Shown here: positions 1-64,000 of the stretch, piece after piece | How the letters are laid out: each line of letters starts with the position of its first letter | How positions within the stretch are numbered: position 1 is the first letter of the stretch | Assembly (NCBI RefSeq): GCF_046119375.1 | Contig: NW_027362763.1 | Coordinates: forward strand, 576,662,001 to 576,726,000 | Length of the DNA stretch: 64,000 bases | Direction of reading: 5' to 3' | Source: Phyllobates terribilis | Lineage: Eukaryota | Position numbers and translations under genes: made by a program | Notes under the pieces: generated by a model | The model's database searches: none | Told to the model about the DNA's origin: nothing | The model's input: the letters and a program-made list of their open reading frames with translations, nothing else

Positions 1-154
1 CACTGGCAGATTGAAATTAGCATTTAATAGGTTAACAGCCACAGGGAGAACTCCGCTCCACCCACAGCTGTTAAATGATGGCTGATTGAAAGAGGCAGGC
101 TCAGTGTGCATCAGAGTCAGGGACATGATGTAAATATCTCATGTTGTGAAGGGG
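1..154. mobile_element. Terminal fragment of a TTAA-flanked (piggyBac-like) non-autonomous element
   Basis: Ends ...GAAGGGG followed by TTAA (155-158), the same type of terminus as the 4750-6871 element; the other end is outside the window. Confidence 0.4.
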
Positions 155-639
155 TTAAAGCACAACAAAGTAGTGATCTAATAAAAGCTGCATCAAGAAC
201 GCTCATTGTGGGAATGTAGCCGGTACATTCAGTTTATGTACAAGGATTTAGAGGTGGATTCGGCTTCTAAATCCATATAAAAACCTACATCAAATACTAC
301 AGCAATTTGCCAAAGTTACTATAACAAAAGTATGAATGATGCCCATAAATAGGATAATAGAACAATATTCAGCACATATCAATGCAAGAGATAAGAAACT
401 ATAAAAGTTATTTGATACAAAAATTAAAACCAAAAAAAATATATATCTATAAAAGTACAGATGGTGGGTATGCCATATATAGCCACAAGGTGGCACCAGT
501 ATTCCACTAGGTTTATCTACAATCCATGCAGCAGTTATTTCATATAAGACCTAGCTTGACATTGGTGCCACCTTGTGGCCAATCACCATTTGTACATTTT
601 ATTTTTTTATTTTAGAATCAATAAATATAATTGTGCACA

Positions 640-1795
640 GTTTTTATATGATTAAATACATTCTGAATATGTTTCTAACCAAAATTAGAACACACTCAGA
701 CTGGGTCTCAGTTAACAGTGGGGTACCACAGGGGTCAGTATTGGGCCCGCTTCTTTTTAACATATTTATTAATGACCATGTAGGGGGCATACAGAGTAAT
801 ATTTCAATATTTGCAGATGACACTATAAACTCTGCAGGGTAATCCATACAGAGGAGGACAATTTTATAGTACAGGAGGATCTATGTAAACTAGAAGCTTG
901 GGCTGATAAATGGTAAATGAGCTTTAATGGGGATAAATGTAAGGTAATGCACTTGGGCAGAGGAAATAAAATGTATAATTATATGCTTAATTGTAAGACA
1001 CTGGGCAAAACTGTAACTGAAAAAGACCTGGGCGTATTGGTGGACGACAAGCTCACGTTTAGTGGCCAGTGTCAGGCAGCTGCTGCAAAGGCAAATAAAA
1101 TAATGGGATGCATTAAAAGTGGCATAGATGCTCATGAGGTGAACATAATTTTACCTCTATACAAGTCACTAGTGCGACCACACTTAGAATACTGTGTACA
1201 CTTCTGGTCTCCGGTGTATAAGAAAGACATAGCTGAACTAGAGCGGGTGCAGAGAAGAACGACCAAGGTTATTAGAGGACTGGGGGGTCTGCAATACCAA
1301 GACAGGTTATTACACTTGGGGTTATTTACTGTAGAAAAACAAAGGCTTAGGGGGCGATCTTATTACTATGTACAAGTATATGAGGGGACAGTACAAAGAC
1401 CTTTCTACTGATCTTTTTACTCTGAGGCCTGAGACTGGGACAAGGGGGCATCTTCTACATCAGGAGGAAAGAAGGTTTAATCATAATCACAAACAGGGAT
1501 TCTTTACTGTAAGAGCAGTGAGACTATGGAACTCTCTGCCGCATGATGTTGTAATGAGTGATTCACTACTAAAATTTAAGAAGGGCCTGGATGCCTTTCT
1601 TGAAAAGTATAATATTACAGGTTATATATACTAGATTCCTTGATAGGGCGTTGATCCAGGGAACTAGTCTGATGGTCGTATGGAGTCAGGAAGGAATTTT
1701 TTCCCCCAATGTGGAGCTTGGTGTTTGCCACATGGGTTTTTTTGCCTTCCTCTGGATCTACATGTTAGGCTATGGGTTGAACTAGATGGACTTAG
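640..1795 (+). mobile_element. 5'-truncated CR1 LINE (RT C-terminal part plus 3' UTR), frameshifted
   Basis: [27 protein letters not shown] motifs, then KCKVMHLG, EKDLGVLVDDKL, LVRPHLEYCVHFWSP, ELERVQRR and RAVRLWNSLP, split over three frames; followed by a CR1-type 3' UTR. Confidence 0.92.
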
Positions 1796-2789
1796 TAACA
1801 GTTTAAGGTTGAAGGAAGACTGTTAAAATGAGATTGCTCCTGTAGCACACAGTACTTTACACTATGTTGGACATTTCCAGTAAGATCAGCCAGAAGCTTT
1901 TTCACAGCGTGTTTAAAAGTTTTCTGCAGATTTATAGTCAAACCTACTCCTAAAGAATAAAAAAAAGCCACCACACCAAGACAAGGCACTGTACACAGGC
2001 CATGTATGTAACTCATACTCCTTTCTAGAGTGCCAGCCAGGTCAGTAGACCCCTTTCTCCTGACATATGAGGCATCCAAAGATGGCTACACAGGGCACTG
2101 TTAGCACTTGCCAGTCCTGCTCCTCAGCTGCCGGCCACTACTCTTCTAATAGCAGCCAAACAGTAGTTATTCTGTGAGACAAGCATTTTTCTGCCCATAT
2201 GGCTGGGACCACACAATGGCATTGGGGGCCACATGTGACCTCTAGGCCACAGTTTGTGCCCCAAGTCTCCACAGTTTACCTCATCTGTTCCCCAGACAGG
2301 ATGATCTCTGTCTCTTTCTGGTAGGTTTCCACTCTTCTGAAAGCTGCTGCTCAGAATCTCCATCTTGTCTCCATTAGGAGACACTCTGGGCTTAGGTACA
2401 GGTATTTCAGCCCCCAAGGCATTCATATTCTTATAGGGCACAGCCATATGCTGCTGTTTCCCAATCCCTCTCCTGCAACCCAGAGCCTCAAGCCAACTAT
2501 CCCACCCTTCAGGCCACAGTCAGCAATTTATATAGTAGCACCCCTCCCCCACCCCACCCTGACCAGAGCACCTATCCAATCCACCGCCCGTCCTATCCCC
2601 GATCACCCAGGTGTCCCCCTAGTAGCAGGGAGCTAACGTTATGTCTACATTCACATGTCCTGGAAACGTTGCAGATTTTCCACTCGGATCTTCAAAGTCT
2701 GCTGCAGAATTAAGTAGCAGCAAAGAGGATATTTTAACAAATTAAAGGGGTTTTCCACTACTCTGAAATCAACCCCTTCAAGACATGCT

Positions 2790-3772
2790 CTTTGCAACAC
2801 CCGCAAATGTTAACCTGTTAAATGCCGCTGCCATCGGCACGGCCCTAAACGTGATCACAGGTCGCCGATGGGTTGCTATGACAACAGGTCTATAGAAGAC
2901 TTCCAGGCTTGTCATTATGGACCTCCCCTGAAACCCAGCATGTGGCCGGGCTTCAAAGAAGACCGTGGTGTTTGCTACACACAGCAGCTTCAAGTCCCCT
3001 AAGAGGACTAACAAGTTCAGTAAAAAGTAAAAGAAAATAAAAGTTCAAACCACCCTCCTTTTCTCCCATTAAAAATAAAGATAATAAAAAATACACATAT
3101 GTGGTATCGCTGCGTTCAGAAAAGTCAGATATAACAAAATATAAAAATAATTAACCTGATCAGTAAACACCTTAAACAGAAAAAAATCAAGAACGCTAAC
3201 ATTTTTTTTTTGGACGCTGCAAAGCCATAAAAAATGCCATAGCAAGTGATCAAAACGTCATACCTATTCCAAAATGGTATAAAAAACACAGACGTCTCGC
3301 CCCGCAAAAAATAAGCTGTCACACATCTCCACTGACCGAAAAATGAAAACGTTACAGCTCTCGAAAAATGGCGACATAACCCCCCAATTATTTTTTTTTC
3401 TATAAAAACTTTTTTTACACCACTAAAATAATAAAAAAAAATGGACATGTTTGGTATTGCCGTAATCATACTGATGAGGAGAATCATATTGTAGGGTGAT
3501 TTTTACAGCAAAATGTACACCATAAAAAAAAATCCTGAAAAACAATGTCAGAATTGCATTTTCTTCACAATTGCTCCCCACATGGAATTTTTTTCCCGTT
3601 CTGTAGTACGCGATGTGGTAAAATAAATGGTGTCAATTAAAAAGTACAACTTGTTCCGCAAAAAATCAAACCCTCATATAATGTTTATGTGGACAGAAAG
3701 TTAAAAATAATTCATGGCTCTGGGAAGAAGAAGAAGAAAAAACGAAAGAGCAAAAAAGAAAATTGAAGGGGT
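2790..3772. mobile_element. Degenerate piggyBac-like non-autonomous element fragment
   Basis: AT-rich body with A/T runs like the 4750-6871 element; ends GAAGGGGTT; boundaries approximate. Confidence 0.35.
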
Positions 3773-4295
3773 TCATAACCTATTTTTAGGACCTCACCCA
3801 CTAAGATCACACAAAGACTACAGGGGTGCACAAAGCATTTCCCATGTGCCACTACCCAAATGCCACAATTCTGCATGAAATGTCCTCCAGCAGCAGCAAT
3901 GCCACATTACAGCAGAAAATGCCTCCCCAATGCCGCAGTTGAGCACGACGCATATCACAGCAACTCCAAACAGAGAAATTGATGCTGAAAATACATCTTA
4001 GCAGCTCAAAACAGATAAGAGATAGCGGGATGAATGGACCCATGGATGTTCGGGTTCGTCGAGTTCGACCGAACTTTAGTCCAAAGTTCAGTTCAGGGAC
4101 CAGAACTGTTCCTGAATCCGAACCCCATAGAAATCTATGGTGAGGTGACCCGAACTTTTGATTTCTCTCTCTCTCTTTTGTGTCAGACTGGGGTGTCTGT
4201 GGCTCATAGGTAGGGGCCACACTACAGCTACATGCTATAACTGTCAACTGTAAAATACAGATGGTTCCCGCACATCTACTGTGCCCACACCATAA

Positions 4296-4714
4296 GGCAA
4301 AGTTCACATGAGCATATAAAAAATCATCTGTGTTTCATCCAGAAAAAGCAGATCATTTTTCATTTGTATTGTCATCCATATGGCATTAATTTTTAATACA
4401 TCAGCAGTTATTAAAATTTACAAGATCAAATACAGTTTCCTACGCATAAGAATTGCAAGGTAGCCATAAGAATCAGATGCTATATGCTATATGGTTGATC
4501 TGTATGAAATCCAATTTTTTTTAGCACGCCCATAGTCTTGAATAGGTGCAGGAAATTAGTGCATGCTGCAATATTTTTCCACGTGGACAAGTGGTTAGTT
4601 GAAAAAAAAAACAACGATCATCTGAGTAGCCCTACTGATTAACATTGGTCTGAGTGCTGTCAGTTTGTTCAAGAACAGTACACAAACCGAAAATAGGGAT
4701 GTGTGAACTTAGCC
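4296..4714. mobile_element. PIF/Harbinger-type MITE
   Basis: TIRs GGCAAAGTTCACA / TGTGAACTTAGCC, flanked by TAA and TTA (TWA target typical of PIF/Harbinger). Confidence 0.7.
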
Positions 4715-4749
4715 TTACTGTGATGTACAATTATGCTGGCTTGCATTAA

Positions 4750-6871
4750 CCCCTTTACAACCCAAGGTGGTTTGCACGTTAATGACCAGGCCAATTTTTA
4801 CAATTCTGACCACTGTCACTTTATGAGGTAATTACTCTGGAACGCTTCAAATCCCTGATTCTGAGATTGTTTTTTCGTGACAAATTGTACTTCATTGTGG
4901 TAAAATTTCTTCGATATCACTTGCGTTTATTTGTGAAAAAAACGGAAATTTGGCAAAAATTTAGAAAATTTTGCAATTTTCAAAATTTGAATTTTTATGC
5001 CCTTAAATCAGAGAGATATGTCACACAAAAGAGTTAATAAATAACATTTCCCACATGTCTACTTTACATCAGCACAATTTTGGAACCAAAATTTTTTTTT
5101 GTTAGGGAGCTATAAGGGTTAAAAGTTGACCAGCGATTTCTCATTTTTCCAACAAAATTTACAAAACCATTTTTTTAGGGACCACATCACATTTGAAGTC
5201 ACTTTGAGAGGTCTTTATGACAGAAAATACCCAAAAGTGACACCATTCTAAAAACTGTACCCCTCAAGGTGCTCAAAACCACATTCAAGAACTTTATTAA
5301 CCCTTCAGGTGCTTCACAGGAATTTTTGGAATGTGGAAGAAAAAAATGAACATTTAACTTTTTTCACAAAAATGTTACTTTAGACCCAATATTTTTTATT
5401 TTCGCAGGGGTAACAGGAAAAAATGGACCCCAAAATTTGTTGTGCAATTTCCCCTGGGCACGCAGGTACCCCATATGTGGGGAAAAACCACTGTTTGGGC
5501 GCACGGCATGGCTCGGAAGGGAAGGAGCGCCATTTGACTTTTTGATTGCAAAATTTGCTTGAATAATTAGCGGACGCCATGTTGCGTTTGAAGAGCCCCT
5601 GATGTGCCTAAACAGTGGAAACCCCCCACAAGTGACCCCATTTTGGAAACTAGACCCCCCAAGGCACCTATCTAGATGCATAGTGAGCACTTGGAACCCT
5701 CAGGTGCTTCACAAATTGATTCGTAAGAATGAAAAAGTGGAAAAAAAAATACTTTTTCATTTTTACGAATCAATTTGTGATAAGACAGCTTTATTCTTTG
5801 GGTCAGTAGGTTTACAGCGGTACCACATTTATATAGTTTTTCCATGTTTTGGCGCTTTTACACAGTAAAAGCTATTTTATAGAAAAAAATATTTTTTTGC
5901 ATCGCTTTATTCTGAGAGCTCTAACTTTTTGATTTTTCGGATGATGGAGCTGTATGGCAGCTTGTTTTTTGCGGGATGAGATGACGTTTTCAGCGGTACC
6001 ATTTTTATTTATATTCGTCTTTTTGATCGCGTGTTATTCCATTTTTTGTTTGGCGGTATGATGATAAAGCATTGTTTTTTGCTTTGTTTTTTTTGTTTTT
6101 TTTTACCGTGTTCACTGAAGGGGTTAACTAGTGGAACAGTTTTCTAGGTCAGGTTGTTACGGACGCGGCGATACCAAATATGTGTACTTTTATTGTTTTT
6201 TTGTTTTTTTTTCATAATAATATTTATTGATGGGTACATTATATTTTTATTTTTAGCGGATTATTTTTTTATTTTTTTTTAAATATTTTTACAATTTTTT
6301 TTAAAAAATTTTTTTCACTTTCAGACATTTTTTTTTACTTTTTTACTTTGTCCCACTATGAGACTTTCACTTTTTTTATTCTGATCGCCTGCATGGCACA
6401 GGAATGCAGCACCATCCCTGTGCCATGCAGGCTGTCAGCGCTGGACAGGGAGAAGATTGTTTGGAGATGCACTGCGCATGTCCAAGCAATCTTCCTGCTG
6501 TCTGGTGACCCGGATGTTGTCATGACGACATCGGGTCGTCATGGCAACACCCGGGAAGCCGCTTCAGACAGCGCTGGAAGCCGGAAGAGGAGGTGAGTAT
6601 TGCCGATCACCTCCCCTTGCCCCCGCAATGCCGCGATCGACTTCGATCGACTTCGATCGCAGCATCGCGGGGGTTAATGTGCTGGGAGCGGTGCAGGACC
6701 GCTCCCTGCACAGAGTATCGGGTGTCAGCTGTGACAATCAGATGACACCCGGCGGCGATCGCGCCTGCACAGCCTGTGCGCGTGCGCGATCGCCATGACG
6801 TACTAATACGGGTCAGGCTCTTAAAGCCCAGGGCACTGACGCGTATTAGTACGTCATGGGCTTTAAAGGGG
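4750..6871. mobile_element. Non-autonomous piggyBac element (~2.1 kb)
   Basis: TTAA at 4746-4749 and 6872-6875; TIRs CCCCTTTA..CCCA at both ends; no transposase ORF. Confidence 0.8.
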
Positions 6872-7359
6872 TTAACAGGGGTTCTCCGGTGAAAACTACT
6901 TTCAGCTTTCCCATTGAGTAGGTGCAGGGTGGGGCAAACTAGGCATTTTTCTAGGTACCCCACTTCCCCAGGGGCCCCCAGCCAGTGGCATGTCACAAAT
7001 AATGGCACACCACACGGTCGCAATGGCGCCCGTGAGTCAGAGGGGGCCTGGTGCAATTGTCGGCCCCGGGCCCTCTCCCCCGCTCACGACATCGCACATT
7101 CAGCTGCATCAGCATCGTTAGATACCAATACAGTTGAAAGCAATGGTGCTGCTCCCTCTCCCATGCCCCCTCTGCCTCTGACGTCTCAGCCAGGGGGCAC
7201 GATGATGCCACTTCATCGCGTCTTGCTGTGCCAGGCAGTGGAGTTGCTGAGGAGACGTGCTGCAGAGACCGGAGTAGTGGGGGAACTGGGCGAGGTGAGT
7301 ATTACATTTTTTTTAAAATCAGTGAGTACTTGGTGGCCATTATACAGGAGGACTATGGG

Positions 7360-9350
7360 GCTGCATTATACTATATAGGGCTGCATTATACTATATGAGG
7401 CTACATTATACTATATGGGAAGTGCATTATACTATATAGGGTTATATTATACTCTATGGGGCTACATTATAGCATTATACCATATGTGGGCTGCATTATA
7501 CTATATGGCGGCTGCATTATACTATATGGGGCTGCACTATACTGTATGGAATGTGCATTATACTATATTGGGGCTGCATTATACTGTATTGGGCTGCATT
7601 ATACTATATGGGGCTGCATTATACCCTATGAGGCTGCCTTATACTCTATAGGGCTGCATTATACTATATTAGGATGCATTATACTATATGGAGCTGCATT
7701 ATACCACATGGGGCTGCATTATACCATATGGGGTGCACATTATACTATATGGGGGCTGCATTATACTATATGGGGCTACGTTATACTATATTGGGCTGCA
7801 TTATACTATATGGGGGCTGCATTATACCATATAGGGGCTGCATTATACTATATGGGAGCTGCGTTATACAATATAGGGCCTGCATTACACCATATGGGGT
7901 GTGCATTATACTATATAGGGCTGCATTATACTATATGGGGCTGCATTATACTATATTGGAAAGCATTATACTATATGGGGTGTGCATTATACTATATGGG
8001 GCTGCATTATACTATATGGGGCTGCACTATAACATATGGGGTGTGCATTATACTAAATAGGGCTGCATTATACTATATGGTGCTGCATTATACTATATGG
8101 CAGCTGCATTATACTATATGGGGGCTCAATTATACCATATGGGGGCTGCATTATACTATAATGAGCTGCATTATGATATATGAGGGCTTCATTATACTAT
8201 ATGAGGCTGCATTATACTATATGGGGGCTGGATTATACTATATAGGACTTCATTATACCATACAGGGGCTGTATTATACTATATGGAGCTGCATTATACT
8301 ATATAGGGCTGTATTATACTATATAGGGCTGCATTATACCATATGAGGGCTGCATTATACTATATGAGGGCTGCATTATACTATATGGGGCTGCATTATG
8401 CTATATGGAGCTGCATTATACTATATTGGGCTGCATTATATTATATGGGGCTGCATTATACTATATAGGGCTGTATTATACTATATGGGACTGCATTATA
8501 CTATATTTTGGCTGCATTATACTATATGAGGGCTGCATTATATTATATGGGGCTGCATTATGCTATATGGAGCTGCATTATACTATATGGGGCTGCATTA
8601 TACTATATTTTGGCTGCATTATACTATATGAGGGCTGCATTATAGAATATGAGGGCTGCATTATACTATTTGGGGTCTGCATTATACCATATGGGGCTGC
8701 ATTATACTATATGGGGCTGCAGCATACCATATGGGGTGTGCATTATACTATATGGGGCTGTATTATACTATATAGGTCTGCATTATATTATATGGGGCTG
8801 CATGATACAATATGGGTTGTGCATTATACTATATGGGGTTGCATTATACTATATGGGGCTGCATTATACTATATTGGACTGCATTATACTATATTGGGCT
8901 GCATTATACTATATGGGGCTGCATTATACTATATGGAGCTGCATTACACCATATGGGGCTGCATTATACAATATGGGGGCAGCATTATACTCTATCAAGT
9001 ATTATGTGCAGTGTATTATACTATATGTACTATATGGGGGCTGCATTATACTCTATACAAAAACTATGGGGTGCATTATACTATATGGAGGACCATGGGG
9101 AGTGCATTGTACTATATTGAGGACTATGGGGGTGCATTATACAATATGGAGGACTATGGGTGCATTATACTGTATGGAGGACTATGGGGTGTGTATTATA
9201 GTATATGGAGGACCATAAGAAGTGCATTATACTCTATGGAAAACTATGGGGCACATTATACTATATGGAGAACTATGGGGTGTGCATCATACTATATTGA
9301 CTATGGGTTGCATTATACTATGTGGAGGACTATGGGATGCATTATACTAA
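7360..9350. repeat. Minisatellite array, ~20-21 bp unit GGG(G)CTGCATTATACTATAT, ~2 kb
   Basis: Directly visible tandem repeat; the units lengthen to a GGAGGACTATGGGG-containing variant after ~9050. Confidence 0.97.
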
Positions 9351-11949
9351 AAAAGCAAAATGGTACCTATTCATTGAGTGATTGGATTGTTTATACCGGA
9401 ACAAAAATCATTGTTCAGCACATCACCCAGTGTGAACTTACAGAAGTGCTGCTGATAACATGATACTGTATGGAGACAGATTAATCTACTGGTGATCATT
9501 CTGTCCCCATCATTATTTGTCATCCTGTGTACAGAGACCAGGAAACAAGAGTAGAATGACTTTAATATTGTCAATCGTGCTCGTTTAATGGCCTGAACTC
9601 AGCGCATGTAAATACAACCAAAATGTTTCTGTGTGCTTGTATGTTAGCATTTGGGGCCCCACTTTAATCTTTTGCCCAGGACCCCACTTTGTCTAATTCT
9701 GGCCCTGAGTAGGTGATAACATATTGATTGGTGGGGGTCTGATCGCTGGGATCCCCACTCACTGGGAATTGTTATCCTCAACAGAGCACTGTTATCCCCT
9801 TTTCAAAATGGAGCTGCAGGTCAAATGCCCAACTACTGTTTCATTCATTTTCAATGGGTATGTTTCGGTGCCAGTTCAGACTGACAAGGATAAGGGTGAG
9901 GACAAAATCATGTTGGAGAATAGAGAAAAAGGAGAGGTTTATTGAGGGTCCTCTAGGGGCCCATTTAAAAAAGGAGGTAAAGGAAAAATTTTGGAAAGAC
10001 GAATTTGTACAAAATTTTTCTCCTCTCCTGGAGAGGAAAAGCATAGGTGCCAGCTGATTCCAAACTTTTTCTACTCTGTCATTGGCGAAAGAACTTGGAA
10101 GCATTGTACCTGGCGATTTTGTTATGTGGATACCATAGGGGGTGCTCATCGCACTTACAGTGGGAGGACTTGGCTGCGGTAAAATTAGAAGTTTAGACAG
10201 AGAAAAGCAATGAAGCCCAGCAGTCACTATGACCACAAGACTATAGTCAGTCCTAGATAGACATAGATGGGCCAGTCCTTTCCAGATGGGGCTAGCCCAT
10301 CCAGCCATTATGGGTTTCAGGGTCCTTTGCTCAGGCTGTGACTACAAGGACGAAATTTGAGTTGCCCTGGCAATTTAACAAAAGTCAATGTAAGTTTGGG
10401 GTTGGACCCCTTATTTAAATAAATACCCCAAATGGAATAAAGCTGGGGGAGGGGTTTAGTTTGGTCATGTCTCAAAAACGGACTCAGGAGGTTTCATTAG
10501 GGCGTATGGCGGGACTTTCTGAGTCTCCCTTTTTTGACAAATAAATTTTGCCTCACTCGCCATCTCTCTTACCCCAAAGTGTGTGCAGTGAATTTTGATG
10601 TGGCAGTTAGTTGGGTTAGGCCTTACAGGAGGGTGTCTCTTTTAGCGAAAACAGATATTGAGTCTGCTTCCACTAATTGCTTGTTCACCTCAAGAGTTAA
10701 AATTTGTTGGGATGTTTTTAGGTTGGTGGTTATTTTGTGGATTGGAGTCTTCCAATGGGTTGTTCGATTGTCGCTTGTTATTGTGATTGATAGAGTGGGT
10801 AGCTTGCCGTTAGGGGGTTCCTTAGGGGATATTCCCATCTTTAAGATCCTATCCCAATATGTAGTAGGTGTAATAGTAATAATATTAGCAAATACCTCCA
10901 ATTAGAAATGTAGTATAGTTCTTCTGATTCGCTATCTCGATTACTCCATGTGCAGGGCATTGAAGTAGCTTATTGAGGAGGGTGTGGAGATGTCACTTTT
11001 GTTGGTGGCGTCATTTGCATTCTTAAGGGAGTCAAGTCATGCTCCCTGTGACAATTGAGAGGGGTTCTCGGAGTTGGCAAAATTGTTGAGGCAGGGTTTT
11101 AAACTGGGTTGATGGTACCATTGGATTGTGTTTATAATTTGGTACTGGCCTGGAATATTGGGACCCTTCAAGGTGGGGACCCTTGGAGTTGATTGCATGA
11201 TATTGGGTTCCTGAAATTATAGGTTCCCCAGGCACTGTGTTTGTGAGAGGGGGTATTGCTGAAAGGTTAACATTTTCCGTACAGCTAAACTCTTGGAGCT
11301 CCAAGAACCTCCTTACCTAAAACTTGTTATTTATTTATGTTTGCAATAAAGGCCATTTTTTACCAGTTTAGTCCAAAACCATTAGACTGTCTTAATTTGG
11401 AATTTGGGGAGATTGGTGGAGGAAAGCTAAGTTAGATAGCAGCCAGCCTCTAAAATATAGGAATCATATAACAATGACAACTCCAGGTGCAAACTAAAAA
11501 TGTTATAAATTGTATATTATTAATATTGTAAAATATTAATTATTTCAATGCATAACTTGCATTTACTATTATTTCCTGCAGTAAAATTGTTATTACTATT
11601 TATTATAGTTCAAGTCAGAAGTTTGGCGTAGGATAAGTACACAGTTTGTCTTTTGCACTCTAAGGTGGAAGCTGGACAGGAACTGGATGGGAGATATGTG
11701 TCACTGAGATGGTCAGCAGTGGTGATGTTAAGGTTAGAAAATCAGGCTCTGGCACAGATAGAGGTGAGAGGGTTTTTTTAATGGGCTTGGATTTTTGGGT
11801 CCAGGTTTTAGGAGTGGCCAGAAGAGCTTGTTGGACCCAGCAGTGATCTCCACTTTCTGCTGCTAATTGACACCCCCTTGCTTGATATTTAAAAACCCTC
11901 ATTGTCTACAGAGAGTCGCCGGTAATGAAACTATTTTCCCCTTCTCAGG

Positions 11950-12312
11950 CCTGAAGTACTAGCAGTCGGCTAGTTTCTTCTTGGAGTTTCTTGGTGGATT
12001 ATTGTCGTCTTCTCTCTGGTGTCTTCTCAAGCTAAGTGTATCCCCTTGTCTGTTTTCCTTGTTTGTCTATAGTTGCAGTGGGGGCTGACTAGAGCTCACC
12101 CCTTCCCCTCCCTATCTAGGACCTAGCTCTAAGGACAGTTATGGATTAAGTACCCTGCTCAGCAATAGGTGCGGAACCTATTTAGGGATGGTAGGGGAGT
12201 CAGGGTGTTGTAAGATCTGCCTAGGGGTCTCCACTCTCCTTTTCCCTAGTTATTGGGATTCCCCCCTTTTCCCATCGTCATACACTTGGTCCTTCTTTTA
12301 CCTAGTGTGACA
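11950..12312 (+). mobile_element. Probable partial LTR (3' end ...CCTAGTGTGACA)
   Basis: LTR-like terminal TGACA with a compositional break; no 5' end or TSD found. Confidence 0.3.
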
Positions 12313-13869
12313 GTAGGTGTACCTTCCCAGCATCTTTTCCTTTGATCACAGTTAGAGTTCTGGGAGGTTATTCTTACTTCATTTATTTTTGGTTCTCCTT
12401 AGATTTCCTGATCTTCCCATTGTGAATGGGCTTTAAGTTTGTTCACCCTGGGTCTTAGTGTCCACCTGCACTCTTTCCTCTCCCCTTGTTAGTCTTTGTG
12501 TAGTGGCCTCCCCTCTTCTTCCTCAGGAGGCACCAGAAACCCCTCGATGAGCTTTTAGGGAGTAAGGTTCAACATGGTCTTTTTAGTTGTGCAGCTAGGG
12601 ATTGTCTAGTCTGTGCAGGGACCAGTAGGATGTGAGTTCGGCTTCTCTCTGTAATAGGTCGTCCTTATTCCGGTTACCCGTGTGTGAGTGTGTCACGTTC
12701 ATAAAAGAATAGAGCTGAAATGGAGCTCTATGTTTTATTTATTTTACTCACTTATACACCACCATTAATTCCACAGCTCTTTACGATCATCAGCGTCGAA
12801 CATGTTTCTCTCTAGCGATTAGATGAGATTGCCACTTGAAATACTCTTCCTATTTATTTCTGTTGTAAAATGGCCTACTGTTCATATGTCCAGTCTTTTA
12901 AGCTTTTTTCTGCTTAAGGATTTAAAAAATGACTGATGGGAGAAAAAATGAGTGCCTCACTTTTATAAAACATCTCCCGGAGGAAAACTTTCTAATTATG
13001 CACTGTCAAATCAAAAGGCTGAAAAAAAGGCTCCAGGAAAATTACTCTGCAAACTCCTCCAAAAACTCTTCAAAGAAAAAAAATATTTCTTTAAGCAGTT
13101 TCCACTAGAAAACTCTGCGTACTTGAAGTTGCTTTTCTTTTTTGACTTGTGGTTTTCACTGATGTTTTTCATTCAAATCCATCAAAATGGCACATGTAAA
13201 TCATGAATTTAGCACAAAATCCAATATTGTCTTTTTTGCACGATCTGTGAAACGATGTAAAAAATGCACTAAAATAATTTTCATATGTAAAATGACTCCA
13301 GTGGGCGACTGGAGTAGAGTGGAGCTAAATTTGATGACTTTTTGAAAAAGTTTCATTTCATGAATCTATCTAAAATATGTGGAAAAGTCACACTGACGTA
13401 AAAAACGTAAAACGAGCTAAACCCCAAATATGACTTCAAATTGTTTGATGAATTTGTCACAAAAGTCACTAATTGAGAAGTAATAATGCCAAAAAATGGC
13501 GGAAATGCAATGATGAATCCGGCCCTCTGTGTTTACACAACCTTAAACGGACCAGAATCACTGGTCCTCTTCTCCACTTACTAATGAGACATGTATGTTG
13601 TATATCATTGATATGCCATAAATGTTAGTAATATTAAACGCAAAGAAACATTAAATTTGTTTTTTTTTTAAAGATTTTTTTAACAAGAATTGCATGGAAG
13701 AATTAATAGATGTTCTCGGAGGGGCCATTGCCTTCTGTAGTTATTTCTTGGTGGTCAGGTACATGGCACAAGTCCTTCCGCACAGGTACAGCCTTGATGG
13801 TGGAGATGCTGTACTTCCTTCAGGGCGCTAGATGTGGAGGTTTTATTCCTATGAGATATCTCTGGTGCC

Positions 13870-13967
13870 TCAGCGGCAGCCGGCAGAAATACAGCTTCCT
13901 CCGATGAAGCGAGCAGCCCTGGATAATCCTCGCCGGCAGGATGATATCACCCAGCGGAAGATGGAAC
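13870..13967 (-). CDS. MAST-like terminal exon ([21 protein letters not shown]...CR*)
   Basis: Pyrimidine tract plus catag acceptor, phase 1; AATAAA on the minus strand at ~13843-13848. Confidence 0.7.
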
Positions 13968-16900
13968 CTATGAGAAGAGATATAAAAATAATGTCAGTAA
14001 TGGGCCTCCACATTAGAGGATACTGGACAGTAGAGGGGTCTTCTCCATACAGAGGTACGCGGTCATTGCCAGCCATCATACATGTGACAATCCCACCACT
14101 GACAGGTAACATCTGCTCCACGTGACTTCTTCTCACTGACGTCATACAACATGGAGCCTATTGTCACACTTACCTCTTCTACTTTCCACTTCTTCTACTT
14201 TCTCCGGTTACTGTTTTTTTCTCAGTTTTAATACAGATTTTCTGCTCTTCTTAACTGGAAATTCTTATGAGAAAGTAAAAAAAACCATGTTATTATAAAC
14301 TCCTAACACATTATCTTTATATCTTTATGTAGCAGAACTATTTCATTCTTATACCCTATAGTCCGGGCATTCTGGTATTTCATCAGTGCAGAATATGTCA
14401 TATATACAAGGCATCACCTGAGGGCTTGAGCATTAGATTAATATGGACTAGTAGGTTTCCTGTGTGCCGCCATATGGTGTCTGTTCCCTTATTAATATAC
14501 AAATTGCCTCTTCAGAGAGGAAAACAACTTGAACTCTAGCACCCCCTATTGGAAGTCGCAATCCTAAAAGTCAATATCGACCCTTTAAAGGGGATCTGTC
14601 AGCACACTTTTTCTATGTAATCTGAGAGCAGCATTATGTAGGGGAATAGACCCTGATTCTAGAGATGTGTCACTTACTGGACTGTGTTTTGCTGTTTTAA
14701 TACAATCAGTATTTTATCAGCAGGAGATTATCACTGCAGGACAAGCTGCCTTGTGCATTTTAGTCCAACCACACAACACTGATTAGCAGCTCTCTGTCAC
14801 TATATAATGTACACAAAAACTGAGCTCTGCTGGATCTGCAGCAGAGAAAACTATTCCTCAATCCTAACTGCTGCACCCAGTAACTAAGTGACACATCGCT
14901 GGAATCAGGGTCTCTGTTCCCACCTCATGCTGCTGTCGGATTTCATAGCAAAAACCTGCGGACAAATTCCCTGTAATGAGCGCTGCCACATGACTTGGGA
15001 TAAAAGACAAACCAGACACTCAATCTGCAGACGTGTTTCGGGGTGATTGCAAAGCAAGAGTTTTATTTCTAGGGGAAAAGTCTCTACTTGTGGAGAGTGA
15101 CTTGCCCTGACATAGCCAGAAGGAAAGTGAATAAAAACCAGCCGGTGATGTACTTCTTCCAATAAATATTATGTTGGTTACAGAAGAAGAAAAGTTACAA
15201 TTAGGATAGGAGAACATCTCAGTGATATTTCACATAATAGCAGAAAGCGACAGATCTCACCTGCTGGAAATCCTCCTATCACCGCACACTGCAGACGCAT
15301 CTACTGTCACTGCATGTGGCATAGAGAGAACTGATCGTCTGCCCCGTGGTGGGAACAGAAAAAGGCATTTACTGCATACAGACACTTTCTGGATGTTCAC
15401 ACTACTGTAGATATGATTGTTCCCAATGGAATGAACTTATAAAGGGAACTAATGTTTCATTGCTAGCGCCACAATATTCCTTTCCATGTAATTATCTAAT
15501 ATTCACTGTTACAATAGATTTGCCTTGTTACTGGTTTAGGTTTTCCCTTTTTCCCCCTTGCTATGGATTATGCATCATCACCGTGGATTGTGTTGAGGCT
15601 TACATCCTATACCCACTGAAGTTCAGCTGCTACATTCTCTATTTTCCTGTGATGGCTTACACTGGTAAGACGTCTTAAAGACCAGAGGAGCATTGCATGG
15701 CCTATAAGACTCATCACGCTGGCATGTGACTCTCCACAAGGCGAGACGTTACCCCTTACATCTCTTTTTCATATGGTATTATTTGCAGCATGCCACAGTG
15801 TTCTCATATAATCAATTAGATAAAACCTCAATGTAACTATAACGGCATAAAAGCCCATATCAAGCTATAGGCAAAGTGTTCAGGATCAGTTTGGCTCAAA
15901 ACTGTGAGACCGCATTTAACGGAAACCAAAAAAGAGAATTTCTACACACTGAAGTTCAAAAAAGTAATGATCTTCTGAGCCTCCTTGTACACATTCACAT
16001 TGTACTCTGATCATAGACTATAACAAGATATGCTATACACCTGCACATACCTGACGATGTGGAGGAGGATGACGTGCCTTCTCTAGCAGTGAAATCAGTT
16101 CCAGGAGAAGATTCTTTCTGTCTGTTTGGTAGAAGAAAAACATGTAAATTACAAGTAAAAACAATAGAAAATGTTAAGACACCAGTATGCAAGGCCAATT
16201 AGATCAACATGGAGGGGATATTCTGTCCAGGACCCTCCTCTTCTATTAGGAAGAATTGAGATCCACTAAATATTATGGCCCTCAGTCACTGGAAATAAAT
16301 GACTGGTAGTCAGAGTAATCACAAGTCAGAGCCACAGCGATCAATAATTATGGATTGGTGACTGCTGGATTTTATGTTGTGTTACTTGTATCTTGTATAT
16401 GTTGTTCTGATCACATTATATCGGATCTAAACCCCACAATATTAATCTACTCACATTTCTGAGTGTTTTTTTCTTTTTTCTATGGGAGAATTCACTGGAG
16501 GCTCATTGGGATCCTCATTATCCATCACCCTAGTTTTGGTGGTACATAGCTAAAATACAGAGAAAGATAAAATGTAAAACATACATCGTTCTGAACTTTT
16601 TTTAATTCTAGGTTTTGCAGTTGTAATGGGTCTCAGACTTACATTAACAAGCCTTTGAGTTGATGATACAAAGTTGTGGTTTTCTGGCCAGTCATTCTCC
16701 TCGCTTGTGTCCCCTTCACTTGAGTCCATATGTTTGTATATCCAGGAGTGAGCTACAAAGTGTAAGTAAAGTAGTATCAGAGATTATTAGAATAAAACAC
16801 TGTCACACACAATCACCATGTTATCACTAATAATGATAGGAACTGATTGTCACATAAAGTGAAAGACAAGACAAACAACAGTTTGTTCCAGATGACGTCT

Positions 16901-19900
16901 CATTCTACTTACGCTCAAAGTGGCTGGTGTCCACATCTGACACCAGATGAGGAACATACAGGGGCCTCTGACTTAGAAGGTTGGCAAAGTCTAAGTTACG
17001 CAGGAATGGATGACTCTTAATCTCATTTGCTCCTCCTGGAAAAGGAAAACAAAAAAAAATCTGATACAGACATCAGAGACTGCTACACATCCGTATAGTT
17101 TGCATTTATCTCAACTGCAGATGTAGCAGAGCCTATGTGAGTTAAATATACTGAAAATCATAGCATGACGAATGGGAATAGGACAAGTAGGAAAAGTAGA
17201 GAATCTCAGTGCTAATTCACATGGACATGATCTTCTATAATAACTTACTATTAATAATATTATATACATTACTTGTCTCAAGTCTTTGCGCTGGATTTTT
17301 TCTGAGCATCCCAGTGATGATATCCTGAGCTTTGGGTGGGAGAAGGAAATTGTAAAATTTCCAAACTACATTATCTGTCAAAAAAGGAAAACAAAACAAA
17401 TATTACAGAAAGTAAAATCTCTTCATTTACTGTAATATAAAAACCTCTGCTTAACAAAGAACTAAACCTAAGAACCAAATATAAGCAACTGAACCAAATA
17501 ACAAGGACATTATATAGAATTCTGTTTATTTTACTTACCCCTGCAAATATTGCCAAGAACCTCAATTGTAGAACTTCCATCAAATGGTACAAATCCTAAA
17601 AGAAATTTATATAGGATGATTCCTATTGACCACCAGTCAACAGGTCTTCCAAAGCCTTTCTGAAGTATAACTTCTGGGGCTATGTAATAGGGAGTGCCAG
17701 GCATCTGGAAACCAACAGAAGAATGAGATGAAGATCAATGAATAGAATTGTCACAAATAACATCAATGGAAAGTTTTTTTAGATGAGAAAATATCATAGA
17801 AGCCGAAATAGAAGAGATCTCTAAAGAATAAAACCCTATACGTAATGTTGACCTTGTCATCACAGAACTCTTTGGTGATGTTTTCCCTTAGAGACTTGTA
17901 GACGTCTGATGTAGGTCTCATGAGGCCGATTTTTGAAAGCCCAAAATCGGTGACCTTAATGTGTCCAGTTGATGTTATCAGGAGACTGTGAAAGAAAAGA
18001 CAGTGTTAGCCCCAAGTAATAACTCATAGATTGTATAACAAACTCTAAATTTCTTCCCCATTATTATAGGGGTCACTTACTTCTCAGGCTTTAGGTCTCT
18101 GTGCACCACACCATAGCTATGCAGGTATTCCACAGCGAGAACCGTTTCTGCAATGTACATGCGGGCCAAGGGTACAGGTAAAGAACCATCGAAAGGACCT
18201 CCGCGCTTCATAAGAGTGGCACAGTCTCCTCCTACAGCAGGAAAAAAAGACAGCTGAGGGTTTGTTACAATGTAAATCACACATGAATGAATGACCGACT
18301 GAATGAAAAATAAGTGGAGATATTGAGGTAGGGCGTAATACCTAGAGATATACTGTATAAAGAGGAGCATATATTATATAGTTTAGAGTGGCCCTATACA
18401 AGAAAATAGAGGAGGACCCAATCTACAAGCCTCTTATTTCTCTATGAAAGTGCTCATCTATGCAAACTGGTAAAATAACGTCAAATCCTCCTTTTATCCA
18501 TAGCAGAAATTACAGACTTTACTCAGTGAGGACGAACATGGGAGACTTTCACAGAGATAAGTAATTTTCCAGGCATTTTGGTAATAGATGACTAAAAGTA
18601 ATTGCAGTGTGGACATTTAATGGTCGTCCATGAGGTCATTTAATGGTCGTCCATGTGGACATGTAATTGTCGTCCATGTGGACATGTAATCGTCATCCAT
18701 GTGGACATGTAATCATCATGAATTGGGTGCTTGGAGTTCAGGAGACATGGGCCGGATGTAGATACAATATATAATGTCCTACCTGCTACGTACTCCATGA
18801 CCATACACAGATGAGACTTAGTAGGAAAAGAGCATAACATGGAGAGCACAAAGGGATTATCAGCGAATGCTAGGATGTCCCTCTCTTGAAAGGCCTGCTC
18901 AACTTGCTCTGGCTTCTTCAGGTTCTGCTTGTTCAGTTTCTTCATAGTGAATACCTTGTTGGTGTCTTTATGATGCACTAAGTGGACGGTTCTGGAGGAG
19001 AGGAAAATCCATGATTTAAAATGAATCCTTATTAACAGACTGTTTATAGACCACATCAAATGGTCTTCTGTACTAATGGTTACTAGGTTAATACTAGATG
19101 TACGGTCATTAGAAATCCATGTATAAATAATAAGATCACATTACATAAATGATCACCTATGGGAGGTTGTCACGCCTGTCACATCCTAGCTGATTATATA
19201 GTGACATTGATGTGGGTAATGTATATAATGCCAACATAAAACTCACCCAAATGCTCCACTGCTGAACAGTTTGATTGATTCATAGTCGTTTTTACACGGC
19301 TTTTTCTCTGGGTTCAATGATTTGATCAAGGCCTAGAAAAGAAAATTACATTTTTTAGACATAAAAGCTGCAGGAAAATCCTAGCTCCAGATGAAGGAAC
19401 TTCTCACTGCCTGCCTGATACATGGACCTCCACAGACACTGTTGTATTATAGGGGATATCCTCCATACACATATGTGACTGTACAAGGGATATCACACAG
19501 AGGAGTCAGCAATAAAACTGCTGTCATCACACACAATAGATATGATCTACATTGAAAATAGAGCTATCCCATTGTCTCCTGGGGTATAATATTGGATGGA
19601 TTTCACTCCCCGTTATCTGATGATATACAGACGTCTCCCTCGGATGCTTACACTGTCAGATTCATGGATCTTTGGTGTCTCATCTATTCCATGATCAGTA
19701 TTTCCAGATACAGTTATTTCTAAAATAATGAAGAGACATCACGTATTAGACTACACCAGTACCTGACATATAGCACGTAATATATAACATATCACTATAA
19801 AAAGTCTGCAGGACTGCACCTCTGTAAATGGTATTAGCACTGGGTATATAGATATTTTTCTCACACTGTATATATTCATGGCATGTCCATAGACAGCAGT

Positions 19901-21226
19901 CACAGCCTCATATACAGGATAGAGCGTAAGGCCTCATTCAGACGGCAGTTTGATCAGAGTTTCCTCAGTTTTTTTCACTGATGAGAAACAAAATTCAAGT
20001 TTCTCCACCTTCTCCTATCTGTCAGTCAGCGAAAATCAGAAAGGATAGCACTCGTCCATGAAAAACTGATGTGTGAATGAGGCCTAAATCTACATATTCT
20101 CAGATGTCTCCATAATATTTAGATGTGTGTAAGAATATTAGATGATCGGCTTACCTTCTGTAATGCACACGCCCGGGCTGAGCGGCGTGTGCGTGTGATT
20201 CCACTGGACCGTGCCGGAGAGTGAATGCCTGGAGGGGCGTAACTAGGTATTCACCCGATCAGACCAGGGTCGCACGACGGCATACGACGCCAGTGCACCA
20301 AGGAGGAACCGAGCAGAGGGACCAGGTGCTACTCCAGGACAGACCCCGAACACGGCTGTTGACCCACACAGGGGAATACAGGAACAGACTGGTTAGGCTG
20401 GCACACAGACTGGTGGGAATAGGCAGGCATGACTGGTATGCAGGCAGGCGGGTATGCAGGCAGGGGGGTACAGGCAAGCACGGCTAGAGTGCAGACAGGG
20501 AGGCACTAGCAGGTAGGAACACAGGCGGGATAGGACCCAGTACACACTGGGACTCAGGAACAGAACCACAGATGTGGCGGACAAACACAGCAGAGTGAGC
20601 GGTGAGCAAGAGTAGAGCAGGACAAGGCCGCCTGGAGCGGGTCTAGGTAGCAGCCCCTAGAAGGCGGGAGGAACAGGCTAGGAGCATGTTCAGACAGGAC
20701 AGACTAGATACAGGAGCGGGTCTAGGAATGCAGCCCCTAGAGGGTGTGAGGAACAGGCTAGGAGCGTGTTCAGACAGGCCTGGAAATACAGCCTCCAGGA
20801 TAGGCAGACAAGAGAACACAGAAGGGACCTGGCACATTCAGAGTGCAAGAGCACACTAAATGAAACACAATGCTCAGGCAAGGGTTAATTGGAGCAGCTG
20901 GTTTAAATACCAGGTGACAGACAGCAATAGGCTGATGATGCACAAGGGGTGTGCCTGCAGCAGGTACAAAAAGCAGGAAGTGATCGGGCGCCGCCCTTAA
21001 GCAGCAGCACACAGAAGCAAACAGACAGCATGGAGGGAAGCCAGAGAGACATTCTGGATTGGAGATCAAGTGAGCGCTCTTGCACAGTGGGAGATGGACC
21101 ACTATGCAAGGACGCCGCCAGGTATGTTACACCTTCTATCAGATCACTGTTTAGCCCCCGCTGACTGGTATTAGGGTCCGGGACATATAGGTTTTTCACC
21201 TTTTCAAAGTCACCTTTTGATGTTCC
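13870..21226 (-). CDS. MAST-family (microtubule-associated Ser/Thr, AGC group) kinase-like gene; 14 exons recovered, 5' end not found, PDZ absent
   Basis: Spliced product contains [63 protein letters not shown] and AGC C-tail DVDTSHF; all introns are GT-AG and all phases match. Confidence 0.9.
14174..14254 (-). CDS. MAST-like exon m ([26 protein letters not shown]), with in-frame TAA at 14210-14208
   Basis: ttccag acceptor, GTAAGT donor, 81 nt symmetric phase 1/1. Confidence 0.7.
14589..14972. mobile_element. Kolobok/T2-type MITE in intron
   Basis: TTAA then AGGGATCTGTCAGCA; imperfect inverted end (..GCGGACAAATTCCCT) followed by GTAA. Confidence 0.55.
16051..16121 (-). CDS. MAST-like exon l ([10 protein letters not shown]...SSTSS)
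   Basis: aacag acceptor, GTATGT donor, phase 2/1. Confidence 0.75.
16455..16549 (-). CDS. MAST-like exon k ([14 protein letters not shown]...KRKKHSE)
   Basis: ttttag acceptor, GTGAGT donor, phase 0/2. Confidence 0.8.
16643..16752 (-). CDS. MAST-like exon j ([18 protein letters not shown]...SSTQRLVN)
   Basis: tgtag acceptor, GTAAGT donor; acidic tail like the MAST post-kinase exon. Confidence 0.85.
16913..17035 (-). CDS. MAST-like exon i ([11 protein letters not shown]...DVDTSHFE; AGC C-terminal tail)
   Basis: tccag acceptor, GTAAGT donor, 123 nt. Confidence 0.93.
17273..17374 (-). CDS. MAST-like exon h (DNVVW...[19 protein letters not shown])
   Basis: gacag acceptor, GTAAT donor, 102 nt, subdomain XI Arg present. 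Confidence 0.92.
17539..17704 (-). CDS. MAST-like exon g ([11 protein letters not shown]...[11 protein letters not shown]...)
   Basis: ttccag acceptor, GTAAGT donor, 166 nt. Confidence 0.95.
17853..17985 (-). CDS. MAST-like exon f ([22 protein letters not shown]...KEFCDDK)
   Basis: cacag acceptor; weak GTCAAC donor gives the required phase 0; contains DFG. Confidence 0.93.
18081..18231 (-). CDS. MAST-like exon e (GGDCATL...HRDLKPE; catalytic loop)
   Basis: tgtag acceptor, GTAAGT donor, 151 nt, phase 1/2. Confidence 0.96.
18783..18991 (-). CDS. MAST-like exon d ([18 protein letters not shown]...MVMEYVA; subdomains I-V)
   Basis: tccag acceptor, GTAGG donor, 209 nt, phase 2/1. Confidence 0.95.
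19247..19332 (-). CDS. MAST-like exon c (..[19 protein letters not shown]; Gly-rich loop)
   Basis: ttctag acceptor, GTGAGT donor; corresponds to the MAST KP..DF..IKLISNGAYG motif. Confidence 0.92.
19652..19719 (-). CDS. MAST-like exon b (EITVSGNTD...ESDS), phase 1/0
   Basis: ttttag acceptor, GTAAGC donor, open frame. Confidence 0.75.
19930..20084. mobile_element. PIF/Harbinger-type MITE (155 bp)
   Basis: TIRs GGCCTCATTCA / TGAATGAGGCC; TAA on both sides. Confidence 0.78.
20159..21131 (-). mobile_element. Solo LTR (973 bp), TSD CCTTC, inserted at a MAST-like splice donor
   Basis: TGTAA...TTACA termini; CCTTC at 20154-20158 and 21132-21136; same family as 48425-50174. Confidence 0.92.
21133..21226 (-). 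CDS. MAST-like exon a (GTSKGDFEK...SDLIE), phase 0/1
   Basis: ttcag acceptor; its donor is now supplied by the LTR junction (see findings); phase fits the next exon. Confidence 0.7.
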
Positions 21227-21282
21227 CTGAAGGTTATATGTACAATTAATATAACATTTCATAAATAGTAATTTGCCATATA

Positions 21283-22897
21283 CAGTACAGACCAAAAGTT
21301 TGGACACACCTTCTCATTTAAAGATTTTTCTGCATTTTCATGACTATGAAAATTGGACATTCACACTGAAGGCATCAAAACTATGAATTAACACATGTGG
21401 AATTATATACTTAACAAAAAAGTGTGAAACAACTGAAAATATATCTTATATTCTAGGTTCTTCAAAGTAGCCACCTTTTGCTTTGATGACTGCTTTGCAC
21501 ACTCTTGGCATTCTCTTGATGAGCTTCAAGAGGTAGTCACCGGAAATGGTTTTCACTTCACAGGTGTGCCCTGTCAGGTTTAATAAGTGGGATTTCTTGC
21601 CTTATAAATGGGGTTGGGACCATCAGTTGTGTTGTGCAGAAGTCTGGTGGATACACAGCTAATAGACGTTAGAATTTGTATTATGGCAAGTAAAAAGCAG
21701 CTAAGTAAAGAAAAACGAGTGGCTATCATTACTTTAAGAAATGAAGGTCAGTCAGTCCGAAAAATTGGGAAACTTTGAAAGTGTCCCCAAGTGCAGTTGC
21801 AAAAACCATCAAGCAATACAAAGAAACTGGCTCACATGAGGACCGCCCCAGGAAAGGAAGACCAAGAGTCACCTCTGCTTCTGAGGATAAGTTTATCCGA
21901 GTCACCAGCCTCAGAAATTGCAGGTTAACAGCAGCTCAGATTAGAGACCGGGTCAATGCCACACAGAGTTCTAGCAGCAGACACATCTCTACAACAACTG
22001 TTAAGAGGAGACTTTGTGCAGCAGGCCTTCATGGTAAAATAGCTGCTAGGAAACCACTGCTAAGGACAGGCAACAAGCAGAAGAGACTTGTTTGGGCTAA
22101 AGAACACAAGGAATGGACATTAGACCAGTGGAAATCTGTGCTTTGGTCTGTTGAGTCCAAATTTGAGATCTTTGGTTCCAACCACCGTGTCTTTGTGCGA
22201 CGCAGAAAAGGTGAACGGATGGACTCTACATGCCTGGTTCCCACCGTGAAGCATGGAGGAGGAGGTGTGATGGTGTGGGGGTGCTTTGCTGGTGACTCTG
22301 TTGGGGATTTATTCAAAATTTATGTCATACTGAACCAGCATGGCTACCACAGCATCTTGCAGCGGCATGCTATTCCATCCGGTTTGGGTTTAGTTGGACC
22401 ATCATTTATGTTTCAACAGGACAATGACCTCAAACACACCTCCAGGCTGTGTAAGGGCTATTTGACCAAGAAGGAGAGTGATGGGGTGCTACGTCAGATG
22501 ACCTGGCCTCCACAGTCACCAGACCTGAACCCAATCGAGATGGTTTGGGGTGAGCTGGACCGCAGAGTGAAGGCAAAAGGGCCAACAAGTGCTAAGCATC
22601 TCTGGGAACTCCTTCAAGATTGTTGGAAGACCATTTCCGGTGACTACCTCTTGAAGCTCATCAAGAGAATGCCAAGAGTGTGCAAAGCAGTCATCAAAGC
22701 AAAAGGTGGCTACTTTGAAGAACCTAGAATATAAGACATATTTTCAGTTGTTTCACACTTTTTTGTTAAGTATATAATTCCACATGTGTTAATTCATAGT
22801 GTTGATGCCTTCAGTGTGAATGTACAATTTTCATAGTCATGAAAATACAGAAAAATCTTTAAATGAGAAGGTGTGTCCAAACTTTTGGTCTGTACTG
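21283..22897 (+). mobile_element. Full-length Tc1 (DD34E) transposon, 1615 bp, long IR/DR-type TIRs
   Basis: TA at both ends; ~200-bp inverted repeats starting CAGTACAGACCAAAAGTTTGGACACACC. Confidence 0.97.
21683..22734 (+). pseudogene. Tc1 transposase, inactivated
   Basis: GRPR linker, VMVWGCF, FQQDND, SPDLNPIE; frameshift near 21770 after MASKKQLSKEKR...; first catalytic D is replaced by V (WSVESKF, 22150-22152). Confidence 0.93.
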
Positions 22898-22899
22898 TA

Positions 22900-24780
22900 T
22901 ATACGAGTAGCCTATCACCCACACTGTTGGCTTAGCGTCACCTGTAAAAGAAACAAACCACGTTAGGATAACAAGTCCGGTCTTATGTACCTCGCCAAAC
23001 ACGTGGATCGCCATCTCCCTATCGTCTGAACTTCCGTTTGTGACAGTCCTGCTCTTGATGCTTCCGTGGCCGCGCCTATGCGGAATGAGTGTGTCCCATA
23101 ATCTTTGGGGTGGTTCCCTGCCGATGTTATGCATTTATTAAATATAGCTTGGAACTGGTATCTTGATAATGGGGTTCCATCAATGTGTGATAGGAAAAAA
23201 TTACTTTGTGATCTGATGGTTATATATGTTTTTACTATTGTTACCCGACTCAGCGTACCATTTGTGGGTTGTAGTAGTACCCAAGTGCCCCTGCCCGCTG
23301 GAACCGTTTTCGATTTGCGTATGCGTAGACGTATTGCATTATTGGCTATGACTACGTCCTGGTGTAATAAGCCTCCACTGGTGTTAATTTTGGATTGAGG
23401 GACTAATTCGCTTATGCATAGCGCCCCGAAGAAGGCGATCGCAAATACAGTAGACAGTAGTGTTGCTTCGAATTGTGAGTATCATGTTAATGGTGTTAGG
23501 GATATGATGTGAGAAATCAGTTTTAGTGACACGGGACGGGACGTCTACACTCCTGACTTGTCTGACCCCTTTTCCACCCTTTTATGGATTGTCTGATGAT
23601 GAATCTCTTTGTCAATTCAGTAGTTGGAAGTGAAATACTACTCCGGTCAGCCACCGCTGCGCTGACGCCCCTGATATGCCCCTCATCATTAGCTGGTGCA
23701 GAAATTCTATGGTGACTTGTAATCTGGCTTGTTCACATTGGTCAACCCGCCTGCCTGCTACTAGTCGTGTCCACTGTTCCCATGCCTTACCGTATGCTTG
23801 CCACATCGACGGGGCAACTGACGCTCTGATTAATGGCATCAACTATTCTCCACTAGATCCCATAGGGAGGCTGGGCAACTGTTGCCCGATGGGTGAGCGT
23901 TGGGGAGGAGCTCTGTGAAAATCTGCCAATTGAATTGTGATAAAGCGTTAGCAGCAGCGTTAGACCCCTCAGCATCGTGGCTAGCGCGGACCCATACATT
24001 GTGTTTTAGGCACAGGAATGCTAGCCGGCATAGTAGGCCTAGCACTGGGAGAGACGATGATGCCATATTATTAATGAAGTGCGCTAGGCTGGTGTTTTTT
24101 GTTATGAAGAGTATATTTTTGTTAGCCAGGCGTGCGCCCCATATTTCTATTGCTACCACTATTGGAAACAATTCCAGGACTGTCTGTTTTTTTGTCAGCA
24201 CTTGTTCTGCCCAATATGGAGGCCATAAGTTGTGCACCATTGGTTATTTAGTATCGCTGCATATCCGCCTGATTCTGCCGCCCCGGTGAATAATCTTAGT
24301 TGAATGTTGGACTGTTCTGCTGACATAAATAACGTGTGACCGTTGAATGATTATAAGAAGGTTTTCCACACCTCTAAGTCCGCCCGTAGCTGCCTGCTGA
24401 TTCTGATTGTATGACTCGGTTTAGATGCCCCTTTTGTTGCGGGCGATAATTGAAGAGAAAAAACCCTTCCGACTGGCATCACCCGGCTCGCAAACACGAG
24501 GAGACCTAGTAATACTTGCATCTGCTGTAGTGTTACTTTCCATACTGCGCAAAAAACCTAGATCAGGTGTAATGTTTTGGTATTTTTTCCCATGGGAGGC
24601 GGAACAACCTTGCTGTGGTGTCGATTTCGAAGCCTAAGAACGATTTTTTTTACTTGTGGGGCCTATGTTTTTGGTTCGGCATAATGGGACTCCAAACCGA
24701 TGTGAGATGTTTGTGAATTTGTTGAGTAAGGGGCAGCGAAAGTGGATGACCAATCGTCACATGGCAGAAAAAGAAAGGAA
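22900..24780 (-). mobile_element. Tyrosine-recombinase retrotransposon (DIRS order, Ngaro-like), 5'-truncated and decayed
   Basis: In order: RT tail (RFGVPL..FLGFEIDT..RLP), RNase H (LELFPIVVAIEIWG), recombinase N-domain (SVAPSMWQAYGKAW), catalytic YGTHSFRIGAATEA...IGRWRS...RYIRP at ~22975-23100. Confidence 0.88.
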
Positions 24781-25320
24781 AAAATCAGCTCACCCACCTA
24801 GAAGATCAACAGCACGGAGCCAGGAGTGCTACCAGACGAACATGAGGAACCAGGAAGATCCAGCTGAACAAATCTTCTAAAATCCACTTTTTATTGGGTC
24901 ATACAAAAAATATTTTAAAAATCCACCTTGGAGAAGAACAGCAAACGCGTTTCTAACTAAAGGTTCTTAATCATTGCATAGCAAAAAAACAGCAAGGAAG
25001 TGGTATGTATATGTCATGTCCTGCTATGCACCTGTTCAAGGCTGAGTTAATCAGAAATTTAAACACACATACCATGTTAAAATCGTATAGCATAGAAACA
25101 ATGCATATAAATGTAAATAATCCAAAAGAAAAAGAAAATAAGAAAAAAGGAACATATATATAATAATAATCTATAAATGATCATTCATAATGATACATCA
25201 AATCATGTCTGATGTTTAAACCCGCTGGTACACGTGTATTTAAAGTATAAATCCACCAACTTTCTCTATTAAGGAGCTTTCTCCTATAATCATCCACCAA
25301 ATCTCCACCAATCGCCACGG
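24780..25320 (-). mobile_element. Penelope-like element 3' fragment
   Basis: GIY-YIG C-terminal remnant (LLNRE..W/IYTLNTRVPAGLN) plus UTR with a degenerate ..GAAACGCGT hammerhead-like remnant near 24950. Confidence 0.65.
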
Positions 25321-25529
25321 CCCACGGAGGGGCCACCACAGTCAGTGAATCCTTCCTTATTTAGTATAGAGTCTACCAGTACTTTGGGCGTATTAGCCCA
25401 GCTGCGAAGCAAGCTTCACTGCCTGTGTATCTAATAATAATATTTAACTGCATCTAGCCTAGGCAGACTGTGGGGACCCCCAACCAAACCCAGACGCTCT
25501 GCATCTAACCCAGCCAATCATTTGAAAGT

Positions 25530-25800
25530 ATTGCTAGTAGCAGAGTCGCATGGGCTCTAAACCTTGCATAGCCTGTGCATTTTTTCAGATCGATAAGGAT
25601 GACCCTACTCGTGTTATCTGTAACATTTGTCACCAAAAGCTAAGTAGAGGCCAAAAAATCCATAGTTTGAGTACTTCATGCATGAACCGTCACATGGATA
25701 TGAAGCATAAGTTGCAGTGCGAAGCTCACTGTGCTACAATGTGGCCTAGCGGGCCGGGACAACCACCATCTGCCCCACCTGTGTCATTCTGGGGAGACTA
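25530..25800 (+). pseudogene. hAT transposase BED zinc-finger fragment
   Basis: FFQIDKDDPTRVICNICHQKLSRG..LSTSCMNRHMDMKH matches the BED finger pattern. Confidence 0.75.
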
Positions 25801-26150
25801 AAAGCTTGAGAATTTTGGAAAATCACCTCACCAACCATTTTAAGCGACTCTGGGACAATTGATGCCACTTAAGTGGTGTCTGTGCCACAATTTTGGGAAA
25901 AAAGGAGACTCTTTTTGGAGTCCCCTTGCTGTGTTTTACATGACGTTGCCATTGTCAATTCCAGGTGGGTCGGGTCTCCCCCCCCCCTTTTAACCGTAAG
26001 AAACTACATACACTATGGCTTGGGGTAACACAGATGGTTGAGTCTGAAGAACTGTTTACTCATACTATAACCTGGGAATCAGAGGTCTGCTCCAAAGCTT
26101 CAGTGTCTTCTAGTCAGTGGAGTAGCCACCGCCTGTAGATCTAATTACAA

Positions 26151-28430
26151 TTTTTTTTTTTCAAATTCAAGTTTTTTTTTATTTTTGTGTTGAAAAAGTA
26201 CAAGAAAATACAATATACATAGTAAAAGGGGTAGTATAACTATAAATCTATGCATAACGACAGTACATTGGGGGGTACAGGGAGGGTTTTCCATCAATAT
26301 CCAGATCAAGCATGTATTTTTCCATATGAAAGATAGAGAGAGAGGGAGCGGACCACGGCAGACCGCCAATCAATAGAGTGCGATTATGATCATTGTTGTG
26401 CCGACATCACGGATAACTTTAGTTGGGGGCTAGATGGTAGGCGTCAGAGTTTTGTAATATCAATCCAATCCTTCCAAATCACACAGTATCTATCAACATC
26501 AGCCGGTGAGATGGCAATCAGATGCTCCATCCTATTAAGGAGGGAGATCTCCGCAAACCATTCCTCCACAGTGGGTGGGTCTCTGCTTTTCTAGTGTCGT
26601 GGAATGATATTCTTAGCCGCCTGTATTAGGTAGCCTATTGATGACCTTTTATAACTACGTTTACTTATTGGTAACATTGATAAAAGGAGGGCTTCTGGCA
26701 TATTAGGGATAGTCAAACCAGTTATTTTCTCCATCATGGGAACCACCTTTGCCCAAAATGCATTTATTATAGGGCATGCCCACTATATGTGTGATATTGT
26801 CCCTTCCCCCACCCCACATCTCCAACATCTATCTGAGACCACTGGATACCATCTTTGAAGGACTGCTGGTACCCGGTACTATCTAGAGATAATTTTGAAG
26901 GAGGTTTCCTGAGCTTTGGACCCTATTGAGGTTTTATGTGTTAGGAAGAAACATTTATCCCATTGTGAGTCAGAGAAGGACTTCCCCAGTTCCGTTTCCC
27001 ATGCACCGCAGAATCCTGGCCTATTGTCAGTTACCTGGGCAATGAGGAGATTATACAGTAGGGAGATGGAGTGTGTAGACGGTGACAATGATAGGCTCAA
27101 TTTTTCAAAGTTTGTGAGATCTCTATGAAGATGTGTGCACTTCTTCACAGTTGAATAGAAGTGTTGTAACTGGCTATATTCAAAATTAGCCTTCGGGGAA
27201 GTGGCTCTTCCCTGTAACAAGTCATTGAGGGGGAGCAGCGAAGTATTGGAGATGACATGAGAAAATAATATCGGATGGGATTTAGTTGAACCGAGAAATC
27301 TATTTGCAGAGAGTCCTGGTGGGAAATCTGGATTATCTGAAATCGGGAGCAAGGGGCCCTGGGGGTCGATTGAGGATAAGCTTTTTTTTGGGGATCTCAA
27401 ACCCAAAGCAGTGGCATAAGTACTATATGACACGAGGCCAAGAGAGGGGACAATTAAATGGGCGCACCATGGGAGAGTGGTAAGAGCTTTAGGACAAATG
27501 GATTGAGCTATTTTGACCCACAATTTCCCCTCCGAATGATGGAAGAAGTCCAGGATTCTAGCATGTACTGCTGCCATGTAATACCTTCTACAATCCAGAA
27601 GGCTAAGGCCCCCCTTTTGCTTGTGTCTGATCAGAACGTCCCCCCGAATGCGTGGACGCCCACTTGCCCAGATAAATCTGCAAAAACTACTGCGTAGTCT
27701 TTTCCAAAAATTTGAGGGAATTACCACGGGAATGGTTTGGAAGAGGTATAAGAGTTTAGGTAGGACGTTCATTTTTAGTATATTTATTCTGCCGAATCAG
27801 GAAAAATCCTTCACCGTCCAAGAAGTAAGATCTCTATGAAGTTGTTCAATAAAGGGCCCAAAATTACGGTAAGATAAAATAGACGGGAGAGGTCTCTATG
27901 AATACGAATTCATAAGTATTTGATACCCTGTGAGGGCCAGGCAAAGGGAAAGTTGGACTGGATGGAATCCTGTATGGATTTGGGGAGGGAGACATCGAGG
28001 GCCTCAGACTTCGCTGCATTGATTTTAAAATTTGACCATGTACCAAAGTGATCTATTTCAGCCATAACAGCAGTGATGGATATATGTGGTTGAGTGATAT
28101 ATACTAGGACATCATCAGCAAATGCAGAGCACTTGTACTCGGTGCCTCCCACCTCAATTCCCCTAATATTGGGGTTATCGTAAATTGATGAGAGCAGGTG
28201 CTCCATCACTAGGATGTATAAGAGAGGGGACAGAGGACATCCCTGCCTTGTCCCACTGGTGATTATGAAAGGTGATGATAATGTTCCGTTTATCTTCAGC
28301 CTAGCTGACGGCCATGATTTTGGCTATAAAAGCGTCCCCTACCCCAAGATTTTTAAGAGAATAATATATGGCGTGCCAGGAGACTCTATGGAAAGCTTTC
28401 CCAGCATCCAGCGAGAGTATCTAATTACAA
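26151..28430 (-). mobile_element. 5'-truncated L1-clade LINE (ORF2 RT and C-terminus, poly-A tail)
   Basis: GTRQGCPLSPLL, SAFADDVLVYI, MNVLPKLLYLFQTIP, CWRCGG..HI.WACP knuckle; A-rich tail at ~26151-26190; stops and frameshifts present. Confidence 0.92.
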
Positions 28431-29373
28431 ATTTTTAACTGCATCTAGCCCAAGCAATACTTTGGGCCTAGTAGCAGTGTCTGCTAGTCAGCGGATTAAC
28501 CCAGCTGTTAAGCAAGCTACACCACCTGTAGTTTGGACACTTAATTTTTTCAAAGGAAATGGTTCGGGCCCCCAGGACACTCAGTGAAGAGCATCGGGAA
28601 GACACCCCAAGGCACAGGGGCTGGGACTGGCGGTAGGACGCCTTGCGGTGGACCGCCAAGCTCGATCCTTATAAAAGCTATTTAACTGCAGCAGCTTTAG
28701 TGGACGCTACTGGAGCTGAAATTACCACGGCTGCTGGCATGAGACTTGCCCTCCAATAGATCCTTGTAAAAGGATTTAAAGTGTACTCATTCAAATTAGA
28801 GAGACAATTTAAATTAAAAAGATTAGACCTGCCTCCACCGCAGGGGGGCTCGCTCGACCCACCAGCGGACAGGCACCAATATTGGGAGAGGGGGGCTGGC
28901 CGTCAGGGTCCACCGCAGCTCTGGCACAAACCCGGCGACACGGAGGTCGCACGGGCAGGAACGGACTGGCCGTGTCGTCGTCGCACTTTTTTGGTTTTAG
29001 AAGGGCATGACATGCCTATATCTGTGTCTCCCCCTCCTTTTACTCCTCCACCTCTTTTCTTTTCGCATGACTATATGTACTTGTCAATTTTCCATGGGCT
29101 AGTTGTGTCTTCTGAGCAGTTTGTCAGCTTTTGAACACCTTTGAAGTGTTTTCTATGTGTTTTCTATGTGTTGCTATGTGTTTTTGTTTGCCTGCCATTG
29201 CTTTTAACGGTGTTCGAAGGTGTTCGACGAACAGTTCGGCGAACATACGGGTGTTCGACGAACCGAACTCGAACACTACGGGGGTGGCTCAACACTACCC
29301 ACGATGCAGAAATGCTCCAGATTTTTCCTGAGCCTTTCTGCATCTCCCTTGCAGAAAAAAATGCATGTGGATT

Positions 29374-30589
29374 TGTGGCGCCCCTGATGGTTCGGTCGCC
29401 ACAGAGGTACTGCATGTCACCCAGAGGTGTGGTATCTCTCCCTCAGGTAAGGAAGGAGTACAGCTCAGGACCCTAACACCTGCATTCACTACACCACATT
29501 TCAGAGGGCAGGGCGAGATTGCTCCTATGGGAGAGCACAGTCCCTGATCCCTGGCTGGAGTGGGGGGAACCACAGTAAGGGGGAACCATGTAGTGGGTGT
29601 GGGTGGAGGACGTAGTTCAGGGGAGAACTTCAGTAGCTGTATAAAAAGAGGAAACCATCTTAGATCAGTGTTCAGTCAGAGGAGGAGAAGTGGCAGGAGC
29701 AGAGGCTCTGCACGAGCTCTGCCCCAGAGGCGGGCCTGGACAGTAAGGCCCAAATCTGAGAAGGAGAGAAGAGAGGAGAGGGAGAAGGAAGGCTCCAGGA
29801 ACAGAAGGGATCCCAGGGGTGCGGGTAGTGCTGGAGGCCACCCGTACGCCCGAATCTACCGGGAGGTGGAGGGATCAGGCCGTGAAAAGGGAACCGGGTC
29901 CCTCAGCTAGTGAAAGATTGCAAGTCTTAGCTAGAAACAGGAGGCTGCTGGATTTCATGTCCTGTAGCCACAAGTCCACGTCAGTCTCACCAAGAAGGTA
30001 GCCACATAGGACCCAGGGGACGGAACATACGTCGCTCGCCAAGGCCAGCGGGTACCGGATTGGAGTCACTAGGTGTGAGGTGCAGAGAAGAGGCCAGAGA
30101 AAGGACACAGAAGTGGGTCCTGCTAAATACTCCGGAGCTATCTGGGGGTGGACTGAGCCCCTCACTGAGTACGCACAGCACGACGGGGGAGATTGCTTTG
30201 GTACCTGTAATCTGGATTGCACCAACTGTGAGTAAAGACCCTGGGACTGCACTATCTTGTCTCTGTGTTCCTTGCTGCGCCATCACCCACTGCACTACAA
30301 TGCCCAGCACAACCTGCAATATCCACACTGCCCTGAAGCTAACTCTTCCTGTGGGGAGTAATAACATCCTCGCTGCAATACCACCAGCTTCCGAGGACTG
30401 TTCTGCAGTGGCGGCCCCTTTAGCCGCATTCCACAGGTGGCGTAGTCGGACTCTTTAATAAAACCTATACATACAATTCCCCTTGGATTGACCGCCCTGG
30501 GTCACGGACCGGGTCACCGCCACTGTGACTACAACCCCCAGCATCTACCGGCCTGGCACTGGGTACCCCACAGCCCAGGGGGCGCGTCA
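29374..30589 (+). repeat. 5' LTR (1216 bp)
   Basis: TGTGGCGCCCC...GGGGCGCGTCA; TATAAAA at 29640; AATAAA at 30457. Confidence 0.93.
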
Positions 30590-30593
30590 ATTT

Positions 30594-30611
30594 TGGCGTA
30601 GTCGGCAGGAT
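30594..30611 (+). promoter_or_regulatory. Primer-binding site for tRNA-Ser
   Basis: TGGCGTAGTCGGCAGGAT is complementary to the 3' end (..ATCCTGCCGACTACGCCA) of vertebrate tRNA-Ser(AGA/TGA type); it begins 4 nt after the LTR. Confidence 0.9.
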
Positions 30612-30640
30612 ATGTAACCCACCCGTTATCATCGGGTATT

Positions 30641-32194
30641 GTGCGCCTAAAGACTGTGTTTTCTACTAAATGTGGCGCCCGCCCCAGAAGAACAGGCGCC
30701 ATTATGTGCGAGCCAAACAACAACAAAAAGTCGCCTCCCATCGTGGGCCAGGTCCCAGAATGGCGCCAAAAGCGTGGCCCACCCACTGCAACTGTGGTCA
30801 TGACCCTGGACCTGTCCATCAGTCTGGAAGAGACGCCCCCAGGTGTGCCCGACAGCAAGCAGACAAGGGACCGCCCCAAAAAGGGGAGAGGAAATAAAAC
30901 TAAGAGACGGGATGTGGTCTGGATCCTTCCAGACGGACCATACCCGGCAGGGAAGATGGAGTTAAGTGAAGCCGGAAGCCCTGCTAGCGGCCTGTCACCA
31001 CCGGAGGCACCCCTCACCCTGGAGGAGTTAATTGCCAGGCTGTCCCGGGAGGATTCTGAGTTCCTCTGTACCGGGATGGAAGACCTGAGTTGGAGGATGG
31101 AGCGGGCCCAGCAAGAGACTATCACAAGCTGGAAGAAAGAGATGGTGGAACGGTTGGCGAGCCGGCAGCAAGCACCGCTGCCAAGCACGGACAGTGCCCC
31201 AGCCGTAGCGGATCCGGACCAGCGCCAGGAGGCGGAGTGCAGCGCAAGAGCGGCCGTGGGAGCAGGTAAGAGGAGTCTCCCTGTTCCGGGCGCTAGAGCC
31301 GCTGACCCTCTCCTGGGCCCTCTGGTGGATCTGCCGACCCCGGGTGCTACTGATACCGGCCCGCTCCTGACACCCCAGCAAGGCCCTCTACCCCCGGCCG
31401 TGGCAAGCGAAGACCCATTCTGGACCCTCCTCCCAGGAAACGTGTCCCCGGGCGAGCCCACCCTAAACTTCTTTCCAGCCCCGGAACCGTTACCTCCAGG
31501 CACCAGCGACACCGGCCCGCTCCTAGGCCTCTTGCAGGAGCCGCCGCCTCCCACACTCAGGTGGATGTGCAAACGGCGTCCATGGGATTGGTCTGCGGAG
31601 GTGGAGGACCAGCGGCCCGCACTCCTGCCCACTCCCCAGCCCCCTGCCGACTCCCGCGGCGAGGAAGAGGAGTACGAGTGGGACAACCTCGGGGAAGACC
31701 TCATGGGGTTTTCCCAAGAAACCAGGGCAGCAGCAGCCCACAGGAAGGAGCACTGTCGGAGGGAGCTGGAGCAACTTGAGAGAGAGAGGCACATCTGGCG
31801 GGTGTGGTGGGAGAAACTAGAGGCCCGCAACATGGTAGAGAAGTCCCGGGCCCGCAGAACCAGCAAAGCAGCATCCGGTCCCCGTACGGAAGGGGTTGTT
31901 GTTAAGTTCAACCTGGATGGAAGTTGGGGTTTCATCCGGGACCCGTGTTCCGACACCGCACTCTTCGTCAATCGGAGGGACGTGGAGTCCCACCTTAAAG
32001 AAGGTCATCCGGACCGAAACCTATTCTCGGGTGATTATGTAAGCTATACCAGACACCGAGGTGAACGAGGCTGGTATGCCTTAAATGTCCACCGGGTGGG
32101 GACAGAGAGCAGCTCCTCACCCTACAGTGCTGAAGACCTGGCTGGGTCAGCCTACAGTGGACAAGATCTTCCCCGGAGGGAGCACCACTACTGA
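30641..32194 (+). CDS. LTR-element ORF: predicted helical segments, Pro-rich repeats and a C-terminal cold-shock domain
   Basis: Uninterrupted ORF (the track starts at a GTG; ATG candidates at 30704 and strong-Kozak 30956); CSD at ~31883-32098 (GVVVKFNLDGSWGFI..ALFVNRRDV..GDYVSY..GERGWYALNV). Confidence 0.82.
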   Translation: MRLKTVFSTKCGARPRRTGAIMCEPNNNKKSPPIVGQVPEWRQKRGPPTATVVMTLDLSISLEETPPGVPDSKQTRDRPKKGRGNKTKRRDVVWILPDGPYPAGKMELSEAGSPASGLSPPEAPLTLEELIARLSREDSEFLCTGMEDLSWRMERAQQETITSWKKEMVERLASRQQAPLPSTDSAPAVADPDQRQEAECSARAAVGAGKRSLPVPGARAADPLLGPLVDLPTPGATDTGPLLTPQQGPLPPAVASEDPFWTLLPGNVSPGEPTLNFFPAPEPLPPGTSDTGPLLGLLQEPPPPTLRWMCKRRPWDWSAEVEDQRPALLPTPQPPADSRGEEEEYEWDNLGEDLMGFSQETRAAAAHRKEHCRRELEQLERERHIWRVWWEKLEARNMVEKSRARRTSKAASGPRTEGVVVKFNLDGSWGFIRDPCSDTALFVNRRDVESHLKEGHPDRNLFSGDYVSYTRHRGERGWYALNVHRVGTESSSSPYSAEDLAGSAYSGQDLPRREHHY

Positions 32195-32248
32195 GCACAG
32201 TAGTTGGAACTTTTGTACTGTAAATAGTTGCCCGGAAGGGTATGGAGA

Positions 32249-33454
32249 TGTAGCACCCTGAGGATTCGGCTGCTACAGGAGTATTGCACCTCAGCCAGAG
32301 GTGTGATATTCCACTCCCGGGTAAGGATGGAGTGTGGAGCTGAGCTCAGATAGCTGCATGCACTACATACATCCCATTTCCGAGGGACAGACCTATGGTA
32401 CTCCCACTAGGAAAATGTGCAGGTACAACCGTGTCTGTCCCTGGCTGGAGTGGGAGGGGGGTGGAACATCCCAGTAGTGTAGGGGCAGATAGGGGGAGCA
32501 GTCTGGGTAGTGCTAGGAGCTCATTGGGTGCTGGTCACCTGAGCTCACACATAGAGGGAGTATATAAGGTGGGAACCATCTTAGATCAGGGTCAGTCAGC
32601 CAGTCGGTCTTTTGCAGAGTCAGTGGAAGAGAGCAGAGGAGCAGAGCAGCCCCAAGGCCCAGAGAGAGAGAGGAGAAAGAAAGACCCAGAGGGGGAGAAA
32701 GAAGGAACTCTAAGAGCCCAAATTAAATCAAAGGGTGAAGAGTTGGCACAAGGGTACCGGATCCCAAACTGGTGGAGGGCACTTATCCTCAGCCAGAGAC
32801 CGGAGGTCGTGGGCAGGATCTGCCACGACCACCCACTATATCCACCCGGAAGGCAGACCACGCATAGGGTCAGGGAACCCAGAGACAAGGGTTTACCAAC
32901 AAGAGGCCCGAGGGAGCCGGACTTAGGTGGATCCCTGGTGGGGAAGGCCAGAGACGAGGACAGGACAGAAAGGGAGCTCAGAACCACGCTCCAGAACTAC
33001 TTGGGGGTTGGCCGAGTCCAGGACCTGGTGGATGCAGCACGGCTCGGGTGGTCACTCAAGGCCGGAGTGACCGGTACAAGAACAGCAGTAAGTAAAAACC
33101 CTGAACTGCAGAACCCGACTCTGACTCTCATTACCATCCTCACTGCACCTCCACAACCACCATCCTCTGCACCTGACCCCCTGAGGCTATACCCCTCCCG
33201 TTGGGGGTTATACTACCTGAGCTGCGCAAACACCACCAGCCTCAGCGGACCCTGCTGCAGCGGCGGCCGTAGTGACCGCAATTCAACGGGTGGCGTAGTC
33301 GACATAAAGAACTTTAGTAACATCAGTAAGGACTGCCACACTCTGAGCTTGACACCCTGGGCACGGACCGGGTCACAGCCACTCGGAGACTACAACCCCC
33401 ATCTGATCCGGCTCCGGGTATTCCCCTAAAGAATATGGCCCAGGGGGCGCGTCA
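32249..33454 (+). mobile_element. Solo LTR of a related but divergent subfamily, nested in the CSD element
   Basis: TGTAGCACCC...GGGGCGCGTCA; TSD GAGA at 32245-48 and 33455-58. Confidence 0.9.
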
Positions 33455-34097
33455 GAGACACTGCAAGTTTGACTGGTGTTGTGTGCTAATATAGTTACCC
33501 GGAAAGGGTTCAAAAACTGTCAGGTTATGGACGGTGAATAACCAAAGAACTGATCTTCTAAATAGTTGCACTTCTTAAAGTGCCCCTTATTGGTTTTATA
33601 AATATACAACAAATGACCTCAGAACAAAAACCCGTTTGGCGTGGCCGAAGATGTGGTCCAACGGCCGGATCACCTATGCCCTGCAGCCACGCCCAGGGCC
33701 TACGTTGAGGGTTTTCAGACGGGTCCCTCGTGTTCGAGTTTGCTAGTTTGCACCTTACAAAAAAAATGGACACCTGGTTGCAGATCTTACTGTGACTGGT
33801 TGACAAAAGTTTTACATGGAAAAATGTTTTGATATGACAAATGCTTAATATGAAGAATGTTTATGAGAAAAGTGTTTTATGCGTGAGAGATGTGTTTATA
33901 CAAGTGAAAAAGTTTTATAATGTAGTGATAGAAACGTAACCAGTAACGTTAAAGAAAAAGAGCCTCCCATAAAGGGAAGAAATGTTATGTTTGTGATCTT
34001 CTATGAGAATGCATTCAAAAATTTTGCATGTCTTTAATCTACCCTGTCTTTTACTCTGTTCCAGCCTGGGGACGTGCTGTGTTTTACCAGGGGTGGG

Positions 34098-35456
34098 TGT
34101 GGCGCCCCTGAGGGTTCGGTCACCACAGAGGTACTGCATCTCACCCAGAGGTGTGGTATCTCACCCTCAGGTAAGGAAGGAGTACAGCTCAGGACCCTAA
34201 CACCTGCATTCACTACACCACATTTCAGAGGGCAGGGCGAGATTGCTCCTACGGGAGAGCACAGTCCCTGATCCCTGGCTGAATTGGGGGGAACCACAGT
34301 AAGGGGGAACCATGTAGTGGGTGTGGGTGGAGGACATAGTTCAGGGGAGCACTTCAGTAGCTGTATAAAAAGAGGGAACCATCTTAGATCAGTGTTCAGT
34401 CAGAGGAGGGGAAGCGACAGGAGAAGAGGCTCTGCACGAGCTCTGCCCCAGAGGCGGGCCTGGACAGTAAGGCCCAAATCTGAGAAGGAGAGGAGAGGGA
34501 GCAGGAAGGCTCCAGGAACAGAAGGGATCCTAGGGGTGCGGGCAGTGCTGGAGGCCACCCGAACGCCCGAATCTACCGGGAGGTGGAGGGATCAGGCTGT
34601 GAAAAGGGAACCGGGTCCTTCAGCTAGTGAAAGATTGCAAGTCTTAGCTAGAATCCGGAGGCTGCTGGATTTCATGTCCTGTAGCCACAAGTCCACGCCA
34701 GTCTCACCAAGAAGGTAGCCACATAAGACCCAGGGGACGGAACATACGTCGCCCTCCATGGCCCGCGGGTACCGGATTGGAGTCACTAGGTGTGAGGCTA
34801 GAAACCGGAGGCTGCTGGATTTCATGTCCTGTAGCCACAAGTCCACTCCAGTCTCACCAAGAAGGTAGCCACATAGGACCCAGGGGACGGAACATACGTC
34901 GCCCTCCATGGCCCGCAGGTACCGGATTGGAGTCACTAGGTGTGAGGTGCAGAGAAGAGGCCAGAGAAAGGACACAGAAGGGGGTCCTGCTACGTACTCC
35001 GGAGCTATCTGGGGGTGGACTGAGCCCCTCACTGAGTACGCACAGCACAACGGGGGAGATTGCTTTGGTACCTGTAATCTGGATTGCACCAACTGTGAGT
35101 AAAGACCCTGGGACTGCACTATCTTGTCTCTGTGTTCCTTGCTGCGCCATCACCCACTGCACTACAACGCCCAGCACAACCTGCAATATCCACACTGCCC
35201 TGAAGCTAACTCTTCCTGTGGGGAGTAATAACATCCTCGCTGCAATACCACCAGCTTCAGAGGACTGTTCCACAGCGGCAGCCCCTTTAGCCGCATTCCA
35301 CAGGTGGCGTAGTCGGACTCTTTAATAAAACCTATACATACAATTCCCCTTGGATTGACCGCCCTGGGTCACGGACCGGGTAACCGCCACTGTGACTACA
35401 ACCCCCAGCATCTACCGGCCCGGCACCGGGTACCCCACGGCCCAGGGGGCGCGTCA
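34098..35456 (+). repeat. 3' LTR (1359 bp) with an internal 150-bp tandem duplication
   Basis: Colinear with the 5' LTR; duplicated unit at 34647-34796 / 34797-34946. Confidence 0.93.
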
Positions 35457-36959
35457 GATTTTACATGCGTTTTTCCTGCCAGGGACAAGCGGAAGTGAAG
35501 CGTTTTTGCATACATTTGCCGCGGTCGCGTGACCCGTCACATAACTAAATGACATCACGGCAGGTCCTTTTTAGACCATCGCGAGCTGCCGGCAAGCCAG
35601 GACGCATCGCTAAAGACATCGGGGGCCATCAGAAGGTAAGTATAAAGTATATTTTTTATTTTAGTCTTTTTTTTACAGGTAGTATTGTACCAGGGTCTGG
35701 AGGAGAGTCTCCTCTTCTCCAAACACGGGTACCATCCGCACATTGAACCGCATGATATCCGCATGTACAGATCCAGTGATGCGTAATCCATGCAGTCCAA
35801 TGCAAGTCAATGGCGGCGAAAACGCCACAATTTCGCAAAATAATTGGTAGTGCTGCGGATTTTTCCACAATGATAACCCGCAGCAGAAATTTCCGCAGCA
35901 TGTGCACAGCACATGCGGATTATCATTGGGGAACATGGCAGACCTTCTACCAAGCATTTTTTAAGCATTTCTGCCGCGGAATTACCGCTGCGGAAATGCT
36001 TAAAAAACACATAGTGGGCACACAGCCTAATTGTCCCCTCAGGGTACTCAAAGCTGAGATCGTCTAATTGCTTGAGCTATTTGTGCTTGTGTCACAACGT
36101 TACTGTAAAAAGTTAAAATCACGGTCTCCTTTGAAGCTCAGCCACATGCTGGATTTTAAAGGAGCTCCGCAATGATAAGCATGGAAGTCTTCAACAGACC
36201 CCCCACTGTTATAGCAATTCATCACAGTCTCTGCTCCGATGAGCACATGGAATGACTCGCCCCCTTACCCCTTAGCCCCACCCTCCCCCGTGCCAGCTAG
36301 TGATGAGCGAACGTGCTCGCCACTACTCGGTACTCGCCCGAGCATCATGGTGCTCAACAAGCTCGGCGAGTATTTCCGGGTTGCTCGGGCGGGAACTAGG
36401 GTCTCCTCCCTGAATGTTTGGCGCTCTTTAGAGAGCCAATGAACATGCAGGGATTGCCTCTTATGCACTGTAATGCCGTAGCCATGTTGGTTGTGGGCAT
36501 TACAGTGATTGGCTGGCCACATAGCGTCATCAGGTGTATATCAGACCTGGCGCCGCCATGCTCGTCACAGTCACTCCGGATCAGACAGTGTAGGGAGCGC
36601 TGCTGCTGCGTCAGGGAGAGATTTGATCGTGTATTAGGTAGTGTAAGGATAAAAACCGTACATTACACATATCCATCTTAACAAACAGTCCTTCTGAGGA
36701 CTAATCCATCTGCAGAGATATCAGGCAGGCAGTGTATATAGCAGACTGCAGTGCATATAGCACAAGAGGCTCCATTCCAGTTCTGTCGGCTCCATTTCTA
36801 TACAAAGGCCCAGGTCTCAGGGGCCAGGAATACTTTTTTTTTTGCATCTTAATCATCATTATTTGCTTAAAAAGCAATCCAGAGAACACTGTTTTTCTGC
36901 GTCATTTGCTTGTTGGCACTGCAGAATACAACCAGGTCCTTTCCATATTACAGCGCTAA

Positions 36960-38635
36960 AAATCCATCTATTTAAAACCGTGTTTTCTCCATCACACGGA
37001 TCACATATACGTTGTCAGAAAATACTGCCATTTCTGGCCTCCATTAAAAAATTTTTTCGGAGTGTCAGTGAAGCAATTGACACCAGATTGTTGTTCAAAA
37101 TAGTTACCTACAGGCCAGGTATTTAAAACTGTGTTTTCTCTGTCACACGGCTCACATATATGTTGTCAGAAAATACTGCCATTTCTGGCCTCCATTAAAA
37201 AAAAATTTCAGTGTGTCAGCAAAGTTTTTGACACTGGTTTGCTGTTCAAAACAGATACCTACAGGCCAGGTATGTAAAACTGTGTTTTCTCCGTCACACG
37301 GCTCACATATACGTTGTCAGAAAATACTGCCATTTCTGGTCTCCATTAAAAAAAATTTCAGTGTGTCAGCAACATTTTTGACACTGGTTTGCTGTTCAAA
37401 CAGTTACCTACAGGCCAGGTATTTAAAACCGTGTTTTCTCCGTCACACGGATTACATATACGTTTTTAGAAAATACTGCCATTTCTGGCCTCCATTAAAA
37501 AAAAATTTCAGTGTGTCAGTGACTCGCCCCCTGGGCCGTGGGGCACTCGGAACCGGGCTTCAGGGCAATGCTGGGAGTAGTAGTGGCGACCCGGTTCCGT
37601 GGCTCAGGGTGGTCAGACCAGTGGTAGTCTGCTATGTGCTGTAGGTAATGTCCGACTACGCCACCCGTGGAATGCGGTCAGGGCTAACCGCCGCTGCAGT
37701 GCAGACCACTGGGGCTGATATAAAGGTGCAGCACTGAATAGTTTCACTCCCCACGGGAGGAGTATGGCCCCAGGGCAGTATATATAATGGATGATGGTGG
37801 GGATGATTCCGACCGCGATAGCCAGGAAACGGAGGCCTCTTAAACAGTTCAGGGTCTTTATTAGAACAGGTAATATGACCCAGAAACAGGCCCGGCTAGG
37901 AGGGGGCCTGGATGTCTGAGAACAAGTGGGAAGCTGGCCCTGGTCAGGGTGAGGGTGTAGGCCTACCATGCTCTCTGTGCTCCTTCTGGCTATTTCCCTC
38001 CTTGTAGTGTAACAGCCCACGTTCCTGAGCTCACCGTGTCCTCTCGCCCGTATGGCTTGCAACTTGGGTCCCTTTCTACTCCCGGCCTGGTACGGTTTTG
38101 CGGGTCCCTTCTGCTGTGGCGGAGCCTCCGGGCTTCTTAGGTCAAGGAACATACAGTCCCCTGTGGACTGGTTATCTGCTGTAGGACCTGGAATCCTCCC
38201 AGCCTCAGACACCAAAGTCTGGTAGATTAGTTTCTTTATCTGCCAGGACAGGCTCACTTCGCCTTTGTCCCTGGCTCGTGGCTCTCCTACTGCCACACGT
38301 CCTCTTAGGCTGCAACACAACTGTCTGTCCCTGCTCTGGGACACCTCTCAATCCAGAGACAGGTTGTCCAGTTCTCTCTAACCCTGCCCCCAGTTCCAGC
38401 TTTTATAGGGGCAGCCTGCTCCCCCTACTGGCCTGGGACAGGAGGTATTGCATGCTAATGGTCCTTGACTAGAGAACCTCCCCCTTGCTCTCAGACACAG
38501 CTTTATTATATTTGTGGCATCCAGGCCAGGGTGACACATCAGCAAAGTTTTTGACACTGGTTTGCTGTTCAAAATAGTTACCTACAGGCCAGGTATTTAA
38601 AACTCTGGTTTCTCCGTCACACGGATCACATACTG
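36960..38635 (+). repeat. ~150-bp tandem subterminal repeats of the hAT, interrupted by an LTR
   Basis: AAATACTGCCATTTCTGG recurs at 37020, 37171, 37322 and 37471; the array resumes after 38539. Confidence 0.85.
37520..38538 (-). mobile_element. Solo LTR (Gypsy family related to the CSD-element LTRs)
   Basis: TG..CA termini; TSD TCAG on both sides. Confidence 0.9.
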
Positions 38636-38689
38636 TATAAAGTCGCTCCAAGCTCAGATATTTGTAGTGAGCGTGGAAGATACTGTCCT

Positions 38690-41600
38690 CCATTCAAAAT
38701 GGGTAGGCACGTGGCAAGGGACGGGGAACTGGACGTGATGGTAATGGTGCATGCAGAGGCCAAGGACAAGGCCGTGGGCAAGAAGAAATTGTGCCACAAC
38801 AAACACCCACGTCTTCTCGCCTGACCTTCCTGTCCCAATTTCTAGGGGACCGCAGCACACCACTATTTAACCCAGAACAGTATCAAAAGGTTGTTGGTTG
38901 GATAGCGGGTAATGTTTCCAGTCACTTAGCCACCACCACCACCACCCTGTCTTCCACACGGTCAAGTCTCAATAGCCATGAGTCTGGACCGCATATTCCT
39001 CACCCTAATCCTCCTTCCTCCCACCATGCCGAGTACCCAGAGACAACTGATCTCACACTTGGACACTCTGAAGAGCTGTTCACTTTTCCATTTATAGATT
39101 AGGGCCTCTCGCCCAGTCCACTTGAAGCGGGGCAAGAGGAGATCGCGTGTAGCGATGCCTAAATATTTGAGCAGCCACGGTCACACAAAGGCGACTGTGG
39201 GAAAGTGTCACAAGAGGTGGATGATGATGAGACACAATTGCCAGAAAGTCAGGAGGAGGACCAGGGTGCAGAAGTGGAAGACGAGGTGGTGGATGATATA
39301 GTAACTGACCCAACCTGGCAGGAGGACAGCAGCACACAGGGGGAGGGAGAGCACCCCAACAGGCAGGAAGAAGCAGTGTGGTGACCGCAGACAGAAGGCA
39401 GGCAACTGTTCCCCTTAACACCAACACGAAGGAAGTTGCCAGTACATCTGGTAGGTCTTCCCGAGTCTGGTTGTTTTTTAAAGACTCTGCCGATAACCCC
39501 AAAAAGGCCATTTGCACCACCTGCCAGGCCAGCATCAGCAGGGGTGGCAAAACGAGCAGCCTGACCACCACCAGCATGATCAGGCACATAGCAGCAAAGC
39601 ACCCGACTTTGTGGGCCGAACCCCAGGGTCCAGGAACAGTGTCTGCGAGTGGCACCACTGCTTCTTACGCTGTTGTGCATGCAAGCCAATCCCCTGTCCA
39701 TGGTACATGCAAAGACACCTCCTGCCCTGCACCTGTCGTTGCACTCTCTCAAGTAGCAGCATCAGGAAGAACGTCTATGTCCTTGTCCCAGCGCAGCATT
39801 CAGTTGTCCATACCCCAGTCCTTGGAACGCAAGCGCAAATATGCAGCCAACGCCCCACAGGCCACACTACTAAATTCTCACATTTCACGACTGCTTGCGC
39901 TCGAAATGTTGCCTTTTAGGCTCGTGGAGACGGAAGCATTCCGCAACCTGATGGCAGCAGCCGTCCATCGGTACTCGGTCCCCAGCCGCCACTATTTCTC
40001 CCGGTGTGCCGTCCCCGCATTACACAAGCATGTGTCCCAAAACATTAGCCGTGCTCTCAACAATGCAGTTACTGGTAAAGTCCTCCTAACCACGGACACA
40101 TGGACAAGTGCTTGTGGGCAGGGACGGTACATCTTGCTGACAGCACACTGGGTTAACATAGTGAAAGCCGGGACCCAGTCGGATGCCAGTCCCGACGCCA
40201 AGGATTGCGGGCCCTAGGTCAATTAGGGTTGCCCCCACGGTCTACAGTTCCTGCACTTCATCCTCCTCAGCCTCCTCCTCCTCTTCAGCCTCCATCTCCG
40301 AAATGACCACATCAGTCACAAGCTGGAAGCACTGCAGCATTGCCTTGGCCAAGCGGCAAGAGGCTGTGCTGAAACTAATATGCTTAGGTGAAAAACCGCA
40401 CAATGCTGAAGAGTTGTGGAGAGCTCTGAAAGAGCAGGCAGATCTGTGGCTCACACCGCTGAACCTACAGCCAGGCATGGTCGTGTGTAACAATGGCCGG
40501 AACCTTGTTGCGGCTCTGAGGCGAGGCGAGCTCACACACATACCATGCCTGGCCAATGTGCTTGACCTCGTGGTTCAGTGGTTTCTCAAATCCTACCCGG
40601 AGCTGCCGGATCTGCTTGTTAAAGTACGCCACCTGTGTGCCCATTTTAGAAAGTCAGCTACAGCTTCCTCCATCCTTACAGTGTTTCAGCAGCGCTTGCA
40701 GATTCCGGCTCAGAGACTGGTGTGTGATGTCCCCAAGCGTTGGAACTCTACACTGCAGATGTTGGGAAGGATTTGTGAGCAGAAAAGGGCAGTTGTTGAG
40801 TACCAACATCAACAAGGTCGTCAGTATTCAGTTGATATTCCACACATAAGACCTCAGGAGTGGACATGGATGTCAGACATATGTACCATCCTCCAAAACT
40901 TTGAGGACTCCACCAGGCTGGTGAGCAGTGATAACGCCATAATTAGCGTCACCATCCCGCTTCTCTGTCTTCTGAAATGCTCACTGCTCATAATCAAAGA
41001 GGATGCATTGCAGGCGGAGTACAATGAGATGGAGCAAGGAACCATACAGGGTGATTACACACAGCCAAGCCTCATCTCATCCCAACATGGATTGGGTGAC
41101 AATGAGGAAGAGGAGGAAGGACAGGAGCTAGTTTCATGCACTATAGACGGTACTACCTGCACAGCTGTCATATCGTCTGTTCAGCGTGGATGGCCAGAGG
41201 ACAGAGAGGAGGAGGAGGAGAGCATGGTCAGTCATCCTCTTGGTGAGGACACGGAAGTCTTGCCTGTTAGCAGTCTGGCACACATGGCTGAGTTTATGTT
41301 ACGCTGCCTTTCCCATGACCCTCGGGTTCTCAAAATTTTGGTGACAGTCATTACTGGTTGGTGACACTTCTAGACCCACACTTACAAGGAGAACTTTCTA
41401 TCTCTTATTCCTGAGGCAGACAGGTCTACAAAAATGGGGCAGTACCAGAAGGCCCTTGTTGCGGAACTATTCTCATCTGAAAACACTGGTGGCAGAGGGC
41501 ACACTTTGTTGTACAACCAAGGAGTACAGGCGAGAGAGACACAACTTCAATCCAGCAGAGGCAGGGGAACACTGTCAAAGTTCTGGGAGAGTTTTCTCAG

Positions 41601-41967
41601 ACCCTCCCATCGCACAGGCCCTCAGGCGCGGGGTACTCTCATAAGGAGTGCAAAGTTTGGGAAGATGCAGAGGGAGTACCTTGCCGACCGTACCAACGTC
41701 CTCCGTGATTCCTCTGTGCCTTATAATTATTGGGTATCCAAGCTGGATACATGGAATGAACTGGCTCTCTATGCCTTGGAGGTCCTGGCCTGCCCTACTG
41801 CCAGCGTTTTATCAGAGCGGGTTTTTAATGCCGCTGGTGGAATTATAACTGATAAGCACATCCACCTGTCAACTAAAAATGATGACAGGCTGACTCTTAT
41901 AAAAATGAACAAGGGCTGGATTGGGCCAGACTTCTCAACACCACCGAATGATAGCAGCGTAACATAA
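38690..41967 (+). pseudogene. hAT transposase with BED finger, disrupted
   Basis: BED (VWLFFK..CTTC..RHIAAKH), LTTDTWTS, RWNST, dimerisation domain (LACPTASVLSERVFN); several frameshifts; CDNG changed to CNNG and CxxH to CxxN. Confidence 0.92.
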
Positions 41968-42259
41968 ACTCAAATCCAGTGTCTTTTCTTGGGAGGTGTA
42001 TTCCCATGCACCTTTTCACACCCACACATGGGTGTATGCTTCCTGATTTTGTCTCTTTGCTCTTTTCCTCCTCCTTCTCCTCATCCTCCACCACCATATC
42101 ACCAGGGTGACCGTGTTCCGTGATGCAACACCCACATAATTTTTTTAAAGGGTGTTTATGATGCCTGTGAAAAAAATTTTTTAGACAGTATGTTCATGTA
42201 TACCCCCAGTGGTAAATGTTTGCAAGCCCATACACTTAGTGTATGGGCATTACAAGTAT

Positions 42260-42950
42260 AGGAGGCCCACTCCTTTCTAATGGGAACATTTTTTTATGAG
42301 GCCCTCCTTCATGTCTCTTCCAAGGGGGTGCCTCCAAATTTTTGGCAGCCCTTGCATTCACTGCATAGGACAACACTATGGGAGACGCTCTCCTTTCTAA
42401 TGGGAATTTGTCATTACTGTGGCCCTGCTCTGTGTGTCTTTAAATTCTTAGTGGGGTTTTTCCTAAAATTGGTCAGCCATTGGACTCACTGCATAGCCTA
42501 TAACTGTATAGCAGACCCTCTCCTTTCTAATGGGAACATGTCGCACCTTGTTACTGTGGCCCGGCTCCGTGTGTCTTTAAATTCTTAGTGGGGTTTTTCC
42601 TAAAATTGGTCAGCCATTGGACTCACTGCATACCCTATAACTGTATAGCAGACCCTCTCCTTTCTAATGGGAACATTCGTACCTTGTTACTGTGGCCCTG
42701 CTCTTTGTGTCTTTAAATTCTTAGTGGGGTTTTTCCCAAATTTTGGCAGCCCTTGCAGTCACAGCATGGGCATTACCACTATAGGAGACCCGCTCCTTTA
42801 CAATGGGAACATTTTTTTTACTGAGACCCTCCTCTATGTCTCTTCAAAGGGGTATTGGGTTGCGTCCAAATTTTTGGCAGCCCTTGCAGTCACTGGATAC
42901 GCAATAACAGTATAGGAGACCCACTTGTTAATAATGGGAATAACAAATCA
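42260..42950 (+). repeat. ~120-137 bp tandem repeats in the hAT 3' region
   Basis: TCCTTTCTAATGGGA motif at 42271, 42391, 42521 and 42658, with a variant at 42794. Confidence 0.8.
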
Positions 42951-43819
42951 TAGCCGGCTGATGACTCTCTAATAATAGCTAGGGCCGACTGCTGGCCTTT
43001 TAAGAATAGTAAGGGCCGTCTGATGTCCCTATAAAAATAGGCTTTATGACTTTCAGAGTCCCTCCATCATAAATAAAGCAGGATGTGTCTGATGATGTGT
43101 CACACAACACATTGCCAGATAAGGTTGTAAAATTTTAAAATGACATTTCCCGGTGAACGCATTTGTCTTAAAAACAAAACGTAAAAAAAAAAAAAACAAT
43201 AGGATCTTTCTTTAGTATAAAAAAAAGCGTCACCAATTTAACAACAATGTAATCACATTGTTCAGCTCATGCACCTCCTCCTCCATCTCCGAAATGACCA
43301 CATCAGTCACAAGCTAACAGCACTGCAGCACTGCCTTGGCCAAGCGGCAACAGACTGTGCTGAAGATAATATGCTTAATGCTTAATTGACAAACCGCCCA
43401 GCGGTGCAGAGTTGTTGAAAGCAGCCTGATCTGTGGCTCTCATCGCTGAATATACAGCTAGGCATGGTCGTGTGTGACAATGGGTGGAACCTGGTGACGG
43501 AGGAATGACAGCCGGCGTAGATATGGTTTCCCTCTATGCCAGTCCTTTCACCGAGCTAAAGAATATGGCTGTGGTGAAATACAACTCCCACTGAGAAGCT
43601 GTTTCAGATTGAAAAACATTGAGCCCACCAGAGGATTTGATTCTGAGGGCTAACCATTCTCCCCCGCTCAAGAGCACCATAGCAGCTGAAAAGTTAGCAC
43701 TATCATGAACTCTCCTGAGGTAGAAGCCAGGGGACTGTCCAACCCTGCTGAGAAGCAGTGCTGGCTAAGAAAAGTGTGTGGAAAGGTTCCCGGACACTCT
43801 TTGGCTGCTTTTTTACTGA

Positions 43820-43945
43820 GGAGGAGACACACATAAACACGGGAGAACATACAAAGTCCTTGCAGATGTTGTCCTTGCTGGGATTTGAACCCAGGATCCC
43901 AGCGCTTCAAGTCTTCAGTGCTAACCACTGATCCAATGTGCTGCC
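43820..43945 (-). mobile_element. tRNA-derived SINE 5' part
   Basis: GGCAGCACATTGGATCAGTGGTTAGC (A box) ... GGTTCAAATCCC (B box), followed by a non-tRNA body. Confidence 0.75.
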
Positions 43946-44400
43946 GTTCATCCTCTAATATCTAACAGGCTGGAGAAACTTGCACCTGCTGCCACTCTAT
44001 CTTCAGCTCCTTTGTGAGAAACTAATGTATTTGGGCAGCCACTCAGTCTACCAAATAAAATTCCTGAGAAGGAAATTGGGGATGGCTTCACTACTGGTAC
44101 TGGGGGCAGTGCTAATACCATGGTGTCGTACCATAGTTTGCTGGAAATATTCCAGGCTGGTAGGAGGCAAGCAAATTCCCACAGAAAAGTACCAGCAGTA
44201 ATGTTCAGGCCACATTTCAAGTGCAAGAAGCTTTCGAGGACTTCCTGGGAGAAATTAAATGCAGGGTAGATACGGTTTCCCTCTATGCCAGTCCTTTCAC
44301 CGAGCTAAATACAACTCTCAGCCAAAAAAGTTGTGGACTGGCTCCGTACCGTCCCTGGCCACATTCACCTGTCAACGTATTTGTGGTTAGGCGATCCTTC

Positions 44401-46352
44401 AGATTACAGAAATAGAATAACTTCATAGGTATATAAAAATATCTCACATCAAAAAAAACGTAAAAAATAACCTTTACTAGATATCCTTAAAATATTGCCT
44501 TAAGGCACACAACACATAATTAATGACATAGAAATAGACATAAAATTAATGAGAAGTTGATCAAATGCTGTCAGCACAAATGGATACAAAAGCAAGAAGC
44601 TATAGGCTATAACGTCTAACAAGACAGCATGTAATCCAGACAGACCCAGAGATTAGAAGTCTCCCACAAACGCCTATACTCAAATGACAGTCATAGATCC
44701 CAATAGCAAGATTAACCACTAGGAGTACAACTAATAAATATTACTCATTTATTATAATTCAAATAAATCCCGGTAAAGGAGACATTAGTACACTATAGGA
44801 TAATTCATAAATCATCTCATTCATCTCAGCATATCCCCTAATGATATTATGTGGATATGTTTAATAATTTGCTGCATTTAGCAGTATTGTCACCAGGCGG
44901 TAATAGTACTCCAGAAAGACAAACTAATATATAGATAAATACTTCCCCAAGCTGGGATATAGCAGCAGGTTCCCTTGCAACAACGAGGTTCAAATTGTAC
45001 GAAGCATGTACTGATAAGGCAATACTTCTACCAAACTTTTCAGATATTTCAGATAAAGTGCATATAGAGTTAAGGTGCATAGATGGTTACTCATCTTAAT
45101 ATGCAGGGATCCTGCCTTCCCAGTATAGTGTGGGGGTTCCACATTCCTCGACGCGTTTCCCCATATAGATCAAGGTTCATCAGGAGAAAAAGTGGGATGA
45201 AAAGATAATAAGGTATCCTGCTGATGATTTGCTGTATATCCCATGCTGCCACGAGCCCTCTTTATATACCCCATCAGATTTAATTAATCAACACCTCCTT
45301 CCTTAATCTGGAGGAAAAACCTCCATTGATACCATCAGGAGGAATTGCCCCCTCCCTGTGCAGCAACGCATGTTCAGTATGCCCACATCCACTAGAGGCT
45401 TGAGAAGCACACCGCGCATGCGCGAGTCCCGGTCCGAGAATAGAGAAAAGGGGAAGCCACCGCGCCAGGCTGATATCAGGTGCGCAGTCAGCGAAATCTA
45501 ATGAGTGGACAGCGGTTAGTATCCGAGTCCAATCCATAGCAGAGTGATGACTCTGTGAAACAGAGTCACCTAGCAAAATCAGGGTATGTGTCCCTTAATG
45601 GTGTCAATTCACTAAGGCCAATAGTGTGAATATGTATCAGGGATCACAATCCACAATTAAAGATGATACATAAGTATTGTAATCCAGGATACATATAGAT
45701 AAAACCTTAAATGACAAAAACTGCACACATGGAATAAAATCAATCCCTAAAGGAGGGATGCTATTTACATCATTGTCTGCACACTTTTTATCACAGTATA
45801 GGACAAGGAATGGATTTTGCAGGGAGGAAGGAGGAGGGGGGAGGGGAGGGGCAGGAGGGAAGGGGTTTAAGAGGAGACAGACATAGAGCACTCAGTGTTA
45901 ACGATACATTTGATACCAAAATGATATAAAAAAACTTATATATGATAGTTACAGAAAATTAATAAATAACCACGCAGGCTGATCATAGAGGTCCCTATTA
46001 ATTAGATGAAACAGCAATAATTTTGTTATTCGTTGAGACCATTCGGAGTCAAGGCACATAATCTAAAAATCCACTGACATTCCTTTTGGAATAAAAGCTT
46101 ATCCAAGTCACCCCCCTCTCATTTTTCCAGACCACCTCTAGTACACAGTATGAAACTGTGTTCGGGTTATCGGAATGATAATCCCTAATGTGCCGTGCGA
46201 GAGGGGTATCCCTTTTGTGTTGCACATCCCCAAGATGTTCTCCAATTCTTCTCCGCAGTTCCCTTTTGGTCTTACCGATGTAATTCTTGGGGCAGGGGCA
46301 GGTTGCCATATAAATTACTCCTTCTGTCTTGCAATTTGCAAAATCCCTCAAT
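44401..46352 (-). mobile_element. 5'-truncated Penelope-like element (GIY-YIG plus 3' UTR)
   Basis: GVIYMATCPCPKNYIGKTKRELRRRIGEH; 13-bp TSD TAGGCG(A/G)TCCTTC at 44388-44400 and 46352-46364. Confidence 0.85.
45140..45190 (-). ncRNA. Minimal hammerhead ribozyme (type I) in the Penelope UTR
   Basis: TTTTCTC-CTGATGA-A-helix II-GAAA-CGCG-TC-GAGGAA; palindromic helix III ACGCGT; GUC cleavage triplet. Confidence 0.72.
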
Positions 46353-46547
46353 AGGCGGTCCTTCCCAGTAAGTGCACTGGGGAGGGCACGGGTAATGTTG
46401 TGGGACCCGTGCTTGAAGAAGGCGGAGACGATACCGGGAAATATAGTGGCGGCTGGGGACCAAGTATGGACACCCAGCTGCCGCCGGCATGAGGCTGTGA
46501 AAAGCTTCCGCCTCCACGAGCCTAAAAGGCCACATTTCAAGGACAAG

Positions 46548-47568
46548 TGACTCACCCCCTGGGCCGTGGGGCACTCGGAGCCGGGCTTCAGGGCAATGCT
46601 GGGAGTAGTAGTGGCGACCCAGTCCCGTGGCTCAGGGTGGTCAGACCATATGCGGAGGCAGTGTATTTGTAGGTTTTGAAAGTCCGACTATGCCACCCGT
46701 GGATTACGGTCAGGGAGGACCGCCGCTGCAAGGCAGACCACTGAGGCTGGTGTTGGGGATGCAGCAGGGAATAGTACAACTCCCCACGGGAGGAGTGTAG
46801 CCTCAGGGCAGTGTAATAGGATGTTGGGGGTGATGATGCAGGTGCCGCAGTAATCACACAGAGTCCAATAATGCAGTCCAGGGTCTTTTACTGCAGATCT
46901 TATCACAGACCCACCAGGAGTACAGGGTAGGAATAGGCCTGGGTGTCTGAGGGCATTCGGGAGAGCTCCACTGGCCAGGGTGAGTGGGTAGGCCTACCGT
47001 TCTCTCTCTGCCCTTGCTGACTATTTCCCCCTTTAGTGGTATGATAGCCCACGTCCCTGAGCATGCCGTGTACTACGCCTGTATGGCTTGCGACTCGGGC
47101 CTTAGGTACCTGTAGCTTCTCCGTGCTGTACCGGTCCCTCTGTGTGGCGGAGCCTCCAGGCTCCTTAGGCCAAGGGACCTGAAATCCCTTGCTGGTTGGT
47201 TATCTGCAGCCGGGCTTGCAACTCTGACAGCCTCGGACCCCAGTGTCCGGTTGTGTAGTTCTCTCTCTTTCAACCAGGACCGGCTCTCGTCGCCTCTGTC
47301 CCTGGCTTTCTGTTCCTCCTTTGCCTCCTGGACTCCTCAGCTGCGGCTGAACTGTCCCTCTCTTCTGGGAACCCTTCTGGATGCTTCAGAAGTGGGTCCT
47401 GGTCTCTCTAACCCTGCCCTCAGTACCAGTTTTTATAGGGGCAGCCTGCTCCCCCTGCTAGCCTGGGACAGGAGGTGCTGCATGCTAATGGTCCATGACC
47501 AGAGAACCTCCCTCCTGCTCTCAGACACAGCCTTACAAGTTTGTGGCATCCAGGCCTGGGGTGACACA
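46548..47568 (-). mobile_element. Solo LTR (same family as 37520-38538)
   Basis: TG..CA termini; TSD CAAG. Confidence 0.9.
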
Positions 47569-48424
47569 CAAGCAGCTGTCAAAAATTTGGCAGTATAGTA
47601 TTGGAGCCTGTGGGTGGGTGGGTGGCTGGCTGCATAGTTGTGCTTGCATTCCAAGGAATGGGGTAGGGACAACTGAACGCTGCAGTGGGACAAGGTCGTG
47701 GACGGTGATTGTTGCAAGTCTGCAACGACAGGTTCATGGCGGGAGGCATTGTTGCATGCGCCAAGGATCACTTATGATAGGCACACTTTTAGGCAGTGAT
47801 CTGGGAGTCAGAGATGCTTCCAGAGGTCTTCCCCATGCGGTTCCCATGTCTTTTCAGCACTCTATGCATGTGTCTGATGATGTGTCACACACCACATGGC
47901 CAGATAAGGTTGTAAAATGTTAAAATGAAATTTCCTGGTGAATGCATTTGTCTTGGTTGAAAGCAATGCAAAAGTGCAAAAACGCATCAAAAACGCTACG
48001 TGTGAACATAGCCCAAGGTGTGGAGGAGTATTTTTGTTTTTGGATATTTATTTTGCTTTATATATATTGTACATGTCATGGAAAGGATGTTCCTTAACAT
48101 ATTTCCCCAGAAAATCCATTTTGGTTTCGTAATACCTCTGACAATGTTGTTGACAAAAGTGACCTGGGAGTCAGAAATGCTTCCAGGGGTCTTCCCCATG
48201 CTGTCCCCATGTCATTTGAGCACTGTTCCCATTGATTTGGGCAATTTTTATGCTCTCTGCAGACCGCAGGGGGGAGCCGCCTGAAAAATGCTCGAGTTTC
48301 CCATAGACTTACATTGGGCTCATTGCTCGGGTTGAGCACCTGAGTATTCCAATTTGCTCGACCCGAGCAATGAGCACCTGAGCATTTTAGTGCTCGCTCA
48401 TCACTAGTGCCAGCGCATGTTAAG

Positions 48425-50174
48425 TGTAACATACCTGGTGGCGGGCTTGCATGGTGCACCATCTCTCACTATGCAAGATCGCAAACTTGATCTTCAGTCC
48501 AGTCTGCTACCTGGCTTCTATTCATGCTGTCTGTTTGTCTCTGTTCTGACTGCTTAGGGCAGTGGCCCGGTTACTTCCTGTTTCTTGTAGCTGCTGTGGG
48601 CACACCCCTAATGCGTCCTCAGCCTATTGCTGTCTGTCACTGGATATTTAAACCAGCTTCACCTGGAAGCTGGTGCCTGAGCAACTCTATCATTCAGTGT
48701 GCTCCTTGACTCTGAATGTGCCAGGTCCTGTTCTTTTTCTCCTGCCTGTCTGCCTTCCTGGAGGCTGTATTTTCAGGCTTGTCTGAACACGCTCCTAGCC
48801 TGTTCGTCCCGCCTTCTAGGGGCCGCATACCTAGATCTGTTATCTGTGTTTTCTTGCCCGTCTGTCCGCCTTCCTGGAGGCTGTATTTCCAGGCTTGTCT
48901 GAACACGCTCCTAGCCTGTTCGTCCCGCCTTCTCAGGGCCGCATACCCAGACTCACTCCTGTATCTCACTGCAGTGTCAGTTCCTGTCTGAACACTCAGT
49001 TCCTGTCTGAACACTCTCCTAGCCTGTTACCTGTTTTTCTCTATGTCCGTACCTTCCCTTTTTCTGCAGAGTCTGAACCCGCACCTAACGCCAACTCGTT
49101 GTCGCTGTACTTCCATTTGTGAGTTTAGAGCCCACTCACTACTTCATTGCAAGTATCTTGTGTGTATCTGGTTCTGCCTTTCCCTTCCAGTCTGTTCCGT
49201 GTGAACAGAGCCCTGTCCCCTCTGCTCTGCCTTGCTCACCGCTCCGGCGGTTCCTGCCTGCTCTGTCTTGCTTACCGCTCCGGCGGTTCCTGTCTGCTCT
49301 GCCTTGCTCACCACTCCGGCGGTTCCTGTCTGCTCCGCCTTGCTCACCGCTCCGGCGGTTCCTGTCTGTTCCGCCTTGCTCACCGCTCCGGCGGTTCCTG
49401 TCTGCTCCGCCTTGCTCACCGCTCCGGCGGTTCCTGCCTGCTCTGTCTTGCTCACCGCTCCGGCGGGTCCTGTCTGCTCTGCCTTGCTCACCACTTTAGC
49501 AGTACCTCTCTGCTGCGCCTTGCTCACCGCTCCGGCGGTTCCTGTCTGCTCTGCCTTGTTCACCAATCCGGCGGTTCCTGTCTGCTCTGCCTTGCTCACC
49601 GCTCCGGCGGTTCCTGTCTGCTCTGCCTTGCTCACCGCTCCGGCGGTACCTCTCTGCCCCGCCTTGCCCAGCGCTCCGGCGGTTCCTCTCTGCTCTGCTT
49701 GTCTACCGCTTCTGCGGTTCTGTTCCTGAATCCCAGTCTGTACTGGACCCTATCCAGCCTGTGCTCCAACCTGCTAGTACCTCCCCGTCTGCACGCCAGC
49801 CGTACTTGTCAGTACCCTCCTGTCTGCATACCAGCCGTGCCTGCCAGTATCCTCCTGTCTGCACTCCAGGCGTGCCTGCCAGTGCCCACCTGTCTGCATG
49901 CCAGCCGTGCCTGCCAATACCCACCTGTCTGTGTGCCAGTCTAACCTGCCTGTTCCTATATTCCCCGGTCAACAGCCGTGTCCGTGATCTGACCTGGAGT
50001 CGCACCTGGTCCCTCTTCTCAGTTCCTTCCTGGTGCACGGCATCGTAGCCGTCGTGCGACCTGGGTCGGATTGGGTTGATACTTAGTTACGCCCCTCCAG
50101 GCACTCTCCGGTTCATGGCACAGTAGAATCACTAAATCACGCACACGCCAGTCAGCCCGGGCGTATGCATAACA
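48425..50174 (+). mobile_element. Solo LTR (1750 bp), expanded version of the 20159-21131 family
   Basis: TGTAAC...TAACA; TSD TTAAG at 48420-24 and 50175-79. Confidence 0.9.
49220..49700. repeat. 36-bp tandem array (~13 units) inside the LTR
   Basis: CTTGCTCACCGCTCCGGCGGTTCCTGTCTGCTCTGC repeated head to tail. Confidence 0.95.
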
Positions 50175-53100
50175 TTAAGTGCCACTATCAGAGTTTGACA
50201 ATGGAATTTAACAGATTAAAAAACAGCCATCACCTGCGGAGTACGTGGTGAGCTCATCCCGTTAGCCCGCTCCATACACCCATTTCTGACTCTTACATGT
50301 ACACCACATGTTATGAAGGGGTCAATTTCTAAGTAGTGGATAGCCCTTTTAACTTAAAATATCCTTTTGCTACTACTAAATTCTGCAGCAGACTCTGTCT
50401 AAAGATCCATGTAAAGACCAGCAACCCCCTCTACAAGTGGCCTCCGGACACTCAGTACCGGGTTTCTCAGGAAAAGAGGTGTGAAAAGAGAAAACCAATC
50501 TGGGACCGTTCACTTCTGACACTGAAAACCCATGTCCTCTCCTCCTATTCTGCCACCGATGTACGTGGGGCGAGTTGTGTCTGAGAGATGTGACACGGAT
50601 CTCTGTATAAGCAATGGCATATACTCAACTCACTGACCTGTGCTTCTGTTCCTCATGAACTGCACATGGTAATCCGGAATGATGATGCAGTGATGAATTC
50701 AATAGATTTATTTACAGTTCTTGATGAGGTGAGATGAGGGAAAGTGAAGGGTGAGGAAAGGGTAGGAATTGTAGGTATTAGAAGCGCCAGGTAAAGTGGT
50801 AACAAGAGAATCCTTTCTCCAGTCCTGCAGCATGTGTAGTCAAGATGAATGCTATGAAGAAGAAGGAAGTGAGGAGCAGGGGATATGAGGAGTTACAGAC
50901 CGAAAGGTGTTGTAGGTAAAATACAGGAATAATACATGTTATAACATATTATAAGAACGGCCAGTAGATGGCAGCAAAGTACAACAATACAATAATCATA
51001 TAACATTAGGTAATGCCCAAAATGGCTGAAAGTCTTTTCAAACAAAGAGCTGGACAGCACACTCCCCATCTGAAATCCCCGGATTTCACTATATTAACAG
51101 TCTTGAGGTGGAGGTGTTTTCCTGAAGTACTGAGGGATACCTCAACCTGAAAGACAAACAATGCATGCAATGCAACAATAACAAATAACAAATGAGGTAG
51201 ACGAATGTCTATAACAGTTCCAGAAGCAATCCAAAGGATGCCCATCTTCAGATTGGAGAAGCCGCACTAGGCCTAACTGTCTCCAACCCAATTGTTATCC
51301 AGTGGTTACAGTTCCTGGTTGCAATCGGATGAGTGTCTTTAGTAGTCCAAAACTTCCTTGAAAGTTCCAAGTTCAAGTTCCAGATGTGCTAGCGCAAACA
51401 AGCCTTGTTCATCTGGAGAAGTGTTCAAATTGCAGTCAGCCCAAGCCAACCTTCCCATTGGTGATGGGGGTGCTGACATCAGGACGGATCTCTTAGTCGA
51501 CGTCTGGATTCTGAAGACTGAAGCGGTCCTCAGCGGCAGTCTCTTCACATTGGCCGCAAAGGAACTCCGGTCCTGTTAACTAAGAAGAGTTGCAAAGGCA
51601 ACAACAGACACTGGCCTAGTAGCAAGGTCAGCAGGGTTAAGATGGGATGGAACATACTGCCATTGTTCAGTTTTGGAGGATTTCCTGATCCTTTCAACGT
51701 GGTTACTGACATAGACATAGAAGCGTTTTGTCTGGTTGTATATGTAGCCCAGAACAACCTTGCTGTCTGTGTAGAATCTTGTGTCATCCACGTGAATAGC
51801 TAGTTCACTCTGTATGAAGTCTGCAATCTTGATGGTTAGTACAGCCCCACAGAGCTCAAGTCTGGGTATGGTGTGCTCAGGTTTAGGAGCCAATTTAGCC
51901 TTTCCAAATAGAAATCCAACATGGGCTTCATTGTTAGAGTCTATAACCTTCAAATAGGCAACAGCTGCAATAGCTTCAGTAGAGGTGTCAGAGAATATAT
52001 GGATCTCTTTCCTTTGACTCGTAGCAAGAGATGCTGGAGTGTAACAACGTGGTATGTGGATTTTATCTAAGGCACAAAGAGATTCCCTCCATGACTTCCA
52101 CTTTAGTTGTTTGTCAGCAGGGAGTGGTATGTCCCAGTTCTTAATAGACTCTGAGAGTTGCCTTAACAGGAGCTTGCCTTGTATAGTCAGGGGTGCAACA
52201 AACCCGAGTGGATCGTATAGACTGTTCACCACTGACAGAACCCCACGCTTAGTAAATGGTTTTTCTGTACCACTAACCTGAAAGCTGAAGGAGTCCTTTA
52301 GCAAGTTCCATCTCAAGCCCAGACTTCTCTGTACTGGTGGGTTGTCTGAACCTAGATTCAAGTCTCTGAATTCTGAAGCATGATCATTACAGTGAAAAGC
52401 CTTCATGACAACAGCACTATTGGAGGCAATTTTATGCAATCTTAAATGAGCTTTAGAAAGCATACCTTTTGTCCGTTTGAGCAGGGATTTGAGACCGTCG
52501 TCCACGTAGAAGATTTTTTCAACGAACTGTGGGGCATCCTTCCCGAATTCTGCTTCACCATCAGAGGCGGTCCTACGTAGGCCGTATGTAGCAACTGCAG
52601 GAGAAGGGCTGTTTCCGAACACGTGCACCTTCATGCGGTATTCAACCATTTCCTTGCTGGTGTCGTCTCGGTGCCATAGAAAACTGAGATAATTTCTGTG
52701 ATCTTGTCACACGATGAAACAATGGAACATTTGTTCAATAGAAAAATTGGAGAAAAAAAGCCCCAAATAAGCATAGAAAAATATAATTTTATTAAATGCA
52801 TATATCAAGAATATACAAGAATTATAAATCAAAGAGCTTAAAGGCACTAAGTGCCACATATGTGATAAAAAACAAAGGACACCAAAAAGCCCCCACATTA
52901 ACCCAATATAAATAACAATTCAGGGGTGTTTAGTGATAACACCACAAATACATACATCAGTATCAACATCGAAAGGGACAATTCCCAAATACCTGATAGT
53001 ATACCAGTAACAAGAAAGACCCTAGTTACCTATTGGCATGTAACAAAGAGATGATATAAACTAGGATAGAATTAGATATGGACTATAGGGAATGACAAAC

Positions 53101-53188
53101 AAAATATATATATAGGTGGCCTATAGTTACCCAGATTGCAGGTACCGATGATAAGTCAAAAAGGGAAAAGGGGGGGGGTTTGTGTGTC

Positions 53189-53226
53189 ACCCCTACGCGC
53201 GTTTCGGCAAGCCTTCGTCAGGGGGC
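53189..53226 (-). ncRNA. Minimal hammerhead ribozyme in the left pLTR
   Basis: GCCCC-CTGACGA-A-GGCTTGCC-GAAA-CGCGCG-TA-GGGG. Confidence 0.75.
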
Positions 53227-53781
53227 ATCGGGGTATATAGCACTAAGGCCTCTTAAATAGCCAATCAAATGAATGACAAATGGTGCACAGCTGCTGGAAA
53301 CGTGTGTGTGTGCCTGAGGACCTGAATGACGCTTCGCGCGTCATAGTGGGCGGGGCGAGCTGCGGAGTCCGCATCATGTGACGCCCAGGTGACAGTCAGC
53401 TGACTGGCACGCAGGTCCTCACATAGAGATGCAGAAAGCCGCGGCACGCATCGCCAGCATGACGCGGAAGCGTTCGCGGTCGCCAGGCAACCCAGCAAGA
53501 AATAGGTAAGTATATGGGATTACTAGATAGCAAAGCCTGTACTTGATAGGCAGCAAGTGAAACCTGAGCATTCTGGACAAAGTGAATGTAATAAACCAAA
53601 TTTAGTAGAGAAGCAGAGAAATAAAGAGGCTAGAATGGAGACCATAGTGCGTTGACCACGTAAACAGATGAGATAAAAATATCTAAAAAATAAATAAAAA
53701 TGTGAAACAGGTTAGTAACACATAGCACATAAATTGCGACACAGGTGCATTTATGAGAGGAGAACCACAACCAGGAGACAA

Positions 53782-56590
53782 TCACAGAAAGGAAACAAAG
53801 CTAAGAGACTCATTCAAGCCCTTTGGATGTACAGTATCTAATTGCCATATCCAACGGGCCTCTAATTGGGCCAAGCGTTGGCTCATTTTACCACCACGAA
53901 TGGTGGAAAAAAGAAGATCTATACCCAGAACTCTCAACCCAGAACTGTCACAATTGTGATAGAGTTTAAAATGACGAGGAATGGCCCTGAGCGTGGAAAC
54001 ATCCGCGTGACCTGCCGCAGACTGAATGCCCAGAACATGCTCACGAACACGAATTTTAAGTTGGCGGGAGGTAAGTCCCACATATATAAGGCCACAAGGA
54101 CAGGTGGCAAAATAAATCACGTATCTCGACATACAATTAATCGACTTACGTATATTGTATGTCCTGGTATGAGATGAATTGAAGAATTGGGTAGCATGTC
54201 CAATGTTAGGGCAAGCAATGCAGCGGCCACACGGCCTGCATCCAGGCGCAGGACCAGACCCGTCAATAAATGCCCTCCCCCGAGTGGGTTGATAGTGGCT
54301 ACGGACCAAAAGGTCCCGAAGATTTCTAGACCTCATAATGGTAATATTGGGAGAAGGGGGTATAAATCTAGAAATGATGGAATCAGTTTGTAGAATGGGC
54401 CAAGCCTTGATAAGGCAAGAACGCATACGGGCAAATTGGGAATGGTATTGTGCAATAAATCTCACATGATTATTCTTATTAGTCTTAGCTGTATTTTTGT
54501 AGAGTAGATCCTGTCGTTTAGACCGTAATGCCCGGTTGAACGCCTTTTTGACAGAGCGCCCACTGTAGCCCCTCTCGAGAAACCGTATCTTAAGGTCATT
54601 AGATTGTTTAAAGAATTCCCGATCATCAGAACAAATTCTGCGTAATCTGAGAAACTGACCCATAGGTACTGAACATATCATGTACCTTGGGTGTGCTGAA
54701 GAGGCATGTAGTAGGCAGTTGGTGGCAGTAGTTTTCCTAAAGATACTTGTCTGAAGGAATTCACACTCATCTTTTTGAATAGTAACATCCAAAAACGTAA
54801 TTTTATTCTTGTCGTATTGAAATGTAATATGAATGTTAAGATCATTTAGATTAAGGGACTGCATGAAAAATTTAAGTTGTTCCTCAGTTGCCTGCTAGAT
54901 GAATAGTATGTCATCAATGTACCGCATCCAAAAGGGGATGCGGTCCATTGATGACAGCTGATCGTGCAGGGCAAGGTCCCTCTCCCACAGCCCCAGGAAC
55001 AGATTGGCGTAAGCCGGAGCCCCCATGGCCGTTCCCTGGAGCTGGAGGTAGAAGGACCCTTTAAAAGTAAAAAAAATTATGTGTAAGTGAGAACTCTAGG
55101 ATCTCAAGAATAAATAGTACAATATCAGACGACAAATTGGAATTAGTTAGGAAGAAGTGAGTGGCCTTGATGCCATCTGTATGTTTAATACTCGTATAGA
55201 GTGACTCGACGTCACCCGCCACCAGCAGCATATCCTCGCTAAGACTAAGACCATCGACTTTTCTGAGCAGATCCCCAGTGTCCAGCAGGAACGAGGGCAA
55301 AGTCTCCACTAGTGGTTGAAGTTTGGATTCGATCCATAAATTGACATTTTCCAGAAAACACCCCGTGCCAGATATGATAGGGCGTCCAGGTGGTGTCTCC
55401 GTATTCTTATGTATCTTGGGGAGAAGGTAGAAAGTTGCTATCGAGGGCTCCACGACCTGCAGTGCCAAAGCCAGCTCTTTTGTTATAACCCCATTATCCA
55501 TCGCCGTGTTTATAATTTTAGATAATTTAACAACAAACGACTGTAGCGGGTTAAATGTCAGGCGTTCGTAACACAGTTAGTTAGAAAGTTGACGGTATGC
55601 CTCCTTCTCATAAAGAGTGGTAGGCCATATAACAACATTACCGCCTTTGTCGGCTGGCTTGAGCACCACATCGGGGAGCCCACGAAACAACCTCAGCCTC
55701 TCCCTTTCAGAATTGGATAGATTATCATGTTCCACAAAATGAGGAATCTTATTAAATCCCTTAGACACCACCTGGACGAACATGTCAACACTGGCACAGG
55801 TGGAAAGTGGAGGGAATTTTTTGGAACGAGGCCTGATGGAACTGGGGATCTTACCTCCTTCGATGTCAATACTCTCCAAGGCCAGATCTTCCAAAATATC
55901 TAGCGCTTCTTGTTCCTCCTCTGTAGGAAAAAGAGAGTGAAGATGTGCATCAAAGAAATGTTTTTTGTAGATCAACTTGCGTGCAAAAAGATGAAGATCT
56001 TTGATGGCCGTGAAGCAATCAAATTTGGCCCTCGGAGCAAAGGTAAAACCTTTACTCAAAATGCCAAGGTCAGTAGAACTAAGTTGGAAATTGCTAAGAT
56101 TGATTACCTTGTTGTCCATCTTCGCTCCCTCATGGGAGTTAAAGTTACGCCTTTTGTAAGGATAAAATTCAAAATCACGAGATTTATGGGACTCGCGTCC
56201 AGATCGAGTTCTCATGGAGGACAAGGAGGTTGCAGAGGATACACTAGTGGAGGAGAGCGAAGCGTCCGAAGGAAGACGCACCTCTCTAAAAGTCTGGCCA
56301 CTACTTCTTTTCCATAGATAGACTGAATTATTACTAAAATCATTTTGATCTCTTGCTAGTTTTTTAGTTTGTGTGTCCTTAATTTTTTGTACACACTCAT
56401 CTATGTTTTTCTCAATACGAGCATTCAATGTCTCAAGGCGTTCAACCGGGCAAGACGTCTTAAAACTGAGTTGCAATTCATCAATGGATTTATCAAGATC
56501 AGAAATTAATTTGGTATTGTGATCAATAAGGAGTTGCATAAGTGTGGTGGAACACTTACTACAGGCCTCCTCCCATTACATTTATTCATG
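53782..56590 (-). pseudogene. Penelope RT plus GIY-YIG endonuclease polyprotein, disrupted
   Basis: VINLS..GFTFAP, KPADKGG, LPKIHK..PPGRPIISG, DVESLYTSI, YIDD, FLDV, YVIYFATCPCGLIYVG; broken into three ORFs. Confidence 0.92.
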
Positions 56591-57054
56591 CTTCTTTGGC
56601 GGATTTATCCTTTAGTAATTAATGATAGCTGTCATATAAATTGTTGCTGTGATTTTGTATACTATGGCCAAGTTGATTTTATCAACCTATTCATTGTATT
56701 GTTTCTATGCAAATTTATCCTTTGTAATTCTGTGGGCTATTTTGTCCCAACTATGGCAATTCTGTTTGGTTAATGTTATTTACATTGGCTTTTGATACTA
56801 TATACCTATGTTATTGTTACAATATTTATAAATGCCTGATTGTAATATTTCATTACCTATATTCATTCAATGATAATGCATCAGCTACTATATACTGTTG
56901 ACCCCTTTTTCTGGGTTTATTGCCTTGTTCTTTATTATATGTGCATATTTGTTATCTTGCTGCATGGTCACCAATTTATTTTTTATTTTTCATTTCTCTG
57001 CTTCTCTACTAAATTTGGTTTATTACATTCACCTTGTTCAGAATGCTCTGGTTT

Positions 57055-58258
57055 TGTAACGGGTCTGGGAGGTGGAACCTCTGAGCAACTATACAAAGGG
57101 GCAGTCCTTGTAAGGAAGCGGGTGGCTTCCAGGGAAGGCGGGCAGGTAGTCACGGCAAGTGACAGGGACAGTCTCTGGGTAGAAGGGCAGGAGGTCACGG
57201 CAAGTGACGGGGACAGTCTCTTGACAGGCGGGTGGTCACGGAAAGTGACAGCAGGGTAAGAGTCTCTAGACAGGCAGGTGGTCACAGCAAGTGACAGCAG
57301 GATAAGAGTCTCTAGACGGGCAGGTGGTCACGGCAAGTGACAGCAGGGAAAGAGTCTCTAAACAGGCAGGTGGTCACGGTCAGTGACGGCAGAGCCTCCA
57401 GGTAGGCTAGCAGGCGGATAGCAAGTGGACGCTCCCAGGTGACCGGGCAGGAGTCTCTGGACAGGCAGGTGGTCACGGCAAGTGACGGCTGAGCCTCCAG
57501 GTAGGCTAGCAGGCAGGTAGCAGGTGGACTCTCCCAGGTGAGCGGGCAAGAGTCTCTGGACAGGCAGGTGGTCACGGCAAGTGACGGCTAAGCCTCCAGG
57601 TATGCTAGCAGGCAGGTAGCAGGTGAGCGCTCCCAGGAGAGCGGGCAAGAGTCTCTGGACAGGCAGGTGGTCACGGCAAGTGACGGCAGAGCCTCCAGGT
57701 AGGCTAGCAGGCAGGTAGCAGGTGAGCGCTCCCAGGTGAGCGGGCAAGAGACTCTGGACAGACAGGTGATCACAGCAAGTGACGGCAGAGCCTCCAGGTA
57801 GGCTAGCAGGCAGGTAGCAGGTGAGCGCTCCCAGGTGAGCGGGCAGACTGATCCATAGACAGACTGGCAGGTGCTGGTAGGCAGACTGTCGGACCGCAGG
57901 AAAGCACACAGATAGACAGGTATCAGGCAGGAATATGGCAGGTAACTGGCAGGTATCTGGTAACAGGACCTGAGGGCTGAAGCAGAGTTGAGAGGCTTTG
58001 CAACAACATTGCTCGGGCACCTCCATTTTGGAGGAGGTGCCTTATATATCGTGAGATCCTCCGGCCATTGGCCGGGGACTCCTTAGGACGGCGCGCGTAG
58101 CCCCTTTAAGAGAGGGGGAGCGCGCGCGCGCCCTAAGCACAGTGGCCCGGAAGCAACGCGCGCTGCCAGCAGAGCAGGAGGAAGACGCCGGGCACGGAGC
58201 GGAGAGGTGAGAGGAACGGCGTCCCTGCCTAGCAGGAGGCAGGGACGCCGACGCTACA
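57055..58258 (-). mobile_element. Solo LTR inserted into the right pLTR; contains a 99-bp tandem array (~5 units, 57360-57840)
   Basis: TGTAAC...CTACA; TSD GGTTT (57050-54, 58259-63); the empty site is visible in the left pLTR; orientation inferred. Confidence 0.9.
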
Positions 58259-58596
58259 GGTTTCACTTGCTGCCTATCAAGTACAGGCTTTGCTATCTAG
58301 TAATCCCATATACTTACCTATTTCTTGCTGGGTTGCCTGGCGACCGCGAACGCTTCCGCGTCATGCTGGCGATGAGTGCCGCGGCTTTCTGCATCTCTAT
58401 GTGAGGACCTGCGTGCCAGTCAGTTGACTGTCACGTGGGCGTCACATGATGCGGACGCCGCGGCTCGCCCCGCCCACTATGACACGCGAAGCGTCATTCA
58501 GGTCCTCAGGCACACACACACGTTTCCAGCAGCTGTGCACCATTTGTCATTCATTTGATTGGCTATTTAAGAGGCCTTAGTGCTATATACCCCCAT

Positions 58597-58634
58597 GCCC
58601 CCTGACGAAGGCCTGCCGAAACGCGCGTAGGGGT
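58597..58634 (+). ncRNA. Minimal hammerhead ribozyme in the right pLTR
   Basis: GCCCC-CTGACGA-A-GGCCTGCC-GAAA-CGCGCG-TA-GGGG; predicted cleavage after 58629. Confidence 0.75.
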
Positions 58635-61600
58635 GACACAGAAACCCCCCCCCCCTTTTCCCTTTTTGACTTATCATTGGTACCTGCAATCTGGGTAACT
58701 ATAGGCCACCTATATATATATATTTTGTTTGTCATTCCCTATAGTCCATATCTAATTCTATCCTAGTTTATATCATCTCTTTGTTACATGCCAATAGGTA
58801 ACTAGGGTCTTTCTTGTTACTGGTACACTATCAGGTATTTGGGAATTGTCCCTTTCGATGTTGATACTGATGTATGTATTTGTGGTGTTATCACTAAACA
58901 CCCCTGAATTGTTATTTACAGCATATTGGGTTAATGTGGGGGCTTTTTGGTGTCCTTTGTTTTTTATCACATATGTGGCACTTAGTGCCTTTAAGCTCTT
59001 TGATTATAATTCTTGTATATTCTTGATATGTGCATTTAATAAAATTATATTTGTCTATGCTTATTTGGGGCTTTGTTGTCGCTTGGCTTTTTTTTTCCAA
59101 TTTTTCTATGTTATATTGCGATGCCCTTTTTACGTGTATCCTTATGTCTGCATACTGGCACTTTGTGATTGACATTGTAATGCGGGCGTTTCTGTGGTAT
59201 ATCCTCTCTAAACATTTGTTCAATGTCAGCAGTAACGGCGACTGGCTCTTTTCTGAATCTCATGAGCATTCCCACCAGGTTATTAGTCAGGTTGGGACCA
59301 GTGAGTAGAACATCGTTCAGAGATACACCATCACGTTTGGCGCTTGAATCGAACACCACTCTGATTTGTTTAGGCTTTCTTGGATGGTATACTCCAAAGC
59401 AAGGTAGATACCAGCATTCTTCATTGGCTTGCAAAGGTGGAGCTGGCTCTGCGTGGTCATTGCGAAATATCTTCTCCATAAAGGCTACAAAATGGTCCTT
59501 CATTTCAGGCTTATTTCTCAATGTTCTCTGCAGTTAGGTGAACCTTGATAAAGCCTGTTCTCGGTTGTTAGGAAGTTTGGCCCTTGTAGCCTTGAAGAGT
59601 AGGGGAGCGACCCAACGGTCAGATTCGTTCTTGAAGAATCCACTATCCATTATTTTAATAAATTCCTTGTCTTCTATGGATAAGGCGACCTTGTTGTCAT
59701 CTTGTGTTGTGCGAAACACTGTTCTCACTAAGTCGTCACCATAGGGAGTGGGAATGATGTCAGGCTCTTGGATGAAGTCAGAAAACCTTTCTTTCACTTC
59801 ATAGTGATGAGAGCATGGATTGAAGTGAGTTGTGCGACCATTTTGAAGTACATAAGTTTTAAAGGAGTTGACTTCGGATGCCTTGTGACTCTTATCCAGA
59901 CATGCATTGCCCACGATTACCCAGCCTAGATCAAGTCTTTGGGGGTATGGAGCATCATCTGGGCCATTGCATTGTTGGCGTACCTTGTGGACCCTTAGAA
60001 TGTGCCTCCCCAGTAGGATTAGAATATTAGCATTCGTGTCCAGAGGAGGAATTTCGTTAGTTAGGTTCCTCAAGTGGGGATGATGAAGCGTGGCTTCCAG
60101 AGTGGGGATTTCTTCCTTGTTATCAGGTATCTGGTCACATTCAATTAAAGTTGTCAAGGTTATGTGCACATTCCCCTTGATTGAAGAGATAATGTACCCA
60201 GAGGCTCTCCTACCAGAAGTCTCAATATGACCAGAACAGGTGTTGAGGGTGTACGGAGCCGTTTGTCCTTTTATATTAAAGCTCTCAAAGAGTTTTGGCT
60301 TTGCTAGAGACCTGTTACTTTGTTCATCTATTATGGCATACATTTTGGAGGCCTTGTCGGGTTGTCCTTCTGGATAGACCTTGACAAGACATACTTTAGC
60401 GCAGCATTTAGTACCAGTCCCTTCTCCACATACTTCCATACATGAGGAGGAAACAGCAGTTGCAGCTGGATCAGGAACTTGTGGCTCCCTGCCATGCTTT
60501 TGAGCAGGATTGGGTGCTGCAAAAGATTAAGAATTGTGTGGAACTGGTGTGGGAAGCATAGATGTAACGTGTTTGTCACTACTACATTCGGTGCACGTAA
60601 TGACAGCCTTACAATCCTTAGCAAGGTGGTCTGAGGAGGTGCAACACTTGTAACATATCCCTAGATCCTTCAGAGTATCTCTGCATTTCTGCAAAGTCTT
60701 TGTCCTGAATCCACGGTGTTCTTTAAGTGGGTGAGGTCTTTTGTGGATAGGGCACATACGGTTACTGTCCATAGCTTTAGGAGCAACAGCGTTTGTTTTG
60801 GTAAAAGAGAGTACAGTAAGTGGAACGTCAGTCTTTCTCACGGATACTGTGCTCCTTAACTCTCTATGTTTGGTGATATTGTTATCATACCTTGTAGATG
60901 ATGATGATGATGATAAAGCTGGTGGAGTAAATTCAGTGAAGTCAAAGCGGGGATCATTCTTCTTCCGAGCTTGATCACTGACGAACCTGGAAAAATAGGA
61001 AAAGGGAGGAAAAGACACATTAAGCTGTCCTTTATACCATGAGCCGTGGTCTGCCCATTTATCCTGCATGCCTTTTAGCAACTTGAGAACTACTGGAGTC
61101 ACGCCATGAGCAGTATCAAGGTAGCTCAGTCCTGAAAGACGTGGGTCTAATTTTGCCAATTCTATTTCCTTTAGCAGGTCACTCAGGTCTTGAAGTTTTT
61201 GATTGTCCTTGTTAGTTATTTTTGGGAAGGCTTGCAGTTTCTTAAATAAGGCAGGCTCTGTGGCTTCTGAGCTGCCGTAGGTTTGCTCCAGTCTCTCCCA
61301 TGCTGCAATAAGACCTGCATCTGAATAGTCCACATGAACTGCCCTTATTGTCTTGATGCACTCCACTGATTCAGGGCCTAACCAGTTGACAAGCAAATCT
61401 AGTTGTTCCTTACCGGTGAGATTAAGGTCTTGGATTACTGCTTGAAAGGTCGATTTCCAGGCTCTAGAATTTTCGGCACAATCATCAAACTTTGAGAGAC
61501 TGATGTTTATTAACTCCCTGCGAATCATACATCTGGCGAATTCATACATGTCCGACCTCCCGGTCAGAGTTGCAGGATTAACTTGTGGTATCCCTGGGGA

Positions 61601-61804
61601 ATGTAAGTTCTCTGGCTTATATGGCTGAGACGGATCAGGACGGAATGATGTGGCATGAGGGTTAAGTTGTGGTTTAGTCTCTATAGGGTCTGCTGGCTGC
61701 GGCCTAAATTGTGGGTAAGTGCTGGAAATTACTTTGTCAGCAGTAGGTGGCGACATTTCTTGGCTTACGAGTGCATCCGTGTGGTGGATTGGAGGTGGCG
61801 CTGG

Positions 61805-64000
61805 TGACGCGCCCCTGGGCCTGAGTCGCGCAGCGTTGCGCACGCGGGAGCCTACCCGGAGCCGGATCTGATAGGGGTAGTAGTCTCGTGGCGGTGACCC
61901 GGTCCGTGCCCAGGGAGTCAGACTAAGTGGCGGTCTATTAGCAGTAGATGTAGGATGACTACGCCACCCGTTGAATGCAGCTATGGAGCTGCCGCTGCAG
62001 GGCAGACCGCTGAGGCCGGTGGAAGGATGGTGCAGCGTGGATGGTATAACCCCCAACGGGAGGGGTATGGCCTCAGGGCAGCCGACGTGGATGATGGGGG
62101 TAGCAGGAACCACTCAGAGACGATGCGGTGTAGTTCAGGGTCTTTACTGGTGACAAAGATAGACCCTCCCGGAGTACTTGCTAGCGATCGGGGCCTGGTC
62201 AGTCCTTGAGCAGATGGGATCTCCCCTGGCCAGGCGGAGTTGTAGGCCTTCCCAACTAACTGTACTCTTCTGGCTACCTTGCTAGAGGCGGGTAAAAGTA
62301 GCCCACGTCCCTGAGTGTACCGTGTGGTGCTCACCCGTATGGCCGGTGACTCGGGGCCTTCTAATGGCTTCCGCTCCACGATGGCGGTGCTGGTCCCATG
62401 CGTGTGACCGTGCCTTCGGGTTTCTGGGCCAGAGGACCTGCAATCCCCTGCCGGTCGGTTTCTGCTGCTGGGTAAAGATTAGTCCCCACAGCCTCGGACT
62501 CCGGGTCCGGTGATAACTTCTCAGTCAGGGCGAGCTCTGCAGCTGCCAGCCCCTGACTCCTTGTAGCACTGCTCCCACAGAGCTCCTGTTGTTTCTTCCT
62601 ATGGCTGCTTCTCTTCTCTACTCTTCAACAACCCTAACCCTGCCTCAGCCCTAAGTTTATATAGGGGAAGTTCTTCCCCTCCCAGGACTGGGCAGGAGGT
62701 GTGGCATGCATAGGATTCCTGACCAAGAGACCTCCCACCTGCTCTCAGACATAATATTGCTATTATTGTGGAGACCAGACCCCTGGGGTGCCACATTCCC
62801 CCCTAGTGAAATTTAGTACTCCGGGACTAAACATATTTTACAAAAACATAACAGGGTATAACAACAACAATAACATACATTAAATGGTCACGGCGTGTCC
62901 GCAACCGGGTGTAACTTTTGAGGAAACAAGGGTGTCCATTTCACCAACACAGGGAGACGTAACCAGGTAGGGGTCTGTCCTGCCCCGAGTCCTTAACAGT
63001 CTTTAGTCCGTCCTGGGTTACGCTCCAACTATACACAAAGGATTCCCGGTAAATCCACCAAAGACTCCTATAAATAACTAGAAACACAAAATTATACACA
63101 AGCAATAATAAACAGGTAAACATTAACAAAACAGCTTAAACATTTAGATCCTCCACCGTACGGGCAACTGGCCTCTAGTGACCCTAGTGGACCTACGGAG
63201 CTGGCTGACTGGTCCTGAGCTACAGGGTATGGGAGCTGTCAAGGGTAAACTGGGCAGCCGTCTACGGACTCTTTGGCTCACTAGGGGTATGGCAGGCTCA
63301 CTATAAGCAGAGGGTTGATCCTCCTGATCTGCTTGTGTGGAGTCTTCTGCCTCCTGGACCGGCTGTTCTTCCAGCTCTACCGGTTGCTCCATAAGTACTG
63401 GGGATGCTGGTTGGAGGAACGTGAGGACGGGTACCACAACTGCACCATTGACTTGAGTCCAGGACCGAGGGAAGTCTCCGAGCACAGTACTAACCATATC
63501 TTCCCTTTCCTCTACGGGTCGAAGGTCTTCTTGTTCCTCTTCAGGGTTCCGTAGCTGTTCGGGACACTTCTTCAGGTGATCCCGGGATACAATGGTTGTG
63601 GTTTCCCCTCCGTCTTTACTGATGGTACAGACCTTCGGGTTGTCGTGGCTTGAGGGCAGTACGGTGTACGGGTCCTTCTCCCACTGGTCGTCCAACTTGT
63701 GGAGCCGTCTTTTCCTCTTCAAGACCTGCTCTCCGGGCACCAGGGGAACAGCGGGAGCATACTGGTTGTAAGTTTTCTCTTGTCTTTCCCTAGCTTGACA
63801 GAGACTACGCTCCACGCTCTCCTGTACTTTCCGGTACTGCTGCTGCCTCTCTGTATCCCAGTCTGCTTCTGGTGAAGTGTCCTCGGGTGTCAGGACTCCC
63901 ATCTTCAGGTCAACAGGTAGCTTACCAGGTCTTGCCCTCATCAGGTAAGCCGGGGTACAGTTGGTGGAACCTACCGGGATGTGGTTGTATAGGTCCACTA
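61805..64000 (-). mobile_element. 3' end of a Gypsy element: integrase C-terminus, PPT and 3' LTR (61805-62795); continues beyond the window
   Basis: YNHIP..STNCTPAYLM..LPVD..GEQVL..KLDDQW integrase tail (63144-63998); PPT AGGGGGGAA next to TGTGGCACCCC; interrupts BEL gag. Confidence 0.88.

Follow-up and report, generated by a model that had tools for sequence, protein, structure and literature searches.

The window analyzed here is a stretch of 64,000 nucleotides from Phyllobates terribilis, in which an LTR retroelement occupies positions 29374-35456 on the forward (+) strand, the strand on which all features given below are read. The element is flanked by a GATT target site duplication (TSD; 29370..29373 and 35457..35460) and bounded by a 5' LTR of 1216 bp (29374..30589, TGTGG...GCGTCA) and a 3' LTR of 1359 bp (34098..35456), the latter with a 150-bp internal tandem duplication (34647-34947). 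Within the 5' LTR, a TATAAAA at 29640 and an AATAAA at 30457 are, to judge by their motifs, putative promoter and polyadenylation signals. An 18-nt primer binding site (PBS), TGGCGTAGTCGGCAGGAT (30594..30611), is complementary to host tRNA-Ser(TGA/AGA): the complement joined to a T-loop motif occurs 36 times genome-wide, ARAGORN calling tRNA-Ser(TGA or AGA) at 4 of 10 such sites and, at the 6 others, one tRNA-Ala and no Ser, with no Rfam match at those 6. A polypurine tract (PPT, 34086..34097), near-identical in relatives from both element classes described below, precedes the 3' LTR. The interior is interrupted by a nested solo LTR (32249..33454) with its own GAGA TSD, a member of a young sister CSD subfamily (84% identity over its full length to the LTRs of copies L103 and L105); without it, the element's own interior amounts to 1659+639 bp (2.3 kb), whose non-coding 3' part (33459..34085) is followed by the PPT. 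About 35 nt 5' of the 3' LTR, a pyrimidine tract and CAG form a candidate splice-acceptor-like sequence.

This anatomy confirms the LTR element that the first-pass annotation had described, with its GATT duplications, two LTRs, tRNA-Ser PBS, PPT and interior of about 2.3 kb, but its view of the element's history has to be revised. The two LTRs are 96.5% identical (42 mismatches over 1209 aligned bases), and the window copy is not among the youngest. The four near-identical copies, all of which lack the nested solo LTR, look like duplicates of one insertion together with its flanks, which is established for two of the four; a reading of them as fresh transpositions was rejected, given that L001 and L005 have the same flanks as the window copy.

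The interior holds a single ORF of 530 codons from stop to stop (30602..32194), with candidate start ATGs at 30704 (the first, giving 496 aa) and 30956 (412 aa). Its first 75 codons evolve at a dN/dS of 0.66-1.04 and are followed by a conserved amphipathic helical module that we call helix A (31013..31171, dN/dS 0.18-0.35), a Pro-rich linker of variable length (31172..31660), an EWD..GEDLMGF motif with a predicted charged helix of 45 residues running into the next domain (31661..31882, dN/dS 0.11-0.29) and, at the C-terminus, a cold-shock domain (CSD) of five predicted strands (31892..32098). The ORF ends about 31 residues past the CSD, and the long, alternating basic/acidic tail of Y-box proteins is absent. 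Helix A has no Pfam match common to its members and no Foldseek match, and belongs to no known family; its candidacy as a degenerate Gag was rejected at an hhalign probability of 0.4. The window ORF shows no Gag or Pol similarity, either in Pfam, where the CSD is the only match, or in tblastn against three partner elements, and neither an antisense frame of 491 codons nor a frame of 361 codons in the solo LTR has a credible Pfam match. A pol-less structure with the CSD as its sole recognizable cargo, as initially claimed, is supported. The arrangement of autonomous Ty3/Gypsy elements (gag and PR-RT-RH-IN between LTRs) is absent from the window element; equally, LARDs are by definition devoid of coding capacity, and the open, selected ORF of this family sets it apart from the TRIM/LARD type.

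That the C-terminal domain is a real CSD, as proposed at first by eye, is borne out by sequence profiles and by a predicted five-strand OB fold. Pfam PF00313 scores 26.8 bits (E 4.8e-6) on the window copy, just below the curated cut-off of 27 bits, and 31.9-46.3 bits on its relatives. The family profile reaches YBX1 at E 2.6e-11 and retrieves 37 PDB matches, all 37 of CSD type, while the sequence of the window copy matches 13 PDB entries, all 13 of them CSD proteins and each weak (E 0.056 or worse). Finally, the AF2 model has five strands at pLDDT 86-93 across the domain and matches CspA (1mjc) in Foldseek at E 9e-7, with TM 0.88 by target and rmsd 1.7. In the ESM Atlas, no lead reached 0.9.

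The ancestry of the domain is less settled. A long, Y-box-type loop follows RNP2, the family profile matches YBX1 and YBX2 best, and the top 8 of the 37 profile matches in the PDB are YBX entries (45.6-47 bits, vs 43.3 for CspA, with one gap in the alignment), so that loop length and profile rank suggest a Y-box origin. Foldseek, by contrast, ranks bacterial Csps above Y-box proteins, and a tree of 82 columns that includes no intact vertebrate YBX or LIN28 row places the 18 element CSDs together (92/98, not starred), on a long branch that falls outside the Y-box-like rows. The search for a host YBX exon retrieved one decayed copy and no intact exon. Of the initial claim of a Y-box-type CSD, the long loop stands and the profile rank agrees with it; the Y-box proteins are a candidate source of the domain. 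The accompanying residue alignment departs from them at two RNA contacts: while the RNP1 and RNP2 phenylalanines are both invariant in 61/61 copies, the Y-box tryptophan (VKWFN) is K or R in 60/61 and the Y-box histidine (DVFVH) is N, T, K or A in 61/61, and the RNP surface shows a Y to W change relative to Y-box proteins. With the W and H contacts altered, RNA binding may differ from that of YB-1.

The element belongs to a large population that falls into two classes. The PBS group of the window element counts 51,421 junctions; genome-wide, the CSD motif occurs 28,682 times (control 13), and the RT motif of a Gypsy partner with a PNMA-type Gag 32,460 times (control 0). The partner, which has the full gag-pol complement (PNMA, zf-CCHC, protease, RT, RNase H and integrase), is a separate element. 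Clustering of 30 PBS-anchored loci gave 12 of Gag type and 15 of CSD-ORF type, and among 20 ten-kb stretches there were 7 with gag-pol and no CSD, 12 of the CSD family whose LTRs enclose no pol, and 1 truncated. Across 100 junctions, all within the first 18 Mb of one chromosome, 38 carry the CSD motif only, 41 the RT motif only, 21 neither and none both (Fisher p 1e-12), and inspection of all 21 in the third category found none with both CSD and RT. These counts speak against autonomous relatives with the CSD ORF beside gag-pol, for which the first-pass annotation had advised a search; the one CSD motif of 89 lying near an RT motif was rejected as such a case, being a CSD element inserted in pol (L171).

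Despite this exclusivity, the two classes share their cis signals. The PBS is identical and both make 4-bp target duplications; the LTRs begin with TGT in both but differ directly after it (TGTGG/TGTAG vs TGTGA/TGTGT), and end in a common GGGGGCG(C/A)GTCA. The 3' part of the window LTR is 68-73% identical to partner LTRs, and between the classes at large identity is 68-86% over the last 240-380 bp, the 5' two thirds being unalignable; L100 and L106 share 88% over 505 bp spanning the LTR end and leader. PBS, LTR termini, LTR 3' part and partner enzymes are the criteria for a non-autonomous partner that we took from the wheat study PMC11302176, as set out there. The common PBS, leader and LTR 3' end support the Gypsy helper postulated at the outset, and the CSD elements likely borrow the copying enzymes of this equally abundant partner. 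In another PBS group, of 2,098 junctions, the division recurs, with 14/30 of Gag type and about 11/30 of the CSD family; a second CSD family, whose LTR is unrelated and which counts 544 junctions, has Gag-type members in 0/20, which indicates that 1:1 pairing by a common LTR end is not general.

Purifying selection acts on the CSD and the two helices. In a set of 11 copies chosen for an open frame, dN/dS of the CSD is 0.16 over 55 pairs, and it is 0.07 (CI 0.03-0.13) over 10 pairs selected on the PBS and not on protein score; for mobile subfamilies compared with one another (dS 0.5-2.2) it lies at 0.07-0.17, against 0.45-0.73 for the linker and far from the value near 1 of an unconstrained frame, making the CSD the slowest-evolving part of the ORF. 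The domain is also retained in lineages only 24-30% identical. These values already contradict the neutral form of the explanation that the CSD, acquired in a single capture, is no more than a passenger, and together with the retention and the many individually broken copies they leave this account, or its variant of a host-domesticated gene, very improbable; the dN/dS of about 0.53 among the duplicated copies of the window insertion could be cited in its favor, but with 30 nonsynonymous and 18 synonymous changes (3 and 2 in the CSD) there are too few to decide. Broken copies are as expected if selection operates while elements transpose and no longer once they have inserted.

Sampled copies are mostly very young, and recent insertions occur in both classes. 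The CSD has been lost by deletion in at least 5 of the 45 CSD-family junctions among the 100, two of these with LTRs 99.8% identical, and such recently mobilized copies indicate that the CSD protein is not needed in cis. Recombinants join the classes: in L173 and L182, whose flanks differ, the start of the partner Gag is fused in frame to the tail of the CSD ORF, and L179 is a further chimera; genomic recombination could be their source. CSDs are nucleic-acid chaperones, and L1 ORF1p likewise pairs a helix with an RNA-binding domain; with the in-frame chimeras, this lends some appeal to the earlier proposal that the protein substitutes for nucleocapsid, and to the related one that it is a particle component chaperoning primer annealing and strand transfer. 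The idea is nevertheless weak: a CCHC knuckle is already present in the partner Gag, and as the ORF has no capsid similarity and CSD-less copies were mobilized, we regard it as improbable. A complex prediction for partner Gag and helix A scored 0.00, 'no answer', and bears neither way.

On the basis of this anatomy, of two classes that exclude each other yet have a common PBS and LTR end, at copy numbers of about 1:1, and of recent insertions, selection and recombinants, we favor, at a probability of roughly 55%, a non-autonomous partner that contributes a YB-1-like RNA-stabilizing protein, at least partly in trans. An LTR-driven transcript would serve as both mRNA and template; the CSD protein is predicted to bind single-stranded element RNA via the retained RNP1/RNP2 phenylalanines, and the bound RNA, being protected, would enlarge the pool of packageable element RNA. 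CSD-element RNA would enter particles of the partner Gag together with partner RNA, with tRNA-Ser as the primer, and its copy would integrate with a 4-bp duplication. The continued movement of CSD-deleted copies argues for action at least partly in trans, which may also help the partner; conversely, selection on the CSD despite no need in cis counts against this reading. Of the runs searched for the family, none is on record as RNA; four contig runs, possibly DNA, cover the young copy L103 in 30/30 bins, which bears neither way.

The same trans action could serve other ends. An anti-silencing role, in which the CSD protein would derepress the entire group by binding to piRNAs, piRNA precursors or silencing RNPs of the host, would accommodate the young CSD-deleted copies, the huge expansion of the junction group, the changed RNA contacts and the additional selected helical modules, which could recruit host factors, but the CSD, the slowest part of the ORF, shows no sign of the rapid adaptive evolution common in conflicts of this kind, and we consider this role unlikely. 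More doubtful still is a translation switch, whereby the protein would act in oocytes as a competitor of the host's masking Y-box proteins, or would decide which element RNA is translated and which is packaged. FRGY2 masks mRNA, a CSD without the Y-box tail is the form expected of a competitor, and YBX1 and YBX2 head the profile matches, but the tree leaves Y-box ancestry unsettled. Gypsy RNA is described as high in the ova of another poison frog (PMC6278860), which would fit such a switch.

Returning to the stabilizing partner that we favor, a functional parallel is YB-1, described as a host cofactor of HIV, MLV and MMTV that stabilizes HIV and MLV genomic RNA (PMC6040738). The likeness would lie in a CSD protein that stabilizes LTR-element genomic RNA, and YBX1 is the frog domain's best profile match; however, YB-1 as described is a host protein whose CSD sits centrally and whose charged tail is long, whereas the frog protein is element-encoded, with a C-terminal CSD and two contact residues replaced. 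The capture itself has a published precedent, which reduces the novelty initially claimed for a CSD cargo: 46 among >470,000 bird ERVs are reported to carry a host-type CSD (pfam00313) through multiple captures at variable positions, for which the authors suggest a proliferation benefit (He et al. 2025, PMC12287698). Those, too, are LTR retroelements with a captured CSD, but as described they encode RT, whereas the frog family is a Gypsy-type partner without gag or pol, with the CSD as its only known domain, about 28,000 copies and measured purifying selection. In wheat, RLG_Cereba and RLG_Quinta form an autonomous/non-autonomous pair in which the Quinta ORF is proposed to serve both (PMC11302176); Quinta likewise has the PBS and LTR 3' part of its partner and retains an open ORF, and it has the partner's LTR ends, of which the two frog classes have the 3' one in common, but by that account it derives from the partner and gives Gag plus a DUF, while the frog ORF has no Gag similarity and a captured CSD. 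CSD capture and coding non-autonomous partners are thus already published separately. The Xenopus elements 1A11 and Xretpos are described as pol-less, with one ORF and embryo expression (PMC4585706); 1A11 is set apart by description alone, as Gag-like and with no mention of cold shock. Bdelloid LTR retrotransposons have also captured an accessory, family-specific ORF3 (PMC5408684), which lies downstream of pol in autonomous elements and for which the main text mentions no CSD.

The combination of a CSD with a non-autonomous partner is not described in the literature searched, although supplements, Repbase or Dfam may hold annotation. The main texts of PMC6278860, 10.1101/2023.11.06.565769, PMC12208295, PMC10886601, PMC5408684 and PMC4585706 do not use the term 'cold shock', and PMC13583293 uses it for a host gene. 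Relatives of the family are present in other poison frogs; three word searches (0, 2 and 3 matches) revealed no homologs outside them, and the best 150 of 5,334 representative matches were swamped by multi-CSD proteins (10 named). As repeats are usually masked before gene calling, these homolog searches do not bound the range of the family.

These findings bear on cooperation and cheating among transposons. An enzyme-less selfish element should lose its coding capacity, yet the CSD family keeps a captured RNA-binding-type domain under strong selection across deeply diverged lineages and rivals its helper in copy number; it thereby makes a testable example of an accessory gene on a separate component, with the CSD-deleted copies as natural cheaters. 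A further, tentative step, which we hold as the less likely outcome, would be to see here a bipartite, in effect segmented, LTR retrotransposon, whose gag-pol and captured Y-box-like RNA-binding-protein components would be mutually dependent. Co-packaging and the repeated swapping of LTR ends and leaders would keep the two at about 1:1 in each PBS group, and jointly they would have helped to inflate poison-frog genomes. By our own arithmetic, 28,000 copies of about 4.9 kb, solo LTRs excluded, amount to the order of 1% of a 10.6-Gb genome. Much of the repeat content of giant frog genomes is described as unclassified (PMC12208295), and the CSD family is a candidate factor behind the Gypsy expansion in these genomes.

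The LTR retroelement that the first-pass annotation placed at 29374-35456 is indeed there, with GATT flanking both ends, and comparison of its LTR pair (5' LTR 29374-30589; 3' LTR 34098-35456; both on the plus strand) gave 42 mismatches over 1209 aligned bases, which would date the insertion to roughly 7 My ago at a substitution rate of 2.5e-9 (10.1101/2023.11.06.565769). The 18 nt of its PBS are complementary to a host tRNA-Ser(TGA/AGA), which ARAGORN recognised at 4 of the 16 places examined, and its single frame runs for 530 codons from stop to stop, no part of which resembles Gag or Pol. A solo LTR with a GAGA duplication of its own is nested at 32249-33454 and matches young LTRs of the cold-shock-domain (CSD) class at 84% over its full length; four near-identical copies of the element lack it, two of them sharing the window's flanks and being therefore duplications of one insertion. 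A second PBS-like stretch, GGTGGCGTAGTCG, lies about 150 bp before the 3' end of each LTR (30436-30450, 35303-35317, 33289-33302) and is also present in related solo LTRs. An antisense frame (30529-32004, minus strand), open for 491 codons, long in several relatives and lacking a Pfam match in the window, is probably a side effect of GC-rich codons.

The insertion sits within a short palindrome-rich repeat, with L1-type RT fragments upstream (26879-28323, minus strand). Elsewhere the window carries a Tc1-like transposon (21278-22902; 277-bp inverted repeats, 329-codon transposase-like frame) and, by eye, a broken hAT-like transposase (39309-41967) and a broken Penelope-like RT/GIY-YIG element (53782-56575). 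Three more LTRs of the element's group, apparently solo and on the minus strand (37518-38544, 46546-47574, about 61815-62795), are 68-74% alike to the 3' part of its LTR; the last breaks BEL/Pao-like fragments seen by eye at 51576-52706 and 59534-62113 (minus strand).

The CSD that had been aligned by eye is the sole Pfam match in the ORF (26.8 bits, E 4.8e-6), falling a little short of the curated 27-bit cut-off in this copy, whereas relatives score 31.9-46.3 bits. A profile from 20 copies retrieved 37 PDB sequences, all of CSD type and headed by YBX1 (E 2.6e-11), while the AlphaFold2 model predicts five strands after a helix of 45 residues, the predicted domain superposing on CspA in Foldseek at an rmsd of 1.7. 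The RNP1 and RNP2 phenylalanines are unchanged in 61/61 copies; the Y-box W position is replaced in 60 of them and the H position in all 61. A Y-box gene as donor is suggested by the long loop and the profile ranking, but not by Foldseek or the tree. In that tree (82 columns) the element CSDs form one group (92/98), and because lineages as little as 24-30% identical fall together, one old capture is suggested. Annotated homologs are uncharacterised proteins of Ranitomeya variabilis, R. imitator and Anomaloglossus baeobatrachus, two labelled Phyllobates terribilis being excluded as not independent of the studied genome.

The family proved larger than the first-pass annotation could reveal. The exact junction of LTR end and PBS occurs 51,421 times in the 10.6-Gb genome, and of 30 such loci, most of them in one of two clusters, 12 encode a PNMA-type Gag with CCHC and 15 the window-type CSD ORF. 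Among twenty ten-kb stretches, seven were of the gag-pol kind (some 5.9 kb of interior; LTR pairs 98.8-99.7% identical in six) without any CSD match, twelve were CSD-family elements (interior 1.9-2.55 kb; LTR pairs 99.0-99.9% identical in eleven) with no pol inside, and one was truncated; the CSD is present in nine of the twelve, in one open frame in five of those nine, and lost by deletion in three. A CSD codon motif matched 28,682 times (13 for the reversed control), a lower bound given that it is present in 50 of 61 sampled copies and fails to match the window's own; the partner's RT motif matched 32,460 times. When we scanned downstream of contig C1's first 100 junctions, the CSD motif was present in 38 cases, the RT motif in 41, both in none and neither in 21, the last being, on inspection of all, nine gag-pol type, seven CSD family (five CSD-deleted, one interrupted, one with CSD), three chimeras and two others. 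In a second PBS group (2,098 junctions), 30 loci included 14 of Gag type and about 11 of the CSD family.

A candidate for the proposed Gypsy helper is this partner, whose domains follow Gypsy order (PNMA, zf-CCHC, protease, RT, RNase H, integrase) and which has in common with the CSD class its PBS, the beginning of the leader, a purine tract and 4-bp duplications, the last 240-380 bp of the LTRs being 68-86% identical. Features of this kind serve to define the wheat Cereba/Quinta pair (PMC11302176); an exception here is the 5' LTR terminus, at which the two classes agree in TGT and then diverge. Two separate insertions (L173, L182) carry one chimera of partner Gag start, CSD-ORF tail and partner 3' end, and a third locus, L179, joins partner leader to CSD ORF; template switching in shared particles would account for these simply, genomic recombination being a possible alternative source.

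Selection was gauged by Nei-Gojobori counts on 11 copies chosen for open frames, a choice that lowers all values: dN/dS was 0.16 in the CSD (CI 0.09-0.24), 0.21 in the motif and helix preceding it, 0.35 in helix A (a conserved amphipathic module), 0.59 in the linker, 0.73 in the first 75 codons and 0.66 in the tail. The contrast within the ORF stands despite that choice, and the CSD value was 0.07 in five copies for which PBS was the only criterion; changes that postdate insertion, 48 in all, give a weak signal of 0.53. A neutral or domesticated protein is the least credible reading. CSD-deleted copies with 99.8% LTR identity exist, so the protein is dispensable in cis and hence would work at least partly in trans; partial cis preference, co-expression and partner dependence are candidates for its upkeep by selection. 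We favour, at a probability of roughly 55%, an exchange in which the partner's machinery would copy the CSD element and the element's predicted RNA-binding protein would in return stabilise element RNA, much as host YB-1 stabilises HIV and MLV RNA (PMC6040738). For the same protein an anti-silencing role seems unlikely, translational unmasking more so, and the nucleocapsid-like role raised in the first-pass annotation quite improbable.

Other CSD lineages were seen in the genome. One sublineage (L114, also L112 and L113) has a 1.4-kb interior and a short ORF that may make a stand-alone CSD protein, conceivable because a Met directly precedes the domain. A low-copy divergent lineage (L041, L126, L129; within about 37 kb on contig C4) keeps the RNP2 His (VYVH/VFVH) and adjoins LTRs starting TGTGACG. 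Further divergent CSD ORFs (L132, L144, protein P0159) have no clear LTR pair within 10 kb, a close R. imitator match to one of them being fused by gene prediction to an astacin/CUB gene. The genome's best PF00313 matches are duplicated retrocopy fragments on contig C1 (L031-L036), which we take to be CSDE1/Unr-like.

CSD capture by LTR elements is already known from birds, where PMC12287698 describes the domain in 46 ERVs, captured several times, as are coding non-autonomous partners from wheat (PMC11302176). No LTR family that lacks gag and pol and is marked by a CSD was found in the literature searched, which lay outside Repbase, Dfam and most subscription papers and supplements. Another family without pol but with a CSD (L146 3586-8254, reverse strand; L145, L147, L149, L152) has an unrelated LTR of 1.03 kb and a frame of 819 codons that is Arg-rich towards the N-terminus; it shows a 4-bp duplication, and its copies often stand in tandem. 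Its CSD motifs number at least 109 and its junctions 544, and 20/20 sampled junctions belong to it, with Gag in none. As no helper was seen with it, a general 1:1 rule is disfavoured. That the gag-pol and CSD components form one two-part element, mutually dependent and such as may have helped to inflate poison-frog genomes, is a tentative reading that we consider rather doubtful.
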